From Burkholderiales bacterium (GTDB lineage Bacteria; Pseudomonadota; Gammaproteobacteria; Burkholderiales; Burkholderiaceae_C): a stretch of DNA of 64,000 nt. Shown here in pieces: positions 1 through 64,000 of the stretch. Under the pieces are notes generated by a model. That model had not been told where the DNA came from, ran no database searches, and saw nothing but the letters and a program-made list of their open reading frames with translations. Where the stretch lies: the NCBI GenBank assembly GCA_038318385.1, contig JBBQCD010000001.1, positions 14,164 through 78,163 on the forward strand, in the 5' to 3' direction. How positions within the stretch are numbered: the first letter of the stretch is position 1; the number at the start of each line of letters is the position of its first letter. The position numbers were made by a program, and so were the translations under genes.

Positions 1-258
1 CACGGTGAGGTTCATCTGCGCGACCGGCCCGGCCCAGCCGGCGGCGCCCAGCTCCTCGGCGCAGAACAGCCGCGTCAGCGAACCGCGCGCATCGCCGCGC
101 GGCTGGCGCGTGACGCGCATGACGCCGGCGAGCCCCGTCGCTTCGATCACGAATCGGCGCGCTGCGGTGTCTCCGCTCCCAGCCGCGATTGCCAGTTCAG
201 TCCCGGTCCCGATCTCGACGCCGGCTCCGGTTGCGCCGACTCGTTCCGCACCGCTCAT
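1..258 (-). CDS. RmlC-like cupin sugar-nucleotide 3,5-epimerase family protein, N-terminal part (gene runs off the window start)
   Basis: My own minus-strand translation from ATG 258 gives MSGAERVG...RRFVIEATGLAGVMRVTRQPRGDARGSLTRLFCAEELGAAGWAGPVAQMNLTV. The IE.T.L.GV..V....GD.RG.L.R.F block resembles the RmlC N-terminus. The ATG overlaps the rfbG stop (ATGA at 255-258). It is truncated, so it is not in the ORF track. Confidence 0.5.
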   Translation of the reverse strand, partial: MSGAERVGATGAGVEIGTGTELAIAAGSGDTAARRFVIEATGLAGVMRVTRQPRGDARGSLTRLFCAEELGAAGWAGPVAQMNLTV

Positions 259-1316
259 GCTGCGGCCTCGTGATCGGCGATGTCGGTCGCGCACAGCGCC
301 CGCGCGTCGGCGCCGTCGGCGAGAGCGCGGTACCAGCGCATCGAGCGCTGCACCGCCTCGGTCAGCGCCCAGCGCGGCTCCACGTCGAGCGTCGTGCGCG
401 CCTTCGCGATCTCGAGCGCGAGCCAGCCGGCTTCGTGCGGACCTTCCGCACCGTCGCCGCCAGCCCACTCGCCGCGACCATAGGCCTCGCGGGCCAGGCA
501 AACGACACGGCCGACCGTTGCGGCCTCGTCCGTCGGTGGCCCGAAGTTGTACGCCCCCGCGAGGGCGGGTTCGTGCCACAGGGCCTCGACCAATCGCAGG
601 TACGCCGCGAGCGGCTCCACCACGTGCTGCCACGGCCGCACCGCATCCGGTCGCCGCACCTGAAGGGTCGCCCCCCGCTCCCAGGCGCGAACGGCATCGG
701 GGATCAGCCGGTCCTCGGCCCAGTCGCCGCCGCCGATGACGTTGCCGGCGCGCGCGGTGGCGACGGCGACGCCGCGCGCGGCCAGGAAGGCGTCGCGATA
801 GCTCACGACGACGATCTCCGCGGCGGCCTTGCTCGCGCTGTAGGGATCGTGGCCGCCGAGCGCATCGGTCTCGCGGTAAGGGAACGCGTGCTCGAGGTTG
901 CGATAGACCTTGTCGGTGGTGACGACGACCACCACGCGCACCCCCCCCTGCTCGCGCAGCGCGTCCAGCACGTGGGCAGTGCCCATCACGTTGACGGCAT
1001 GGGTGGCCAGCGGGTCGCGGTAGCCGGCGCGCACCAGCGACTGCGCGGCCAGGTGCAGCACGATCTCGGGTCGGCTCTCCCGGACGAGCGCCGCCACTGC
1101 CGCCGCGTCACGAATATCACAGAGCCGGCTGTCGCACAGCTCGGCCACGCGGGCGCCGTCGAACAGGTTCGGCGTCGTCGTCGGCGCCAGGGCCGCCCCG
1201 GTGACGACGGCGCCGAGCCGATGCAGCCACTGCACCAGCCACGCGCCCTTGAAGCCGGTGTGGCCGGTGAGCAGCACGCGCCGGCCGCGCCAGAACGCCG
1301 GGTCGGGGTTGCGCAT
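255..1316 (-). CDS. rfbG: CDP-glucose 4,6-dehydratase
   Basis: ORF 255..1352. Motifs: FWRGRRVLLTGHTGFKGAWL (NAD Rossmann), YSASKAAAE (SDR YxxxK), RAGNVIGGGDW. I prefer the internal ATG at 1316 (MRNPDPAFW), which abuts the rfbF stop as TGATG. Confidence 0.9.
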   Translation of the reverse strand: MRNPDPAFWRGRRVLLTGHTGFKGAWLVQWLHRLGAVVTGAALAPTTTPNLFDGARVAELCDSRLCDIRDAAAVAALVRESRPEIVLHLAAQSLVRAGYRDPLATHAVNVMGTAHVLDALREQGGVRVVVVVTTDKVYRNLEHAFPYRETDALGGHDPYSASKAAAEIVVVSYRDAFLAARGVAVATARAGNVIGGGDWAEDRLIPDAVRAWERGATLQVRRPDAVRPWQHVVEPLAAYLRLVEALWHEPALAGAYNFGPPTDEAATVGRVVCLAREAYGRGEWAGGDGAEGPHEAGWLALEIAKARTTLDVEPRWALTEAVQRSMRWYRALADGADARALCATDIADHEAAA

Positions 1317-2086
1317 CACCACGTCTTCCACGGCGCCCGGCCGCTTTGCCACAACTCCTCGAGCAGGTTCTTCTCGCGCAGCGTGTCCATCGGCTGCCAG
1401 AAGCCGGTGTGAGTCCAGGCCATCAGTTCGCCATCGGCTGCCAGGCGCGTCAACGGTTCGCCTTCCCAGCTGGTGGCGTCGCCCTCGATGTAGTCGAGGC
1501 AGCGCGGCGACAGCACGAAAAAGCCGCCGTTGATCAGGCCGCCGTCGCCCCGCGGCTTCTCGGTGAAACCGCTCACCGCCGGGCCGTCGGTCGCGAGCGC
1601 GCCGTAGCGTCCGGGCGGCTGCACCGCGGTGATCGTCGCGAGCTTGCCGTGGGCGCGATGAAAGGCGATCGACGCGGCGATGTCAACGTCGGCGACGCCG
1701 TCGCCGTAGGTGAAGCAGAACGCTTCCTCGTCGCGGACGTAGTCGGCCACGCGCTTCAGGCGCCCGCCGGTCATCGAATCCTCGCCGGTGTTGACGAGCG
1801 TCACCCGCCACGGCTCGGCCTGGCGGTGGTGCACTTCCATGCGGTTGTCGGCCAGGTCGAAGGTGACGTCGGACATGTGCAAAAAGTAGTTGGCGAAGTA
1901 CTCCTTGATCACGTAGCCCTTGTAGCCGCAGCAGATCACGAACTCGTTGACGCCGCCCGCCGCGTAGATCTTCAGGATGTGCCACAGGATCGGCTTGCCG
2001 CCGATCTCGATCATCGGCTTGGGCTTGAGGTTGGTCTCCTCCGAGATGCGGCTGCCGTAGCCGCCGGCGAGGATCACTGCTTTCAT
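1316..2086 (-). CDS. rfbF: glucose-1-phosphate cytidylyltransferase
   Basis: [41 protein letters not shown], followed by [18 protein letters not shown]. This is the characteristic RfbF/DdhA pattern. The ATG overlaps the upstream stop (ATGA 2083-2086). Confidence 0.92.
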
Positions 2087-3300
2087 CGGGAGGCTCCGCT
2101 GGAATCAGGAACAAGGGAACGACGACTCACCGGCAAGCCGACCACGGCCGCCGCGACCGGCGGCACCGCGAGCCCGGCGAGCAGCGCACGCGCCTCGGCC
2201 AGCACGCGCGCGGCGGCCATGGTCTCGAGGCAGTCGCTGCGGCTCTCATTGTGGCGCTCGCAGCCGGCCTGGTTGCACGGCACGCACGCCGGGTCGCCCT
2301 GCAGCAGCACGACGCCGCCGCCGTGTGGCGTCGGCGGCCGCTGGCGCAGCGCGTGGCGGACATAAGGCTGGGTCGCCGGATGCCCCTGCGGCCAGGGACC
2401 GAAGATGCGTGGATCGACCGGCCCGTAGAGCGCCACCAGCGGCGTGCCGCAGGCCGCCGCGAGGTGGGTGATCGAGGTGTCGGGGCCAACGTAGAGCGCG
2501 GCGCCTCGCAGCAGCGTGACGAGCTGGCCGAAGTCGAGCTGCCCGGCAACGTCGAGCAGCGGCGCGTCTGGCGCCGACACGAAGCCGTGCGCGTCCGATG
2601 CCACTGCCACCCCCTGCGCGACTTCGGCGGTGCGCGCGCGATCGGCCGTCGACGGACCACCGCTCAGCACCACGCCGATGCCGTCGTCGAGAAGGCCGCG
2701 CACCAGTTCGATCTGATGATGGATTGGCCAGAGCTTGTAGCGCACCAGCGTCGGCACGTGCAACACGACATAGCGTCGCGGCAGCCGCGCGGCGATCGCC
2801 TCGGGCAGCGCGCGCGCCGGCGGCGGTCGAACCTCGACGGCGTTCGGCGGCGCGGCCCACGGTGCCAGCAGCGCGAGCTTCTCGATGACCGCATGGGTGC
2901 GGTCGAAGCCGATCTCGACGGCGTGCTCGAGCAGCAGGCGCTTCCACCACGAGGTGCCGCGCTGCACCGGCACCTGGCCGCTGCGGCGGGCGGCGGCGAC
3001 GAAGCCGTAGAGGTGGGCGCGGTCGCTGTACTGCGCCACCAGCGCCAGGTCATAACGGCGCCAGAGGCGGCGGATCAGCGTCAGCGACTGCAGCCAGCCG
3101 GCGCCGGCGGGAACTTCGATCAGCTCACCGATGTCGGCATGGCCGCGCAGGATCTCGAGCGTGCCGGCAAAGCCGAGGACGTCGATCCGCGCCTGCGGCC
3201 AGCGGCGCCGCGCGGTCTCGATCAGCGGCGTCGTCAGGAGCACGTCACCGATCTGCCGCGTGCAGACGACGAGGATGCGCCGGAGGCCGTCCGCGTGCAT
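2083..3300 (-). CDS. glycosyltransferase family 9 (LPS heptosyltransferase-like)
   Basis: [35 protein letters not shown] is the GT9 N-terminal signature. Also [24 protein letters not shown] and a C-terminal Cys cluster, [19 protein letters not shown]. Confidence 0.85.
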
Positions 3301-3330
3301 GGCGAAATGACTAGGGTCGAACGGCCACCG

Positions 3331-4821
3331 TCACAGCAGCACGATGTCGTACTGCTCCGGGGAGCCGAGCGGCTCGGCCGTCAGCGAGATCGGCTTGCCG
3401 ATGAAATCCGAGAGGCCGGCCAGGTGCTGGCCTTCTTCGTCGAGCAGCATCTCCACGACGGTGGCCGAGGCGATCACGCGGAACTCCTTCGGGTTGAACT
3501 GGCGTGCCTCGCGCAGGATCTCGCGCAGGATGTCGTAGCAGACGCTGCGCGCGGTCTTGACCTGGCCGCGGCCCTGACAGGTCGGGCACGGCTCGCACAA
3601 CAGGTGGGCCAGCGACTCGCGCGTACGCTTGCGGGTCATCTCGACCAGGCCGAGCTGGGTGAAGCCGCTGACGGTGACCTTGGTGCGGTCGCGCGCGAGC
3701 TGCTTCCTGAACTCGGCCAGCACCGCGCCCTGGTGGTCTTCCCGCGTCATGTCGATGAAGTCGACGATGATGATGCCGCCGAGGTTGCGCAACCGCAGCT
3801 GCCGCGCGATCGCGCCGGCCGCCTCGAGGTTGGTCTTGAAGATGGTGTCGTCGAAGTTGCGCGCGCCGACGAAGCCACCGGTGTTGACGTCGACCGTGGT
3901 CAGCGCCTCGGTCTGGTCGACGATCAGGTAGCCGCCGGACTTCAGCTCGACCCGACGCTCGAGCGCGCGCGCGATCTCCTCGTCGATGTTGAAGAGATCG
4001 AAGATCGGCCGTTCGCCGGCGTAGAGCTGGAGCCGCGCGACCGAGGTCGGGGTGAACTCGCGGCCGAATTGCGCCAGCACCTCGAACTGCAGCTTCGAGT
4101 CGATGCGGATCGTCTGCGTCCCTTCGTCGGCGAGGTCGCGCAGCACTCGCTCCGCCAGGCTCAGGTCCTGGTGCAGCAGGGTTCCCGGCGGCGACTTGAA
4201 GCCGCGCTCGCGGACGGCGTGCCAGGTCTTCCTCAGGTAACGGATGTCGTCGGCGAGCTCGGCGTCACTCGCCTCTGCCGCGTTGGTGCGCAGGATGTAG
4301 CCGCCGCCCTCGGCCGCTGCGCCCTCGGCCGGCTGGGTCAGCGTCGTCATCCGCGCACGCAACTGCTCGCGCAGCTCCTGCGAACCGATCTTCTGCGAGA
4401 TGCCGATGTGGTCGTCCTGCGGCAGGAAAACGAGCAACCGGCCGGCGATGCTGACCTGAGTCGAGAGGCGTGCGCCCTTGGTGCCGATCGGGTCCTTGAT
4501 GACCTGAACCGTCAGCGTCTGGCCCTCGAAGACGAGACGCTCGATGGGTATCTGCGGCGTGCCGTTGCCATTGTGTTCCGAGCGCGGTGTGACGCCGTTG
4601 ACCTGGACATCGGCGACATGCAGGAACGCCGCGCGTTCCAGGCCGATGTCGATGAAGGCCGACTGCATGCCGGGAAGGACACGGGCGACGCGCCCGGCGT
4701 AGATGTTGCCGACGAGGCCACGCTCGGCGGAGCGCTCGATGTGGAGTTCCTGCACTGCGCCGTTCTCGACGACGGCAACGCGCGTTTCCTGCGGCGACCA
4801 GTTGATCAGGATGTCTTGCAT
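3331..4821 (-). CDS. rng: ribonuclease G
   Basis: MQDILINWSPQETRVAVVENGAVQELHIER...GNIYAGRVARVLPGMQSAFIDIG (S1 domain), followed by LIVDQTEALTTVDVNTGGFVG, the RNase E/G catalytic core. Confidence 0.93.
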   Translation of the reverse strand: MQDILINWSPQETRVAVVENGAVQELHIERSAERGLVGNIYAGRVARVLPGMQSAFIDIGLERAAFLHVADVQVNGVTPRSEHNGNGTPQIPIERLVFEGQTLTVQVIKDPIGTKGARLSTQVSIAGRLLVFLPQDDHIGISQKIGSQELREQLRARMTTLTQPAEGAAAEGGGYILRTNAAEASDAELADDIRYLRKTWHAVRERGFKSPPGTLLHQDLSLAERVLRDLADEGTQTIRIDSKLQFEVLAQFGREFTPTSVARLQLYAGERPIFDLFNIDEEIARALERRVELKSGGYLIVDQTEALTTVDVNTGGFVGARNFDDTIFKTNLEAAGAIARQLRLRNLGGIIIVDFIDMTREDHQGAVLAEFRKQLARDRTKVTVSGFTQLGLVEMTRKRTRESLAHLLCEPCPTCQGRGQVKTARSVCYDILREILREARQFNPKEFRVIASATVVEMLLDEEGQHLAGLSDFIGKPISLTAEPLGSPEQYDIVLL

Positions 4822-4846
4822 GGACGGTTCAGTTCCTGATGCTGCG

Positions 4847-5470
4847 TCAGAAGCCGACGCCTGCTCTTTTCAGCAGTTGTGCCGTCTCGTACAGGGGCAA
4901 GCCCATGATACCGGAGTAGCTTCCGGCAATACGCTCGACCCAGGCCGCAGCGGCGCTCTGGATGGCGTACGCGCCGGCCTTCCCGAAGGGTTCGCCGCTG
5001 GCGACGTAGCGTTCGATCGCCACTGGATCGATGACGCCGAAGCGCACGCTCGACGCGCTCGACGCGAACCAGCGCGCCTCGCCGGAGGCCACCGCCACCG
5101 CCGTGAGGACGCGATGGCTGCGTCCCGAAAGGCGCTGCAGCGTCGCCACCGCGTCGGCCGCGTCGGCCGGCTTGCCGAGGATGCGCCGGCCGAGGACGAC
5201 AGTCGTGTCGGCGCACAGGATGGGCGCGGGCGGAAGACCGCGCTCGCGCCGGCGTGCGCAGGCCGCCGCGAGCTTGGCACGGGTGACACGTTCGACGTAG
5301 TCGCGCGGCGCCTCGCCGGCACGGCCGGCCTCGAGCGCTTCGACATCCTCGTTCGCGTCGGCAAGCAGCAATTCGTGGGCGACGCCGATCTGGTCGAGCA
5401 GCTGGGCCCGGCGCGGACTCTGCGACGCCAGGTAGACGAAGCCGGCACGTGCCGCGCCGGCGTCACTCAC
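4847..5470 (-). CDS. maf: Maf-family nucleoside triphosphate pyrophosphatase
   Basis: [20 protein letters not shown]...GKAGAYAIQ motifs. It sits in the conserved position between rlmH and rng. Confidence 0.9.
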
Positions 5471-5930
5471 GGTGGTACGGGTGGTTCACGAGCACGGTCC
5501 ACGCGCGGTACAGCGCCTCCGCGAGCAGGACACGGACGAAGGCGTGCGGCAAGGTCAGCTCCGAGAGTCGCAGCGCCTCGTCGGCACTCGCCTTGAGCGC
5601 CGGATCGAGGCCGTCCGGTCCGCCGATGAAAAAAGCGACGTCGCGGCCATCGTTCAGCCAGGCTTTCATGCGCTGCGCGAGATCGGCCGTCGCCAGCCCT
5701 GTGCCGCGTTCGTCGAGGACGATCCGGCGCACGCCACGCGGCGCCGCTGCCTCGATGCGCGCGGCTTCTGCGGCCATCAGCTGGGGACCGGTCTTCGCGC
5801 CGCGCGTCTCGGCCTTCACCGCCTTGAGCTCGAGGCGCATCTCCGGCGGAAAGCGCTTCGCGTAGTCGGCATAGGCCGCGTCGGCCCACGCCGGCTGGCG
5901 CAGGCCGACGGCGATCAGCAGGAGCTTCAT
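5463..5930 (-). CDS. rlmH: 23S rRNA (pseudouridine1915-N3)-methyltransferase
   Basis: 155 aa. MKLLLIAVG...[30 protein letters not shown]...[15 protein letters not shown] matches the SPOUT RlmH pattern. Confidence 0.92.
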
Positions 5931-5948
5931 GCCGCGGGCGGCGGCGCG

Positions 5949-6716
5949 TCAGCGTCGCGTCGGAGCCTTGCGCGGCGCGGACTTCTTCACCGCGGGTGCG
6001 GATCGCGAAGATGCAGAGCGGGGCGGAGCCTTCGCCGGAGCGCGCTTGACACCGACCGTGCGCGTCACCGCCCTCTTGGCCGCCGCACCGCGTGACGAGG
6101 GCGCGGTTTCGGTGCGGGCACGGCTGGCCGGCTTGGCGGCAGGGCCCTTGCGGGTGGCCGGGCGTGCGCCGGTCAGCGCTGTCTTCTTCGCGACGGCCTT
6201 CTTCGCGGCGGCTTTCTTCGCGGGAGGCCTGGCAGGGGTGCCGGCGCGCGCCGGTGCTCCCGCCGCGGGGGCAGGAGCACGGCTGCGGGTCGGCTTGGCA
6301 CCGGCCTTCTTGCGTGAAGCGGCCGCTGCCGGGGCGGGCACATCGGGGCCGGCGGTGCGGGTCGACGTCACGGCGCCGAGCTTGACCTTCACCGGCTTTT
6401 CGCCCCACAGCTCCTCGAGGTGGTAGTAGTCGCGAAACGACGGTTGCATCACGTGGACGACCGCAGCGCCGCAGTCGACGATGATCCACTCGCCGTTGGC
6501 CTCGCCCTCGACGCGCGGTGGCGGTGCGCCCGCCGCCTTCACCGCATCGCGCACGCTCGCCGCCAGCGACTTCGTCTGCCGATTGCTCGTGCCCGAGGCG
6601 ATGATCACCCGTTCGAACAGGGCCGAGAGGTGCTCGGTGTTGAAGACGAGGATGTTCTGGGCCTTCACGTCTTCGAGACCGTCGACGATGACGCGTTGCA
6701 GTTTGCGGATGTCCAT
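5949..6716 (-). CDS. rsfS: ribosome silencing factor RsfS with a long Ala/Lys/Pro-rich C-terminal extension
   Basis: The first ~108 aa (LEDVKAQNILVFN...WIIVDCGAAVVHVMQPSFRDYYHLEELWG) are the RsfS/Iojap core. The remaining ~147 aa are a KKAAAKKAVAKK/PAKAP-type low-complexity basic tail. The ATG directly abuts the nadD stop. Confidence 0.85.
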   Translation of the reverse strand: MDIRKLQRVIVDGLEDVKAQNILVFNTEHLSALFERVIIASGTSNRQTKSLAASVRDAVKAAGAPPPRVEGEANGEWIIVDCGAAVVHVMQPSFRDYYHLEELWGEKPVKVKLGAVTSTRTAGPDVPAPAAAASRKKAGAKPTRSRAPAPAAGAPARAGTPARPPAKKAAAKKAVAKKTALTGARPATRKGPAAKPASRARTETAPSSRGAAAKRAVTRTVGVKRAPAKAPPRSASSRSAPAVKKSAPRKAPTRR

Positions 6717-7334
6717 TCAGCTCCTGGATGGGGCGCCGCCGTCGACGGCGTCGACGTCCGGCTGGTAGAGGTGGTGTCGGGCAATATAGCTTGCCACCCC
6801 GGGGGGGACCAGGGTCTCGATCGATTGCCCCCTGGCGAGCAGGTCGCGGATGTCGGTCGAGGACTCATCCATCAGCGGCAGCGCGATGCGGCGATGCGGG
6901 GTACTGGCGATCTGCGAGTCCACGGCCGCAGCCCCCGGGCGCGGCGCGATGACCAGCGTGACCATGCCGACGAGCTCACGCCAGTCGCGCCAGGTGTGCA
7001 GGCCGGCATACTGGTCCTGGCCGAGGATGAGGTACCACTCGATCTCGGGTTCGGCGGCACGCAGTTCGCGCACCGTGTCGAGGGTGTAGCTGATGCCGCG
7101 GCGCCGCAGCTCGCAACGTTCCAGCACGAAGCGGGGCTCGCCCGCGATCGCCAGCCGGACCATGGCCTCGCGGTCGGCCGCAGGCACGAGCTGGCGCGAC
7201 TTCTGCCAGGCCTGCCAGACCGGCACCCAGCGGATCTCGTCCAGCCCGAGTTCGGCGAGCGCGACCCTGGCGAGCGCCACGTGGGCGTTGTGCACCGGGT
7301 CGAAGCTGCCGCCGAAGATCCCGACCCGCTTCAA
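6717..7334 (-). CDS. nadD: nicotinate-nucleotide adenylyltransferase
   Basis: [19 protein letters not shown] (HxGH-type motif) and [11 protein letters not shown]. The track ORF extends to 7430. A TTG at 7334 (LKRVGIFGG) forms a TTGA overlap with the hemF stop and gives a normal NadD N-terminus. Confidence 0.85.
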
Positions 7335-8287
7335 TCCGCCACCTCGTCGGCCCAGTCGCGCGGCCGCAGGAAGTCGCTGTAGAGCCGCGCCTCGGGCGAT
7401 CCCGGCGCCGGATGCCAGTCGTAGCGCCACGCAGCCAGCGGCGGCATCGACATCAGGATGCTTTCGGTGCGACCCCCCGACTGCAGGCCGAACAACGTGC
7501 CACGGTCGTAGACCAGGTTGAATTCGACGTAGCGGCCGCGCCGGTAAGCCTGGAAGTCACGCTCGCTTGCACCGTAGGTCATTCCGCGCCGCGCCGCGAC
7601 GATCGGCAGGTAGGCGGGCAGGAAGGCATCGCCGACGGCGCGCGTCATCGCGAAGGCGGTCTCGACGTCCGGCTCGCCGACATCGTCGAAGAAGACGCCC
7701 CCGATGCCGCGCGGCTCCTGGCGGTGCTTGAGGAAGAAGTACTCGTCGCACCACTGCTTGTAGCGCGGATAGCGCTCGGCACCGAACGGCTGCAGGGCTT
7801 GCCGGTTGACGCGATGGAAATGGCGCGCGTCGTCCTCGAAGCCGTAGTACGGCGTGAGGTCCATGCCGCCGCCGAACCAGACCACCGCGTCGCGCCCCGG
7901 CGGATGCGCGGCGAGCATGCGCACGTTCATGTGGACCGTCGGTACGTAGGGGTTGCGCGGATGCATGACCAGCGACACGCCCATGGCCTCGAACGGCGCG
8001 TCGACCAGGTCGGCCCGGTGCTGCGTCGCGGAACCCGGCAATGCCCTCCCGCGGACATGCGAGAAGCCGCAGCCACCGCGCTCCAGCAGGCTGCCGCCTT
8101 CGACCAGACGCGAATTGCCGTCACCCTCGAGCTTGCCGCCTGACGGTCGGGTCCAGGCGTCGGCACCGAAGGCATCACCCCCCTCGGCCTCGAAGGCCGT
8201 GACGATCCGTGCCTGCAGGTCGAGCAGGTACGTGCGGACCGCCGCGGCGATCGCCGGCGAACCGCCGCTCTCAGCGCTTGATCGCAC
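7331..8287 (-). CDS. hemF: oxygen-dependent coproporphyrinogen III oxidase
   Basis: [50 protein letters not shown] and SILMSMPP are all HemF signature blocks. Confidence 0.93.
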
Positions 8288-9548
8288 GATGACCGATGTC
8301 GCGCCGCGCCTGCGCGCCGTCGAAGCGGATGCCGTCGAGCACCTGGTACGCGCGCTGCTGCGCGAGTTTCACGGAATCGCCGAGAACCGTCACGCAGAGC
8401 ACGCGCCCCCCCTGGGTCACGACACGGCCGTCCCTCGACACCGTGCCGGCATGGAACACCATCGCGTCGGGACTCGGCGGCGGCAGAGCGTCGAGCCGGT
8501 CGCCGGAGCGCGGGCTGGCCGGATAGCCGTGCGCGGCCATCACGACGCCCAGCGCCGTGCGCCGGTCCCATTGCAGCTCGACCGCTTCCAGTCCGGGCTC
8601 CTGGGGACCGGCGGTCGCCTGCATCAGGACGTCGAAGAGGTCGCTCTTGAGGCGCAGCATCAGGACCTGGGCCTCCGGATCGCCGAGCCGGCAGTTGAAC
8701 TCGACGGTGCGCGGCTGACCCTCGGCATCGATCATCAGGCCCGCATAGAGAAAGCCGCTGAACGGCACGCCGTCCGCGGCCATGCCGGCGATGGCCGGCA
8801 GGATGATCTCCTGCATTACCCGCGCATGCACATTCGGGGTCACCACCGGAGCCGGCGAATACGCGCCCATGCCGCCGGTGTTCGGGCCGGCGTCGCCGTC
8901 GAGCAGGCGCTTGTGGTCCTGGCTGGTGGCCAGCGGGACGACATGGCGGCCGTCGCAGACGACGATGAAGCTCGCCTCCTCGCCGTCGAGATAGTCCTCG
9001 ATGACGACTCGGCTGCGGCCGCCGTCGCCGCGCGTCGGCAACATCGCGTCGATCGCGGCGTGCGCTTCTGCCGCCGTCATCGCCACGACCACGCCCTTGC
9101 CCGCCGCGAGGCCATCGGCCTTGACGACGATCGGCGCGCCGCGGGCGTCGACATGGGCGTGCGCGGCCGCGGCGTCGACGAAGGTCTCGAAGCCGGCCGT
9201 CGGGATCCGGTGGCGCTTCATGAATTCCTTGGCGAAGGCCTTGGAGCTCTCGAGCTGCGCGGCCGCACGCGTCGGCCCGAAGATCCGCAGGCCGCGGTCG
9301 CGGAAGATGTCGACCGCGCCATCGGCGAGCGCCGCCTCGGGACCGACCACGGTCAGGGCGACCTTCTCCGCCTGGGCGAAATCGGCCAGCGCCTCGAGAT
9401 CGGCGATGGCGACGTTGCGCAGCAGCGGGTCGCTGCCGGTCCCGGCGTTGCCGGGCGCGACGAACACCGTCTGCACCTTGGGCGACTGCGCCAGCTTCCA
9501 GGCAAGCGCGTGCTCGCGCCCGCCGCCTCCGATGACGAGGACCTTCAT
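8271..9548 (-). CDS. purD: phosphoribosylamine--glycine ligase
   Basis: [23 protein letters not shown]...[15 protein letters not shown]...[12 protein letters not shown]. Full-length PurD pattern. Confidence 0.95.
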
Positions 9549-9570
9549 CGCGCCGGACCGCCCCGCGCCG

Positions 9571-10296
9571 TCACGCCGCGATCTCGGCGTTGTGGAAGAG
9601 GGCCTGGACGTCGTCGAGGTCCTCGATCACGTCGAGCAGCTTCTGCATCCGCTGGGCATCGTCGCCGGTCAACTCGACGCTGTTCTCGGGGCGCATCGTC
9701 ACCTCGGCGAGCTCGGGAGAAAAGCCCGCGCCTTCGAGCCCGGCCTTCACGGCCTCGAAGGCGCCCGGCGCCGTCAGAACCTCGATGGCGCCATCCTCAC
9801 CCACGACGACGTCGTCGGCGCCGGCATCGAGGGCGGCTTCCATCAGCTTGTCCTCGTCTGTCCCCGGTGCGAACACGAGCTGACCGCAGTTGCGGAACTG
9901 AAACGCCACGGATCCGTCGGTGCCGAGATTGCCGCCGTACTTGCTGAAGGCGTGCCGGACCTCGGCCACCGTGCGCACCCGGTTGTCGGTCATGCAGTCG
10001 ACGATGATCGCCGCGCCGCCGATGCCGTAACCCTCGTAGCGGACTTCCTCGTAGTGCACGCCTTCGAGAGCACCGGTGGCCTTGTCGACGTTCTTCTTGA
10101 TGGTGTCGGCTGGCATGTTCGCGGCCTTGGCCTTTTCCACCGCCAGACGCAGGCGCGGATTCATGGCCAGATCACCGCCGCTCTGGCGCGCTGCCACGAC
10201 GATCTCGCGGATGATGCGGGTCCAGACCTTGCCGCGCTTCTCGTCCTGGCGGCCCTTGCGATGCTGGATGTTGGCCCACTTGGAATGACCGGCCAT
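9571..10296 (-). CDS. YebC/PmpR-family DNA-binding transcriptional regulator
   Basis: [32 protein letters not shown] is the invariant family N-terminus. 241 aa. Confidence 0.93.
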
Positions 10297-10379
10297 GAGG
10301 CTCCTCTGCCGCGAGAGCCGCTGGGGCGGGCTCGGGTACGTGTTTGAGTAGACTGTAATTTTACTTGGGGCGCCCCAGC

Positions 10380-11927
10380 ATGGCCGAGCCGATCCTGATC
10401 GCCCGACGAGGCGCCACCGAATGCTGCCTGCTGCCGGAAATGGCCAACCGCCACGGCCTGATCGCCGGGGCCACCGGGACCGGCAAGACCGTCTCGCTGC
10501 AGACGCTGGCCGAGGGCTTCAGCCGGCTCGGCGTGCCGGTCTTCATGGCGGACGTCAAGGGCGACCTGACCGGCATCACCCAACGCGGCACTTTGAGCCC
10601 GAAGATCGCCGCGATCCTCGCCGAGCGCGGCATCACGCCGACCCCACCGAAGGCCTGTCCGGCGACGCTGTGGGACGTCCTGGCGGGGCCGAAGGGCGCC
10701 GCGGGCCACCCGGTGCGCGCGACCGTCAGCGACATGGGGCCGCTGCTGCTGGCCCGCATGCTGGGACTGAACGAGACGCAGCAAGGCGTGCTGCAGCTCG
10801 TCTTCAAGATCGCCGACGACAACGGCCTGCTGCTGCTCGACCTGAAGGACCTGCGGGCGATGCTGCAGCACGTCGGCGACAACGCCGCCGACTACCAGAC
10901 CGCTTACGGCAACGTCAGCGCCGCCAGCATCGGTGCGATCCAGCGCGGGCTGCTGCAGATCGACAGCCAGGGGGGCGACCGCTTCTTCGGCGAGCCGATG
11001 CTCGACATCGACGACTTCCTGCAGACGGTCGATGGCGGCGGCGTCGTCAACATCCTCGTCGCCGAGCAGCTCCTCAACAGCCCGCGGCTCTACGCCACCT
11101 TCCTGCTGTGGCTGCTGTCCGAGCTGTTCGAACGACTCCCCGAAGTCGGCGACCTCGACAAGCCCAAGCTGGTGTTCTTCTTCGACGAGGCCCATCTGCT
11201 GTTCACAGATGCCCCGAAGGCGCTGGTCGAGCGCATCGAGCTCGTCGTGCGGCTCGTCCGCAGCAAGGGCGTCGGCGTCTACTTCGTGACGCAGAACCCA
11301 CTCGACATTCCCGACAGCGTCCTGGCGCAGCTCGGCAACCGCATCCAGCACGCGCTGCGCGCCTTCACCCCGCGCGACCAGAAAGCCGTCAAGGCAGCGG
11401 CGAGCACGATGCGCGCGAACCCGGGTCTCGACGTCGAGAGTGCGATCACCGAACTGGCCGTCGGCGAGGCTCTCGTCAGCCTGCTCGATGCCAAGGGCCG
11501 GCCGAGCGTGACCGAGCGCGCCTTCGTGATCCCGCCGGGCAGCCAGATCGGTCCGATCGACGCCGCGCAGCGCCAGGCGGTGATCGCCCGCTCGCTCGTC
11601 GCCGGGGTCTACGAAAAATTCGTCGACCGCGAATCGGCCTATGAAAAGCTGCAGAGCCGCGTCGCCGCGAGCCCGGCGAAGGGCCCCCCCGTCGGCACCA
11701 CAGCCCCGGCCGGAAGCGCCTCCTCTCCGACTGCACCGGCCGACGGCGGCATCCTCGGGGGCCTGCGCGACGCGATCTTCGGAAGCACCGGCCCGCGCGG
11801 CGGACGCCACGAGGGACTGGCCGAGTCCGCGGCACGGTCGGCGGTCCGTTCGATCGGCTCGAGCGTGGGCCGCGAGATCATCCGCGGCGTACTCGGCTCC
11901 ATCCTCGGCGGCGCGAAGCGGCGCTGA
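10380..11927 (+). CDS. HerA-like helicase-domain ATPase (DUF853/YjgR family)
   Basis: [20 protein letters not shown] (Walker A), [13 protein letters not shown] (Walker B), [15 protein letters not shown]. The track start at 10365 is a TTG. I prefer the ATG at 10380 (MAEPIL). Confidence 0.87.
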
Positions 11928-11966
11928 TCCCCCGAGCCCGCGTTCAGATCCCGTGCACGCGGCGCC

Positions 11967-12797
11967 TCAGATGCCCGCGTACCACTCGTAGCCTTCGTCT
12001 TCCCAATAACCGCCCTTGCCGCCGCGGATCGCAGCGAAGCTCGCGACCAGTTCGATGCTGCGGACGTACTTGGCCTGCTTGTAGCCGAGCTGGCGCTCGA
12101 CCCGGCAGCGCAGCGGCGCGCCGTTGCTGACTGGCAGCGCCTGATCGTTGAGCTCGTAGGCCAGGATGGTCTGCGGATGAAGGGCGTCGTCGAGATCGAT
12201 GCTCTCGTAGTAGCGCGAATCGCGACCGTCCGCGCTCGGACCGTCCATCGAGTCGTAGCAGCGGAACAGCACGAATTTCGCCTGAGGCAACGGCCGCACC
12301 CGCTCGAGCAGCGAGGACAACACCACGCCCTTCCACTTGCCGATGCAGCTCCAGCCCTCGACGCAATCGTGACGCGTGATCTGGGTGCGCGCCGGCAGCG
12401 CCCGCAACTCGTCGAGGCTGAAGGCCGCCGGCTGCTCGACCAGCCCGCCGATGGCCAGGCGATAAGCGGCGAAGCCGTCGCGGCGCAGGGCGGCGTAGTC
12501 CGCATCCCTTGGCTCGAGAGTGCCGTTGCTGCGGAACGTCTGGGCAACGTCCGCCGGCGCGAACTCCTGTGCCAGGGCCGGGCGCGGCGCGACGATCTTC
12601 TGCGCCGCCCGGCTGAGGCCCTCGGCGCTCTTGAGAGCCGCCACGAAGTCGGGGTTCTGCGACAGCCGGTCGCAGCCGGTCAGCATCGCCGCGCCCGCCG
12701 CCGCGACCGCACCACGCAGGAGGCTGCGCCGGTCGCGCTGGCGCGCGCGCATCAGCGGGTACGTCTTCTTCATGATCAGCGGGTACGTCTTCTTCAT
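11967..12797 (-). CDS. molybdopterin-dependent oxidoreductase (sulfite-oxidase-fold Oxidored_molyb family), Tat-signal lipoprotein
   Basis: RRSLLRGAVAAAGAAMLTGC is a twin-arginine motif plus lipobox. Also ITRHDCVEGWSCIGKWKGV, SNGAPLRCRVERQLGYKQAKYV. The ATG at 12797 overlaps the cytochrome b stop (ATGA). The track merges this gene with antisense-frame sequence into a 592-aa ORF. Confidence 0.85.
   Translation of the reverse strand: MKKTYPLIMKKTYPLMRARQRDRRSLLRGAVAAAGAAMLTGCDRLSQNPDFVAALKSAEGLSRAAQKIVAPRPALAQEFAPADVAQTFRSNGTLEPRDADYAALRRDGFAAYRLAIGGLVEQPAAFSLDELRALPARTQITRHDCVEGWSCIGKWKGVVLSSLLERVRPLPQAKFVLFRCYDSMDGPSADGRDSRYYESIDLDDALHPQTILAYELNDQALPVSNGAPLRCRVERQLGYKQAKYVRSIELVASFAAIRGGKGGYWEDEGYEWYAGI
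12750..12797 (-). repeat. 24-bp tandem duplication (2 copies, 1 mismatch) covering the start codon and first 8 codons of the molybdoenzyme gene
   Basis: The plus strand reads catcagcgggtacgtcttcttcat | gatcagcgggtacgtcttcttcat. The translated N-terminus is MKKTYPLI-MKKTYPLM. Confidence 0.97.
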
Positions 12798-13699
12798 GGC
12801 TCGACCTTTCGCGGCTTGTCGGCCGGGACCGTGTACCAGCCGGTGACCATCGACCGCAACTGGTTCCACACGCCGCCGACCAGGACTTCGAAGACGTGGA
12901 CGACGACGAACAGCAGCAAGCCGAAGGCCGCCAGGAAGTGGAGCGTGCGCGCCGATTGGCGGCCGCCGAGGAGCTCGACCCAGCCGGTGAAGACGGTGTC
13001 CAGCCGTGGCGACATCGCCAGGCCGGCGAAGACGATCAGCGGCAGCAGGCCGAAGACGACCACCAGGTAGGCGAGGTTCTGCAGCACGTTGTAGCGCCGC
13101 GCCGCCGCGCCCGTCGGATGCCGAAACAGCAGGTGATCGCGGATCGAGCGACCGATGTTGCGTAACTCCTCGCGCGTCGGCACGAGGTCGCGAACCAGAT
13201 GCCGGCTGAACAGCGTGTAGAGGATGTACAGCACGCCGTTGACCACGAAGATCCAGGCGAAGAAGAAGTGCCAGTGGCGTGCCATCGCCAGCCACTGGGG
13301 GCCGGGGATGGTCGCCCAGGACGGGAAGGCGCGCACGGTGGGCCGTCCGTCCACGGCCGACAGGCCGAGCACGCCGGTGGTGGTGAATTCGCTGCCGGCG
13401 ATGCGGGTCACCCCAATCGGACCCTGCGGCGTGTCGCGCCCGCCGATCGAGACCCAGGGGTCGGCAAAAGTCGACTCGCGGCCCCAGTACAGCGCGGGGT
13501 GGGCGTTGAAGATGTTGAGCCCGCTCATCAGCAGGATCGTCATGCAGACCACGTTGATCCAGTGCATGACGCGGATCGGCAGCCGGTGCCGGTAGAAACG
13601 CCGGTCCTCGGACTCGGCTGCCACTCGCCCCGCCGGCTCGGCTGCGACGCGTCCCGTCGGCTCGGCCTCGCCCGTTCCCGCTGCCGTGGCTATCTGCAT
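12794..13699 (-). CDS. cytochrome b-type membrane subunit (Ni/Fe-hydrogenase b-type cytochrome / PF01292-like)
   Basis: FYRHRLPIRVMHWINVVCMTILLMSGLNIF, four or more hydrophobic helices, conserved His residues (HW, HWHFFFAW, HVFE). It is translationally coupled to the downstream molybdoenzyme. Confidence 0.8.
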   Translation of the reverse strand: MQIATAAGTGEAEPTGRVAAEPAGRVAAESEDRRFYRHRLPIRVMHWINVVCMTILLMSGLNIFNAHPALYWGRESTFADPWVSIGGRDTPQGPIGVTRIAGSEFTTTGVLGLSAVDGRPTVRAFPSWATIPGPQWLAMARHWHFFFAWIFVVNGVLYILYTLFSRHLVRDLVPTREELRNIGRSIRDHLLFRHPTGAAARRYNVLQNLAYLVVVFGLLPLIVFAGLAMSPRLDTVFTGWVELLGGRQSARTLHFLAAFGLLLFVVVHVFEVLVGGVWNQLRSMVTGWYTVPADKPRKVEP

Positions 13700-13803
13700 G
13701 CCTGGACCTCCGCTGGTGTGATCGTGTGGAACGGGACCGCGACACGATCCCGTCGATCAGTCGGCCTGCCCCGCGCCGGCCTTACAGCGATCCGTTGCGT
13801 CGA

Positions 13804-15642
13804 TCACGGCACGGGCGCCATCTGCACGGCCGGGCGTTGCAGCAGTCGTGCCTGCGCGGTGACCGCGCCGACGATGTGATTGGCGAAGAAGCTGTTCTGC
13901 GTGTCCGGTTCGAGCGCGGCGACAGCGAGGTTGGCGAGCGGCTGGTCGAGCGGGACGTAGTAGCTGCCGATCTTCATGTCGATCAGCGCCGGCACCGTCT
14001 CGACCTTGGCGCGGATCACGCCGCCCCCGTCGAAGAGGACGCCCCGCACGTCCTGGCGCGCACCGACCTCGCGGCCGAGCTCGCGATAGACCTCGCCACG
14101 CGCCTCGCCGAGCGCCTCGACACGCTCGACCTGAACGCCGAGTGCACGCAGGTGCTGCACCGCGTCGGCCTCGCTTTCGGCAAGCCAGTAGCCGCACGGT
14201 CGCGGCCGGCTCTTCAATGCCCGCAACTCGAGGGCCGAGTCCCAGGTGACATTGACCGGCTTGTCGGCACCCGTCACCGGGTCGATCATCAGCAGGCGAT
14301 ATTCGCTCGGCGTCGGCGCAGCCTCGACGACGACCTCGCCCTGGCAGGCCAGCGCACTCACCTCCTGGTCGACGAACTGACGCAGCTTGACGAGATCGCC
14401 GGCGCGCGACGCCGCGCTTTCGAGAATGCTGGAGGCGGCGACGACATGGGTCTGGACGCGGCGCTTGAGGTGCAGGCGCCCGATGCCGACCCCCCGCGTC
14501 TCCACCAGGATGCTGATGGCGTTCGTCAACCCGAACACATTGCGTCCGGTGTCCGGCTGCGTGCCGCCCATCGAGATCTTCTTGTCGGCGATGTCGGTGG
14601 AGGTCGTGTAGTACCACTCCGAAGTCAGCCCCTGCTGCTTCAGGCGGGCGACGGCTGGCGCGCGAAACCATTCCTCGGCGGCGCGGGTCACGAACGGCGG
14701 CATGTTGGCGGTCATCGCGTACTGCAGCAGCGCGTCGAACCGTTGAACGGCGCCGAACTTCTCGAGGTAACGCCCGACGACGGTGTATTCGTGGGCGTCG
14801 ACGACGACGAGCGGCACGAACTCGCGCGCCAGCCGCGCCAGCGCCTGGGCCTCGGGAGTCTTCAACAACAGGTGATCGCGGTTGGCATCGATGCCGTTGG
14901 CCGTCGCCCGGCGGTTCGCCTCGGCGCCGTCCGGATTCGCGCGGGGCATGACGACGACGTTGATCCGGTCGAGCAGCGCCTCGAGGCGGCCGTGGGCCAG
15001 TTCCTGGGCGATGACGAGCAGCGCTTCACTGCCGGCGGGCTCGTCGCCATGCTGCTGGCCGACGAGCAGGACCGTCGGCCGCGCCGGCATCGCCCCCGAC
15101 AGCACCGAACCCGGCAACGGCAGCACGGCTGCGGGTTGCCCGCGGGTGAACAGCAGCGCTTCGAGCGGCGTGCCGTTCTGCGACGTGCCCAGCAGCAACA
15201 GCTTGATCTCGGTGCCGCCGAGCCGCTGACCGCTGGCACGGACCAGGTCGACCATGGCCGCGTGCAGTTCCGCGTTGCTGGTGAAGCCGGGGTGATCGGG
15301 TGCGAACGCCGGCGTGTGGAAATCGACCTGCGGATCGGCGAAGCGAGCGGCGACGGCGGGGCCGTACGGCGGGGGTGCGGCTGGCGCCAGCGGCACCGGC
15401 TCGGGCAGTGCCGCGGACGGGACCGGCTGCGCCTGGGCCACCGGCGCCGAGGCCGCCGAGCCGGCCGAGGGTGCGGGCATGACCGGGGCCGGTGCCACTG
15501 CAGCGGGGGGCGGCGGCGAAGCCACCGGCACCGGACGCGGCAGCGGCCGCAGCGGCGTGCTCGAACAGGCCGCCAGCACGACCAGCAGGCCGATCCGGAT
15601 CGGCCATGCGCGCCAGCGGCGCCAGGATTCGCTCAAACGCAT
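13804..15642 (-). CDS. M14-family zinc carboxypeptidase, lipoprotein with Ala/Pro-rich linker
   Basis: GQQHGDEPAGSEALL (HxxE zinc motif), VVMPRANPDGAE, NRDH, VVDAHEY. I prefer the ATG at 15642, which gives MRLSESWRRWRAWPIRIGLLVVLAAC (lipobox). Confidence 0.85.
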   Translation of the reverse strand: MRLSESWRRWRAWPIRIGLLVVLAACSSTPLRPLPRPVPVASPPPPAAVAPAPVMPAPSAGSAASAPVAQAQPVPSAALPEPVPLAPAAPPPYGPAVAARFADPQVDFHTPAFAPDHPGFTSNAELHAAMVDLVRASGQRLGGTEIKLLLLGTSQNGTPLEALLFTRGQPAAVLPLPGSVLSGAMPARPTVLLVGQQHGDEPAGSEALLVIAQELAHGRLEALLDRINVVVMPRANPDGAEANRRATANGIDANRDHLLLKTPEAQALARLAREFVPLVVVDAHEYTVVGRYLEKFGAVQRFDALLQYAMTANMPPFVTRAAEEWFRAPAVARLKQQGLTSEWYYTTSTDIADKKISMGGTQPDTGRNVFGLTNAISILVETRGVGIGRLHLKRRVQTHVVAASSILESAASRAGDLVKLRQFVDQEVSALACQGEVVVEAAPTPSEYRLLMIDPVTGADKPVNVTWDSALELRALKSRPRPCGYWLAESEADAVQHLRALGVQVERVEALGEARGEVYRELGREVGARQDVRGVLFDGGGVIRAKVETVPALIDMKIGSYYVPLDQPLANLAVAALEPDTQNSFFANHIVGAVTAQARLLQRPAVQMAPVP

Positions 15643-15777
15643 CGGCAGCGCACTCTCGTCGACATTCACGCATTCTTCCCCGGAAGACCTTTGCAGGACG
15701 GCGCCGGCCACTATAGCCTCGGCCCCCGCGCGGACGCGCACAATTCCCTGTCACCTACCGCCCCACCCGGAGTCGCC

Positions 15778-16263
15778 ATGTTCGTCGTCAAATGGTTCGT
15801 CATCGTTCTGCTGGTGGTGGCGCTGGGCGCGGTCGCGATCGGCCAGGCGGGTCTGCTGAAGGGGCATCCGCCCACCCAGCTCGGCGTACGCGACGGCCGA
15901 CTCCAGCCTCCGTCGACCACGCCGAACAGCGTCTCGAGCCAGGCCGGGCTCTACCCCGAGCACACGATGCGGGCCTATGCGAGCGTGTCGCCCTACAAGC
16001 TCAAGGGCAGCGGCCCGGCCACGATCGCCAAGCTCAAGGGCATCGCCGAGGACATGGGCGCCGAAGTCGTGCAGAGCGCCCCGGACTACCTGTATGCCGA
16101 GTTCACGACGCCCGTGATGAAATTCGTCGATGACGTCGAGTTCTGGTTCAACCCGGTCGATCAGGTGATCGAGGTCCGCTCGGCATCGCGCCTCGGCAGC
16201 AAGGACCTCGGCACGAACCGCGACCGCATCGAGACCATCCGGCGCCGCCTCAACGCACTCTGA
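15778..16263 (+). CDS. DUF1499-family protein with N-terminal membrane anchor
   Basis: The ATG at 15778 starts MFVVKWFVIVLLVVALGAVAIG. Downstream: DYLYAEFTTPVMKFVDDVEFWF...IEVRSASRLGSKDLGTNRDRIE, which matches the DUF1499 pattern. Confidence 0.72.
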   Translation: MFVVKWFVIVLLVVALGAVAIGQAGLLKGHPPTQLGVRDGRLQPPSTTPNSVSSQAGLYPEHTMRAYASVSPYKLKGSGPATIAKLKGIAEDMGAEVVQSAPDYLYAEFTTPVMKFVDDVEFWFNPVDQVIEVRSASRLGSKDLGTNRDRIETIRRRLNAL

Positions 16264-16470
16264 TCGGCCCGTTGCGCCGCCCTCGGCGCCTGGAAGCCCG
16301 CCTCTGACGCCTTGCGGCCTGCCTCCGCCGCCTGGAGGCCCGCTTCGGACGCGGCTGGCGCACCTGCCGCCACGCTTCGCGCTGCGCTTGGGCGTTTCGT
16401 CGCAGCCCCCTGGCCGATCGGGCACAGCGTCGGCAGAGTCCTGCCATCGCCATCGGATGGAGAACAGACC

Positions 16471-17004
16471 ATGCCCTCGAACCTTCCGCTCACGACCGTC
16501 ATCCTCGAGATCCTGCGCCACACCCCGGCCTATGTCTGGGTCATCCTCGCCGCGCTCGTCGCCGCCGGCCTGCTGCAGTGGCGCGACCACGCCGTGCCCC
16601 GCTCGCGGCTGGCGATCGCGCCAGTCGCTCTCGGTGTCTATTCGCTCTGGGGCGCCACTCACGCCTTTGGGGTCACGGCCGGGATTGTGGCGGCCTGGGC
16701 CCTTGGCGTCGGCGCGGCGCTGGTCGCCAACCGCTGGCTGCGCTGGCCGCGAGCCGTCGGCATCGACTCCGCAGGGCGGTACGCGTTGCGCGGCAGCCCC
16801 TGGCCACTGGTTGCGATGATGGCCGTCTTTGCCCTGCGCTACGCCGTCGCGGTGACGCTGGTGTTCCATCACGATTGGGCCGCCGACCCGTTGTTCAGCG
16901 GTTCGATGGCGTTGCTCTACGGCGCGATTTCCGGGCTGTTCGCGGCACGCGCCCTGCGCATCCTGCGCACCGGCAGTCGCCACACCGCGCTGGCGACGGC
17001 CTGA
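16471..17004 (+). CDS. polytopic inner-membrane protein of unknown function
   Basis: The ATG at 16471 follows GGATGGAGAA. The product has about 5 hydrophobic segments (VWVILAALVAAGLL, IAPVALGVYSLWG, GIVAAWALGVGAAL and others). I recognise no catalytic motif. Confidence 0.55.
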   Translation: MPSNLPLTTVILEILRHTPAYVWVILAALVAAGLLQWRDHAVPRSRLAIAPVALGVYSLWGATHAFGVTAGIVAAWALGVGAALVANRWLRWPRAVGIDSAGRYALRGSPWPLVAMMAVFALRYAVAVTLVFHHDWAADPLFSGSMALLYGAISGLFAARALRILRTGSRHTALATA

Positions 17005-17052
17005 GCGCCGCCAGGCCCTAGACTTCCAGCCACCCTTGCCGCGCTGCCCGCC

Positions 17053-18035
17053 ATGAACGGCCTCGACCGGTTCCTGCTTTTCGTCGCGTTGCCGACCGTG
17101 CTCGCCGCATCGCTGCTCGAAGCGCTGGTGCTCGCCCGGCTTCGGGCCTACGACTGGCGCTCGGCCGGGGTGTCGCTGCTGGACCTGTTCGCGCGCATCG
17201 CCTTGCAGATCCTCGTCCCGGTCTCGATCGCGACGCCGCTGATCCTGCTGGCGCACCAGCACCGCCTCGGCACGATCGCACTCGACGGCTGGGCTCCGCT
17301 GCTGGCGCTGTTCGTCGGCCAGGAGTTCTGCTACTACTGGTTCCACCGCGCGGCCCACCGGGTGCGCTGGTTCTGGTGCAACCACGCCGTCCACCATTCC
17401 TCCAACGACCTGAACCTGGCGGCGGCATACCGCATCGGTGCGTTCAGCAGGATCGCCGGCAGTTCGGTGTTCTACCTGCCGCTGATCTGGATCGGCTTTC
17501 CGCCCCGCATCGTGTTCGAAGTCCTGGCCCTCAACCTGCTCTACCAGTTCTGGATCCATGCGGCATGGATACCAAGGCTCGGCTGGCTGGAGCATGTTCT
17601 CAACACCCCGTCGGCACACCGTGTCCACCATGCCGCCAACCTCGAGTACCTCGACGCCAACTACGGCGGCGTGCTGATCGTCTTCGACCGTCTCTTCGGC
17701 ACCTACCGGCCCGAGCGCGAGGACCTGCCCTGTCAATACGGCCTGGTCGAGCCGCTTCGCGGCAACAACCCGCTGAAAATCGAGTTCCACGAGTGGTCGC
17801 GTCTCGTCCGGGACCTCGTGGCGGCACGCAGCCTGCGCGCCGTCGCCGGATACCTGCTGATGCCGCCCGGCTGGCGCGCCGACGGTCCCGGCAGCACCAC
17901 GGCCGAGCTGCGGGCCCGTGCGGCCGGCGCACCCCATGCCCCTGCGCGGCCGAGCGGCGACTCGGCCGCGAAAGCGACGCCTCCGCTCCTACCTTCGGCG
18001 GTGGTCGACACGCTGCCGGCCGGGCAGGCGGCGCG

Positions 18036-18039
<4 letters not shown>
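17053..18039 (+). CDS. sterol desaturase / fatty-acid hydroxylase superfamily membrane enzyme
   Basis: Histidine boxes: WFHRAAHRV, HAVHHSS, HRVHHAAN. Also YGGVLIVFDRLFGTY. The stop overlaps the kinase ATG (ATGA 18036-18039). Confidence 0.85.
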
Positions 18040-19150
<1,111 letters not shown>

Positions 19151-19154
<4 letters not shown>

Positions 19155-19975
19155 TCGCCGCGACCGCCCTGATCGCCGAGGACGAGCCACTGCTCGCCGC
19201 TTCGCTGCAGGCCGAGCTTGCGCGTGCCTGGCCCGAGCTGCGTGTCGTGGCCAACGTGGGCCATGGCGCGGCCGCGGTCGAGGCCGCGCTCGCCCACCGA
19301 CCGCAAGTGCTGTTCCTCGACATCCGCATGCCGGGGATGTCGGGTCTCGAAGCCGCCCAGGCGATCGCCGAAGACTGGCCCGATGAGGTTGCGGCACCGC
19401 TGATCGTCTTTGTCACCGCCTACGACCAGTACGCACTCGAGGCCTTCGCCCACGCCGCGGTCGACTACCTGCTCAAGCCCGTCGACGGCGCCCGGCTGGC
19501 GCAGACCTGCGGGCGAGCCTCGGCCTTGCTGGTGCGTCAGGCGGCGGCGCCGGCGGCGTCGGCGCCGCAAAACTGGGACGAGGCGCTCGGCCAGCTGCGC
19601 AGCCTGCTCGCCCAGCCGGGGCTCGCGGGCGCAACGGCGTCGCCCGCGCCACCCCTGCGAGTCATTCAAGCGGGTGTCGGCAACACCATCCAGCTGGTCC
19701 CTGTGGAAGAGGTCATCTGCTTCGAAGCCGCGGACAAGTACGTGCGGGTGCTCACCGCCGACCGCGAACTGCTGATCCGCACCGCGCTGAAGGAATTGAT
19801 TCCGCAACTCGACCCGACGCGTTTCTGGCAGGTCCACCGCGGTACCGTGGTGCGCGCCGACGCGATCGCCGCGGCGCTGCGCGACGAGGCCGGCAAGATC
19901 ACGCTGACGCTGCGCGGGCGCCCGGAGCGGTTGAGCGTCAGCCGCCTCTACGCCCCTTTGTTCAAGGCCATGTAG
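19151..19975 (+). CDS. LytR/AlgR-family response regulator (REC + LytTR)
   Basis: ALIAEDEPLL...VLFLDIRMPGMSGLE (receiver domain) and VEEVICFEAADKYVRVLTADRELLIRTALKEL...FWQVHRGTVV (LytTR domain). ATGA overlap with the kinase stop. Confidence 0.9.
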
Positions 19976-19987
19976 GCCCCGGGAGGA

Positions 19988-20287
19988 ATGCCGATGGAAC
20001 CCAAGGTCGACCGCCATTCGCTCGATGCTCGGGCGCGCCGCCGCGTCGGCAGGAAGCTCGGCTTCTACATACACGCGACGGTGTTCGTCATCGTGAATCT
20101 GGGGCTCTACACGCTCAACGGTGTCATCGGCGGAACGCGATGGTCACACTTCCCCTTGTGGGGGTGGGGGCTCGGACTGGCGATCCACGGGCTGGTGACT
20201 TTCGCCAGCTTGCGCGGCGAAGGCGTCCACCGCCGGATGGTGGAACGCGAGGTCGATCGACTGCGGAGCAAAGAGCCCGGGGCCTAG
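19988..20287 (+). CDS. 2TM-domain small membrane protein
   Basis: 99 aa. GFYIHATVFVIVNLGLYTLN and WGWGLGLAIHGLVTF are two helices of the 2TM-domain type. It lies 13 nt after the LytTR gene. Confidence 0.72.
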   Translation: MPMEPKVDRHSLDARARRRVGRKLGFYIHATVFVIVNLGLYTLNGVIGGTRWSHFPLWGWGLGLAIHGLVTFASLRGEGVHRRMVEREVDRLRSKEPGA

Positions 20288-20311
20288 GCCTCGAGCTCTG
20301 CGCTCATCCCG

Positions 20312-20327
20312 GCCTCGGGCCCGAGGC
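20312..20327. terminator. GC-rich perfect palindrome between convergent genes (candidate bidirectional terminator hairpin)
   Basis: gcctcgggcccgaggc is a perfect 16-nt palindrome between the stops at 20287 (+) and 20332 (-). There is no U-tract. Confidence 0.35.
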
Positions 20328-20331
20328 TGCG

Positions 20332-20814
20332 TTACAGCCGCTGAAGCTGACCGTTGTCCCACTTCACGCGGTCACCGACGCGCAGGTCGTCGACCCGCTG
20401 GAAGTCGAACTCGCGGCTCGAGCCGTCGTCGAAGCGCACCGACACGCGGAAGACCTCGTCTTCGCGGCGCGTGCGCTTCTCGATGGCGTTCCCGGCGAAG
20501 CCGCCGCCCACCGCTCCGGCCACGGTCGCCGCGGCGCGGCCATTGCCGCTGCCGATCTGGTTGCCGACCACCGCGCCCAGCACGGCACCGAGGACCGCGC
20601 CCCCGCCGCTGGTGCGCGCCTGCATCGGCACGAGTTCGATGTTGCGCACCGTGCCGAACTCGGCACGGGCCGGCGCATGCCGATAGGCAGGCGGCGCCTG
20701 GTTGTAGACGGGGGCAGACGATTGGTAGGCGTCGCCGCGCATCGGCGTCGACGAGCAGGCGCCGAGCGCGGCGATCGCGGCGGCGCAGACGAGGGATGTG
20801 GTGGACCTGATCAT
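20332..20814 (-). CDS. glycine-zipper (Rick_17kDa_Anti/Gly-zipper_2TM type) outer-membrane lipoprotein
   Basis: The ATG at 20814 follows GGAGA. MIRSTTSLVCAAAIAALGAC is a lipobox. GGGAVLGAVLGAVVGNQIGSGNG...GAVGGGFAGNAIE is a glycine zipper. The C-terminal domain includes VGDRVKW. Confidence 0.75.
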   Translation of the reverse strand: MIRSTTSLVCAAAIAALGACSSTPMRGDAYQSSAPVYNQAPPAYRHAPARAEFGTVRNIELVPMQARTSGGGAVLGAVLGAVVGNQIGSGNGRAAATVAGAVGGGFAGNAIEKRTRREDEVFRVSVRFDDGSSREFDFQRVDDLRVGDRVKWDNGQLQRL

Positions 20815-21093
20815 GGTTGTCTCCTGGTGGGGCTCCGCGACGAGGGTGCTCGCGCATTTCGGCGGACAGGGTTGGATCCTCTCCCAAGGTCCCGATTTGA
20901 TGAATCGGACCGGGGCCGTTGCCACTGTGGGTCGCCGCCTACGTCCGACGTAGTCGGCATCTCACGGCAGACTCCATCGGGACGATCAGCTGCCGACTAC
21001 CGCCTGCTTCAGTTGCTTTTTCGCGCGTAGAGGCAGCAGAGCCACCGGGTAGGTCCGACTCTCGTCGGAACTCCGGTCGCTGGCATCGACGAT

Positions 21094-21513
21094 TCAGTCG
21101 TGGCGGCCGCGTTGGCCGCGGTCATGGTCGCCACGATCGTGATCTCGTCCGCCCCGCTGCCAGCGGTCGTTGTCGCGGAAGTCTCCGCGGTGGCCGGGCG
21201 GGAGCCAGCGGACGTCGCGCGCTCCGCGCCCGACGTAAACCGGTGCCCCGTAATACGGGCGCGTCTCGCGATAGACCACCACGGGCGGGCGGTAGACCAC
21301 AGGCGGGGCGCGATAGACAACCGGAGGCGGCGCATAGTACGGCGCTTCCGGGTAGTAAACGGGCTGCGGATAATAGGCCGGACCGCCACTGATGACGGTG
21401 GCGACCGGCGGCAGGTTGATGCCGACGGACCACTGGACATTGGCCGCTTGAGCAGCACTGGCGCCCAGCAGGGCGGCACCGGCGGCAAGACCGAGGATCA
21501 GGGAGCGCTTCAT
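21094..21513 (-). CDS. secreted Pro/Tyr/Val-repeat protein with Arg/Asp/His-rich tail
   Basis: The ATG at 21513 follows GGAAGGA. MKRSLILGLAAGAALLGASAAQA is a signal peptide. Repeats: APPPVVYR-APPVVYR-PPVVVYR. Tail: DHDRGDHDRGQRGRHD. Confidence 0.6.
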   Translation of the reverse strand: MKRSLILGLAAGAALLGASAAQAANVQWSVGINLPPVATVISGGPAYYPQPVYYPEAPYYAPPPVVYRAPPVVYRPPVVVYRETRPYYGAPVYVGRGARDVRWLPPGHRGDFRDNDRWQRGGRDHDRGDHDRGQRGRHD

Positions 21514-21667
21514 GTTCGGTTCCTTCCATTGACGAGCACGCGACGCGGCGTGCATGCACCTAGAACGCTTCAGTGTGCATGCCGGGTTGACCATTCGACG
21601 TTTCCCAAGGTAAAGCAAACGTATCGGTTGGCATCCGGGACCGAGAGAACCCGCGCCCTAGAATCGA

Positions 21668-23470
<1,803 letters not shown>

Positions 23471-23488
23471 CGCGGACGCGCGGGTCGA

Positions 23489-24298
23489 TCAGCCGCGGCG
23501 GCGGTGGCCGATCTCGAAGTCGTTGCGCCCGCTGCGGTCGACGCCCTTGAGCAGCCACAATGGACGCCGCGCGAAGTCGACGGCGACGCCGGTCTTGCCG
23601 TCGGCCGGCCGCAGGTCGCGTTCGAAAACCGAGGTCGCCGGCATGTAGCGCAGAGCGACGCCGGTGCGACGCTTCGTCGAACGATTCGCGGCCGCGCCGT
23701 GGATCATGTAGACGTCGTGCAGCGACATCTGCCCGGCCTGGAGCTCGATGTCCACGGCGTCCGCAGCGTCGAAGCGGTCGTCGGCCATGCGCTGGTTCAA
23801 TGTCAGGTCCGTGCGGTCCTCGTGCAGGTGTGGATGCAGCAGGCGCTCCCGATGCGAGCCGGGGATGACCCGCAGGCAGCCGTTCTCGACGGTCGATTCC
23901 TCGAGCGCCACCCAGACGGTGCAGTTTGCGAGCGGACGGATCGGCCAATAGTGGCCATCCTGATGCCACGGCGTCTCGTAGCCCTCGCCGGCGGGCTTGC
24001 AGAAGACATGGCAGCCCCAGAGCACGACGTCGTCGCCGATGACGCCGGAAACCAGTTCGACGATCTCGGGATCGCAGGCAAGGTCGAAAAAACTCGCACT
24101 TCCGCGCACGCCCTCGCCGTTGTCGCCGGCGATGTGCGCGGAGACCAGCTTTTCCGGACGCACGCCCGGGTTGTCGCGCAGCAGCGCATCGAGGGCCTCG
24201 CGCATGGCGGCCACCCGCGACGCCGGCAAGCGGTAACGCGGAACGACCCAGCCGTCGGATCGGTAGCGGTCGACTTCGTTCTGGAGCAGGCGGGCCAT
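23489..24298 (-). CDS. phytanoyl-CoA dioxygenase (PhyH) family Fe(II)/2-oxoglutarate oxygenase
   Basis: TPWHQDGHYWP (HxD), NGCLRVIPGSH, SLHDVYMIHGAAANRS. I prefer the ATG at 24298 (MARLLQNEVDRYRSDGW). Confidence 0.85.
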   Translation of the reverse strand: MARLLQNEVDRYRSDGWVVPRYRLPASRVAAMREALDALLRDNPGVRPEKLVSAHIAGDNGEGVRGSASFFDLACDPEIVELVSGVIGDDVVLWGCHVFCKPAGEGYETPWHQDGHYWPIRPLANCTVWVALEESTVENGCLRVIPGSHRERLLHPHLHEDRTDLTLNQRMADDRFDAADAVDIELQAGQMSLHDVYMIHGAAANRSTKRRTGVALRYMPATSVFERDLRPADGKTGVAVDFARRPLWLLKGVDRSGRNDFEIGHRRRG

Positions 24299-24468
24299 CG
24301 GTATCGGTCTCCGGCGGTTCCGTGCCCGCCGCAACCTCAAGCATACGGCGCGGCGGGCGGCGCCCGGTCGCTGTCGATCATCGCGCCCGAGTCGCCAATG
24401 CGACGCTGCGCGACGAACTGCAGCAACATTGGGGGTGAAGGAGTCGAACTCGACGGGCGCACCGTTCG

Positions 24469-24498
24469 AAAAAAAGCGCGCCCCGAAGGGCGCGCTTT
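24469..24498 (-). terminator. Rho-independent terminator downstream of 24520..25047
   Basis: The minus strand reads AAAGCGCGCCC-TTCG-GGGCGCGC-TTTTTTT: an 8-bp GC stem (24476-24483 / 24488-24495), a 4-nt loop and a 7-U tract (24469-24475). Confidence 0.75.
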
Positions 24499-24519
24499 CA
24501 GCCTTCACGGCTGCTGCGA

Positions 24520-25047
24520 TCAGCGATAGACATGCTCGCCGCGATGGGTGCGCCAGGCGCCTTCCAGGTGCGCTGCGTCTTCGTCGTTGCGCGGACGCAC
24601 AGCCATCAGGATGCCGCCGTCGCGGATGCCCTGGTCGTACTGCTTGACGCGCTCTTCCGGGATGCCCCAGCCGATCAATGCGCCGACGATGCCGCCGGTC
24701 GCGGCGCCGGCACCGGCACCGGCGATCGCAGCCGCGAGCGGGCCGGCGATCACCAAGCCGAGCCCCGGCAACGCGATGGTCGTGCCGACCGCGGCGATCG
24801 CCGCGGCGATGGCGCCGAGACTGCCGCCGATCGCGCCGCCGATGCCGGCGCCTTCGGCCGCCTTGTTGCCCAGTTCGGTCTCGCGACCCTGCACGTCGCC
24901 CGCGAAGTAGCGCTTGCGGGTGTCGTCGGACATCGCGAGGTTGACGTCGGCACCCGTGTAACCCCGATCCGTGACGGATTGGTAGGCGCGCTCGGCACTG
25001 TCGCGATCACGGAAGAGGCCTGTCACCAGCGGCTTGTCGTTGTTCAT
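24520..25047 (-). CDS. general-stress-type protein with central glycine-zipper membrane segment
   Basis: VTGLFRDRDSAERAYQSVTDRGY is a YflT-like stress-domain pattern. Also GAGIGGAIGGSLGAIAAAIAAVG...AGAGAGAATGGIVGALIGWGIP and EERVKQYDQGIRDGGILMAV. Confidence 0.65.
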   Translation of the reverse strand: MNNDKPLVTGLFRDRDSAERAYQSVTDRGYTGADVNLAMSDDTRKRYFAGDVQGRETELGNKAAEGAGIGGAIGGSLGAIAAAIAAVGTTIALPGLGLVIAGPLAAAIAGAGAGAATGGIVGALIGWGIPEERVKQYDQGIRDGGILMAVRPRNDEDAAHLEGAWRTHRGEHVYR

Positions 25048-25252
25048 GTGTCTGCTCCTGAGATGGATGAAAGTCGGGTCTTGATGGGGGGACCCTTTCT
25101 CGGCGCGAATCCCGGAGGGGCCGCGCCGCCGGCCGCCCGGCCAATCGCGCCGGAGGACTGCACGAAAGGATGGCGCGAACGATCAGCGCGCAGAACCGGA
25201 ACCGGCCGCGCGCAGGGGTCGGCCCGACGACGAATGCCCTGTGGGCGCGGTC

Positions 25253-25474
25253 CTACAGGCGCTTGCGGTCGTCGGTACGCGGGCAACGACGCATGCGAAG
25301 CAACAGCTGCCGCAGCAGCGGCGCACTCAGGATCAGACTGGCCGACGACGCCAGCGCCATCGGCACCATCGAGCGGTACTCGGCCATGGCCCAGGCACCG
25401 CCGAAGATGCACAGCAGACCCAGCAGGTAGAGCTGGAACGGGCGGTTCCGGAACAAGTCGAAGATGCGCGGCAT
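25253..25474 (-). CDS. hypothetical small two-helix membrane protein
   Basis: The ATG at 25474 follows GGAG. MPRIFDLFRNRPFQLYLLGLLCIFGGAWAM plus a second hydrophobic stretch. I recognise no family. It may not be expressed. Confidence 0.3.
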   Translation of the reverse strand: MPRIFDLFRNRPFQLYLLGLLCIFGGAWAMAEYRSMVPMALASSASLILSAPLLRQLLLRMRRCPRTDDRKRL

Positions 25475-25738
25475 GGAGAACTCCGGTGGAACCCGCCCAG
25501 TGTTGCAGCGGCCCCTGCGGGCCCGATGTGAAAAACAGCCGGGTTCGGGGTTTCGATGCGCGGATTGGCGGCGATGCAACGTCGTCACGAACGGTGGCGA
25601 GGGGAGCCAACGCCCGGCTGCCCTGCGCCCAGTCCGACAGGGATCTGCGCCTGAAGCCGACAGCGCCCTGCTCGCCGAAGCAGAAGAATGACTCGATCGG
25701 TGCACTCTGCACCCTCGACATCCTCTGGCGCCGACCCC

Positions 25739-27064
25739 ATGACCTCTTCCACCTCAGGCGTCCGCGTGCTGGCGCTTGTTACCGCACTCGCGCTCGCCGG
25801 CTGCGGCGAAACCGCCCGTCTGACGGTCGATGCCGGCACGGGCCCGAACCCGCAGCTCCCGCCACCCAACAAGTCGTTGATCCCGACCGTCAACATCGCG
25901 CCCGCCACGGGCTGGGCTCCCGGAGGCACGCCGACACCGGCCCCGGGTCTGCAGATCACGGCCTTCGCGCGTGAACTCGATCATCCGCGTTGGTTGCTGG
26001 TGCTTCCCAACGGCGACGTGCTCGTCGCCGAGACGAATGCCCCGCCGAAACCCGAGGACGGACAAGGCATCAAGGGCTGGATCATGAAGATGGTGATGAA
26101 GCGGGCTGGCGCAGGGACGCCCAGCGCGAACCGCATCACCCTGCTGCGCGATGCCGACGGCGACGGCAGCGCCGAGACCCGCACGGTGTTTCTCGAAGGC
26201 CTGCATTCGCCGTTCGGCATGGCCCTGGTCGGCAACGACCTCTACGTCGCCGACACCGACGCGGTGTTGCGCTTCCCCTATGTCAGCGGCGAGACCCGGA
26301 TCAGCGTCGCTGGCACGAAGGTGGTCGACCTGCCTGCCGGTCCGATCAACCATCACTGGACCAAGAACATCATCGCCACGCCCGACGGAGGCAAGCTGTT
26401 CGTGACCGTCGGTTCGAACAGCAACGTCGCCGAGAACGGCATCGAGGCAGAAGAAGGACGCGCTGCCGTGTGGGAAGTCGATCCGCACAGTGGCCAGCAT
26501 CGCATCTACGCCTCCGGCATCCGCAATCCGAACGGCATGGCCTGGCGGACGGACAACGGGGCTGCGGTGCTCTGGACCGTCGCCAACGAGCGTGACGAGA
26601 TCGGCAGCGATCTCGTCCCCGATTACCTGACGTCGGTGCGCGACGGCGCGTTCTACGGCTGGCCGTACAGCTACTACGGCCAGCACGTCGACGAGCGCGT
26701 CCAGCCGCAGCGCCCGGATCTCGTCGCCAAGGCAATCGCGCCCGACTATGCGCTCGGCCCGCACACGGCGTCGCTCGGCCTGGCTGCTTCCGACGGCGCC
26801 GCGCTGCCCGCCCCCTTCGCCGGCGGCATGTTCGTGGGTCAGCACGGTTCGTGGAATCGCAAGCCCCGCAGCGGGTACAAGGTGATCTTCGTTCCGTTCC
26901 AGGGGGCGAGTCCCTCGGGCGAGCCGATCGACGTGCTGACAGGCTTCGTCAGCCCCGATGGCGATGCGTACGGGCGGCCCGTCGGCGTCGCCATCGACAA
27001 GCGCGGCGGCCTGCTCGTGGCCGACGACGTCGGCAACACGATCTGGCGCGTGAGCAAACCCTGA
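25739..27064 (+). CDS. PQQ-dependent sugar (sorbosone/glucose) dehydrogenase family lipoprotein
   Basis: [22 protein letters not shown] is a lipobox. Also [59 protein letters not shown]. These are beta-propeller SDH-family motifs. Confidence 0.85.
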
Positions 27065-27080
27065 CCCTCCGGTCGCGGGA

Positions 27081-27494
27081 TCAGCCTCGCGCGCGTAACG
27101 CGAGCCAGTAGGCAGCCGCTCCCGCAATGGCCGACGCCACCATGCCCCAGGCCATGTCGAGCATGACGAGCCGCGTGCTCCATCCGCGCAGCGTGGCCAG
27201 GTTGCTGAGATCGTAGGCACCGTAGGCGACAAGTCCGACCACTGCGCACCGCAACACGGCCTCTCCGAAACCGGCGGGAGCCGGTTGCAGGGCGAGATAG
27301 ACCAGACCGAGCGGATAGAGCAGGTAGAAGAGCGCCGCCGGCACGACGCGCACCGACTCGACCATCATGTCGCCGATCTCACGCTTGTAGAAGTCTCGGG
27401 CCAGCCAGCCCAGCCAGATGGCGTCGAGGGCACCCATGACGACGAGCGCGACGAGATAGGCCAGGCCGAACTGGGCAGTGGTAAGTCGAGTCAT
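27081..27494 (-). CDS. DUF2177-family membrane protein
   Basis: 137 aa, four helices. LVALVVMGALDAIWLGWLARDFYKREIG is the characteristic start of the family. Confidence 0.72.
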   Translation of the reverse strand: MTRLTTAQFGLAYLVALVVMGALDAIWLGWLARDFYKREIGDMMVESVRVVPAALFYLLYPLGLVYLALQPAPAGFGEAVLRCAVVGLVAYGAYDLSNLATLRGWSTRLVMLDMAWGMVASAIAGAAAYWLALRARG

Positions 27495-27600
27495 CGGTGG
27501 TCAGGGCTCGGAATGGGGGTTGAGGAACGATACCCCGCACATCGAAGGGCCGCGCCCGAGGGAATGACCTGAAATAAGGGTTATCCCTTAGCATGGACGC

Positions 27601-27807
27601 ATGACCATGATTCGATTGACCATGAGCCCATTCTTTCGCGTACTCGGCAGACTGTTCGCCATGTCTGTCACCGATTCCCAGGATCGCGACGCCGACTACC
27701 TCGCACAATCGACCGACATCTACGACCTCGAGCGGCGCATGCGCCACGTGGACGACCGCCAACAGACGCTGCACGCGATCGGGACTTACGGCGTCTTCAT
27801 TCGCTGA
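27601..27807 (+). CDS. DUF3563-family small protein
   Basis: DADYLAQSTDIYDLERRMRHVD matches the conserved YLAQSTDxxDLERRMR core. Three in-frame ATGs (27601, 27607, 27622) leave the start uncertain. Confidence 0.62.
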   Translation: MTMIRLTMSPFFRVLGRLFAMSVTDSQDRDADYLAQSTDIYDLERRMRHVDDRQQTLHAIGTYGVFIR

Positions 27808-27831
27808 ATGCCTCCCGGGCCGAGACCGGCA

Positions 27832-28353
27832 TTACCATGTCGCCCGAACCAGCCCGGCCACTGCAACGGCGCGCGTTCCCGTGCCCCCGCCCGGCCCGAT
27901 CACCGCCTGCGTGATCGCCCAACGAGGCAGCGGTTCGCCGGCATTGAGTTCGTCGACGTAACGAAGCAGAGTCGCAAAGTCGACGAATTCGGCGTCCACA
28001 TGGATCGAACGCTCGGCCCTCACGATTTCGACCGTCACCAGGTCGACCCCGGCCATGTCGACCGTCTCGAGGGCCGTCAGCATGGCCGGCCAGTCGGAGG
28101 GGGATGCGACCCTCGCCTTTTCGTGAGGCTTCGCCGCCGAAGGCTCCCGCGAGGCAGGTAGCGACTCTGCAGTCTTGGAGGCGACCTCCCGCATCAATCC
28201 GTCGCGGCGCGCATTCAACTCCCCGAGGCGGTTCGTGGCGTCGATGACGCCGGCCCACAGCGCCAGCGTTCCGACCGTGCCGGCCACGAGAACAAGCCCC
28301 TGCACGACCCGCGGCGTCGACCGGCGGCGCAGGTCGACATTCAAGGGTTTCAC
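27832..28353 (-). CDS. PilN/GspM-like bitopic inner-membrane assembly protein (last gene of the secretion operon)
   Basis: The GTG at 28353 overlaps the upstream stop (GTGA). It has a short basic N-terminus, one TM (VVQGLVLVAGTVGTLALWAGVI), a coiled segment, then a C-terminal alpha/beta region (VDLVTVEIVRAERSIHVDAEFVDFATLLRYVDEL). The call rests on architecture only. Confidence 0.5.
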   Translation of the reverse strand: MKPLNVDLRRRSTPRVVQGLVLVAGTVGTLALWAGVIDATNRLGELNARRDGLMREVASKTAESLPASREPSAAKPHEKARVASPSDWPAMLTALETVDMAGVDLVTVEIVRAERSIHVDAEFVDFATLLRYVDELNAGEPLPRWAITQAVIGPGGGTGTRAVAVAGLVRATW

Positions 28354-29138
28354 GAGATCGCTTCCAGCGGCGAGCTGAAAGGCGGGCCATCGGGCGCAGG
28401 CTCCGCAGCGACGCCGTGACGCTCGCGCATGGCCACGCGGATGGCTCTCCCGGGATCGAGATTCGACGTCAGAAGGGCTCGAACGGTCAAGTCGCGCAAC
28501 GCCAGCGTCCCGGGCACGGGCGAATGGCTCGCCGCAGAGATAAGGGCTCCGGTGCCGCCAATGAGGACGGTCGCTGCGTCGGTATCGTGGGCGAGCACGA
28601 GCGCGTCGGCCCCGCGACCGCGATCGAGGGCGTGGTTGAACGCCAGCGTCCACCAGGGCCGCAAGGCGACCAGTCTCGCGCCGCTGCGCCGGCAAGCGGA
28701 CTCGATGGCGCCCCGCAGGGAGCGATCCATTGCCACGCACAGGCACGGACGTTGGGGGGCCCATGCGTCGAGCCAGACGTCGCACGGGCCTTCCAACCCC
28801 GTGGCCTCGAGCGCCATGTGCGCGACCACCTCTTGCGCCTCGCGAATGTGCACCAGGCCCGACACGGGCTCGAGGAAGAATGGAGGTGCGAGGGCACCGG
28901 ACAGCGAGATCGCCAGGCGCGGACGGCGCCATCCAGCGCGACGGGCGTCCAGCAGAACCAACACCTTCCGAAGGCCGTCCAGCGGCGAATCCGCTGCAAG
29001 CCAGTGCTCCTCAGCGGGCGACGACGCGTCATGGCCCGCAACGGCCACTCGCGTTGTCCCGAGATAGATCTGGATGACCTCAGAGGCAGCCCACGACACG
29101 CTGGACCTCCTCGACCGAGGTATGCCCGCGAACCACAT
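28350..29138 (-). CDS. PilM / GspL-cytoplasmic-domain-like actin-fold protein without a transmembrane segment
   Basis: About 250 aa and soluble. Position directly after gspE, and a pattern of alternating beta/alpha blocks (VIQIYLGTTRVAVAG..., CLCVAMDRSLRGAIESACRRSGARLVALRPWW, ALVLAHDTDAATVLIGG). The start is uncertain: ATG 29138 or GTG 29099, and both overlap gspE. Confidence 0.45.
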   Translation of the reverse strand: MWFAGIPRSRRSSVSWAASEVIQIYLGTTRVAVAGHDASSPAEEHWLAADSPLDGLRKVLVLLDARRAGWRRPRLAISLSGALAPPFFLEPVSGLVHIREAQEVVAHMALEATGLEGPCDVWLDAWAPQRPCLCVAMDRSLRGAIESACRRSGARLVALRPWWTLAFNHALDRGRGADALVLAHDTDAATVLIGGTGALISAASHSPVPGTLALRDLTVRALLTSNLDPGRAIRVAMRERHGVAAEPAPDGPPFSSPLEAIS

Positions 29139-30693
29139 GCCATGCAGCTTGACTCACGAGCGATTCGACTCCCCGTTCGACGGCATGGCGGCGCAGGGCA
29201 GAGACCGGTACGCCCTCGGTGACGCCATCGCGCAAGGTGTCGTCGACCCGATGAACCTCGGCAACCACGAACCGACCTCGATACCCGGTCGCGCCGCAGT
29301 GCGTGCAGCCGACCGCTCGCGGCACACCGTGCTGGTCGGCCTGACCCGCCATCGCGAGCCAATCACGCTCGCGCTCGGTCGTCTCGCGCACCGCAACGCA
29401 GTGTTCGCAGAGTCGCCTCACCAGGCGCTGGACGACTACGCCGTTCAACGACGACATGAAGCCGAACATGTCGAGTCCGAAGTGCCGGAAGCGACCGATC
29501 ACGTCAGTGATGCCGTTTGCGTGCACCGACGTGAACACCAGATGTCCCGTGAGGGAAGACTGAACCGCGATCTCGGCGGTCTCGGCGTCGCGGATCTCAC
29601 CGACCAGGATCCGGTCGGGGTCATGCCGCAAGATGGATCGCAGCCCCCTCGCGAATGTGAGGCCCTTGCGCTCATTGACGGGAATCTGAAGGACGCCGGG
29701 CAGCTCGTACTCCACCGGGTCCTCGATGGTGATGATCTTCTCGGCCCCTGTGTTGATCTCGGAAAGCACTGCGTAGAGGGTCGTCGTCTTGCCGCTTCCC
29801 GTGGGTCCGGTGACCAGCAGCATTCCGCTCGGCTCGCGCGCCATGTCGCGAATCAGCATGGCATTGCCTTCCTGAAATCCGAGCAGGTCGAGTGAAAGAG
29901 CGGACGACCGGCTGCGCAGCTGCGCCTTGTCGAGCAAACGCAGAACCGCATCCTCCCCGAACGCGCTCGGCATGATCGAAACCCGGAGATCGGTGCTGTC
30001 GCCCGCGCGGCTGAAGCGGAACCGACCGTCCTGAGGCAACCTGCACTCGGTGATATCGAGTTGCGCCAGAACCTTGATTCGCGAAACGACTTCCTGAGCC
30101 GACTGGAGTCCTTCCAGGCGCGAATGGCGTCTGATCACGCCGTCGAGACGATGCTTGACGGTGACGCCCGACCGGTCGCACTCGAAATGGACGTCACTGG
30201 CGCCACACTGCAGCGCTGCGACGACGGCCGCGTCGACGAAGGCGACGACCGGACTGTCGGCGGATGATGACCGCGCCCAGGTCGTATCGCCGGCGGCGGT
30301 GCCGGCTTCGTCACCGAGGAGCCGATCGATGGCGGCCCGCGTCGCCGCAGCGGGGGCTACCCGCGCACCGAGGCGCCGGCTGGCACGTCGCAACAGCGCT
30401 TCGTCCCAGGGGTCTTCGGCAACGAGCAGCGGAGCGCTGGCTTCGCGCGGCACGATGGCACAGCGCCAGCCGCGAGCGGTCGCCCGATCGATGACGGAAA
30501 AATCCGCCTGCTCGGCAGGGCCGGCGTCGAAGAATCCGACGCCGGCCTCGGCCGGGAGGCGTTCAGCGAGGGTGGAGACGTCCCAACCCGGCAAGCTCAG
30601 CAACACGTCGAGAATGGCTGGGCCGCCGGCGCGATAGTGTCCGCGAGCGGTCGACACCGCTTCGCGAAGCGAAGAATCATGCGCGAGCATCAT
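29080..30693 (-). CDS. gspE: GspE/PilB-family secretion ATPase
   Basis: ASDVHFE, ITECRLPQDGRF, LVTGPTGSGKTTTLYA (Walker A), ITIEDPVEY, RHDPDRILVGEIRD (Walker B / Asp box), TGHLVFTSVHAN (His box), CEHC...CTHCGATGYRGR (tetracysteine). I prefer the ATG at 30693, 9 nt after the gspF stop. Confidence 0.92.
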   Translation of the reverse strand: MMLAHDSSLREAVSTARGHYRAGGPAILDVLLSLPGWDVSTLAERLPAEAGVGFFDAGPAEQADFSVIDRATARGWRCAIVPREASAPLLVAEDPWDEALLRRASRRLGARVAPAAATRAAIDRLLGDEAGTAAGDTTWARSSSADSPVVAFVDAAVVAALQCGASDVHFECDRSGVTVKHRLDGVIRRHSRLEGLQSAQEVVSRIKVLAQLDITECRLPQDGRFRFSRAGDSTDLRVSIMPSAFGEDAVLRLLDKAQLRSRSSALSLDLLGFQEGNAMLIRDMAREPSGMLLVTGPTGSGKTTTLYAVLSEINTGAEKIITIEDPVEYELPGVLQIPVNERKGLTFARGLRSILRHDPDRILVGEIRDAETAEIAVQSSLTGHLVFTSVHANGITDVIGRFRHFGLDMFGFMSSLNGVVVQRLVRRLCEHCVAVRETTERERDWLAMAGQADQHGVPRAVGCTHCGATGYRGRFVVAEVHRVDDTLRDGVTEGVPVSALRRHAVERGVESLVSQAAWHVVRGHTSVEEVQRVVGCL

Positions 30694-30704
30694 GGAGGCT
30701 GCAG

Positions 30705-31901
30705 TCAGCGGACGCCATTGGCAATATCGAAGATCGGCATGTACATCGTGACCACGATGCCGCCGACCACCAGCGCGACCAGCAACAGCAGCAGCGGCTC
30801 GACAACTCGCATCGCTCGCTCCACGAAGGTCGCGAATTCGCCAGCGCAACGGTCGGCAATCGCCTGGAGCACCGTGTCGAAGCTGCCACTGCGCTCACCC
30901 ACGCCCAGCAGGCGGCGCGTGACCTCATCGGTGAGTCCGGCTTCGCCGAATGCAGACGCCACCGCACGGCCCTGGGCGATCTCGCCGCGCGCCCGCGCGA
31001 TGCCGGTGTCGACACTCGTTCCAAGACCCATTTCCGCGCTCACCGCCAGTGCTTCGTCGAGCGTGTAGCCGCCGCGAAACATCAGCGCGAGAGCCTGATA
31101 GAGCTTGGCGCGGCGGAAGTGATTCCACTGATTGCGCAGCGGCGGTATCACCTCGACGAGACGCGCCATCATCTTCCAGGCAAGACCTTTGCGGAACATC
31201 CATGCCACCAGGAGAAGAAGGCCGACCCCTGCGGCCATCACCACGGGCACTTGGTCGTGCAAGGCCTCGCTGAGCATCATCAACACGCGCGTCGGCACGC
31301 TGACGGCGCCATGGAAGTCGACGTACATCCGAGAAAATCGCGGGATGACATAGAGCAGCAGGAACAACGCCACCAGAAACCCCAACAGCGCGACGACGGC
31401 CGGGTAGATTGCCGCGCTGATCGCCTGGCGGCTCAGGCGCATGACCATTTCGTCGTAACGCAGGTAATCCTCGAGTGCGCCGGTCAACGTTCCGGTGCGC
31501 TCGCTGGTCGTGACGCCGGCGATGAGGACGGCCGGAAACGCACCGGAGCGCTGCATGGCACGCGACAGGCGGTGCCCCTGCTGCAACGAGCGAAGCAACC
31601 CGGTGTGCACGATCTCGCGTTCTGTTCCTCGAGCTTGGGCGGCCAGCGTCTCGAGGGCCTCCACCGCCGTCATGCCGGCCTTCAGCAAGGTGGCCAGCTC
31701 GCGACACCAGGTGGCCACTGCGAAGCGCGACGGGCGTGGAGCGAGCACGAGCGACGCCTTCGAGTCGTGGCGCAGCTGGAGGACGATCCTTCCGGCGACG
31801 GCGGAGTCGGTGCGAAGGGCTTGCTCCGAGGGAGCCTCGACTCGCGAGTCGACAACGGCTCGCTGCACCGGATCGTAGTAGCGCAACCCGTACATGGCCA
31901 T
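30705..31901 (-). CDS. gspF: GspF/PilC-family inner-membrane platform protein
   Basis: 398 aa with two repeated T2SSF domains (RELATLLKAGMTAVEALETLA ... ERTGTL; LYQALALMFRGGYTLDEAL ... GERSGSFDTVLQ) and three TM segments. Confidence 0.9.
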   Translation of the reverse strand: MAMYGLRYYDPVQRAVVDSRVEAPSEQALRTDSAVAGRIVLQLRHDSKASLVLAPRPSRFAVATWCRELATLLKAGMTAVEALETLAAQARGTEREIVHTGLLRSLQQGHRLSRAMQRSGAFPAVLIAGVTTSERTGTLTGALEDYLRYDEMVMRLSRQAISAAIYPAVVALLGFLVALFLLLYVIPRFSRMYVDFHGAVSVPTRVLMMLSEALHDQVPVVMAAGVGLLLLVAWMFRKGLAWKMMARLVEVIPPLRNQWNHFRRAKLYQALALMFRGGYTLDEALAVSAEMGLGTSVDTGIARARGEIAQGRAVASAFGEAGLTDEVTRRLLGVGERSGSFDTVLQAIADRCAGEFATFVERAMRVVEPLLLLLVALVVGGIVVTMYMPIFDIANGVR

Positions 31902-31925
31902 GATGCGTCCCTTGGCCCGGGCCCA

Positions 31926-32384
31926 TCAGCGGACGATGTCGGCGGCGTCGCCGCTGCCACCCGGGAGCCGGTCCTTGCCGTGACTCAGGAGGTCGTAATC
32001 CCGGCCATTCGAGCCCGGTGCCCGATATTGATAGGGCGTGCCCCAGGGATCCAGCGGAACATCGCTCTGCAGGTACGGGCCGCGCCAGCGTGACTCGTCC
32101 ACCGGTTGCGAAACCAGGGCACGCAGGCCCTGGGCCGTCGAAGGGAAGCGGCCGGTGTCGATTCGATAGCCCTGGAGTGCCTTGTCGAACGCATCGAGCT
32201 GCGCGCGCGCGGCGGTCACCTCCGAACGACCGACCTGGCCGAGAAAACGGGGCGCGACGACGCCGGTCAGCAAGCCGATGATCAGGATGACGACAAGCAG
32301 TTCGAGCAAGGTGAAGCCCTGGAAGCCCCGCCCAGAATGAAGCCCCGACGGCGCCTGCATCCGCAGGGCGGTACGCCTGCTCAT
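31926..32384 (-). CDS. gspG: major pseudopilin GspG
   Basis: GFTLLELLVVILIIGLLTGVVAPRF (prepilin cleavage/methylation motif with Glu5), AQLDAFDKALQGYRIDTGRFPSTAQGLRALV, RWRGPYL, DPWGTPYQYRAPG, YDLLSHGKD. The ATG at 32384 overlaps the upstream stop (ATGA). Confidence 0.9.
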   Translation of the reverse strand: MSRRTALRMQAPSGLHSGRGFQGFTLLELLVVILIIGLLTGVVAPRFLGQVGRSEVTAARAQLDAFDKALQGYRIDTGRFPSTAQGLRALVSQPVDESRWRGPYLQSDVPLDPWGTPYQYRAPGSNGRDYDLLSHGKDRLPGGSGDAADIVR

Positions 32385-32914
32385 CGATCGACCTTCGCGA
32401 TGAACTTCCACTCGGAGTATTCCCGCGCGGCCGGTAGCGCAAGCCCGGACATTTCCCACGGCGCGACGTGCATCGGCTTTTCGGTACCAAGGCTGAAGAC
32501 CCCCCTAACGCTGCCGTCCGCACCCCGCACGATTCCCCACGGCCTCGCGGGGTCGAGCGGATCGGGGTAGAGCTTGCGAAGATGCCGGAGCGTTCCGACG
32601 CGACGTCCATCGGCCAGGAGACTGTCGAGGTCTGGCGGATACGCCTTCAGCGAGCCCGGGGAGGCAGCGTGATAGGCAGCAATGGCTGCGGCGTACAGGG
32701 ACCCGATGCGCAGGAGATCCTGTTCGCGATCGCGCCGGCTGGCATCGGACCACCTGGGAGCGACCGTGGCCAGGCCGAGCGAGAACACGACCACGGCCGC
32801 GAGCATCCACACGTAGGTGAACCCTGGACCGGAAGATGCTGATGGGGGTCCGCGCCGAGCCCGGCAACCGGCGGGACGGAGGGCGGATCGCCGCGCGCAG
32901 TCACCAGGCCGCAT
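32381..32914 (-). CDS. atypical minor pseudopilin (prepilin-like N-terminus lacking Glu5)
   Basis: GPGFTYVWMLAAVVVFSLGLATVAPRW has a G/F cleavage context but Trp where Glu5 is expected. It has a long basic leader. The ATG at 32914 overlaps the previous gene by 14 nt. Confidence 0.55.
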   Translation of the reverse strand: MRPGDCARRSALRPAGCRARRGPPSASSGPGFTYVWMLAAVVVFSLGLATVAPRWSDASRRDREQDLLRIGSLYAAAIAAYHAASPGSLKAYPPDLDSLLADGRRVGTLRHLRKLYPDPLDPARPWGIVRGADGSVRGVFSLGTEKPMHVAPWEMSGLALPAAREYSEWKFIAKVDR

Positions 32915-33287
32915 ATCGTGTCCCGTCGCGGGCTGAACCCTCCGCCCCACTCCGCACATCTGCAACGGCCCCGGAATCGGGAGCCGTTGGTGCGACCAAG
33001 ATCCAGGAATCGGCGCGTTCGGTGATCGGATCGAGCGGGAGCCGGCGCAGGTATCGCGCCTGAACCAGTTCATCGAGATCGATCGGAAAGCGTGCACGAT
33101 CGGCATGGAACTTGTCGATCGCGTCGCGCACGCCAGCGAGGTTGTGTCGCAGCACCGCCTCGCGCGCGCGGTCGACATGCTCGGTGTAGCGCGGCGCGCT
33201 GATCGAGAGCAACAGACCGAGGGCGGCCATGACGACCAGCAGTTCGATCAAGGTGTATGCACTGGCGGCGCGCCGTAAACGCGGCAT
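32901..33287 (-). CDS. minor pseudopilin (prepilin-type N-terminal methylation domain)
   Basis: MPRLRRAASAYTLIELLVVMAALGLLLSISAPRY has Ala at position -1 instead of Gly. The C-terminal DVRSGAEGSARDGTRYAAW resembles the tail of the preceding pseudopilin. Confidence 0.72.
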   Translation of the reverse strand: MPRLRRAASAYTLIELLVVMAALGLLLSISAPRYTEHVDRAREAVLRHNLAGVRDAIDKFHADRARFPIDLDELVQARYLRRLPLDPITERADSWILVAPTAPDSGAVADVRSGAEGSARDGTRYAAW

Positions 33288-33289
33288 CT

Positions 33290-33766
33290 CTACCACTCCT
33301 TCAGGGCGATGCCGTTCAAGCCGATCCGTTCCGAACGGGAAGCCACGTCGTAGACGTCGGCGCCCGGGCGCGGTCGCTCGGCAGAGGACTGGTAGCTGCG
33401 CAGCGCCCACGTCTGTGCGGCAGGGACGCTCGCCACCGCGAACGGATCCCGCGGAATCCGTCGCAGGAAGCGGTGGGTGCGCCCCGCTACCTTGGGGTCG
33501 GCCAACCCGCTTACCAGGGATTCGAGGCTCTCCGGATAGCCGGTCTCTCCCGGTTTCCCCGCGATCCCCCCGGCATCGGTGGCGCGGCGGTAAGCATCGA
33601 TGGCATCGCGAATCTCCCACAGCGCATGCTTCAACTCGCGCTCCCGATCGCGCTGGACCGCGATCTCCGCCATCGGCAACGCCGCGGCCGCGAGGATGCC
33701 GAGAACCGCCATCACGGCCAGCAATTCGACCAGCGTGTAGCCTCGGGAGCGCGGATGGCGCGTCAT
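33290..33766 (-). CDS. pseudopilin (GspG-like fold family, prepilin-type N-terminus)
   Basis: MTRHPRSRGYTLVELLAVMAVLGILAAAALPM. C-terminal DVYDVASRSERIGLNGIALKEW. The ATG at 33766 overlaps the secretin stop (ATGA). Confidence 0.8.
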   Translation of the reverse strand: MTRHPRSRGYTLVELLAVMAVLGILAAAALPMAEIAVQRDRERELKHALWEIRDAIDAYRRATDAGGIAGKPGETGYPESLESLVSGLADPKVAGRTHRFLRRIPRDPFAVASVPAAQTWALRSYQSSAERPRPGADVYDVASRSERIGLNGIALKEW

Positions 33767-36069
33767 CGAGTCCCCGCAACCTGCTGGATGTCCAGTTTCA
33801 ATGGCGGCAGCGACGCCGGCTCGGCAACGGGCCCGGCCAGACCGATCGGACGCATGCTCAACAGTGCAACCTCCGCGAGGCCCGCCGCGAGCGCCTTGAA
33901 GCGCAAGGTGAGGACATTGCCTTTGCCGACAGCGCCGGTCAGCGTCGTTCGGAGGACGCCCGCGCTGGCGCGGGCGCTCCCGGCGTCGATGGTCTGGGTG
34001 AAGCTGGTCTGCGCACCGCCCTGCCGGAAGAGTTCGGCCTCCTCGATCGCGACCAGTTCGAGCTTGCCCTTGCTGTAGCCGAGCTCGACGGGCAAGCCCC
34101 GAAGGGGCTGGTCAGACTGAATGGCAACCCGCACGTCGAACGTGTCGCCGGCCTTCACGCTCGGCGGTCCGCTCAGCGACGCGATCGGCGATGCCGATGT
34201 CGACGCCTCCGGTGGCGCCACCACCGGGCTCTGCGGCGGCCAGGAACGGGCCGCTACGCCCCCGCCCCCGCCGCCGCCCGAGGACGCTGCCGACGATGAA
34301 TCACCGCCCCCGCCGAGATCGCCCCCGGCCTGAGCCGACGTTGCGACGCCGCCGACCGGTCTCAGCCGCGGCGACGCCTCCGTCCCGACCCAGATTTCAG
34401 ATTCCGCGATGTCCGGTCGTTTCAGACTGCGAAGGACGCGCGGGGTGATCGAGAGCACCAGCTCGACCCGCTGCCCATTGTCGAGCTGACTGGAGAACAG
34501 CCGGCCCGCCAACGGCAGGTCGCCCAGCCCGGGTACCTTGCTGGCGTCGCTGCGCTCGGCCGTGCTGATCAGCCCCGCAAGCAGCTGGGTTTCACCGTCG
34601 CGCAACCTCAGCAGGGTCGACGCGTTGCGCGTGCCGATCTGGTAGGCGAGCGTTCCGGATGCGGTCTTGATGACGCTGCCGAGCGAGCTGACCTCGAGTC
34701 CGATCCTGATCGCCACCTCGTCGTCGACGTAGACCGTGGGCTCCACCTCGAGCTTGAGTCCGACATCGATGTAGCTGACGCTGTCGGAAACGAAACCGGT
34801 CGAACCCTGCGTCGTCGTCACGATCGGGATCTTGTCGCCGACGAGGACGCGGGCCTTCTCCTTGCTGCGCACCCGGATGCGCGGGTTGGCAAGCATGTTG
34901 AAATCGCCCGTCTCGCGCTTGAGGTTGACGGTGACGCCGCCGATCGACAGGCCGATACGGTCGCGGGTCACGCCGCGGACGTTGGCGAGAGTCAGTCGAT
35001 CCGCGCCCATCGGCGGCAGCAAGGTCAAGGCGAAGAAGTCCGGAAACTTCACGCCCAGTTCGGTGAGACGAGAGGTATTGATCTCGATGACCTCGACTTC
35101 GAGCAGGACCTCGGGCTCGGCAGTGTCGTAGAGCATCAGAAGGCGTTCGGCCATCTGCACGTTCGGCTCCGATTCGCGCAGCGCCAGCATGTTGGTGCGC
35201 TCGTCGACATAGGGGTCGCGGATCTTCAGCATCGATTTCAGGAACGCGGCTGCGCCCTTGGCGTCGCCACCCGACAGGTGGAAGACGCGCACGACCTGCT
35301 CCTGGTGCTCGCGCTGCTTGTCCGGCGTGTTGGGGTAGATCAGCATCGTCCGGCTGTCGACCACCTTCTTGGCCAGCTGGTTCGTGCTGACGATCAGCTC
35401 GACCGCGTCCTCGACCCGTACCGACCGCAGATAGGCGGTGACGCGAACGTCGCTGCGAATGTCCTTGTCGAAGACGAAATTGATGCCGCTGTTCCTCGAC
35501 ACGGCATCGAGAACGGTGCGCAGGTTCGCGTCCCGGAAGTCGATGGAGATGGGTCGCGTCTCGGCAAGGCCGAGTTGCGACGCCTGAAGCTGGGTCTGGC
35601 GTTGCTCGGCCTCGATGCGTCGCTTCAACGCCAGCAGTTCCGGATGCCGCGGCTGCGCCTTCAGCGCTTCGACAACAGTCGAAGAGGCCGCGTCCAGACG
35701 ACGTTGATCGACGAGCGCACGGGCGCGAGCCAGCGCGGCCTCCTGCCGCCGGTCGGTGGCGATCTGGCTGCGCATGGCGTCGATGCGCGGGTCGTTCGGC
35801 TGAAGGGTCGAAGCACGCATCAGGACCCGTTCGGCATCGTCGAGCTGGCCTTCTGCACGCGCAGACCCGGCCTGGGCGAGCACGCGCGCCAGCACTTCCG
35901 CCTTGGTCTCGAGCAGTCCGGCTCGCAACAGTGCGCTTTCAGGGTAGGTCTGCAACCCGGACTCGAGGACCATCGTGGCCTGCTCGTAGTGACCCGCACG
36001 CATCTGGATCAGGGATTCGTCGCGGATCCGTTGCTGGACACAGCCAGCAAGTGCAAGGAGGGTGCACAA
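33763..36069 (-). CDS. gspD: secretin (GspD/PilQ superfamily) lipoprotein with N-terminal TPR-like region and C-terminal Gly/Ser linker plus cohesin-like domain
   Basis: Secretin core: FNMLANPRIRVRSKEKARVLVGDKIPIVTTT...LLRLRDGETQLLAGLIS...KVPGLGDLPLAGRLF...ELVLSITPRV. N-domain: ISIDFRDANLRTVLDAVSRNSGINFVF. Lipobox: LALAGC. The tail (aa ~633-745) is an all-beta pattern, GDTFDVRVAIQSD...GNVLTLRFKALAAGLAEVAL. The start is uncertain (TTG 36069; see findings). Confidence 0.88.
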   Translation of the reverse strand: MCTLLALAGCVQQRIRDESLIQMRAGHYEQATMVLESGLQTYPESALLRAGLLETKAEVLARVLAQAGSARAEGQLDDAERVLMRASTLQPNDPRIDAMRSQIATDRRQEAALARARALVDQRRLDAASSTVVEALKAQPRHPELLALKRRIEAEQRQTQLQASQLGLAETRPISIDFRDANLRTVLDAVSRNSGINFVFDKDIRSDVRVTAYLRSVRVEDAVELIVSTNQLAKKVVDSRTMLIYPNTPDKQREHQEQVVRVFHLSGGDAKGAAAFLKSMLKIRDPYVDERTNMLALRESEPNVQMAERLLMLYDTAEPEVLLEVEVIEINTSRLTELGVKFPDFFALTLLPPMGADRLTLANVRGVTRDRIGLSIGGVTVNLKRETGDFNMLANPRIRVRSKEKARVLVGDKIPIVTTTQGSTGFVSDSVSYIDVGLKLEVEPTVYVDDEVAIRIGLEVSSLGSVIKTASGTLAYQIGTRNASTLLRLRDGETQLLAGLISTAERSDASKVPGLGDLPLAGRLFSSQLDNGQRVELVLSITPRVLRSLKRPDIAESEIWVGTEASPRLRPVGGVATSAQAGGDLGGGGDSSSAASSGGGGGGGVAARSWPPQSPVVAPPEASTSASPIASLSGPPSVKAGDTFDVRVAIQSDQPLRGLPVELGYSKGKLELVAIEEAELFRQGGAQTSFTQTIDAGSARASAGVLRTTLTGAVGKGNVLTLRFKALAAGLAEVALLSMRPIGLAGPVAEPASLPPLKLDIQQVAGTR

Positions 36070-36162
36070 GACGACCTGCGACAGACCGAGGGAGAGTCTC
36101 GGTGTCGTTGTCCCACCCTGCGCGTTCGCTGCATCGATGATGGGCTCCGCGTCTCACTGCGT

Positions 36163-36723
36163 TCAATCGCGGGGAATCGGGACTGTCGCTGTCGTACCGG
36201 TAATCTCGTGGACCAGCGTGACGGCCTCGTCGGACACGGACATCACGGTGTAGCCCTCGTCGACTTTCTGACCGGCGACGACCGCGAACTCGGAGGCCCC
36301 GCGTGCCATGTAGAACAGTGGGCCGCCCTCGACAGGCGCCATTCGGCCGACGAAGCGAAGCCCTATCGAAGGGGCGGCCGCCGCAATGACCGTGCGGGGA
36401 GCGGGGCCTGGATTGCCGGCCGAGGATGGCACCGTCGGAGTGACCTGTCGAACGACGGGCGGCGGCTGGGATGGCATCGGGTCCGATCGCAGGGCGAAGA
36501 TGTCCCGCTTCGCGTCTTCGAGCCCATGTCCGCGTCCGGCGTCGGGCGCGGCCACTCCCCGGTTGGCGGTTGCCGTCGTCTCCCGCGTGGTGGTGCCTCG
36601 CACGCCCACCATCTCGGAGGTCCCGTTCACCGCAGCAACAGCCTGCACGGGACGATCCGTCCATGCGGACGCGGCCGCCAGCATCGCGGCAACGCCAAGT
36701 GAGAACAGCAGGCCGCGACGCAT
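36163..36723 (-). CDS. PilP / GspC-HR-like periplasmic protein
   Basis: Signal peptide MRRGLLFSLGVAAMLAAASA, then a Pro-rich linker. The C-terminal LRFVGRMAPVEGGPLFYMARGASEFAVVAGQKVDEGYTVMSVSDEAVTLVHEITG fits the PilP/GspC homology-region beta-sandwich pattern. It sits immediately upstream of the secretin. Confidence 0.55.
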   Translation of the reverse strand: MRRGLLFSLGVAAMLAAASAWTDRPVQAVAAVNGTSEMVGVRGTTTRETTATANRGVAAPDAGRGHGLEDAKRDIFALRSDPMPSQPPPVVRQVTPTVPSSAGNPGPAPRTVIAAAAPSIGLRFVGRMAPVEGGPLFYMARGASEFAVVAGQKVDEGYTVMSVSDEAVTLVHEITGTTATVPIPRD

Positions 36724-36738
36724 CTCAGCCCCTTCCTG

Positions 36739-37314
36739 TCAGCGGCCGGCCTGCGTCGCCGCGGCGAATGGCGGACGACCCAAGGTCACGAGCAGTGTCA
36801 CGTCGACACCGGCCCCGGCGGCACCTCTGCGCAACGAGATGCGATCGAGCGTCGAGTCGGAATACCGGTCCGCGGTTGCAGCCAGGACCCGCTTGACGTT
36901 CGGGTATGTCCCGTGGAGGCCGAGATGCAGGACTTCTGACGAGTCTGGCGCGCCTTGAGTTGCCGACGGCTGCGCGTGCAGGGTCGTCAGTTCGACAGAC
37001 GACTCCAGGGAGTCGCGTTGCAGACTGGCGATCAGCGCTTGTGTCGTGGTCGCTGGCCGATTGACGATCGTCATGTCGGCCGGTGGCGACTCCGCATGCG
37101 CGACGCCCTCCGGCAAGACGGGCTTCAACTGCCGATCGACCTTGCTGATGTTGGCCCGCAGCGCGCGAACCCGGGCTTCCAGATGGGCCGTCAGAACCCA
37201 GGCGACAACCGCGAGGAAGGCCATGCAGAGCAGAATGGCCCGACGGATGGGAGGGTCGAGCGCTTGATGCCAAACCACCCGGAAAGAGGCCCGAACGCCG
37301 CTCGGGAGGCGCAA
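36739..37314 (-). CDS. PilO/GspM-like bitopic inner-membrane protein (first gene of the secretion operon)
   Basis: One TM (AILLCMAFLAVVAWVLTA), a coiled segment (HLEARVRALRANISKVDRQL) and a C-terminal domain (VLHLGLHGTYPNVKRVLAATADRY...VDVTLLVTL). The start is TTG 37314 or GTG 37278. Confidence 0.5.
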   Translation of the reverse strand: MRLPSGVRASFRVVWHQALDPPIRRAILLCMAFLAVVAWVLTAHLEARVRALRANISKVDRQLKPVLPEGVAHAESPPADMTIVNRPATTTQALIASLQRDSLESSVELTTLHAQPSATQGAPDSSEVLHLGLHGTYPNVKRVLAATADRYSDSTLDRISLRRGAAGAGVDVTLLVTLGRPPFAAATQAGR

Positions 37315-37504
37315 GCCGAGGTGGACGGCGGACGCTTGTTCGAATCGAAGTTTGTCGGCACACGATCCCCGCTTGGTCGGACGCCGTCACGTCAGGGAGA
37401 ACTACGGCGACGTCTTCCGAGAGACGTCCATGGATCTCACGGTATCGACGCGTCGCCACTGCGGCAACACCCCCAAAGGAGGGCGGCTGCAACACCGACG
37501 CGTC

Positions 37505-39652
37505 TCAGTCAGGCACTGCGGCGAAGTCGTCGACCTGGATGACGCGGTCGGCCGCCCGCAGGTAGGCGAGTGCGGCCGCTGGATCGCGCGAAGCTTGCGC
37601 AGCTTCCTCGAGCGAATTCGTTCGGCGCAGGACCTTGTTCAGTTCGGGCAGCTCGTCGCCCACGGTGTCGGCGAGCTGGAGTGCCTGCATCAGATCGCGC
37701 AGCCCGCCGCTGGCCGGCATGCCGACATCCGGGCACAGACGCCGCACGAGCGCGGGGTCCTCGCGCAACGCTTCGGCCTGGCCGATGAGGTCGCGGTCGC
37801 GCAACGGCGCCAGGTGGCGCGTGCCGCGCAACAGCAGCGGCGCGACGATCCGCAGCGCGCGCGACGGCAGGTTCGCATACAGGTCGCGCAGCGTGGCCGA
37901 AGCCAGGTCGAGTTGCACGCGGACCGCAGCACGCGCGATCGGCAGCATCTTCGGATCGCCCTCGACCTCGTAGCGCCACAGGCACGCAGAGGCGAGGTAG
38001 AGGTGCGACAACACGTCGCCGAGCCGCGCAGACAGCAGTTCCATGCGCTTGAGCTTGCCGCCGAGCAGGCCCATCGCCAGGTCGGCGGTCAGCGCGTACT
38101 TGGCCGAGACCCGCGCGATCAGCCGCGCCTCCTTTGCAAGGTCGGCCGGAGGATGGCCGCGCACGGGCGCCCACGCGAGGCTCGCCCAGAGATTGCGCCA
38201 GACGTGCGCGCCGTGGCCGAGCAGCGCATGCCCGAGCGCATCGGCGTCGCGCTTCTCCACGGCGGCCATTTCCGCGAGCACATGGGGGTGGCAGCGCACG
38301 GCACCCTGGCCGAAGATGATCAGCGCGCGGGTCAGGATGTTCGCGCCCTCCACCGTGATGGCGATCGGCGCGTGCCGGTAGGCCACGCCGAGGAGGTTCT
38401 TCGGCCCCGCACTGATCCCCTTGCCGCCGAGGATGTCCATGCCGTGGGTGACGGCGCGGCGGCCGGCTTCGGTGAGATGCACCTTGAGGATCGCACTGGC
38501 GACGCTCGGCCGCTCGCCCTGGTCGAGCGCGGCGGCGGTGTAGCGTCGCGCCGCGTCGGTCGCATAGAGATCGACCGCCATCCGCGCGATGAGCGCCGCG
38601 ATGGCATGGAACCGGCTGATCTGCAGACCGAACTGCTCGCGGATGCGACCGTAGCCGACGACCACGTTCAGCGCCACCTGCTGCATCGAGGCGCCGAGCG
38701 CCGGCAGGGAGATGGCCCGCCCCGCGGCGAGGCTTTCCATCAGCATGCGCCAGCCCTGCCCGACCTGCGACTCGCCGCCGATGATCCAGTCCATCGGCAC
38801 GAACACGTCCTCGCCGCGGACCGGACCGTTCATGAAAGAAGAGTTCATCGGTCGATGGCGCCTGCCGATGTCCATGCCGGCGGTCGGCACCGGCACCAGC
38901 GCGCAGGTGATGCCGAGTTCCTGCTCGCCCTCGGGGCGCCCGGGGTCGATGGCGTGGAATGCCAGCCCGACCACGGTGGCCACGGGCGCCAGCGTGATGT
39001 AGCGCTTGTCGAAGTTGACGAGGAAGCCCCGCACGGGGCGCCCGTCGATCTGGCGCTCGGTCAGCACGCCGCGGTCCGGAATCGACGCCGCGTCCGACCC
39101 GGCGTAGGGCGAGGTCAGGCCGAAGCACGGCAGCTCGCGGCCATCGGCCAAGCGCGGCAGGTAGTGCCGCTTCTGGGTCTCGCTGCCGTAATGGAGCAAC
39201 AGTTCCGCGGGTCCGAGCGAATTCGGCACCATCACGGTCACGGCCGCGGCGACGTTCGTCGACGCGATCCGGGTGACGACTGCGGCGTGGGCAAAGTGCC
39301 CGAATCCGAGGCCGCCGAACTCGCGCGGAATGATCATGCCGAAGAACTTGTGTTCCCGCAGGAACTGCCAGACCGCAGGGGGCAGGTCACCGGCCTCGTC
39401 GATCGCGAAGTCGTCGAGCATCGCGATCAGCTCGGCAACGTCATGGTCGAGGAAGTGCTGCTCCGCGTCAGTCAACCGGTTCGGGCCGACGGCCCGCAAG
39501 GCGTCGAAGTCCGGTCTGCCAGCGAAGAGCTGGCCTTCGAATCCCACGGTGCCGGCTTCGAGGGCAGCCCTCTCGGTGTCGCCGATCGGCGGCAACGCTT
39601 TCGTGAAGGGCGCGAGCGCCCATCGTCCGAGCCAGCTGCTGGCCATTCCCAT
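37505..39652 (-). CDS. large FadE-type acyl-CoA dehydrogenase
   Basis: 715 aa. GMIIPREFGGLGF, CFGLTSPYAGSDAASI and ILGGKGISAGP resemble E. coli FadE-class ACADs with the extended C-terminal domain. Confidence 0.87.
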   Translation of the reverse strand: MGMASSWLGRWALAPFTKALPPIGDTERAALEAGTVGFEGQLFAGRPDFDALRAVGPNRLTDAEQHFLDHDVAELIAMLDDFAIDEAGDLPPAVWQFLREHKFFGMIIPREFGGLGFGHFAHAAVVTRIASTNVAAAVTVMVPNSLGPAELLLHYGSETQKRHYLPRLADGRELPCFGLTSPYAGSDAASIPDRGVLTERQIDGRPVRGFLVNFDKRYITLAPVATVVGLAFHAIDPGRPEGEQELGITCALVPVPTAGMDIGRRHRPMNSSFMNGPVRGEDVFVPMDWIIGGESQVGQGWRMLMESLAAGRAISLPALGASMQQVALNVVVGYGRIREQFGLQISRFHAIAALIARMAVDLYATDAARRYTAAALDQGERPSVASAILKVHLTEAGRRAVTHGMDILGGKGISAGPKNLLGVAYRHAPIAITVEGANILTRALIIFGQGAVRCHPHVLAEMAAVEKRDADALGHALLGHGAHVWRNLWASLAWAPVRGHPPADLAKEARLIARVSAKYALTADLAMGLLGGKLKRMELLSARLGDVLSHLYLASACLWRYEVEGDPKMLPIARAAVRVQLDLASATLRDLYANLPSRALRIVAPLLLRGTRHLAPLRDRDLIGQAEALREDPALVRRLCPDVGMPASGGLRDLMQALQLADTVGDELPELNKVLRRTNSLEEAAQASRDPAAALAYLRAADRVIQVDDFAAVPD

Positions 39653-39824
39653 GCCGGTCCTCCCCCGCGATGGCGGGGCGCCTTCGCATGAAGCGATCGT
39701 AAGGCGGCGCTACGACGAGCTGATCAGAGGTTGCGAAGGGCGGGGCCGATCGAAGCGCCGAAGAACTGCATGCGGACCTCCGCGCGCATCGCCAGCGCGC
39801 ATCGCGACCTCCAGCCCGGCGGTC

Positions 39825-40898
39825 TCACTCGCCCGAATCCAGCACCGCACCCCCTTCGGCACGCCAGCGAAGCATTCCGCCGGCCAGGTTCGCGACATCG
39901 CGAAGGCCGACCTTGCCGAGCATGGCCGCGGCCCGGGCCGAGCGGGCGCCGGATCGGCACACCGTGACCACTGGCCGGTCCGGTGCCAGCTCGGCGAGAC
40001 GCGACTCCAGTTGCCCGAGCGGGATCAATCGGGCGCCATCGATGTGGCCGAGCCCGGCGCTGAACTCGGCCGGCTCGCGCACGTCGACCAGCTGTACCTT
40101 GCCGAGCACTTCGGCCAGCGCCGTCGGGGTGATGTCCCACAGGCCCGCGAAGCTGTAGTCCAGACGTGCCCACTGCGGCTCGGCCGTCGGCAGCTCATCG
40201 CCGTCGGGCTCGCCGCAGCGCAGGTTGGCCGGAACCGCGATGTCCATCTTCTTCGGATGCGGCAGGCCGAGGTGATTCATGAAACCGGCGAAATCGACCT
40301 CGCCGACCTCGCCGCCGAGCCGGGGGTTGCTGCGCCGCTCCTCGTCGATGCTGCTGACGCTCATGCCGTTGTAGTCGTGCCCCGGATAGACGAGGCAATG
40401 CGCCGGCAGCGTGAACAGCTGCGCGTGCACGGAGCGGTACAGGCCGGCACTGCTGCCCTGCTGGAAATCGGTGCGCCCGCAACCCCGAATGAGGAGGCAG
40501 TCGCCGGTGAAGACCCGCGTCTCGTCGTCGAGCACATAGGAGAGGCATCCGTCGGTATGGCCGGGCGTGGCGCGCACCTGCAGGTGGCGCGAACCGAATT
40601 CCACGCGGTCCCCATGGCGCAACAGCCGGTCGGCGCCGCTGGCACCGCCGTCGGCCGACAAGGCGATGCCGCTGCCCAGGCGCTGTCGGTGCAGCCAGGC
40701 ACCGGTCACGTGGTCGGCATGCACATGCGTCTCGAGAGTCCACACCAGGCGCAGGCCGAGTTCGCGGATCAAGGTCTGGTCGCGCCGCATCTGCTCGAAC
40801 ACCGGATCGATCAGCACCGCTTCGCCGCTGTCGCTGTCGCCGAGCAGGTAGCTGTAGGTCGACGAGGTGGAATCGAACAGCTGGCGGAAGATCAGCAT
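39825..40898 (-). CDS. persulfide dioxygenase (ETHE1-like MBL fold) fused to a C-terminal rhodanese domain
   Basis: MLIFRQLFDSTSSTYSYLLGD, ETHVHADHVTG (HxHxDH), ATPGHTDG, YPGHDY. Rhodanese: VVTVCRSGARSARAA (CRSGxR active-site loop). The ATG at 40898 follows GGAGAA. Confidence 0.88.
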   Translation of the reverse strand: MLIFRQLFDSTSSTYSYLLGDSDSGEAVLIDPVFEQMRRDQTLIRELGLRLVWTLETHVHADHVTGAWLHRQRLGSGIALSADGGASGADRLLRHGDRVEFGSRHLQVRATPGHTDGCLSYVLDDETRVFTGDCLLIRGCGRTDFQQGSSAGLYRSVHAQLFTLPAHCLVYPGHDYNGMSVSSIDEERRSNPRLGGEVGEVDFAGFMNHLGLPHPKKMDIAVPANLRCGEPDGDELPTAEPQWARLDYSFAGLWDITPTALAEVLGKVQLVDVREPAEFSAGLGHIDGARLIPLGQLESRLAELAPDRPVVTVCRSGARSARAAAMLGKVGLRDVANLAGGMLRWRAEGGAVLDSGE

Positions 40899-41059
40899 GA
40901 GTGTTTCTCCACGGTGGAAGCACTCATTTTCCACCGGGTTGCGCGCCCCCGCCGCGTTCCGGCAGTCCGTTCCTGCGCGACGTCAACTCCGTGCGACATC
41001 GACGGGCAACCAGCTGTCGCGAAGATCACCTCGGCTGCATGGGGGCGGACCTCGTGGCT

Positions 41060-41863
41060 TCAGGTCGCGGAGGCGGCGTGGCGCCCTCTCCCTGCGTGCC
41101 AGCGCGCCAGGTAGGCCGACAAGGCCGCGAGCAGCGCCGCCAGCCACGCCAGCGCGTAGGCCCCTCCCGCGCCGACGATTGGCAGCAGCACGACCAGTGC
41201 GATGAAGAAGGCCACGAAGCCGAACACGCCCCACTGGAAGCCGCGCAGCAGCGCGGCCGTCGCCTCCGCGCCATGGCGCGGAAGCGTGAAGCAGGGCAGC
41301 ACGTTGCCATTGACCGGCAGGGCGAGCAGCAGGCCGCTGGCCAGCGCCGGCAACACCGCCGCGCCCTGGATGATGCCGGCGGCGAGGACGATCGCCACGA
41401 CGACGCGCAAACCGAGCTCCGCACGCGGGATCCGCACCATCGGCGTGGTGGCCCACGCGCCACCGCTGCCCGCCTGCGGTCGTATCGCCGCCAGGCCAAC
41501 GAGGGGCGCCAGCAGGGCCAGGGCGCACGTCGCCGCTGCCGGCAAGGCCAGGCCCGAAAGCACCCAGCCTCCCGCCACGAACATCAGGTTGGCCGCCAGC
41601 AGCGCCCCGGGCCACGGAAATCGGCGCGAGGCCCGCGCGAACGTCACCATGTGCAGGACCATCGCCGGAACGCACACCAGGGTGGCCAGCGCGATCGCCC
41701 GGGCCGGCTCGGCATGCTGCTCGAGCAGGACGAAGCCCATGATCGGCCCGGCGATCATCGGCATGCCGCCGAGCGTGCCGGAAACGCCGTGGCCGAAGCG
41801 GCGCGCCGCCAGCGAGGCGAGCAGGATCGACGCGGCGACGAGGACGAGCTTGAGCGCAAACAT
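41060..41863 (-). CDS. polytopic membrane protein of unknown family
   Basis: 267 aa and almost entirely hydrophobic, with about 7-8 helices. Codon usage is consistent with its neighbours. I recognise no family motif. Confidence 0.5.
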   Translation of the reverse strand: MFALKLVLVAASILLASLAARRFGHGVSGTLGGMPMIAGPIMGFVLLEQHAEPARAIALATLVCVPAMVLHMVTFARASRRFPWPGALLAANLMFVAGGWVLSGLALPAAATCALALLAPLVGLAAIRPQAGSGGAWATTPMVRIPRAELGLRVVVAIVLAAGIIQGAAVLPALASGLLLALPVNGNVLPCFTLPRHGAEATAALLRGFQWGVFGFVAFFIALVVLLPIVGAGGAYALAWLAALLAALSAYLARWHAGRGRHAASAT

Positions 41864-41872
41864 GCGCTGCGG

Positions 41873-42691
41873 TCACGCCGGCCGGCCAACGCCGAGGACA
41901 CGCGACAGGAAAGCGCGGGTGCGTTCGTGCCGCGGCCGCACGAGCACCTCTTGCGGCGACCCGGACTCGACGATAACGCCCCCGTCCATGAAGGCGACCC
42001 GATCGCCGGCGTCGCGTGCGAAGGCGATCTCGTGCGTGACCACGATCATCGTCATGCCGTCGTCCACCAGCCCGCGCATCACGCCCAGAACCTCGTCGAC
42101 GAGTTCGGGATCGAGGGCCGAGGTCGGCTCGTCGAACAGCATCAGCTTCGGGCCCATGGCCAGCGCGCGCGCGATCGCCACGCGCTGCTGCTGTCCGCCC
42201 GAAAGCTGGGCCGGATAGGCCGCGGCCTTGTCGCTCAGCCCGACGCGTTCGAGCAGCGCCAGCGCGCGCTCGGTGGCCTCGGCCCCGCCGATGCCCTTGA
42301 CGTGAACCGGCGCCTCGACGATGTTCTGCAGGACGGTCTGGTGCGCGAAGAGATTGAAGCGCTGGAAGACCATGCCGATCTGCGCGCGCTGGCGACAGAC
42401 GTCGTGCTCGGGCATCTCGTGCAAGCGCCCGCCGCGCTCGTGGTAGCCGATCAGTTCACCGTCGACCTCGATGCGTCCGGCCTGGATCTGCTCGAGGTGG
42501 TTGACGCAGCGCAGGAAGGTGCTCTTGCCCGAGCCCGACGGCCCGATCAGGCACAGCACCTCGCCGGACGCCACCTCGATGTCGACGCCCTTGAGGACTT
42601 CGAGCGTGCCGAAGCGCTTGTGGACGTCGACCGCGCGCACCATCGGACGACCCCCGGCGAACGCCGCGGATACCGCTTCAGCGCCGGCCAT
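41873..42691 (-). CDS. polar amino acid ABC transporter ATP-binding protein
   Basis: [15 protein letters not shown] (Walker A), [16 protein letters not shown] (signature), [14 protein letters not shown] (Walker B). The start may be the internal ATG at 42643. Confidence 0.93.
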
Positions 42692-43484
42692 CGGATCTCG
42701 CCACCGAACGGCCGAGGCGGCGCTCGATGTAGTACTGACCCAGGCCGCTGACCGTGGTGAGCGTCAGGTACCAGAACGTCGCGACCAGCAGCAACTCGAT
42801 CGAGTGCAGGTTGGCCGAAGCGATGTTCTGAGCCGCCGTCAGCAGGTCGCCGCCGGCGATCACCGAGACCAGGGAGGTCGCCTTCAGCAGCGAGATGAAC
42901 TGGTTGCCCGCCGGCGGGATGATGACGCGCATCGCCTGGGGCAGGATGATGCGCCGCAGGGCAAGCAGGCGCGGCATGCCCAGGGCGGTCGCCGCTTCGT
43001 ACTGGCCGCGGTCGACGGCGAGGATGCCGGCGCGCACCACCTCGGCCATGTAGGCGGCCTCGTTCAAGGCCAGGGCGACGACCGAGGCCACGAACGGGGT
43101 CAGCAGCGTGTTGGTCTTGAACGGGCCGATAGTCTCGAACAGCAGCGCGAGATTGCCCCAGATGATGATCTGCACCAGCAACGGGGTGCCGCGCAGCAGC
43201 CAGGTGTAGAGGGCGCTGGCCAGGCGCAGCACGTGGCTGTCGGACAGCCGCATCACCGCGAGCAGGATTCCCAGCGTGAGACCGATGACCGCAGCGAGCA
43301 CCGCAAGGACCACCGTCGTCCGAAGGCCCGCCAGGATGGCCGGTGCGAACTGGTATTGCGGGATGACGGCGTGCGCGATGTTCGGGTTGCGCCACACCGA
43401 CATGGCGACCCAGGCGAGCAGCGCGATCACGACGGCGCTGCTCGCCCACAGCCCCGGACGGCGCAGTGGAACGACGCGGTCCAC
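42678..43484 (-). CDS. amino acid ABC transporter permease (His/Glu/Gln/Arg/opine family)
   Basis: [48 protein letters not shown] is the EAA loop of the HisM/GlnP-type family. Confidence 0.9.
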
Positions 43485-43488
43485 GGGC

Positions 43489-44352
43489 TCAGCGTCCGCC
43501 GTTGATCGTCGCCGTCTTGAGGGCCCCCGCCTCGACGCCGTGCTTCTCGAGGATCTTGCGGTAGGTGCCGTCGGCGATGAGGGCGTTCAGCGCCTTCTGC
43601 AGGGCATCGCGCAGGGCTGTGTCTTCCTTGGCGACGCCGATGCCCAGCGGCAACGGCTGGTATTCCTTGTCGCGCACGACGTCGAATATCTTGCCGTCCC
43701 CTGCGGTGGCCGCGAGGTAGACCATCACCGGTGAGTTGCCCAGGAAGGCCGCCACCCGGCCGGTCTGAACCTGCATCCGCGCATCCGCGGGCTGCGCGTA
43801 CTGAAGATTCTCGATGGCCGGCTTGCCCGCGGCGGTGCACTTCGCGCTGTACTCGGCGACCAGCGCGAGTTGCGTCGATCCCTGCACCGTGGCAACGGTC
43901 TTGCCGCACGTCGATTCGAGGCCCTGCACCCCCTCCGGGTTGCCCTTCTTCACCAGCAGCTTCGTGCCGAGGTCGTAGAAGTCGACGAAGTCGAGAAGCT
44001 TCTGGCGCTCGGGGGTGTCGTTCATCATGCTGAAGACGATGTCGATCTTCTTGGCCTGCATCGCCGGCAGCAGGCCCGGGAATGGAATCGACGTGAAGAC
44101 GATCGTGCGACCCAGCGGCTTGCTCATGGCAGCGGCCAAGTCGACGATGGCGCCCTGCAGGGTGGTGCCGTCCGAGGCATAGGAGATCATCGGCGGGCTG
44201 TTGGTGAGCGAGCCGGCCTTGATCTCGTCGGCGGCCCGGGCGGGCGCCGTGGAGACGAGCAGGGCCAGCCAGGCGCCGCCGAGGAGGCAGGTGCGCAAAG
44301 CCGCGCCAGCGGCGCGGCGCAGAGACGGACGGTACGGGGCGAAGGTCGACAT
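43489..44352 (-). CDS. amino acid ABC transporter periplasmic substrate-binding protein (SBP family 3)
   Basis: The ATG at 44352 follows GGAGAA. It has a signal peptide ending APARA. Also GLLPAMQAKKIDIVFSMMNDTPERQKLLDFVDFY, GIGVAKEDTALRDALQKAL. Confidence 0.88.
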   Translation of the reverse strand: MSTFAPYRPSLRRAAGAALRTCLLGGAWLALLVSTAPARAADEIKAGSLTNSPPMISYASDGTTLQGAIVDLAAAMSKPLGRTIVFTSIPFPGLLPAMQAKKIDIVFSMMNDTPERQKLLDFVDFYDLGTKLLVKKGNPEGVQGLESTCGKTVATVQGSTQLALVAEYSAKCTAAGKPAIENLQYAQPADARMQVQTGRVAAFLGNSPVMVYLAATAGDGKIFDVVRDKEYQPLPLGIGVAKEDTALRDALQKALNALIADGTYRKILEKHGVEAGALKTATINGGR

Positions 44353-44406
44353 GGGGTTCTCCGTGGCGCAATGGTGTTGCGGATTCTGCGGCACGCCGCG
44401 GGGCTG

Positions 44407-44450
44407 CCCTGCCGCCCCTGCTCCTGCCGTCCCTGCCGCCCCCTGCCGCC
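44407..44450. repeat. short C-rich decamer repeat (CCCTGCCGCC x3 plus degenerate copies) in the leader of the ABC operon
   Basis: Perfect copies at 44407-44416, 44431-44440 and 44441-44450. Confidence 0.8.
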
Positions 44451-44462
44451 CCAGATCGACGA

Positions 44463-44993
44463 TCAGTCGATATCGCCTTTGGCCGGGGGGCGCTTCTTGC
44501 CGCTGAACATCGACGCGACCAGGTTCTCGCGATGACGCCGGCTCGCATGAACCACGCCGCCGACGTGCAGCGCGACGAGGCCGACGATGCTCCACGCGAA
44601 ACCCGTGTGCAGCGCCTCGACGGTCGCGTCGCCCCAGAGCCAGTCGGTGGTGTAGAGCCAGCCGGTGAGCGCCAGCGCGACGACGCAGCCGAGCAGACCG
44701 AGGATCATCCAGCCGCCGAGCGGGTTGTGGCCGAGATGCCGCGGCTCGCGTCCCCGCAACAGCAGTCGCGCATGCCGAAGCGTCGTCGCCGGCCCGCGGA
44801 TGAAGTCAGCAAAGCGGGCGCGGCGCGGGCCGATGCATCCCCATGCGATGCGGGCGCAGACCAGCGTAAGCGCGGCATAGCCGACCGCCTGATGCCAGCG
44901 GACAAGCCATTCCGTCGTCGCCCAGCCGAAGCCGACCGCAGCGGCGAGTGCCCAGTGGAGAAGGCGGACCGCCGGATCCCAGACGCGGATCAA
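44463..44993 (-). CDS. cytochrome b561-like membrane protein (PF01292 type)
   Basis: VWDPAVRLLHWALAAAVGFGW, HNPLGGWMILGLL, ALHTGFAWSIVGLVALHVGGVV. Four helices with paired His residues. Confidence 0.8.
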   Translation of the reverse strand: MIRVWDPAVRLLHWALAAAVGFGWATTEWLVRWHQAVGYAALTLVCARIAWGCIGPRRARFADFIRGPATTLRHARLLLRGREPRHLGHNPLGGWMILGLLGCVVALALTGWLYTTDWLWGDATVEALHTGFAWSIVGLVALHVGGVVHASRRHRENLVASMFSGKKRPPAKGDID

Positions 44994-45000
44994 CGCCGCC

Positions 45001-45276
45001 TCAATTGGGTGCGGTCACCACCTCGAGCGTCTTCGGATGGAAGAAGGTCTCGACCTTGTTGTTCTTCTCGTCGCGGCCGTAGACCTCGTAGCAGCCGTTC
45101 TCGATCTTGACGCGGCTGATCTTCCAGCCCCGGTCGGTGAGCTTGCGCTCGAGCTCGGCCTGCGGCTTCCATTCGGCCTTCGGGACCGGGTCGCATTTCT
45201 CGGCATGCTGGGCGTGAACAGTGGCGCTGCAAGCAAGGGCAGCCAGCGTGGCGAGGGTGGGGAGCGTGCGGGTCAT
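45001..45276 (-). CDS. PepSY-domain periplasmic protein
   Basis: Signal peptide MTRTLPTLATLAALACSATVHA. Also KLTDRGWKISRVKIENGCYEVYGRDEKNNKVETFFHPKTLEV. It is paired with the downstream cytochrome b561, a common gene pair. Confidence 0.75.
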   Translation of the reverse strand: MTRTLPTLATLAALACSATVHAQHAEKCDPVPKAEWKPQAELERKLTDRGWKISRVKIENGCYEVYGRDEKNNKVETFFHPKTLEVVTAPN

Positions 45277-45473
45277 CGGAGTTCCTTTCGCGATTTTGAA
45301 AGTCGGGTGCATGGCGAGGCCCGATGCTAGCAGTCAATAAGAATGATTCTCATTAAGACATTCCCCAATCGGGCTTCCGAACCGCAGAGCCGCAGTCAGC
45401 GCCGTGCCGCGGTAAGGGCGTCGATCCCGGTGGCGCAGGGCCTGCTAGGATCGCCCCGCCTCCTTCGCCCTCC

Positions 45474-46820
45474 ATGACCCTGCCGCGCCGGTTCGACGCC
45501 CGCGAACGTCGTGCCCTCGCCGCCATCTTCCTGGCCGCGGCGCTCACGTCGCTCGACATCGCCATCGCCAACACCGCCCTGCCGGCGATCGCCGCGGCGG
45601 TGAACGCGTCGCCGGCCGATTCGATCTGGGTCGTCAACGCCTACCAGCTCGCCGTGGTGGCGGTGCTGCTGCCCTTCGCCGCCCTCGGCGACAGGATCGG
45701 CGCCCGCCGCGTCTACATCGGCGGCATGGCGCTGTTCGTGCTCGCCTCGCTGGGCTGCGCACTGGCGGACACGCTGGCGACGCTGGCCGTTGCGCGCGCG
45801 CTGCAAGGCATCGGTGCCGGTGCGCTGATGGCCGTCAACATCGCACTGGTGCGCATGATCTACCCGGCCGAACACCTCGGCCGCGGTGTCGGACTGAACG
45901 CGCTGGTGGTCGGCGTCGCCTTCTCGGCCGGCCCGACGATCGCGTCGCTGGTGCTCGCGGTGGCCTCCTGGCCATGGCTGTTCGCCGTCAACGTGCCGAT
46001 CGGCGCCCTCGCCTATGCACTCGCGCGCAACGCGCTGCCGCATGCGCAACCGCGCGGCCAGCGCTTCGATCCCGTCACGGCAGTACTCACGGCGACCACC
46101 TTCGCCGCGCTCATCTTCGGCCTGAGCGCCGCGGCGCAACGCGAGCCCTGGCCGCTGGTGGCAACGCCGCTGGTCGCCGCGCTCGGTGCGGGCGCATTGC
46201 TGTTGCGCCGTCAGGCCGGCGACGCGGCGCCGATGCTGCCGGTGGACCTGCTGCGCCGGCCGCTCTTCGCGCTCTCGGCGCTGACGTCGACCTGTTCGTT
46301 CACGACCCAGGGCCTGGCCTTCGTCGCCCTGCCGTTCTATTTCGAGGGCGTGCTGCATCGCGATCCGGTCGAGACCGGTTTCCTGATCTCGCCCTGGCCG
46401 ATCGTCGTGGCGATTGCCGCGCCCCTGGCCGGACGACTCTCGGACCGCTACCCCCCGGGGGCCCTCGGTGGCGCGGGTCTCGCCGTCCTCAGCGTCGGCA
46501 TGGCGTCGCTCGCCTGGATGCCGGCCGCGCCGTCGGTCGCCGACATCGTCGTGCGGATGACGATCTGCGGCGCCGGCTTCGGCTTCTTCCAGTCGCCCAA
46601 CCTGCGCGCACTGATGGCCAGCGCGCCGCCGGAACGCAGCGGCGGTGCCAGCGGCGTCATCGCGATCGCCCGGCTGATCGGCCAGACCACCGGCGCCGCG
46701 CTGGTTGCGCTGTGCTTCGGCCTGGCCGGCGGAGCGGGGCCGACCTGGGCGCTCGGCCTGGGCGCGGTGTTCGCGGCGATCGCGTCCGCCGCCAGCACGG
46801 CCCGGCTCTGGGCACGCTGA
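45474..46820 (+). CDS. MFS transporter (drug:H+ antiporter-like)
   Basis: LDIAIANTALPAIA, LGDRIGARRVY (motif A-like), GIGAGALMAV. About 12-14 TM helices. Confidence 0.87.
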   Translation: MTLPRRFDARERRALAAIFLAAALTSLDIAIANTALPAIAAAVNASPADSIWVVNAYQLAVVAVLLPFAALGDRIGARRVYIGGMALFVLASLGCALADTLATLAVARALQGIGAGALMAVNIALVRMIYPAEHLGRGVGLNALVVGVAFSAGPTIASLVLAVASWPWLFAVNVPIGALAYALARNALPHAQPRGQRFDPVTAVLTATTFAALIFGLSAAAQREPWPLVATPLVAALGAGALLLRRQAGDAAPMLPVDLLRRPLFALSALTSTCSFTTQGLAFVALPFYFEGVLHRDPVETGFLISPWPIVVAIAAPLAGRLSDRYPPGALGGAGLAVLSVGMASLAWMPAAPSVADIVVRMTICGAGFGFFQSPNLRALMASAPPERSGGASGVIAIARLIGQTTGAALVALCFGLAGGAGPTWALGLGAVFAAIASAASTARLWAR

Positions 46821-46944
46821 GCGTCAACGCAGGCCGCTGAAGCCACGATCTCCGCCGCATGCGGAGGGGCGTGGTCTATCGCAGAGCCGACACCCGCGAA
46901 GGGCGTGCGGCGACGGCCGTGGCCCCGTCGACGGGGGCCCCCGG

Positions 46945-48102
46945 TCAGGCCGCGGCGCGGGCGGCGGGATTGCCCGCGAGGATGCGCTTTAGAGCCGCTT
47001 CCAGATGGGCGACGCTGCGGTCGGTGTGATGCAGCTTGTCGAGGCCGAACAGGCCGACGCGGAAGGTCCTGAAGTCGGCCGGCTCGTCGCACTTCAGCGG
47101 CACGCCGGCAGCGGTCTGCAGCCCTTCGCCGATGAACGCCTTGGCGCTGCTGAGGCCCTCGTCGTCGGTGTAGCTGACGACCACGCCCGGTGCCTGGAAG
47201 CCATCGGCGGCGACGCTGGGCAGACCGTTGGCCACCATCATCCTGCGGACCTTGCTGCCGAGCTCGATCTGTTCGGCGCGCAGCTTCTCGAAACCGTAGG
47301 CGCGGGTCTCCAGCATCGCATCGCGGGTCTTCGCCAGCGCGTCGGTGGGCATCGTCGCGTGATAGGCGTGCCCCCCGCCTTCGTAGGCTTCCATGATCTG
47401 CAGCCATTTCTTCAGGTCAGCCGCGTAGCTGGTGCTGCGGGTGGCGTCGATCGCCGCGCGGGCGCGCTCGCCGAGCATCACGAACGCGCAACACGGCGAC
47501 CCGCTCCAGCCCTTCTGCGGTGCGCTGATCAGCACGTCGACGCCGCTCGCCTGCATGTCGACCCACATCGCGCCCGAAGCGATGCAGTCGAGCACGAAGA
47601 GACCGCCGCCCGCATGCACCGCATCGGCGACCGTGCGCAGATAGGCATCGGGCAGCAGGATGCCCGACGAGGTCTCGACGTGCGGCGCGAAGACCACCGC
47701 AGGCTTGTGCTCGCGGATCGCGGCCACGACCTCCTCCACCGGCGGGGGCGCAAAGGCTGCCTGGCGACCGTGCTTGACCGGTCGCGCCTTGAGCACGAAC
47801 TGCTGCGACGGGATCTGGCCCATGTCGAGGATCTCCGTCCAGCGGAAGCTGAACCAGCCGTTGCGGATCACGAGCACGCGCTTTCCGGTCGCGAACTGCC
47901 GCGCGACCGCTTCCATGCCGAAGGTGCCGCTGCCCGGAACCACGATGGCCGAATGCGCGCGATACACCTCCTTCAACGTGCTGGAGATGTCGCGCATCAC
48001 GCCCTGGAAGCGGCGCGACATGTGGTTCAGCGCGCGGTCGGTGAAGACGACCGAGTATTCGAGCAGGCCGTCGGGATCGATGTCTTGGAGGAGTGCGGGC
48101 AT
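46945..48102 (-). CDS. class V aminotransferase-fold PLP enzyme (alanine-glyoxylate/serine-pyruvate aminotransferase-like)
   Basis: VVPGSGTFGMEA, FAPHVETSSGILLP, LISAPQKGWSGSPC (PLP lysine context). The start is ATG 48102 or ATG 48147. Confidence 0.82.
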   Translation of the reverse strand: MPALLQDIDPDGLLEYSVVFTDRALNHMSRRFQGVMRDISSTLKEVYRAHSAIVVPGSGTFGMEAVARQFATGKRVLVIRNGWFSFRWTEILDMGQIPSQQFVLKARPVKHGRQAAFAPPPVEEVVAAIREHKPAVVFAPHVETSSGILLPDAYLRTVADAVHAGGGLFVLDCIASGAMWVDMQASGVDVLISAPQKGWSGSPCCAFVMLGERARAAIDATRSTSYAADLKKWLQIMEAYEGGGHAYHATMPTDALAKTRDAMLETRAYGFEKLRAEQIELGSKVRRMMVANGLPSVAADGFQAPGVVVSYTDDEGLSSAKAFIGEGLQTAAGVPLKCDEPADFRTFRVGLFGLDKLHHTDRSVAHLEAALKRILAGNPAARAAA

Positions 48103-48206
48103 GGCGGTCTTTCGGTGTTCGGGGAAGCTTAGCACCCGCTCGATCATCCCGTAATCGAGCGCTCCGCGGTGCCCCCTGGACAGGGGACCCGGATCGCTGC
48201 GGCCAC

Positions 48207-48908
48207 TCAAGGCGATTCGGGTCGGGCGCGTCTCTTCGGCCTCGTCGGCGGCTTCGCATCGGGCGCAATGCGCAAGCCCGCCAGCTGGCGTTCCAGCATC
48301 GGCGCCACCGTCTCGCGCAGCAGGGCCTCCCGCCCCCCCGGCGGCTCGATCGCGTCGAACTGCCCCGCCAGCGCGAGGTGTGCGAAGCCGTGCACCACCG
48401 ACCACACGGACACCAGCACCTGCCACTGCGCCGGCGTCAGCGGCGGCCCCGGCGGCACCTCGATCAATGCGCGCACGCCACCCTCGAGAGCCAGGAAGGC
48501 CTCGTGAGCGCTGCGCTCCAGTTCCGCGCTCTTGCACAAGGTGCTCCGAAACATCAGGCCGAAGCGCCCTGGATATTGCAGCGCGAAGCCGACGTAGCCA
48601 ACGCCCTGCTCGCGCAGCCGGGCTACCGGATCGTCGCCGCCGCGAGCGTTGCCCGCCAGCAGCGCCGCCGTCAAGCCGTCGAAGGCCTGCGTGGCGACGG
48701 CAGTCAGCAGCCCGTCGATGTCGCCGAAGTGATGCGCCGGCGCAGCAGGCGACACCCCGGAGCGGCGGGCGACCTCGCGCAGGGAGAAGCCCTCCAGGCC
48801 TCGCTCTGCGAGCAGGCCCTCGCTGGCCTCGATCAGTGCCGCGCGCAGATCGCCGTGGTGATACGCGTCTCGGGACGGAGCCGCGGCGCGTCGGGGGGTT
48901 TTCGGCAT
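48207..48908 (-). CDS. TetR/AcrR-family transcriptional regulator
   Basis: HHGDLRAALIEASEGLLAERGLEGFSLREVARRSGVSPAAPAHHFGD is a TetR HTH. I prefer the ATG at 48908. Confidence 0.88.
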   Translation of the reverse strand: MPKTPRRAAAPSRDAYHHGDLRAALIEASEGLLAERGLEGFSLREVARRSGVSPAAPAHHFGDIDGLLTAVATQAFDGLTAALLAGNARGGDDPVARLREQGVGYVGFALQYPGRFGLMFRSTLCKSAELERSAHEAFLALEGGVRALIEVPPGPPLTPAQWQVLVSVWSVVHGFAHLALAGQFDAIEPPGGREALLRETVAPMLERQLAGLRIAPDAKPPTRPKRRARPESP

Positions 48909-49027
48909 TGCACCTGATGAGTGGGTGGGAAGTCGATCAAAACTTGACACTGATCAAATCATATCTTAACATAATCTTGACAGTGTTTGGTTCAAGCCTG
49001 ACCACATCGTTCCGCCAAGGAGTTGCC

Positions 49028-49489
49028 GTGTCCCTGACGTATCTGATCGATCCCGAGCGTCTGTTCTCCTTCGGCAGCTCGCTGGCGATGCTGGCCTGGC
49101 TGGCGCTCGCCGCGTCACCGGCTGCGGCCCCCTGGGCGCCGCGGGTGCGCTTCGTCGCGGGGCGCGTGCTGCCATTGTTGCTGGCCATGGGCTATGCAGC
49201 CCTGTTCGCCAGCCACGGCATGGGGGACGGCGGCTTCGGTTCGATAGCCGCCGTCCAGCGCCTCTTCGCTTCACCGCCATTGCTCGTCGCCGGCTGGCTG
49301 CACTACCTCGCCTTCGACCTGTTCGTCGGTGCCTGGATCGCCGAACGAGCCGCCGCAATCCACCTGCCGCACGCGCTGGTGCTCCCGCTGCTCGCCTTGA
49401 CCTTCCTTTTCGGACCGTCCGGATTCCTGGCGTTTGCCGGGGTTCGCCTTCTGTGGAGACGTCGCCCTCGCGACCCCGTGCCGATCTGA
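49028..49489 (+). CDS. ABA4-like / DUF4281-family membrane protein
   Basis: The GTG at 49028 lies 6 nt after AAGGAG. LFSFGSSLAMLAWLALAASP...AGWLHYLAFDLFVGAWI is typical of DUF4281. Confidence 0.68.
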   Translation: MSLTYLIDPERLFSFGSSLAMLAWLALAASPAAAPWAPRVRFVAGRVLPLLLAMGYAALFASHGMGDGGFGSIAAVQRLFASPPLLVAGWLHYLAFDLFVGAWIAERAAAIHLPHALVLPLLALTFLFGPSGFLAFAGVRLLWRRRPRDPVPI

Positions 49490-49541
49490 ATCGACAGCAC
49501 GTCCGTCTTTCCACGACAGACCCCTGCACGCGGAGATCGCG

Positions 49542-50681
49542 ATGAACCTCCTGAACCTGACCACCTCGGCCCCGACCACGAACCACTTGGCGCCGCGTGC
49601 GTCGGTCGCCCCGGTCTCGAGACCGCTGCTCGTGGCAGCGCGCGACTGGCCCCGCGAACTGCTGGCCCGAGAACCCCGCCTGGCAATCTACGGCGCTCTC
49701 CTCCTCGTCCTGCTCGCACCGCTGGCTCTCGCCTGGGGAGTGGACGACAGAGTCCTGCGTGGGGCCAATGTCTGGCTGAAGCCGATGAAGTTCGCCGGCG
49801 CCATTGCCCTGCTGGCACTGACGACCGCCTGGTTCGTCGGCCATCTGCCGGTGTTGCAACGCTCCGCCCGCTCCATCGACCGCATCGTCTGGTTGCTGAT
49901 CGGTGCCGGCAGCTTCGAGCTCGCCTACATCGTGTTTCAGGCAGGGCTGGGCGAGGCGTCCCACTACAACGTCGGCGACGCCTGGCACGCGGCGATGTAC
50001 TCGCTGATGGGCCTGGGCGCCGTCACGCTGACGGCCACGCAGCCGATGCTGGCGTGGCAGCTCTACCGCCACCCCGACCCCTCGCTTCCCGTCGCCTATC
50101 GACAGGCGGTATTGATCGGCCTCGTCCTCACTTTTGTCCTGGGGGCCGGCGTCGGCGGCGTGCTGTCGGCGCGGCAACCGCCGGACGGCGGCGCGACGTT
50201 GCCCTTCTTCGGTTGGGCCCTGAAGGGCGGCGACCTGCGACCAGCCCACTTCCTCGGCATCCACGCGGAACAGGTGCTGCCGCTGTTCGGATTCGCCGTG
50301 GCGTCATTGCACCTGAAGGGACCCCAGCGCTGGGTCGGGTTGGCCACGGCGTTCTACGTCGCGGTGTTCGCGTTCCTGGTGACCTGGGGATTGAGCGCGA
50401 GCGACCATCCAGTGGACCCAGCCGGCCTCGCTGACCTTGAGCGCCGCGCGCAATATCGCCATCCGGGCACCGATCACCGCCACCCACGCCAGCGGGGCCA
50501 TCCGGCCCCGGCCTCACCCGGCGATTCCGCGCGCGGTCCGGGTCATCGAGGTTGCGAACCCGCGAGTGCCGCCAGCGCCACCGAAGCGACCCTCGCCACC
50601 AGCGAATCCGCTCGCGACGTCAACACGATCGGCACCTTCGCGCCGAGCACGAGCCCGGCGCATTCCGCCCCGCCGATGTAG
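49542..50681 (+). CDS. polytopic membrane protein of unknown family with a ~90-aa low-complexity tail
   Basis: The ATG at 49542 follows GGAGA. About 7 helices lie up to roughly aa 290 (WLKPMKFAGAIALLALTTAWFVG...). The tail overlaps the 3-prime end of pta on the other strand. Confidence 0.55.
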   Translation: MNLLNLTTSAPTTNHLAPRASVAPVSRPLLVAARDWPRELLAREPRLAIYGALLLVLLAPLALAWGVDDRVLRGANVWLKPMKFAGAIALLALTTAWFVGHLPVLQRSARSIDRIVWLLIGAGSFELAYIVFQAGLGEASHYNVGDAWHAAMYSLMGLGAVTLTATQPMLAWQLYRHPDPSLPVAYRQAVLIGLVLTFVLGAGVGGVLSARQPPDGGATLPFFGWALKGGDLRPAHFLGIHAEQVLPLFGFAVASLHLKGPQRWVGLATAFYVAVFAFLVTWGLSASDHPVDPAGLADLERRAQYRHPGTDHRHPRQRGHPAPASPGDSARGPGHRGCEPASAASATEATLATSESARDVNTIGTFAPSTSPAHSAPPM

Positions 50682-51493
50682 ACGAAGCTCTTGTAAAGCA
50701 GGTTGCCGGCGTTGAGATCGGGGACGACGAGCAGGTCGGCATCGCCGGCCACCTGCGAGGCGATGCCCTTGATCCGAGCTGCGTCGGCTGAAATGGCATT
50801 GTCGAAGCCGAGAGGACCTTCGACGAGCGCATCGCCGAACGCGCCAGCCCGGCCCTCCTCGACGAGCGCGGCGGCATCGACGGTCGCCTGGATCTGCGCA
50901 TTCACCGTCTCGACGGCCGCGAGGATGCCGACTTTCGGTCGGGCGATGCCGAGCGCGCTGCGCAGCAGTTCGCAGGCGTTGAAGACGATGTCGCGCTTGG
51001 TCCGCAGGTCGGGCGCGATGTTGACGACGCAGTCGGCCAGCGCGATGAGCTTGGGATAGCGCGGCGCATCGAACACGAAGACGTGGCTGATGCGCCGCCT
51101 GGCGCGAAGGCCGGTGTGGTTGCGCACCACCGCGGACATCAGCTCGTCGGTGTGCAGCGACCCCTTCATCCGCGCGCCGTTCGTATCGGCGCGAGCCAGG
51201 ACCACGGCGGCCTCCGCGGCCGCACGCGCGTCGGCCGAGGCGTCGCCGCCGGCGCTGGCGGCAACGTGGTGCTGTTCGAAGGCGGACGCGTCGATACCGG
51301 CCGCGTCGGCAGCGCGCGCGATGCGCTCGCGCACACCGATCAGCAGCGGCCGGGCGACGCCCTCGGCGGCGATCGCCTGCGCCGCCTGCAGCGCGGCGGC
51401 GTCGCAGGGATGGACGATGCCGATGGCCAGCGGGCTGCGAGCCGCCTCGGCCTTCGCCCGCGCGACGAGCGCGGCGAGCTTCGGATGGCTCAG
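50543..51493 (-). CDS. pta: phosphate acetyltransferase (PTA_PTB domain only)
   Basis: GSLHTDELM, DCVVNIAPD, LVEGPLGFDNAIS, DLLVVPDLNAGNLLYK. The conserved N-terminal block IGIVHPCDAAALQAAQAIAAEGVARPLLIG lies upstream of the first canonical start (GTG 51334). The only in-frame start-like codon upstream of it is CTG 51493, which overlaps the xsc stop. Confidence 0.8.
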   Translation of the reverse strand: MSHPKLAALVARAKAEAARSPLAIGIVHPCDAAALQAAQAIAAEGVARPLLIGVRERIARAADAAGIDASAFEQHHVAASAGGDASADARAAAEAAVVLARADTNGARMKGSLHTDELMSAVVRNHTGLRARRRISHVFVFDAPRYPKLIALADCVVNIAPDLRTKRDIVFNACELLRSALGIARPKVGILAAVETVNAQIQATVDAAALVEEGRAGAFGDALVEGPLGFDNAISADAARIKGIASQVAGDADLLVVPDLNAGNLLYKSFVYIGGAECAGLVLGAKVPIVLTSRADSLVARVASVALAALAGSQPR

Positions 51494-53310
51494 ACGTAGT
51501 CCTTGTACTTATCGAGGAAGCGCACCGGCTTGGCCAACGCGTCGCGCCGGAACGGGTCGCCGAGCTCGCGCGTGCACATGATCTCGATCACGGTCGTCTT
51601 TCCGTCCTTCATCTGCGCGTCGATCGCCTTCTTCAGAGCCGGACCGACGTCCTCAAGCTTGTCGACGACCACGCCTTCGGCGCCCATCGCCCTGGCGATG
51701 CCGGCGAAGCTCTCGCTGTCGAGTTCACCGGCGACGAAGCGGCGGTTGTAGAAGTCGACCTGGTTCTTCTTCTCGGCGCCCCACTGGCGGTTGTGGAAGA
51801 CGATGGCGGTCACGGGGATGTCGTGGCGCACGCAGGTCATGATCTCCGACATGCTCATGCCCCAGGCGCCGTCGCCGGCGTACGAGATCGCCGGACGGTC
51901 CATCGCGGCGCACTTCGCGCCGATGATCGTCGGCAGCGCGTAGCCACAGTTGCCGAAGCTCATCGGCGCGAAGAAGCTGCGCGGCTCCTCGAAGCGCAGG
52001 TAGCTGTTGGCGACCGAGTTGATGTTGCCGATGTCGGTCGACACCATGGCGCGTGGCGGCATCGCCTTCTCGAGCTCGCGCAGCACCTGGCGCGGATGCA
52101 GCCAGTTGCCCGGCTCCTTCTTCTGCTCCTCGATCATGTCGAGGCTGTACGGATCGCGCTCGTGCGTCCACTCGTCGAGCTCCTTCTCCCACGCGGCCTT
52201 CTCGGCGGCGATCTCCTTGGCGCGCGCCTCCTTGGTGGCGTCGCTCGCCAGCTTCTTGCCTTGCAGGCGCTGCAGCAGGGCCTTGGCCGAGGCCTTGGCG
52301 TCGCCGTGGATGCCGACGCTGATCTTCTTGACCAGGCCGAGATTGGTGTGATCGGCCTCGACCTGGATGATCTTCGCGTCCTTCGGCCAGTAGTCCATGC
52401 CGTGCTGCGGCAGCGTGCCGAACGGGCCCATGCGCGAACCGAGCGCGATGACGACGTCGGCCTTGGAGATCAGCTTCATCGCCGCCTTCGAGCCCTGGTA
52501 GCCGAGCGGGCCGGCCCAGAGCGGGTGGCTCGCCGGGAACGCGTCGTTGCGCAGGTAGCCGACGGCCACCGGGGCACCCAGGCGCTCGGCCAGGGCCTGG
52601 CACTCGGCCACCGCGTCGCCCATCACGACGCCACCGCCGGCCAGGATCACCGGGAACTTCGCGCTCGCCAGCAGTTCCGCGGCCGCGTCCAGGCTGTTCT
52701 CGCCGCCGGCGCCGCGCTCGACACGCATCGGCTTGGGGATCTCGCAGGTGATCTCACCGTAGAAGTAGTCGCGGGGAATGTTCAGCTGGGTCGGGCCCAT
52801 CTCGCTGATCGCGCGGTCGAAGCAGCGCGCGGTGTACTCGGCCATCCGCTTGGGGTTGTTGACGTGGCCCTGGTACTTGGTGAACTCCTGGAACATCGGC
52901 AGCTGGTTGGCCTCCTGGAAGCCGCCGAGCCCCATGCCCATCGTTCCGGTCTCGGGGGTGATCATGACGACCGGGCTGTGGGCCCAGTAGGCCGCGGCGA
53001 TCGCGGTCACGCAGTTGCTGATGCCGGGACCGTTCTGGCCGATGACCACGCCGTGACGGCCCGAGACCCGTGCATAGCCATCGGCCATGTGGCCGGCGCC
53101 CTGCTCGTGCACGACCGGGATCAGGCGGATGCCGGCCGGCGCGAAGATATCCATCGCGTCCATGAAGGCCGAACCCATGATGCCGAAGATGTCGGTCACG
53201 TTGTTGGCGACCATCGTCTCGACGAAGGCCTCGGAAGGCGTCATCTTCTGCACGCCGGTGACGGCGCGGCGGGTGGTGGCGGGCGAGACGGCGGGGGCTT
53301 TCTGGGTCAT
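51490..53310 (-). CDS. xsc: sulfoacetaldehyde acetyltransferase (ThDP enzyme)
   Basis: MTPSEAFVETMVANNVTDIFGIMGSAFMDAMD, GQNGPGISN, GGFQEANQLPMF, YAGDGAWGMS (ThDP motif GDG). The C-terminal RFLDKYKDYV is characteristic of Xsc. pta lies immediately downstream. Confidence 0.9.
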   Translation of the reverse strand: MTQKAPAVSPATTRRAVTGVQKMTPSEAFVETMVANNVTDIFGIMGSAFMDAMDIFAPAGIRLIPVVHEQGAGHMADGYARVSGRHGVVIGQNGPGISNCVTAIAAAYWAHSPVVMITPETGTMGMGLGGFQEANQLPMFQEFTKYQGHVNNPKRMAEYTARCFDRAISEMGPTQLNIPRDYFYGEITCEIPKPMRVERGAGGENSLDAAAELLASAKFPVILAGGGVVMGDAVAECQALAERLGAPVAVGYLRNDAFPASHPLWAGPLGYQGSKAAMKLISKADVVIALGSRMGPFGTLPQHGMDYWPKDAKIIQVEADHTNLGLVKKISVGIHGDAKASAKALLQRLQGKKLASDATKEARAKEIAAEKAAWEKELDEWTHERDPYSLDMIEEQKKEPGNWLHPRQVLRELEKAMPPRAMVSTDIGNINSVANSYLRFEEPRSFFAPMSFGNCGYALPTIIGAKCAAMDRPAISYAGDGAWGMSMSEIMTCVRHDIPVTAIVFHNRQWGAEKKNQVDFYNRRFVAGELDSESFAGIARAMGAEGVVVDKLEDVGPALKKAIDAQMKDGKTTVIEIMCTRELGDPFRRDALAKPVRFLDKYKDYV

Positions 53311-53416
53311 GGAGGTCTCCGGTCGGTGGTTCGAATCCGTGAAAACCGGAACGGCGGGTTCCGGATTCTGGTATCGAAGGGATCATAGGCGGCTACAGGG
53401 CCGGCGTCAACGGAAT

Positions 53417-53439
53417 TACGTTTTTCGAGACGAAACGTA
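53417..53439. promoter_or_regulatory. inverted repeat in the xsc / IclR-regulator divergent intergenic region (candidate operator)
   Basis: tacgttt-ttcgagacg-aaacgta: 7-bp arms at 53417-53423 and 53433-53439, about 37 nt upstream of the regulator ATG. Confidence 0.3.
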
Positions 53440-53475
53440 CGAATTTATGGAACCAAGCTATATCATCGCGCCAAC

Positions 53476-54303
53476 ATGAAGGTCGTTCAAGGGTTGAAAC
53501 CCGACCCCGCGGAAATGGCCGGCGACACGCCGACGATGCGCCTGTTCGCCCTGCTCGAGGTGATCGCCGCCAAGGACGAACCCTACTCCCTGCAGCGTCT
53601 GGTCGCCGAGACCGGGCTGCCCAAGCCCACACTGCACCGCATGCTCCAACAGCTCGAAGGCGCCGGCCTGCTGCAGCGCGATGGCGACGGCCGTCAATAC
53701 AGCACCGGCGTGCGCCTGCGCCGCCTGGCCGAGAACCTGCTGCTCAACGACAGCCTGCACGGTGCCCGTCACGCCGTGCTGCGCCACCTCGTCGAGGAGG
53801 TCGGCGAGAGCTGCAACATCACGGCCTTGTCAGGCAGCGAGGTGATGTACCTCGATCGGGTCGAGACCGCGGCGCCGCTGCGCTTCTACCTCCATCCGGG
53901 CTCGCGCGTGCCGGCCCACTGCTCGGCCAGCGGCAAGATCTTCCTGGCTCAGATGAGCCCGGCGCAGCGCCAGCGCCTGCTCGCCCATGCGCCGCTCGAG
54001 AAATACACGGCCAACACGCTGACCGACGCCGAGCGGCTCGAACGCGAGGTGCAGCGCGTGAAGAAGGACGGTTACGCGCTCGACGACGAGGAGTTCCTGC
54101 CCGGGCTGCTGTGCATCGCCGTCGCGGTTCCGGCCGTCGGCCCGCGCTCCAGCCTGTGCGTGGCGGTCCAGGCGCCGGTGATGCGCGCCAGCGTCGACAC
54201 CGCCCGGCGCTGGCTGCCGGCGCTGCAGCGTGCCGCCGCGGCGCTGCAGGCCATCGACGCACCGACGGCGCCGGCCGCGCCGCGCCAGCGCGACCGGGCC
54301 TGA
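53476..54303 (+). CDS. IclR-family transcriptional regulator
   Basis: [44 protein letters not shown] (wHTH). Also [33 protein letters not shown] (IclR effector domain). Confidence 0.88.
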
Positions 54304-54355
54304 CGACCCGCCCCTCCGGCTTCCGGCGCTCCCCATTGAACTTCAGGATCTCACC

Positions 54356-55363
54356 GTGACCGACACCCTCGCGCTCCAACCCGACCGGATGCTCGCGGTC
54401 CGCGACGTCTTCGGCATCGACTCGGACCTGCGCGTCCCCGCCTTCGGCGAGCGCGACGAACACGTGCCCGAGGTCGATCCCGTCTACCGTTTCAATGCCG
54501 ACGTGACGCTGGCGATCCTCGCCGGGTTCACCCGCGACCGCCGGGTGATGGTGCAAGGCCTGCACGGCACCGGCAAGTCGACCCACATCGAGCAGGTGGC
54601 CGCGCGCCTGAACTGGCCGTGCGTGCGGGTCAATCTCGACGGCCACATCAGCCGGCTCGACCTGGTCGGCAAGGATGCCGTGGTGCTGCGCGACGGTCAG
54701 CAGGTCACCGAGTTCCAGGAAGGCATCGTCCCGTGGGCGCTGCAGCGCCCCGTGGCACTCGTCTTCGACGAGTACGACGCCGGCCGTCCGGACGTGATGT
54801 TCGTGATCCAGCGGGTGCTCGAGCGCGACGGCAAGTTCACGCTGATGGACCAGAACCGGGTGCTGACGCCGCATCCGTACTTTCGCCTCTTCGCCACCGC
54901 CAACACCGTGGGCCTCGGCAACCTCAACGGTCTCTACCACGGCGCGCAGCGCCTGAACCACGCCCAGATCGACCGCTGGAACATCGTCGCCTCGCTGAAC
55001 TACCTGCCCGCGGCCGAGGAAGCGGCCATCGTCCTGGCGCGCGTGCCGTCGCTCGAGGGCGTGCCAGCTCCCGCCGGCGGCGGCCGGCTGGTCGACGCGA
55101 TGGTCGCTCTCGCCAGCCTGACCCGCGCCGGATTCGCGGCCGGCGATCTGTCGACGCTGATGTCGCCGCGCACCGTGATCACCTGGGCCGAGAACATCGA
55201 GATCTTCCACGACCCGGCGCTCGCCTTGCGGCTGTCGTTCGTCAACAAGTGCGACGAGGCCGAGCGGCCGATCGTCGCCGAGTACTTCCAGCGCTGCTTC
55301 GACCGCGAACTGAAAGAGTCCTACGGTCTGGCCGCCGGGGCGGCGCCAGGTCGAACTGCGTGA
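54356..55363 (+). CDS. cobS: CobS-type AAA+ (MoxR-like) ATPase
   Basis: [44 protein letters not shown] (Walker A), [23 protein letters not shown] (Walker B), [16 protein letters not shown] start at 54356. 335 aa, the expected CobS size. Confidence 0.87.
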
Positions 55364-55385
55364 CAGGCCCCCACGAGGATCCCCC

Positions 55386-56408
55386 ATGACACCTGCTTCC
55401 ACGCTCCATTCCGTTGACGCACCGGTCGCCGCGCGCCGCACGCTGCTGCTCGGCGGTGCCGGCTCGCTCGGCCTGCTCGGCCTCGGCTGGCCGCACGCCG
55501 CACGCGCCCAGGCATGGCCGGCCAAGCCGGTGCGCATGGTCATCGCCTTTCCGCCGGCCGGCGCCACCGACGTGCTCGCCCGGGCGATCGCCCAGCGCCT
55601 GTCGACCCGGCTCGACCAGCAGGCGATCGTCGAGAACAAGCCGGGGGCCGGGGGCGTGCTCGGCCTCGAGGCCGCAGCGAAGTCGCCGGCCGACGGCTAC
55701 ACCGTCTTTCTGTCGGCGCTCACCAACCAGGTCATCGCCGGCCACCTCTACGGCACCGCCCGCGCCGACATCGCCCGCGACTTCGAGCCGGTGGCCCTGC
55801 TGGCCAACGCGCCGCACGTGCTCAACTGCCATCCGTCGGTGCCGGCGAAGAACGTGCACGAGCTCGTCGCCTGGCTCAAGGCCAACGACGGCAAGATCAA
55901 CTACGCCTCGCAGGGCAACGGCACGCTGTCGCACCTCGAGGCCGAGATGCTGCTGCAGCGCATCGGCGTGAAGGCGGTGCACGTGCCGTACAAGGGCAGC
56001 TCGCAGGCGCTCCCCGACCTGCTGGCCGGCAGCGTCTCGTTCATGTTCGACAGCGTCGCCGCCTCGATGGTCCACGTCAAGGCCGGCAAGCTGCGCTCGC
56101 TCGCGGTCGCGGCGAGCCAGCGAATGCCGGCGTTTCCCGATCTGCCGACCATCGCCGAGAGCGGTGTCCCGGGCTACGACGCCGACAACTGGTTCGGGCT
56201 CTTCGCGCCGAAGGGCACGCCGGCGGCAGTGGTCGCGCGGCTGCACGACGAAACCGTGAAGGTCCTGGCCGATCCCGAACTCGGCGTCGTCCTCACGCAA
56301 CTCGGCTACGTCGTCACGCCGGGCTCGGCAAAGCGCCTGGCCGAGGTGACCGCGAGCGAGATCGACAAGTGGGGCAGCGTCGTCAAGGCTGCCCAGATCA
56401 AGGTCTGA
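55386..56408 (+). CDS. Bug-family (TctC-like) tripartite tricarboxylate transporter substrate-binding protein
   Basis: Tat-like signal RRTLLLGGAG...AARA. Also VRMVIAFPPAGATDVLARAIAQ, VENKPGAGG, HVPYKGSSQALPDLLAG. Confidence 0.9.
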   Translation: MTPASTLHSVDAPVAARRTLLLGGAGSLGLLGLGWPHAARAQAWPAKPVRMVIAFPPAGATDVLARAIAQRLSTRLDQQAIVENKPGAGGVLGLEAAAKSPADGYTVFLSALTNQVIAGHLYGTARADIARDFEPVALLANAPHVLNCHPSVPAKNVHELVAWLKANDGKINYASQGNGTLSHLEAEMLLQRIGVKAVHVPYKGSSQALPDLLAGSVSFMFDSVAASMVHVKAGKLRSLAVAASQRMPAFPDLPTIAESGVPGYDADNWFGLFAPKGTPAAVVARLHDETVKVLADPELGVVLTQLGYVVTPGSAKRLAEVTASEIDKWGSVVKAAQIKV

Positions 56409-56413
56409 AGACG

Positions 56414-58048
56414 ATGACAGCCTCCTCCACCACCCGCCCGGGCGGCGCCACGCGACCCGCGGCCCCCCGCCAGGGGCGCCAGCCCGTGCACGCCCGCAAC
56501 GTCGTCGCGACGTCGCAGCCGCTGGCGTCGCAGGCTGGTGCCGCTGCGTTCGCGCGCGGCGGCAACGCAATCGATGCGGCCCTGGCCGCGGCGATCACGC
56601 TCACCGTGGTCGAACCGACGATGAACGGCATCGGTGGCGACGCCTTCGCGCTCGTCTGGGACGGCACGAAGCTGCACGGCCTGAACGCCTCGGGGCGTTC
56701 GCCGCGCGCCTGGAATCCGGGCCGCTTCGCCGGCCAGGCCGCGATGCCCGAGACCGGCTGGGAGAGCGTCACGGTGCCGGGCGTGGTCTCGGGGTGGGCG
56801 GCGCTGTCGGAGCGCTACGGCGCGCTGCCGTTCGCGGACCTCTTCGGCGAGGCCATCCGCCATGCGCACGACGGTTTTCCAGTGTCGCCGGTGATCGCCC
56901 GCCAGTGGGCGACGCAGGCCGAGCTCTTCCGCGACCAGCCGGGATTCGACGCCTTCATGCCACGCGGCCGGACGCCATGCGCCGGCGAGCTCTGGCGTTT
57001 CGAGGACCAGGCGCGCACGCTCGACGCCATCGCCCACAGCCGGGGCGAGAGCTTCTATCGCGGGGCCCTCGCCGAGGCGATCGCCACCGATGCAGCCGCA
57101 CACGGTGCGGCGCTGTCCGCCGCCGACCTCGCCGCGCATCGCTGCGCCTGGGTCGAGCCGATCGAGGTCGGTTTCCACGGCCACACGGTGCACGAGATCC
57201 CGCCGAACGGCCAGGGCATCGCCGCGCTGATGGCGCTCGGCATGCTCGAGCACCTGCCGTATGCCGAGACCGCGCCCGGCAGCGCGGCGCGGATGCACCT
57301 CGAGATCGAGGCGATCCGCATCGCCTTCGCCGACCTGCAGGCGCACGTCGCCGACCCGGAGCACATGCGCGTCACCGCGGCGCAGCTGACCGACCGCGCG
57401 TACCTGCGCGAGCGTTCACGGCTGATCGACCCGCGCCGCATCGGCCAGCACGGGCCGGGACAGCCGCCGAGCGGTGGCACGGTCTACCTGTGCGCGGCCG
57501 ATGCGCAGGGGCGGATGATCTCGTACATCCAGTCGAACTACCGCGGCTTCGGCTCCGGCGTGGTCGTCCCCGGCACCGGCATCGCGATGCACAACCGCGG
57601 CTCGGGCTTCGTCACGACGCCAGGGCATCCCAACGAGGTCGGTGGCGCGAAGCTGCCGATGCACAGCATCATCCCGGCGTTCCTGACGCGCGACGGCAAG
57701 CCGGCGATGGCGTTCGGCGTGATGGGCGGCAACATGCAAGCGCAGGGGCACGTCCAGATGGTGCTGCGCCGCGTCGTCGAGGGGCTCGATCCGCAGGCCT
57801 GCAGCGATGCGCCGCGCTGGCGCGTCAACGACGCCGCCGAACTGACGCTCGAAGCGGCGGTGGCGCCCGAGGTCGTGGCCGGGCTCGCCGAACTCGGCCA
57901 CAAGCCGCGCGTCGCCGCACCCGACAGCCTGGACTTCGGCAGCGCGCAACTCATCGTCCGGCTCGATGCCGCAACCGTCGGCGAGGACGTCCCGGCCTAC
58001 GCCGCGGGCTCCGACCATCGCCGCGACGGCCAGGCGGTGGGCTGCTGA
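56414..58048 (+). CDS. ggt: gamma-glutamyltransferase family protein (no signal peptide)
   Basis: VATSQPLASQAG, GGNAIDAA, EPTMNGIGGDAF, GGTVYLCAAD (autoprocessing Thr context), GFGSGVVVPGTGI, MGGNMQAQGHVQ. Confidence 0.9.
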   Translation: MTASSTTRPGGATRPAAPRQGRQPVHARNVVATSQPLASQAGAAAFARGGNAIDAALAAAITLTVVEPTMNGIGGDAFALVWDGTKLHGLNASGRSPRAWNPGRFAGQAAMPETGWESVTVPGVVSGWAALSERYGALPFADLFGEAIRHAHDGFPVSPVIARQWATQAELFRDQPGFDAFMPRGRTPCAGELWRFEDQARTLDAIAHSRGESFYRGALAEAIATDAAAHGAALSAADLAAHRCAWVEPIEVGFHGHTVHEIPPNGQGIAALMALGMLEHLPYAETAPGSAARMHLEIEAIRIAFADLQAHVADPEHMRVTAAQLTDRAYLRERSRLIDPRRIGQHGPGQPPSGGTVYLCAADAQGRMISYIQSNYRGFGSGVVVPGTGIAMHNRGSGFVTTPGHPNEVGGAKLPMHSIIPAFLTRDGKPAMAFGVMGGNMQAQGHVQMVLRRVVEGLDPQACSDAPRWRVNDAAELTLEAAVAPEVVAGLAELGHKPRVAAPDSLDFGSAQLIVRLDAATVGEDVPAYAAGSDHRRDGQAVGC

Positions 58049-59802
58049 CGCGCAGACGAGGCCAGACCATCGGCGCCGACACCACCCAGGCCCGCGCACG
58101 CCATCAGCAACGGCTGGAGGAGCTGTGCGCGGCGTCGATCCGCGCCCTTGCCGGCGAGGGGGACCTGCACTTTCGCGGCCGACGGCTGCACCGCGGCAAC
58201 CGGCCGCTGCCGCTGTTCGCGCCGCACCTGCACCCGGCGCTGGAGAACGACGACTTCGCGTCGTTCCGCGGCGCCGCCGACGGGCTGGCGCTGCGCCTCG
58301 CGTGCTCAGATGCAGCGCTGCACGCGCAACTCGCGCCCGCCGATCCGGTCGAGCGCTCGCTCTTCGACCTGCTGGAGCAGTTCCGCGTCGAGGCGCTCGC
58401 CTCCTCCGCCATGCCCGGCGTCGCGCGCAACCTGCGCCATCGCCACGAGGCCTGGTCGCTGGCCGCGCATCACGACGGACTCACCGAGACGGCGCGCGGC
58501 CTGCTGGTCTACACCGTCGCGCAGATCTGCCGCGCCCGGGTGACCGGCGACCCGGTCGTGGAAGAGACCGAGGACCTGATGGAGGCGACGCGCTACGCCC
58601 TCGGGCCGGTGATCGGCCATGCTCTCGCAGGTCTGCGCCGCGCGCGTGCCGACCAGGCGGCCTACGGCGCGCACGCGCTGGAGATCGCGCGTGCCGTTGC
58701 CGCGATGCTCGACGCCGAAGGTGGCGCCGGCGAGGACGCGAAGGAGACGCTCGACTCCGACCTCGACGCCGCGCGCTCGGTCTTCGGCCTGATCATCGAG
58801 CACGACGGCAGCGCCAACGAGCGCTTCGCGATCGCGGTTGCCGGCCGCAGCAAGGTCCTCGAGGAAAGCGACGACGGCTACCGGGTCTACACCACGGCCT
58901 ATGACCGCGTCCAGGGCGCCGAATCGCTGGCGCGGTGCGAGGTCCTCGAGACCTACCGCGAGCGCCTCGACCGCCTGGTCGCCGGCCAGGGCGTCAACGT
59001 CGCCAAGCTGGCCCGCGAGCTGCGCGCGCTGCTGGCCGTGCCGACGACCGACGGCTGGGACGGCGGTCAGGAAGAGGGTCACATCGACGGTCGCCGCCTG
59101 GCCCAGCTCGTCGCCTCGCCGACCGAACGCCGCCTCTTTCGCAGCGAGCGCATAGAGCCGGTCGCCGACTGCGCGCTGACCTTCCTGGTCGACTGCTCAG
59201 GCTCGATGAAGGCGCACATCGACGCGGTCGCGGTGATGCTCGATATCTTCGCGCGCGCGCTCGAGCAGGCCGGCGTCGCCTGCGAGGTCCTGGGTTTCAC
59301 GACCGGCGCCTGGAACGGCGGCCGGGCGCAGCGCGACTGGGTCCGCGCCGGCCGGCCGGGGCATCCGGGGCGCCTCAACGAAGCCAGCCACATCGAATAC
59401 AAGTCCTTCGACACGCCCTGGCGGCGCGCCCGCCGCGGCATCGCCGCACTGCTGAAGAACGACCTGTTCCGCGAAGGCATTGACGGCGAGGCGGTCGACT
59501 GGGCCTGCGGTCGCCTCCTCGCCCGGCCGGAGGACAGGAAGCTGCTGCTGGTCGTCTCCGACGGCTCGCCGATGGACAGCGCGACCAGCCTGGCCAACGA
59601 CGTGCACTACCTGGACCAGCACCTGCGCCAGGTGGTGCAGCGCCACGAGCAGCAGCGCGCGATCGAGATCTTCGGCATCGGCGTGGGCCTGGACCTGAGC
59701 CCCTACTACAGCCGCAGCCAGGTGCTCGATCTCGGCGGCGCGATCGGCAACGCGATGTTCCGCGAGGTCATCGAGCTGCTGGCCGGGCGACACCGGCGCT
59801 GA
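58045..59802 (+). CDS. cobT: CobT-type von Willebrand factor A protein (partner of CobS)
   Basis: QQRLEELCAASIRALAGEGDLHFRG is a CobT N-terminal pattern. FLVDCSGSM is a vWA MIDAS DxSxS motif. Also LLLVVSDGSPMD and EIFGIGVG. There is no ATG/GTG/TTG in frame near the N-terminus. The start is provisionally placed at CTG 58045, which overlaps the ggt stop. Confidence 0.8.
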   Translation: MTRRRGQTIGADTTQARARHQQRLEELCAASIRALAGEGDLHFRGRRLHRGNRPLPLFAPHLHPALENDDFASFRGAADGLALRLACSDAALHAQLAPADPVERSLFDLLEQFRVEALASSAMPGVARNLRHRHEAWSLAAHHDGLTETARGLLVYTVAQICRARVTGDPVVEETEDLMEATRYALGPVIGHALAGLRRARADQAAYGAHALEIARAVAAMLDAEGGAGEDAKETLDSDLDAARSVFGLIIEHDGSANERFAIAVAGRSKVLEESDDGYRVYTTAYDRVQGAESLARCEVLETYRERLDRLVAGQGVNVAKLARELRALLAVPTTDGWDGGQEEGHIDGRRLAQLVASPTERRLFRSERIEPVADCALTFLVDCSGSMKAHIDAVAVMLDIFARALEQAGVACEVLGFTTGAWNGGRAQRDWVRAGRPGHPGRLNEASHIEYKSFDTPWRRARRGIAALLKNDLFREGIDGEAVDWACGRLLARPEDRKLLLVVSDGSPMDSATSLANDVHYLDQHLRQVVQRHEQQRAIEIFGIGVGLDLSPYYSRSQVLDLGGAIGNAMFREVIELLAGRHRR

Positions 59803-59921
59803 CGCCGGCGCCGCACCCTGGCGCTCGCACCCTCGGGCCGGCGTCGAGCATGACCGAAGTCCTGGAGCGGATGATGAGAACTACAGCGCGCCCTGCATGC
59901 ATCAGGATCGGCGTTCCGGCG

Positions 59922-60725
59922 TCACAGTCCCGGCCAGGACCGAGCCGCGATCCACACCCCCCATGAGACCAGTGCGAAGCCGATTCCCCGGTCGAAGCCC
60001 CATGTCGCCGGGACAACCTTCTCGCCGAGGACCAACAGCGCCAGCAGCGCCATCCAGGCGAGGTTCATCGCGCCGACGACGAACATCACCGCCATCAGCG
60101 CCCAACAGCAGGCGACACAGTAGCTGCCGTGCTGCAGACCGACCCGCAGGGCCCCGCCCGTGCCGTCGCGCCAGCGTGCCATGAAATAAGCGAGCGGCGA
60201 GCGGCACTTGGAGAGGCAGGCGCGCTTGAGCGGCGTGAACTGGTAGACCCCTGCCGCCACCAGCAACGCGGCGCTCAACAGCGCACTGGTGCTCTGCGCC
60301 ATCGGGTCGAGCAGGCGCGCGTGCGTTAACCCCCACTGCAGCAGCGCGGCCGGACCCGCACAGGCGATCCAGGCCGCGGTGTAGCCGGTGACATAGGCCG
60401 CGGTCGAGCGCTCGGCTCGATCGGGATCGCGGCGCAGAGCCAAGGTTGAGAAGATCGCGGCCGACGGCGCGACCGTCGGCAGCATCATCGCCAGCATCAT
60501 CACCGCCCACATGACGAAGGCCGCCGCGAGCGCATCCGCACCGCCACCGCCCATCGCCATCCCGGCATGGGCCGCGGCGCCGCTGCCCATCGGCACCATG
60601 TCGAGACCCATGCCCCCGAGGTAGTACCAGCTCGCGGCGACGATCGCTGCCATGCCGATCCACACCGCGGAGCGGCGCGATCCGGTGGCGGACGTGATCC
60701 GTGCCGCCAGCTCGCGCATCGCCAT
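59922..60725 (-). CDS. DUF2182-family metal-binding integral membrane protein
   Basis: FVMWAVMMLAMMLPTVAP, YQFTPLKRACLSKCRSPL, GLQHGSYCVACCWALM. The ATG at 60725 shares one nucleotide with the DUF1326 stop (TGATG). Confidence 0.8.
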   Translation of the reverse strand: MAMRELAARITSATGSRRSAVWIGMAAIVAASWYYLGGMGLDMVPMGSGAAAHAGMAMGGGGADALAAAFVMWAVMMLAMMLPTVAPSAAIFSTLALRRDPDRAERSTAAYVTGYTAAWIACAGPAALLQWGLTHARLLDPMAQSTSALLSAALLVAAGVYQFTPLKRACLSKCRSPLAYFMARWRDGTGGALRVGLQHGSYCVACCWALMAVMFVVGAMNLAWMALLALLVLGEKVVPATWGFDRGIGFALVSWGVWIAARSWPGL

Positions 60726-61327
60726 CACTCCGAGCGGTACTCGAACGGCGACACCAGGCCGCTGCGACCCGAGAGCTTCCATTCGCGACCGAAGTCGGTG
60801 TAGGCGAATCGGCTCGAGCGCGCCACGGTGGCAGCCTTGCCCGGGGCGATGCACAGCGGGTGGCCCTCGATCGTGATCGGCCCGCCGCCTTGGCCTTCGA
60901 GCGTCTCGATCTCGGTGTCGGCGATGCCGGGGATCGACAGGCTGCTCTTCTTGCCATCCGCGTGAAATCGCATCGGCACGCTCTTGGCCCCCACCATTTC
61001 GCCGATGAAGGACGCGAGGACGGCCGGATGGCCCCCCGCCTTGCCGCCGAAGATGGCGTGCAGCGCGTCGGCCTGGGGCGCGCTCGCCTTGTCGTCGAAA
61101 TAGGCGGCCACCTTCCATTTCGTCGCGACCATGGTGCCGGGGGCATGCACGGCCAGGGCGACGTTGAGCCCGTCGAGCGCGGTGTCGGCGTAGCGACCCT
61201 TGTCGATGTGCCAGGCGACGAGCGCGGTGCACTGGCCCTCGGTCGGCGGGCTGGTGAAGATGCAGGGGCACGCGGCCTCGCAGTTGCAGGCTTCGAAGTA
61301 GGTTCCCTTGAGAGTCCACTCGGTCAT
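60725..61327 (-). CDS. DUF1326-family Cys-rich protein
   Basis: The ATG at 61327 follows AAGGAG. MTEWTLKGTYFEACNCEAACPCIF is the family signature. 200 aa. Confidence 0.82.
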   Translation of the reverse strand: MTEWTLKGTYFEACNCEAACPCIFTSPPTEGQCTALVAWHIDKGRYADTALDGLNVALAVHAPGTMVATKWKVAAYFDDKASAPQADALHAIFGGKAGGHPAVLASFIGEMVGAKSVPMRFHADGKKSSLSIPGIADTEIETLEGQGGGPITIEGHPLCIAPGKAATVARSSRFAYTDFGREWKLSGRSGLVSPFEYRSE

Positions 61328-61525
61328 GACGTTTCTCCTTGAAAGTCGGTAGGCGGTAGCTCGAATCGACGGGCCCGGCATCCGGTGCGCCGATTCGCCC
61401 ATACTCGGGGACAGGCGTGGGCAGCCGCGTTTGAACGGCCGTTGAAGTCTGCGTCCGCGTCCACGTCGCCCCAGGGTGCGGCGCGCGGACGGCAGCCGGT
61501 CTCCCGTCCGAACTCCGAAAGGACT

Positions 61526-63472
61526 ATGGCAAGCAACGTGCGACCGCTTCATCTCCGCCTGCTCGGCGAGATCACGCTGCAGTGCAACGGCACGCTCCGC
61601 CCGCTGCCGAAGTCGCGCAAGACGCGCGCTCTGCTGGCCTACCTTGCGCTCGAGGCGCGACCGGTGCGGCGCGAGACCTTGTGCGAATTGCTCTGGGAGT
61701 CGACGGCGGACCCGCGCGCAGCGCTGCGCTGGAGCCTCAGCAAGTTGCGCCCTTTGCTCGACACGCCCGATGGCCAGGCTCTGCTGGCCGACGCCCATAC
61801 CGTGGCGCTCGACCCGATGCTCGTCGGCGTCGATGCGCTGGAGGCCCGGGCGCTGCTCGAGGACGCGGCGATCGACATCAGCGATGCGGAGCGGACCGCC
61901 ATCGAAGCGCGCCTCGCAGCGGGCTATCCGGCCGATCTCGACGCGACGCTCGCCGACCGTTACCGACTCTGGATCGACGGCGAACGAGAGAGCCTGCGCC
62001 GGCTCCATCGCCAGGTGCTGGACGAGCAGGCCGCGCACGCCGCCGACCCCGCTGCGGCGCTCGCCACCGCCCGCAAGCGGGTGGTGCTCGATCCGCTCGA
62101 CACCGAGGCCAACGCGCGACTGCTTGCCCATGCGGTGGAGGTCGACGGCCCGGTCCGTGCCCGCGCCACGCTCGAGGACATGCGCGCACGCTACCGCGCC
62201 GAAGGACTGTCGGACCATGCCCTCGTGGCAAGCTGGCGTGGCCTGGAAACCGCCGACGCACTCGAACTCCCCGACAAGCCCTCGGTCGCGGTGCTCGGCT
62301 TCACCGATCTCGGCGGTCATGAAGGCGGACCGGTGCTGGCCGAAGGCCTCGCCGCCGACCTGACCCTGACGCTCGGGCGCTTGCGCGGCCTCTTCGTGAC
62401 GGCGCGGGCGTCGTCGGCCCGCTTCACTGCGCGCTCCGGCGACCTGCCCCACGTGGGGCGGCTGCTCGGCGTGCGCTACCTGGTGCACGGCACGTCCCAG
62501 CGGCTCGACCGGCGGGTGCGCGTGACGGTCACCCTGGCCGATGCGTTGCGCGAGCAGGTCCTGTGGAGCGAGCGCTTCGATCGCCCGCTCGACGACCTGT
62601 TCTCGGTGCAGGACGATGTCTCCGCGGCGATCGCCTCGGCGATCGAGCCCGAGATCGCCCGCGCCGAGGCCGACCGCACGCGCTGGAAGGCGCCCGAGGA
62701 CCTGAGCGCCTGGGAGTGCTACCACCGCGCGATGTGGCATTGCTTCCATTTCACCGCGCCGGACACCGAAGAGGCGCACCGGCTGCTGCAGCGCGCACTG
62801 ACGCTCGAGGCCGGTTTTTCGCGTGCCCATGCCGGCCTCTCTTTCGTCCACTACTCGCGCGCCTTCCTCGACGCGGTGCCGGCGCCCGACGCGGAGATCG
62901 AGAAGGCGCTCAACCACGGGCGGCAGGCCGTCGAGCTCGACCCGCGCGATGCGATGGGGCACTGGACGCTCGGCCGGGCGCTCTTCCTGGCGCGCGAGCA
63001 CGAACCGGCGCTGCAGTCCGTGAGTCGGTCGCTCCTCGCCAACCCCAACTTCGCCCAGGGCCACTACGCCCTCGGCTTCATCCACGCGCATGCCGGCAGT
63101 GCCGCCGAGGCGCTGCCCGAACTCGCGGTCGCCGAACGCCTGAGCCCGTTCGATCCGTTGCTGTTCGCGGTCGAAGGCTCGCGCGCCATCTCGCTGGTGC
63201 TGCAGGGGCGGTACGACGAAGCCGCAGCCTGGGCCATCCGTGCGACGGGCGAGCCGCACGCACACTTCCACATCCACGCGATCGCGGCCGCCTGCCTGGC
63301 GCTCGCCGGGCGGGTCGAGGAGGCTCGAGCCTTCGCGCAACACGCCTGCCGCGTCCATCCGGGCTACTCGATCCGCGTCTTCGAGCGCAGCTTCCCGCAC
63401 CGCGGCCCGCCTCAGCGGACATTGATCGCGGACGCGCTGCGCAGCGCCGGCGTGCCCGACGAGGCGCCCTGA
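61526..63472 (+). CDS. multidomain regulator: OmpR/SARP-type winged-helix + BTAD-like region + central TolB-N-like domain + C-terminal TPR
   Basis: LRLLGEITLQCNGTLRPLPKSRKTRALLAYLALEARPVRRETLCELLW (SARP wHTH). PSVAVLGFTDLGG...VRYLVHGTSQR. The C-terminal TPR-like repeats include AHAGLSFVHY and AQGHYALGFIH. ATG at 61526. Confidence 0.72.
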   Translation: MASNVRPLHLRLLGEITLQCNGTLRPLPKSRKTRALLAYLALEARPVRRETLCELLWESTADPRAALRWSLSKLRPLLDTPDGQALLADAHTVALDPMLVGVDALEARALLEDAAIDISDAERTAIEARLAAGYPADLDATLADRYRLWIDGERESLRRLHRQVLDEQAAHAADPAAALATARKRVVLDPLDTEANARLLAHAVEVDGPVRARATLEDMRARYRAEGLSDHALVASWRGLETADALELPDKPSVAVLGFTDLGGHEGGPVLAEGLAADLTLTLGRLRGLFVTARASSARFTARSGDLPHVGRLLGVRYLVHGTSQRLDRRVRVTVTLADALREQVLWSERFDRPLDDLFSVQDDVSAAIASAIEPEIARAEADRTRWKAPEDLSAWECYHRAMWHCFHFTAPDTEEAHRLLQRALTLEAGFSRAHAGLSFVHYSRAFLDAVPAPDAEIEKALNHGRQAVELDPRDAMGHWTLGRALFLAREHEPALQSVSRSLLANPNFAQGHYALGFIHAHAGSAAEALPELAVAERLSPFDPLLFAVEGSRAISLVLQGRYDEAAAWAIRATGEPHAHFHIHAIAAACLALAGRVEEARAFAQHACRVHPGYSIRVFERSFPHRGPPQRTLIADALRSAGVPDEAP

Positions 63473-63503
63473 GCGCCGCGGCGTATCGCCTTCGACCGGT
63501 CGG

Positions 63504-64000
63504 TCAGTCCTGAGCGGTCGCCTTGCCGAGCGTCGCCGCGTCGATCGCCGCATGGTCCAGGCGCGGCTGCCAGCCGGCCGGCAGCCGGATCGCACCGCCC
63601 TCGACCCGCATCGGCGACTCGAAGATCGGTCGCGTCATCTTCAACCAGCCGTTCATCTCGCCGGCATTGCGGATGTGCCGCGCCGCCACGCAGGTCTCCA
63701 TCCAGCAGCCGACATCGCTGGCGACGCCGTTGCCCAGCACCGGCTCGAGGCCGTGGCCACGGATGCGCTCGATCGCCGCGGCCAACCGTTCGAGGGTCGC
63801 GAATTTCATCAGCTTGACCTTGACGAAGCGGGCCGCGCGGCGCCGCGCGACCTGGTCGATGTCGCCTTCGTCGTAGATCGATTCGTCGAGCATCAACGGC
63901 AGCGGGCAGCGCGGCACCACCTCCATGTGCGCCGCCCAGTCGCCGGCCGCGCACGGCTGCTCGAAGAGCTCGATGCCGTCCACCGGCACCGCGTTCGCGA
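63504..64000 (-). CDS. enolase-superfamily (mandelate racemase / muconate lactonizing enzyme-like) protein, C-terminal part; gene continues beyond the window end
   Basis: IELFEQPCAAGDW...PLPLMLDESIYDEGDIDQVARRRAARFVKVKLMKF fits the MR/MLE metal-ligand strand pattern (E, DE, K.K). The reading frame is open to position 64000. Confidence 0.7.
   Translation of the reverse strand, partial: ANAVPVDGIELFEQPCAAGDWAAHMEVVPRCPLPLMLDESIYDEGDIDQVARRRAARFVKVKLMKFATLERLAAAIERIRGHGLEPVLGNGVASDVGCWMETCVAARHIRNAGEMNGWLKMTRPIFESPMRVEGGAIRLPAGWQPRLDHAAIDAATLGKATAQD

Follow-up and report, generated by a model that had tools for sequence, protein, structure and literature searches.

The stretch of Burkholderiales DNA we analysed (64 kb, hereafter the window) carries eleven minus-strand ORFs, g1–g11, at 27832–37314, all running in one direction and tightly coupled, and every one of the eleven co-directional genes listed in an earlier note on this DNA was found where it had been placed. 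From g1 to g11 the junctions are +15 nt (g1–g2), +93 nt (g2–g3), -4 nt (g3–g4, ATGA at 33763–33766), +2 nt (g4–g5), -14 nt (g5–g6, 32901–32914), -4 nt (g6–g7, ATGA at 32381–32384), +24 nt (g7–g8), +11 nt (g8–g9) and -4 nt (g10–g11, GTGA at 28350–28353), while g9 and g10 overlap by 20 nt if g10 begins at GTG 29099 and by 59 nt if it begins at ATG 29138. The four overlaps given in the earlier note are all present, but its list was not complete as the g9/g10 overlap had been left out. Elsewhere in the window we note a PQQ sugar dehydrogenase of the signal-bearing type (25688–27064) and an M14 peptidase (13807–15750).

Profiling with Pfam and NCBIfam upheld the earlier assignments to TPR, secretin, cohesin, GspG, GspF and tetracysteine GspE, and also the view that the fibre, platform and ATPase are of the T2SS type, since all three are Gsp-like, with only GspG exceeding its curated cut-off. 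The platform protein g8 (30705–31901) is an inner-membrane member of the GspF/PilC family with two T2SSF domains (2e-32), scoring 179.9 bits with the GspF model TIGR02120 (cut-off 424) and 178 bits with HofC. The assembly ATPase g9 (29080–30693; T2SSE, 3.5e-111) is GspE-type, having an N-terminal T2SSE_N/MshEN domain together with a Walker A motif (GPTGSGKT) and a CxxC...CxxC motif which were read off the translation, and its NCBIfam scores are 432 bits for GspE (TIGR02533, cut-off 630), 391 for PilB and only 141 for PilT. The 64-kb window contained no further ATPase, platform or secretin gene, and the earlier claim that a PilT-like ATPase is absent was borne out there.

The major pseudopilin is g7 (31926–32384; T2SSG, 3e-36), which scores 158.9 bits with the GspG equivalog TIGR01710 (cut-off 88.85). 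With the same model the small GspG-like pseudopilin g5 (32901–33287; N_methyl, 2.7e-5) reaches 48.8 bits; it is 33–34% identical to g4 and g7 and has the signal A/YTLIE, with Glu5 retained in 47 of 50 homologues. The minor pseudopilin g4 (33290–33766; N_methyl, 1.2e-8) has the signal G/YTLVE, again with Glu5 (kept in 46/48 homologues), and partial NCBIfam matches to GspG and GspH that fall under their cut-offs. Its paralog g6 (32381–32914; signal G/FTYVW) has no match in Pfam or NCBIfam, and wherever the motif was found in homologues, position 5 holds A, W or L but never E. On the model of GspK, it is a candidate for the tip or initiator subunit. None of g4–g6 produced a match at the level of the GspH, I, J or K HMMs, in agreement with the earlier view that these are not recognisable here.

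The four remaining proteins had been called on architecture alone. The soluble actin-like protein g10 (28350–29099), here taken from a GTG with a GGAGG Shine-Dalgarno sequence that gives the recorded 249-aa product P0121, has no Pfam match among 38 homologues. Its AlphaFold model (pLDDT 82.8, pTM 0.83) was matched by Foldseek to PilM (5eox, 2.2e-9) and cytoplasmic EpsL (1yf5, 2.6e-9, TM-score 0.56/0.58), with cytoplasmic PulL (5tkw) also among the top matches at E ~1e-9 and further matches to GspE:GspL (4pht) and FtsA, and both size and TM-score profile fit cytoplasmic GspL (~240 aa) and not PilM (350 aa). As modelled, g10 is the equivalent of the cytoplasmic GspL domain or PilM, with an actin-like fold, and it is expected to be the partner of the GspE N-domain. 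The bitopic protein g11 (27832–28353) is GspL-C/PilN-like, with PDB profile matches to the GspL periplasmic domain (5hl8, 0.0023; 8a9w/8ab1, 0.008) and PilN (3jc8, 0.62), and amongst 36 homologues Pfam identified five as PilN (6.1e-7) and four as GspL_C, so that g10 and g11 together represent a split GspL.

The g11 family is homologous to that of g1 (hhalign probability 93.6%), a second bitopic protein (36739–37314) which resembles the assembly-platform proteins GspM type b and PilO and in which a ferredoxin-like periplasmic domain follows a TM helix and a coiled coil. The recorded product (P0131, 161 aa, ATG 37224) cuts into the transmembrane helix, and translation probably begins at GTG 37278 or TTG 37314, which better match the homologue alignment and model. 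The window protein itself has no Pfam match, though PF10741 T2SSM_b is matched by 30 of its 41 positional homologues (best E 4.7e-8), PilO by four and T2SSM by two. In the AlphaFold model (pLDDT 81.5) a helix at 21–66 precedes two alpha-beta-beta units, and Foldseek returned PilO (3jc8_Oa, 8.5e-6; 2rjz, 1.8e-4, rmsd 2.3 Å), PulM and EpsM. Finally, g2 (36163–36723) begins with a signal or anchor segment, which a Pro-rich linker joins to a C-terminal beta domain of ~70 aa; it lacks a lipobox and PDZ domain, has no match in Pfam or NCBIfam, and in most relatives lies directly upstream of the secretin gene. A profile of its C-terminal domain searched against 177,635 PDB sequences gave only three matches, all sub-significant (PilP 2ivw, E 0.17; PilP 4av2_M, 0.79; GspC HR domain 3oss_C, 1.9), which together with its position weakly suggest a PilP/GspC-HR-like connector. 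The four proteins are thus equivalents of PilMNOP/GspLMC as had been proposed, by predicted structure for g10 (PilM/cytoplasmic GspL fold) and g1 (PilO/PulM fold), by profile for g11, and at a sub-significant level for g2. The earlier observation that a PDZ-type GspC, a fused GspL and a prepilin peptidase are missing also holds in the window.

The lipoprotein secretin g3 (33763–36069) consists of a lipobox (LAGC), a TPR module, N0/STN, one Secretin_N, the secretin barrel, a Gly/Ser linker and a C-terminal cohesin. Pfam identified Secretin (4.9e-37), TPR_14 and TPR_19, and Cohesin (5.3e-6; 27.1 bits, cut-off 24.1), with STN, Secretin_N and N0 scoring under cut-off, and the best NCBIfam match was PilQ (150.9 bits) ahead of GspD (142 bits), both being far under their cut-offs. 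With this short periplasmic part, limited to N0 and one N-domain, and with PilQ as the top NCBIfam match, g3 is nearer to the pilus type than to the T2SS type. The absence of a pilotin gene reported earlier stands but needs qualifying, as it is likely explained by the secretin itself being a lipoprotein with an N-terminal TPR module.

The 5' end of g3 is unusual. Residues G9 and C10 are invariant across 16 homologues, and the TTG start at 36069 leaves only nine residues ahead of the lipobox Cys; no canonical start that would give a usable lipoprotein signal peptide was found. The apparent 93-nt spacer between g2 and g3 (36070–36162) contains no in-frame ATG, GTG or TTG, and probably belongs to the secretin gene as its 5' end: the in-frame reading ...EPIIDAANAQGGTTTPRLSLGLSQVV stands ahead of the TTG, and L083, the closest relative, conserves both GGAGCCCATCATC and the peptide EPII[DE]AA. 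This conserved extension, with GGAGCCC-ATC-ATC, would cut the gap to ~21 nt, so the ~93-nt gap described in the earlier note holds with the TTG 36069 start but not with the extension. Retention of the Shine-Dalgarno sequence, ATC-ATC and in-frame peptide at ~22% nucleotide divergence argues for selection on a non-ATG start. It also bears on whether the operon in the source genome might be a cryptic or decaying remnant, horizontally acquired, parted from the cargo and with the secretin gene disabled at its start. Such a history would fit the lack of a canonical secretin start, the lack of an adjoining cargo gene, GC and GC3 values below those of the flanks, and an operon that diverges more from L083 (77–78% nucleotide identity) than the flanks do (82–92%). 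However, all eleven ORFs are intact with homologue-like lengths and coding-type GC3, and the odd secretin 5' region has been kept in a diverged relative, and we regard decay as improbable.

Compared with canonical T2SS (Gsp/Pul/Eps/Xcp), the window shares GspG, GspF, a secretin and a Zn-finger ATPase of the GspE type that carries an N-terminal domain, and further the cytoplasmic GspL fold, a ferredoxin-like pair equivalent to GspL-C/GspM, a Glu5-less pseudopilin and an HR-like connector. It differs in having GspL split over two genes, no PDZ or coiled-coil GspC, three small minor pseudopilins instead of the four of the H/I/J/K set, a secretin with TPR and cohesin modules and N0 plus one N-domain in place of N0–N3, and no GspO, N, A, B or S, and its E, F and D proteins score under the equivalog cut-offs. 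With the type IVa pilus PilMNOPQ set it shares an actin-like cytoplasmic protein encoded on its own, a pair of bitopic proteins homologous to each other, a PilP-like gene upstream of the secretin gene and a short secretin periplasmic region, and in some relatives the gene order is that of pilMNOPQ. The TPR lipoprotein module has its analogue in the T4P TPR pilotin (PilF/Tgl), the difference being that here the module is fused to the secretin. Other differences from the type IVa pilus are that PilM exceeds g10 in length by ~100 aa, that g2 lacks a lipobox, and that there is no PilA-type pilin, PilT/PilU, AMIN domain or FimU-PilVWXE set.

These likenesses might suggest that the operon makes a surface fibre, such as a type IV-like or MSH-like adhesive pilus, and not a secretion piston; the split PilM/PilN-style accessory set with PilO-like g1 and PilP-like g2, the short PilQ-like secretin, the pilotin-like TPR module and the several relatives in which the GspG gene is not in the operon could all be read this way. 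We consider this unlikely as the major subunit exceeds the GspG equivalog cut-off, the ATPase and platform score higher with GspE and GspF than with PilB and PilC, MshL reaches only 89.8 bits (cut-off 250), PilT is missing from the window, and g10 is the size of cytoplasmic GspL. The locus instead very probably codes for a complete outer-membrane secretion machine, driven by a pseudopilus and belonging to the Burkholderiales "unorthodox T2SS" family.

This family is widely distributed. The secretin gave 565 tblastn-confirmed genome matches, of which the best 80 are full length, and the 11-gene set is conserved in these best 80 of the 565 secretin-bearing genomes, which puts it in no fewer than 80 species. 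The order g2–g3–...–g11 was seen in ~40 species, with others carrying a permuted set (G-F-E-Lcyto-Lperi-M-P-D-pseudopilins) in which the four accessory genes are contiguous, and because of this recurrence the operon is not a chance arrangement. The placing of accessory genes at both operon ends is therefore correct for the window but is not a special trait, being one circular permutation of a conserved set. The uniqueness implied earlier is also contradicted by a match to the Ralstonia solanacearum "unorthodox T2SS", which belongs to the same family and was recorded with seven core and four hypothetical genes (Li et al. 2016, PMC5080846); 110 Ralstonia megaplasmids carry the system. Its eleven genes are the same (D, two hypothetical, three prepilin-type, GspG, F, E, two hypothetical), as is the TPR, secretin and cohesin architecture in the secretin, with 42.5% identity over 96% of length between the window secretin and GMI1000 pGMI1000MP 587688–589847, and the system differs in its gene order (D-M-P-pseudopilins-G-F-E-L-L in Ralstonia versus M-P-D-pseudopilins-G-F-E-L-L). 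The Ralstonia clusters, on megaplasmid and chromosome, have only appeared as entries in genome papers with the accessory genes labelled hypothetical, and in Ralstonia CFBP 8697 the cluster is flanked by S8 and M1 peptidases. We found no characterised system with this gene set, the Ralstonia kind being recorded but uncharacterised, and no experimental work on any member of the family in the literature searched.

The sole conserved non-operon neighbours in the relatives are giant toxin-type genes, TcB-like (SpvB/FG-GAP/TcdB_mid) and RHS-repeat, whose domains we confirmed. These occur at 49 of 80 loci and, where 7 kb or more of upstream sequence was available, at 33 of 38, spanning many genera and several orientations, and also adjoin the Ralstonia clusters (see also Cho et al. 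2019, PMC6428702). A signal-peptide heuristic was passed by 26 of the 37 neighbour proteins with a visible N-terminus, and by more when judged by eye. They match exactly the signal peptide, SpvB, beta-propeller and RHS architecture of the toxins for which Zhang et al. (2012; PMC3482391) named a "TcdB/TcaC export pathway", and the words secretin, GspD and pilin are absent from the text searched. Known Rhs/Tc export routes are the T6SS (PAAR-Rhs), T10SS lysis (Tc toxins) and this "TcdB/TcaC pathway", none of which has a secretin or pseudopilus. Unlike most of the TcB/Rhs neighbours, T6SS and Tc proteins carry no Sec signal peptide.

As TcB/Rhs genes are the sole conserved neighbours, the leading functional hypothesis is a dedicated exporter of Rhs/Tc cocoons, and on the conserved gene neighbourhood in relatives there is a reasonable though somewhat less than even chance that a TcB-like protein exported by Sec (SpvB, FG-GAP propeller, TcdB_mid), together with an RHS-repeat (TcC-like) polymorphic toxin, makes up the dedicated cargo. 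We know of no established T2SS substrate as large as a TcB–TcC cocoon (~250 kDa), which may not fit the secretin vestibule. No TcB or Rhs homologue was found in the 64-kb window, in keeping with the earlier statement that no cargo gene lies in or beside the operon, or in the 22.9 kb searched of the L083 contig, and the cargo link is therefore made here purely by extension; cargo genes of the source genome, if present, are >26 kb away. This lack of nearby toxin genes in both genomes would also be expected of a general-purpose second T2SS for ordinary exoproteins (for example hydrolases or redox enzymes encoded elsewhere), with Rhs adjacency reflecting shared variable genomic islands, and the PQQ sugar dehydrogenase and M14 peptidase of the window and the S8 and M1 peptidases of CFBP 8697 are compatible with such a role. 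We think this rather unlikely, since these enzyme neighbours are not conserved across loci whereas TcB/Rhs is the only conserved family, at most of the loci with sufficient upstream sequence and over many genera and several orientations. A parallel for a dedicated exporter is the P. aeruginosa Hxc system, a second, dedicated T2SS with the self-piloting lipoprotein secretin HxcQ; the window's family likewise has a lipoprotein secretin and, in most members, the likely cargo encoded beside the machine. Hxc retains the canonical GspC/L/M/H–K set, however, has a phosphatase as cargo, and lacks TPR and cohesin modules.

By homology to the Gsp and Pil systems, g10 would dock the g9 ATPase at the membrane and bind g11, which would pair with g1 in the periplasm. 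On the g8 platform a short GspG pseudopilus (g7), primed by the small pseudopilins g4, g5 and g6, would form and drive folded periplasmic cargo out through g3. Being a lipoprotein that carries a TPR module at its N-terminus, the secretin probably acts as its own pilot to the outer membrane, and g2 may link the inner-membrane platform with the secretin N0 domain. Prepilins would have to be processed by a peptidase encoded elsewhere in the genome. Taken as a whole, an unorthodox T2SS working in this way with TcB/Rhs cargo is, with some confidence, the best explanation of the locus. The locus is real, and the type of machine it represents, noticed before but never characterised, is widespread amongst the betaproteobacteria.

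[quoted passage not shown] It consists of eleven minus-strand open reading frames between 27832 and 37314 (g1–g11, numbered from the high-coordinate end) with GC by codon position of the coding type, and translational coupling is tight. With the best-supported starts, the junctions are +15 nt (g1–g2), +93 nt (g2–g3), −4 nt as ATGA (g3–g4), +2 nt (g4–g5), −14 nt (g5–g6), −4 nt as ATGA (g6–g7), +24 nt (g7–g8), +11 nt (g8–g9), −20 nt (g9–g10) and −4 nt as GTGA (g10–g11). The four overlaps listed in the earlier note (two ATGA, one GTGA and one of 14 nt) are exact, but the 20-nt overlap between g9 and g10 was overlooked; here g10 starts at GTG 29099 with a GGAGG Shine-Dalgarno sequence, and the 249-aa product is the recorded protein P0121. 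A promoter and terminator scan of 27000–38000 returned no signal exceeding the shuffled expectation.

The operon is flanked by housekeeping genes which are unrelated to it. An acyl-CoA dehydrogenase gene lies upstream and shares its strand, the downstream neighbours are DUF2177, a PQQ-type sugar dehydrogenase and GlnS, and farther away there are RNase G, PurD and ABC transporters among other genes of the housekeeping kind. The same flanks are found at L083, the closest relative of the window (77–92% nucleotide identity). We note that the operon has a GC content of 0.66–0.68 compared to 0.69–0.72 for the flanks, with GC3 also lower and a positive AT skew (26000–38000 compared with the flanks), and that the operon shares 77–78% nucleotide identity with the syntenic L083 whereas the flanking housekeeping genes share 82–92%. 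This lower GC and greater divergence are consistent with a horizontal origin or faster evolution. L083 also carries P-type cation ATPase fragments between the acyl-CoA dehydrogenase gene and the operon (6017–8032) with no counterpart in the window, and in its secretin ORF a frameshift over the cohesin region leads to a fusion with the g4 pseudopilin (10001–12886; P0002, 961 aa). Either indels from the assembly of a metagenome contig or genuine decay may explain this.

The component assignments made earlier from sequence are largely right. GspG (g7) is shared with the canonical T2SS and alone among the core components reaches an NCBIfam equivalog cut-off (TIGR01710, 158.9 bits against 88.85; T2SSG 3e-36), as the earlier call would predict. 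Pfam identifies clear superfamily domains in g8, a GspF/HofC-like platform protein (GspF 180 bits against a cut-off of 424), and in g9, for which GspE is the best NCBIfam match (432 bits, cut-off 630) ahead of PilB (391 bits) and PilT (141 bits, cut-off 319). The Walker A and CxxC...CxxC motifs of g9 agree with its description as a tetracysteine-type GspE, and no second ATPase, platform or secretin gene was found in the window, so that the window lacks the PilT-like retraction ATPase of type IVa pili, as had been proposed. Of the pseudopilins, which are mutual paralogues (g4–g7), g4 and g5 are prepilin-type proteins, and Glu5 is kept in g4, g5 and g7 and absent from g6 and all of its homologues. 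None of the three minor pseudopilins reaches the GspH, I, J or K cut-off, in keeping with the claimed lack of this quartet, and g6 shares only the absence of Glu5 with GspK. A GspO/PilD prepilin peptidase was found neither in the operon nor in its conserved neighbourhood, with the window outside the operon scanned in part.

Direct Pfam and NCBIfam searches of g1, g2, g6, g10 and g11 gave no matches, and for this reason the accessory proteins were assigned through positional homologues taken from 80 related loci. A word-indexed search returned only four homologues of g10 with a single sequence and nine with a 38-sequence profile, and the AlphaFold2 model is therefore based on a shallow alignment of 10 sequences; it is confident nonetheless (pLDDT 82.8, pTM 0.83). 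Foldseek matched this model to PilM (5eox, 2.2e-9), cyto-EpsL (1yf5, 2.6e-9), cyto-PulL, the GspE:GspL complex and FtsA, all with a probability of 1.0, and the alignment to EpsL 1yf5 has a TM-score of 0.56/0.58 across the whole 238-aa target. Judged by the model and these matches, g10 is an actin-like protein of cyto-GspL size without a transmembrane segment, much as first described. The g11 family profile matched the GspL periplasmic domain in the PDB (5hl8, 0.0023; 8a9w and 8ab1, 0.008) as well as PilN, and members are recognised in Pfam as PilN (5/36) or GspL_C (4/36), in line with the proposed PilN-like bitopic protein. Because g10 has the cyto-GspL fold and g11 these GspL-periplasmic and PilN matches, the two constitute a split GspL in a PilM/PilN-like arrangement. 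The canonical GspL is one bitopic protein; a fused, membrane-anchored GspL is indeed missing here, and both domains are present on the two genes joined by the GTGA overlap.

An equivalent of GspM is shared with the canonical T2SS in the form of g1. PF10741 (T2SSM_b) is found in 30 of 41 homologues but not in g1 itself, and the AlphaFold model (33 sequences, pLDDT 81.5) has a long transmembrane/coiled-coil helix followed by two alpha-beta-beta units, with PilO, PulM and EpsM as the best structural matches, which bears out the PilO/GspM-like assignment. The g1 and g11 families are homologous (hhalign probability 93.6%, E 2e-7), as expected for a PilN/PilO or GspL-C/GspM pair; PDB profile searches with the g10 family and the full-length g1 family found nothing meaningful. 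It should be noted that the recorded g1 product, P0131 (161 aa, starting at ATG 37224), lacks part of the predicted transmembrane helix, and that the homologue alignment and AlphaFold model favour a start at GTG 37278 or TTG 37314. For g2, a profile built from the last 88 residues matched just three PDB entries (PilP twice and the GspC HR domain) at sub-significant E-values of 0.17–1.9; the matches, position, topology and motif are all compatible with the PilP/GspC-HR-like protein first suggested, and we regard this as a weak, putative assignment. The canonical GspC combines HR with a PDZ or coiled-coil domain, whereas g2 has the HR/PilP-like C-terminal domain only and no PDZ match, and a PDZ-type GspC is missing as stated.

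The secretin, g3, has N-terminal TPR repeats, a weak N0/STN domain, one Secretin_N domain, the Secretin domain (4.9e-37) and, at the C-terminus, a cohesin domain (27.1 bits, Pfam cut-off 24.1), and the Gly-Cys of its lipobox is invariant among homologues. The N0-N1-N2-N3 arrangement of canonical GspD was not found, with STN/N0 and a single Secretin_N detected only, and in NCBIfam PilQ scores slightly above GspD (150.9 and 142 bits, with a GspD cut-off of 351). A DNA-uptake machine of the HofQ/ComG type was rejected (HofQ 95 bits, cut-off 554; no competence genes nearby), and the operon reaches neither the MshL nor the MshE equivalog of the MSH pilus (g3 scores 89.8 bits for MshL TIGR02519 against a cut-off of 250, and the N-terminus of g9 has only a generic MshEN/T2SSE_N domain as regards Msh features). 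The folds and gene split are compatible with PilMNOPQ of type IVa pili, but g10 is cyto-GspL-sized, no Pil equivalog is reached, and the major subunit is GspG instead of PilA.

The only canonical in-frame start of g3 is TTG 36069, yielding M-CTLLALAG|C; for a lipoprotein signal peptide this is too short and carries no charge. Upstream of it the g3 frame is open for 28 codons (...EPIIDAANAQGGTTTPRLSLGLSQVV), and when the window is compared with L083 in this region (36070–36162, minus strand), the nucleotides GGAGCCCATCATC and the peptide EPII[DE]AA are kept in frame, with GGAG followed by ATC-ATC common to both. A start by frameshift from the out-of-frame ATG 36134 (MQRTRR...) with a 1-nt indel was set aside, as this ATG is AGG in the closest relative and the in-frame peptide is conserved. 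For the same reasons, initiation at ATC 36141 or 36138 behind the GGAG Shine-Dalgarno sequence is suggested as the most economical, albeit unproven, reading of the sequences. The gap of about 93 nt before the secretin given in the earlier note holds for TTG 36069, but an ATC start would reduce it to about 21 nt; among relatives this junction lies between an overlap of 4 nt and a spacing of about 12 nt.

Homologs of the secretin are widely distributed, with more than 100 full-length proteins at 55–67% identity, most with the TPR/secretin/cohesin set in precomputed Pfam annotation. When each species was represented by one genome, a pattern scan identified 565 genomes with a tblastn-confirmed secretin relative, the best 80 of which are full-length matches, and carriers include Roseateles, Ideonella, Rhizobacter, Piscinibacter, Rubrivivax, Polaromonas, Rhodoferax, Hydrogenophaga, Janthinobacterium, Duganella, Herbaspirillum, Ralstonia and Sulfuricella. 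About 40 loci retain the gene order of the window, and elsewhere the order is G-F-E-Lcyto-Lperi-M-P-D-pseudopilins or there is no GspG at the g7 position. We note that one locus titled as a Chitinophaga pinensis MAG (CALRRO020000009.1) is a 66%-GC operon of betaproteobacterial type with a secretin 62% identical to that of the window, and the title is probably a binning or labelling error.

The secretin was also found on 110 Ralstonia megaplasmids in a plasmid collection (42–43% identity over 96–99% of its length; 42.5% across 96% for GMI1000). The annotated order in CFBP 8697 is GspD, two hypothetical proteins, two prepilins, a "T2SS protein", GspG, an unannotated stretch in which tblastn identified a GspF homologue, the ATPase and two hypothetical proteins. 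Li et al. 2016 reported this family as an "unorthodox T2SS", its seven core genes sharing one cluster with four hypothetical genes that lie between gspE and gspD (PMC5080846); the window has the exact set of D, E, F and G plus three prepilins and four hypothetical genes in one cluster, matched in CFBP 8697 and GMI1000 by annotation and tblastn, and an orthologous TPR-secretin-cohesin secretin. The earlier note knew of no characterised example, and we found no functional study of this architecture in the searchable literature either, but the architecture is not unique to the window and was already on record in Ralstonia.

Clustering of ORFs across the 80 loci identified a single conserved family outside the operon, which consists of giant TcB-like (SpvB, FG-GAP propeller and TcdB_toxin_midN domains) or RHS-repeat/TcC-like proteins; a link to PEP-CTERM or exopolysaccharide was unsupported by this clustering. 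The genes usually form a pair encoding proteins of about 1,050 aa (TcB-like) and 1,350 aa (RHS-repeat) immediately upstream on the same strand (about 0.1–8 kb upstream in L001, L004, L007, L018, L030, L041, L057 and others), and are sometimes downstream or divergent. By tblastn, at least one is found in 49 of 80 loci, and in 33 of the 38 whose upstream sequence extends to 7 kb or more. Further examples are in L081 (5783–10323 and 27042–30158) and the Ralstonia cluster L082 (9402–13314), the genes being adjacent in Ralstonia clusters too (PMC6428702). Most of these proteins carry signal peptides of the Sec type, which pass a crude heuristic in 26 of the 37 with a visible N-terminus, and more are apparent by eye. 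In contrast to Ralstonia, no TcB/Rhs homologue was found in all 64 kb of the window, upholding the remark that no obvious cargo gene lies inside or next to the operon, or in the 22.9 kb of the L083 contig that was searched.

In some relatives, the stretch that separates the Rhs gene from the operon encodes several small signal-peptide proteins (about 110–160 aa, no Pfam match, some paralogous; L075 5439–8421, L029 7495–7863, L004 8722–9048 and L005 8325–8735), and these could be immunity proteins or further substrates. In two Ideonella loci (L005 and L012, 14.1–22 kb) the TcB/Rhs genes come straight after GspG at the usual place of GspF and GspE, and the toxin genes apparently interrupt those of the machine.

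The component identities and folds, the tight coupling, the conservation of the gene set and the TcB/Rhs linkage in relatives are shown here, and known Gsp and Pil biology suggests how the parts would work together. The g10, g11 and g1 proteins would hold GspE at the membrane, while GspF would be the platform on which GspG is built into a pseudopilus, with g4, g5 and g6 priming it and a peptidase encoded elsewhere processing the prepilins. The platform would be linked by g2 to the N0 domain of the secretin, and this lipoprotein-TPR secretin would pilot itself, so that no separate pilotin gene would be needed. Our hypothesis for the cargo of the family is the Sec-exported TcB/Rhs pair, to which we give slightly less than an even chance; it has to be weighed against the size of the BC cocoon compared to the secretin lumen, the short, pilus-like secretin and the lack of cargo near the window copy. 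Zhang et al. 2012 defined a "TcdB/TcaC export pathway" by proteins that combine a signal peptide, SpvB and a propeller, together with RHS toxins, and the text searched contains no mention of a secretin, GspD or pilin (PMC3482391); apart from the Ralstonia remarks, we found no literature on a cohesin-secretin or T2SS–Rhs connection. That this secretin-pseudopilus family is the missing outer-membrane export route for Sec-dependent TcB/TcC-type Rhs polymorphic toxins in the betaproteobacteria seems to us possible rather than probable. If true, it would be a T2SS lineage specialised in exporting or surface-displaying a toxin cocoon of about 250 kDa, the cohesin domain and TPR module might dock cargo or partners, and the window copy would serve toxins encoded elsewhere in the genome.

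The T2SS and type IV pili are homologous machines. The family lies architecturally between them: its fibre, ATPase and platform are of the Gsp type, its alignment complex is split and of the Pil type, and its secretin is short and probably pilots itself. It is common among environmental and plant-associated Burkholderiales, and is therefore useful for understanding how both machines diverged and which parts are essential. The most interesting result lies outside the window, in the strong linkage of the machine to signal-peptide TcB/Rhs toxins, and the practical value of the window itself is lower because its cargo is not in view. How polymorphic toxins of the Rhs/Tc-like kind, once exported by Sec, get through the outer membrane of Gram-negative bacteria is a question to which the near-constant linkage to signal-peptide TcB/Rhs genes offers a concrete, testable answer. 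In a Ralstonia pan-genome study, the cluster and its rhs neighbour were missing from strains non-pathogenic on tomato (PMC6428702), which makes a role for the Ralstonia cluster in host range or competition plausible.

Follow-up and report, generated by a model that had tools for sequence, protein, structure and literature searches.

The secretin encoded in the 64-kb stretch of DNA analysed here (the window) ends in a genuine cohesin-family beta-sandwich carried on a flexible tether. The protein is identical in sequence to the public protein P0003 and is built, from the N-terminus, of a lipobox, TPR repeats, N0, N1, the secretin barrel, a post-core segment, a linker and the cohesin (Table 1). 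The first-pass annotation, made from the letters of the DNA, had placed a Gly/Ser linker and a cohesin-like beta-domain at 33763-34350, an interval that covers aa 574-768 and the stop codon, and all the strings it quoted are found in the ORF. We give about even chances to the reading that the cohesin is a tethered protein-docking module, located in the periplasm, on a dedicated type II-like exporter.

Table 1. Positions of the secretin gene, its domains and the neighbouring cassette genes in the window.
Feature	Position	Strand	Evidence
Secretin gene, 768 aa	33763..36069	(-)	ORF; Pfam domains; full-length AF2 model
N-terminal lipobox (LALAGC, Cys10), then TPR solenoid, aa 2-165	35575..36069	(-)	TPR_14 and TPR_19 above cutoff
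N0 (STN, aa 174-246) and single N1-type (Secretin_N, aa 259-314) periplasmic domains	35128..35550	(-)	Pfam; AF2
Secretin beta-barrel domain, aa 320-546	34432..35112	(-)	PF00263, E = 4.9e-37; strands in AF2 model
Post-core segment, aa 547-575 (RSLKRPDIAESEIWVGTEASPRLRP)	34345..34431	(-)	Conserved across relatives
Gly/Ser/Ala/Pro low-complexity linker, aa 576-628	34186..34344	(-)	AF2 disorder; alignment variability
Cohesin-fold module, aa 629-762	33784..34185	(-)	PF00963; AF2; Foldseek; conservation
191-aa and 186-aa small upstream genes	36163..37314	(-)	ORFs; equivalents in relatives
pp1 pseudopilin	33290-33766	(-)	N_methyl/T2SSG/TIGR01710 set; start overlaps secretin stop
pp2 pseudopilin	~32901-33287	(-)	N_methyl/T2SSG/TIGR01710 set
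pp3 pseudopilin	~32381-32830	(-)	N_methyl/T2SSG/TIGR01710 set
GspG	31926-~32330	(-)	N_methyl/T2SSG/TIGR01710 set
GspF	30705-31901	(-)	T2SSF match
GspE	29080-~30700	(-)	T2SSE match
Two small downstream genes	~28350-29080, ~27832-28360	(-)	ORFs; PilM/L-like and PilN/M-like by position

The cohesin assignment proposed from the pattern of hydrophobic residues was borne out by profile and structure searches. The Pfam Cohesin family (PF00963) matched the whole protein with 27.1 bits and the tail alone with 29.8 bits, above the gathering cutoff of 24.1, the match covering aa 637-730 (nt 33880-34161); relatives score 32-42 bits. AF2 modelled the tail as about 9 strands with a pLDDT of 94.7 and a pTM of 0.86, and the module lies at pLDDT 92-97 in the tail and full-length models. 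The model and a Foldseek search against the PDB agree on the nine-stranded beta-sandwich (jelly-roll) of the Cohesin family, the best 49 matches all being cohesins with a probability of 1.00 and TM scores up to 0.80-0.85. In an exhaustive profile search, a profile built from the tail retrieved bona fide multi-cohesin proteins. A PDB sequence search with the tail returned low-complexity matches only and no relative. The all-beta nature of the module stood as first described, but its size is ~134 aa rather than ~110 aa. R33, T64 and R83 (tail numbering) are conserved.

Examination of the preceding domains showed that PF00263 matches aa 386-547 and that the barrel follows N0 and N1, as in other secretins; the STN, N0 and Secretin_N matches in Pfam are sub-threshold, and the N0 and N1 regions fold confidently in AF2. 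Because the protein scores below the curated NCBIfam cutoffs for GspD (TIGR02517, 142 vs 351.35 bits), PilQ (TIGR02515, 150.9 vs 284.35 bits) and MshL (TIGR02519, 89.8 vs 250.2 bits), we class it, on its sequence, as a distinct secretin subfamily outside these equivalogs.

The conserved core was said to end at LVLSITPRVL, and ELVLSITPRVL indeed occupies aa 536-546. The linker placed directly behind it is also present (AQAGGDLGGGGDSSS...EASTSASP, aa 579-628), but the conserved post-core segment of ~30 aa intervenes. This segment is retained even in a clade of ~38% identity, as RPDxxxxEFWSGTExxLRxRP, and its only helix in the monomer AF2 model spans 4 residues (aa 554-557); it may act as a short S-domain-like staple. 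No helix-turn-helix was predicted at the usual place of the S-domain in the full-length AF2 model, in agreement with the first-pass annotation, and cassette annotation revealed no pilotin partner for such a domain. The accompanying view that PilQ proteins end in an S-domain was inaccurate, S-domains belonging to T2SS and T3SS secretins.

The linker is flexible, as had been supposed: aa 557-624 have a pLDDT of 31-42 in the full-length AF2 model, giving a disordered tether of ~50-70 aa in the window secretin, and across relatives the linker is hypervariable and rich in indels (column entropy 2.53, 28% gap positions). Family-wide, the spacing from core to cohesin ranges from 57 to 131 aa, and G, S, A, P and T make up 68% of linker residues. 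The alignment of the module itself shows no gap in any of 117 close relatives. Relatives and loci were collected with the full-length query and an exhaustive profile search; a word-indexed search by the tail alone gave 2 matches. Relatives are encoded in at least 578 species genomes. In 82 of the 84 related loci, spread over several betaproteobacterial orders and down to ~36-39% identity, the cohesin forms the very C-terminus of the protein. The tail is common, and it is annotated in databases, but no functional study of a secretin-cohesin fusion was found in the literature searched; of the refuting case named by the first-pass annotation, a widespread and annotated accessory domain whose function is established, one half thus applies. 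The two exceptions, L022 and L024, come from MAGs; they lack the module and keep the remaining cassette, L024 together with a Rhs neighbour. One protein of 961 aa (P0004) that appeared to represent a new, long-tailed architecture was rejected, since a frameshift lets its reading frame run on into the pseudopilin gene downstream.

Inspection of the N-terminus bears on the suggestion that the tail is a built-in pilotin substitute. The cysteine of the lipobox (LAGC, C10) is invariant and G9 is at least 90% conserved in a 42-sequence family alignment, as in liposecretins, and the TPR helical repeats are modelled with pLDDT >90. With the start as called in the window, just 9 residues precede the cysteine, which is unusually short for a signal peptide. 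We regard the secretin as a probable lipoprotein that bears a TPR arm at its N-terminus, and the combination suggests a liposecretin, or self-piloting, feature. Since lipobox and TPR would already supply this feature, a pilotin-substitute role of the cohesin is unlikely, and we rejected it as the main reading. No pilotin-like gene was detected in the cassette by Pfam and NCBIfam scans. The idea that the TPR region is a fused PilF/PilW pilotin was not supported by sequence and is retained as an analogy only: the region has no detectable homology to PilW/PilF, yielding weak generic TPR matches and a weak match to Amuc_1098_fam only.

The secretin gene lies in a cassette that, judged by gene content, is a compact T2SS-like system of about 11 genes with a PilMNOP-like platform, widespread in Betaproteobacteria. 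The 11-gene order is the same in loci L001 and L002. The members recognisable are a GspD-like secretin, GspE, GspF, a GspG-like protein and other GspG-like pseudopilins rather than the canonical GspC-M set with its GspC, its GspH/I/J/K tip complex and its GspL/M, and we accordingly describe the system as non-canonical, predicted to be T2SS-like or a T4P hybrid. PilN and PilO/GspMb platform genes were recognised in relatives. Neither Pfam nor NCBIfam matched the 191-aa and 186-aa proteins of the window themselves; equivalents of the 191-aa gene in L004 and L067 are annotated or matched as GspMb/PilO, and the 186-aa protein, which has a signal/TM segment, a Pro-rich region and a C-terminal beta domain, is putatively PilP/GspC-HR-like.

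An alternative is that the partner of the cohesin belongs to the machine. The module would then bind a neighbouring secretin subunit, the TPR arm, the PilP-like protein or a pseudopilin and replace the S-domain-pilotin clamp, stabilising the ring or coupling it to the inner-membrane platform; taking these variants jointly, we consider this a serious but rather unlikely alternative. A pseudopilin gene homologous to pp1 directly follows the secretin gene in all 84 loci, and in the window its start overlaps the stop of the secretin gene; the tail occupies the S-domain position while S-domain helices are not predicted; and the TPR array provides a second protein-interaction module on the same subunit. 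The presence of the cohesin throughout the family, with or without a nearby Rhs gene, also fits a core-machine partner better than a variable cargo. However, a rigid structural clamp would not usually hang on a disordered, length-variable tether of 50-70 aa, targeting to the outer membrane is already provided for by the invariant lipobox, and L022 and L024 lost the module while their cassettes are otherwise intact.

Analysis of the flanks pointed to a possible cargo. Of 82 non-redundant loci, 40 have a Rhs-like gene no more than 10 kb away from the cassette; among the 34 loci with full flanks the number is 20. Some of the neighbours are TcB-like, combining SpvB, FG-GAP and TcdB_toxin_midN domains; others have RHS repeats, a Rhs-associated core and a variable C-terminal domain and are followed by a small ORF (TcC/Rhs-like). 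These Rhs/TcB-like proteins carry Sec signal peptides, and it is plausible that the TcB-like and TcC/Rhs-like proteins are the cargo. A subset of the TcB-like proteins ends in a linker-tethered acidic C-terminal helix, [NS]PAxLxxIxxxLLxDD. Secretion of the assembled TcB-TcC complex is doubtful, because the folded TcB-TcC cocoon would exceed the known channels of secretins in size. The flanks of related loci showed no TcA gene. No Rhs or TcB gene is found within the 64 kb of the window, and about half of the loci are without one nearby, so that a cargo-specific role cannot be read from the window context.

Classical cohesins pair with a dockerin, whereas no cognate dockerin was found for the secretin module in the cassette or the flanks searched. 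Dockerin_1 had no match in seven neighbour proteins scanned with Pfam, and a low-sensitivity regular expression for the paired Ca-loop motif found none in six-frame ORFs of the window and of the 10-kb flanks of 84 loci. This result would agree with a module that docks no protein but has a glycan as its ligand, be it peptidoglycan, LPS core or exopolysaccharide, and that anchors or positions the secretin in the envelope as AMIN does for PilQ. The cohesin beta-jelly-roll is related to carbohydrate-binding modules, the Pfam scan found neither AMIN nor another peptidoglycan-binding domain in the secretin, and a tether of 25-100 aa would suit reach to the peptidoglycan layer. We nevertheless judge glycan binding improbable: the best structural matches are cohesins and not carbohydrate-binding modules, Pfam and reciprocal profiles place the module among cohesins, whose characterised members bind proteins, and no sugar-binding motif was identified in it.

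The reading we prefer, a docking module in the periplasm, takes its geometry from other secretins. In solved T2SS, T3SS and T4P structures the secretin barrel has the C-terminus on its periplasmic face, and by this analogy we infer a periplasmic cohesin. Each subunit would end in the post-core segment, the disordered tether of ~50-70 residues and the cohesin-fold domain; because the C-termini of solved secretins emerge in the periplasm, the assembled 12-15-mer would carry a ring of tethered cohesin modules beneath the outer membrane. Display on the cell surface, where the cohesin would retain secreted proteins (Rhs/Tc toxins, for example) or adhere in the manner of a cellulosome anchoring scaffoldin, is very improbable: no mechanism is evident by which a folded domain of 134 aa would get from this position through the outer membrane, even though classical cohesins work extracellularly, related multi-cohesin proteins bear T9SS surface-sorting tails and a long flexible linker is typical for surface display. 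The anchoring of a surface polymer suggested earlier would need an extracellular C-terminus.

In the periplasm, the docking module would capture a partner and concentrate it at the pore entrance. The most plausible partners would be cargo proteins delivered by Sec, among them the TcB-like and TcC/Rhs-like toxins encoded beside about half of the cassettes; the partner may also be an assembly factor. Among the functions offered by the first-pass annotation, docking of cargo is the best, though unproven, and we infer both that the module docks a protein and which ligand it takes. The more specific proposal that the ring of cohesins receives the cargo of a so far unrecognised route, in which a dedicated type II-like machine of Betaproteobacteria exports Sec-delivered Rhs toxins and TcB/TcC-like cocoon proteins by way of a non-dockerin ligand, is in our estimate a long shot; the acidic C-terminal helix of some TcB-like proteins is a candidate for this ligand.

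The domain is already labelled in databases, NCBI naming some members 'cohesin domain-containing protein', and the fusion appears unstudied. Other members are named 'PilQ' or 'secretin N-terminal domain-containing protein', and the GO term 'polysaccharide catabolic process', which some members have inherited, is misleading; the result thus exposes an annotation problem in the secretin-cohesin family. Substrate choice by type II-like machines is a long-standing question, and to our knowledge no linear secretion signal is known for them; a family in which each subunit carries a dedicated, tethered protein-interaction module gives tractable access to substrate selection. Rhs and Tc-like toxins with signal peptides are often encoded next to members of the family, which also takes in the 'unorthodox T2SS' of Ralstonia solanacearum, a plant pathogen.

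Comparison with known systems shows that each shares part of this architecture. Cellulosomal and non-cellulosomal cohesins (C. thermocellum type I/II; C. perfringens 2vo8 and 2jh2; A. fulgidus 2xdh) have the same beta-sandwich (TM 0.7-0.85) at an identity of only 8-18%, and the module analysed here passes the gathering cutoff of their Pfam family; unlike them, it is part of an outer-membrane secretin of a Gram-negative bacterium and probably resides in the periplasm. GspD secretins with an S-domain (pilotin GspS/AspS) are alike in N0/N1, barrel and a C-terminal extension at the accessory-binding position, whereas the window secretin has one N1-type domain, and tether and cohesin replace the helical S-domain. 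Liposecretins such as P. aeruginosa HxcQ share the N-terminal lipobox, and the TPR array can be likened to the PilF/PilW/Tgl TPR lipoprotein pilotins of PilQ and to Amuc_1098-type TPR-secretins; a C-terminal cohesin like that of the secretin family is not known from any of these.

The neighbours of related loci share their domain sets with the TcB-TcC cocoons of Tc (ABC) toxins and with Rhs polymorphic toxins, but differ in their Sec signal peptides and in their linkage to a T2SS-like cassette rather than to T6SS or lysis-type release. The closest counterpart is the 'unorthodox' type II cluster of Ralstonia solanacearum (Li et al. 2016, PMC5080846; Cho et al. 2019, PMC6428702), which the two papers, where they treat the unorthodox systems, list without functional characterisation. 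By sequence comparison, the cassette described here corresponds to this system: the Ralstonia secretin homologs have 43% identity over 99% of the length, cohesin tail included, and their clusters hold the same reduced set (GspD, E, F, G, pseudopilins and small genes) with adjacent Rhs genes. Gene order differs slightly, and the Ralstonia neighbour is a Rhs protein with discoidin and C39-like domains rather than a TcB-like protein.

The window, with a G+C content of ~69%, carries on its minus strand an ORF of 768 amino acids that is identical to the public NCBI protein P0003 and contains every sequence string quoted in the first-pass annotation. The cohesin-like beta-domain which that annotation had proposed for the C-terminal tail was borne out. 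PF00963 scored 27.1 bits against the whole protein and 29.8 bits when only the tail was scanned (gathering cutoff, 24.1). An AlphaFold2 model of residues 625-768, built with 37 aligned tails, was all-beta, with a mean pLDDT of 94.7 and a pTM of 0.86. Searching the PDB with this model, Foldseek returned cohesin modules as all of the top 49 matches (probability 1.00), covering type I, type II and non-cellulosomal C. perfringens and A. fulgidus modules, with TM-scores of up to 0.80 (query-normalised) and 0.85 (target-normalised) at sequence identities of only 8-18%; a sequence-only search found no PDB relatives of the tail. An exhaustive search of 1.84 billion representative proteins with the tail profile yielded 6,153 proteins at E <= 1e-3, of which the multi-copy matches are bona fide multi-cohesin proteins with 4-9 Pfam Cohesin repeats each, some bearing T9SS sorting tails and one a Dockerin_1 domain. 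Together, the agreement of the Pfam score, the confident model, the Foldseek matches and the reverse profile matches makes the structural identification of the tail as a cohesin solid.

Features of the secretin, its cassette and the neighbouring genes of related loci (L numbers denote related loci fetched with their flanks; aa, residues of the window secretin)
Feature	Location	Basis or remark
Secretion cassette	window ~27832-37314 (-)	11 genes
Secretin ORF	window 33763-36069 (-)	768 aa
C-terminal part of secretin	window 33763-34350	residues 574-768 and stop codon
TPR repeats	aa 23-166	Pfam
STN/N0	aa 176-246	Pfam
Secretin_N	aa 260-311	Pfam
Secretin	aa 386-547	Pfam, E = 4.9e-37
Cohesin PF00963	aa 637-730	Pfam, above gathering cutoff
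TPR solenoid	aa 2-165	full-length predicted model, pLDDT >90
N0	aa 174-246	full-length predicted model
One N1-type domain	aa 259-314	full-length predicted model
Secretin barrel	aa 320-546	full-length predicted model
4-residue helix	aa 554-557	full-length predicted model
Disordered stretch	aa 557-624	full-length predicted model, pLDDT 31-42
Cohesin	aa 629-762	full-length predicted model, pLDDT 92-97
TcB-like + TcC-like Rhs pair	L001, L002, L003, L004, L005, L006, L026 and others	e.g. L026:7-3150 and 3152-7210; L006:173-3523 and 3528-7580
TcB-like C-termini with acidic helix	L006:173-3523; L026:7-3150; L004:3-2864; L019:18699-22244 and 1-1938; L009:14014-17592; L011:3-1943; L001:2-1396	

The full-length model predicts no helix-turn-helix S-domain in the secretin. 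At the N-terminus we noticed a lipobox, LAGC, and because its cysteine is invariant in 42 diverse family members, these proteins have the look of liposecretins. In this region of the window (36040-36156 (-)) the TTG at 36069 is the longest canonical start, leaving only 9 residues before this cysteine. The in-frame sequence upstream of the TTG, IIDAANAQGGTTTPRLSLGLSQVV, would supply the rest of a normal signal peptide but contains no ATG, GTG or TTG; the true start is probably non-canonical (ATC or CTG) or mis-called. A role of the tail as a built-in pilotin, suggested in the first-pass annotation, is disfavoured because the invariant lipobox and the TPR arm already supply the feature of self-piloting liposecretins. 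The TPR arm has no sequence homology to PilF/PilW.

A full-length search detected 5,265 relatives at E <= 1e-10, and at least 578 species-representative genomes encode one. The 80 retained loci belong to Burkholderiales (Sphaerotilaceae-type genera, Comamonadaceae, Oxalobacteraceae), Rhodocyclales (Accumulibacter, Propionivibrio), Nitrosomonadales (Gallionella, Ferrigenium), Neisseriales, Hydrogenophilales and one Thiohalomonadales MAG. In 82 of 84 loci a family-specific HMM found that the secretin ends with the cohesin, even where overall identity falls to ~36-39%; the exceptions, MAGs of Sphaerotilus (L022) and Ideonella (L024), cleanly lost the module and kept the rest of the cassette. The tail thus defines a large secretin subfamily and is not a sporadic fusion. 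L059, a Burkholderiales MAG, carries a tandem pair of secretin-cohesin genes (8473-11241 and 12431-15025). The subfamily does not reach the NCBIfam cutoffs for GspD, PilQ or MshL, and public databases annotate it inconsistently and in part misleadingly. About 72% of the best 120 relatives already have a precomputed PF00963 match, and several of these 120 are named 'cohesin domain-containing protein' (NCBI or UniRef), others 'secretin N-terminal domain-containing protein'. Further family members are labelled PilQ, 'hypothetical protein' or, again, by the secretin N-terminal domain, and the secretin of a Janthinobacterium lividum plasmid (L004, G8765_RS29175) is tagged GO:0000272 'polysaccharide catabolic process' solely from its cohesin match.

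When 117 full-length relatives are aligned, the cohesin part is gap-free and moderately conserved, similarly to the TPR arm; no part of the protein varies more or has more indels than the linker. Family-wide, the core end and the cohesin lie 57-131 aa apart (median 81), a stretch in which a conserved ~30-aa segment (RPDxxxxEFWSGTExxLRxRP) precedes the linker, 68% of which is G/S/A/P/T. The closest relative, P0004 (88% identity, 961 aa), matches window ~33293-34207 and seemed to have a longer tail. We rejected it as a long-tailed architecture: a frameshift arising in the G-rich linker repeat shifts its cohesin region into the reading frame used by the pseudopilin downstream, to which it is then fused, probably through an assembly error or in a pseudogene.

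In published secretin structures the C-terminus emerges from the barrel on its periplasmic side, and we consider display of the cohesin on the cell surface very improbable. Most economically, 12-15 cohesins would form a ring beneath the outer membrane, each on a tether of ~20 nm. The most likely function is docking of a protein in the periplasm, be it cargo or an assembly partner; to this general reading we give an even chance. A stabilising contact within the machine has perhaps half that standing, and binding of glycan or peptidoglycan is unlikely. In the predicted model, the invariant polar residues of the cohesin, R33, T64 and R83 (tail numbering), map to strands 3, 5 and 6, which make up the dockerin-binding sheet of classical cohesins; for a docking role this is a lead, not evidence.

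The cassette comprises two small upstream genes and the secretin, then four GspG-like pseudopilins (the first overlaps the stop codon of the secretin), GspF and GspE, and finally two small downstream genes. Piscinibacter and Rhizobacter share this order, and Janthinobacterium nearly does. A more distant clade (e.g. Ferrigenium) has GspF and GspE first, then PilM-like, PilN, PilO/GspMb and PilP-like genes (PilM-like and PilP-like by position), then the secretin. No GspC or GspH-K tip complex was recognisable in the cassette; the machine is a reduced T2SS/T4P hybrid. G+C (0.66-0.68 vs ~0.70) and GC3 (0.80-0.84 vs 0.87-0.93) of the cassette (window ~27800-37300) are lower than in neighbouring housekeeping-type genes, which hints at horizontal acquisition; homologous cassettes reside on plasmids or megaplasmids in Janthinobacterium and Ralstonia.

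Very large genes adjoin the cassette in Piscinibacter, Rhizobacter, Janthinobacterium and Ralstonia. The first combines SpvB, FG-GAP and TcdB_toxin_midN (Pfam/NCBIfam), the TcB architecture of Tc (ABC) toxin complexes. The second, which a small ORF follows, is a TcC-like or Rhs polymorphic toxin: it has YD/RHS repeats and an Rhs-associated core, and its C-terminal region is unrelated from one locus to another. Both begin with typical Sec signal peptides, which classical insecticidal TcB/TcC proteins are not known to have and which two-step, T2SS-type cargo requires. A tblastn search placed an Rhs-like gene no more than 10 kb away in 40 of 82 non-redundant loci (20 of 34 when only those with full flanks are counted) and a TcB-like gene in 15 of 82; the 64 kb of the window contain neither. 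Because Rhs genes are rare in genomes, chance adjacency is roughly estimated at a few percent at most. The cassette may serve Rhs/Tc-like toxins as their own export route. A role of the cohesin as cargo receptor of such a new route is a long shot, of high interest if true. No Dockerin_1 match was found in the seven neighbour proteins scanned, and an insensitive regex search of six-frame ORFs from the 84 loci and the window gave no paired Ca-loop motif. The TcB-like proteins of 8 loci end in a low-complexity G/S/T/P linker and a conserved acidic helix, [NS]PAxLxxIxxxLLxDD-COOH, whereas six others stop right after the cocoon domain. This helix is a candidate, not universal, tethered docking tag for the cohesin or the TPR arm.

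The existence of the domain is not new, since public databases already annotate it; no study or description of the secretin-cohesin fusion was found in the searchable literature. What emerges is a secretin subfamily whose defining mark is a tethered cohesin, within an unstudied T2SS-like system that is genetically linked to Sec-dependent Rhs/Tc-like toxins. Ralstonia solanacearum megaplasmids encode a full-length homolog with the cohesin (43% identity, 99% coverage), whose cluster corresponds to one of two 'unorthodox T2SS' clusters, described without functional characterisation in the passages on these systems (PMC5080846). A Ralstonia pan-genome study made the independent observation that one unorthodox T2SS is missing, along with the neighbouring rhsB, from strains not pathogenic on tomato (PMC6428702). 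In strain RS638 the large Rhs neighbour on the megaplasmid (L003:4800-8483 (-)) has an N-terminal Peptidase_C39-like region, RHS repeats and a C-terminal F5/8 type C (discoidin) domain, an architecture unlike that of the TcB-like neighbour in the other genera.
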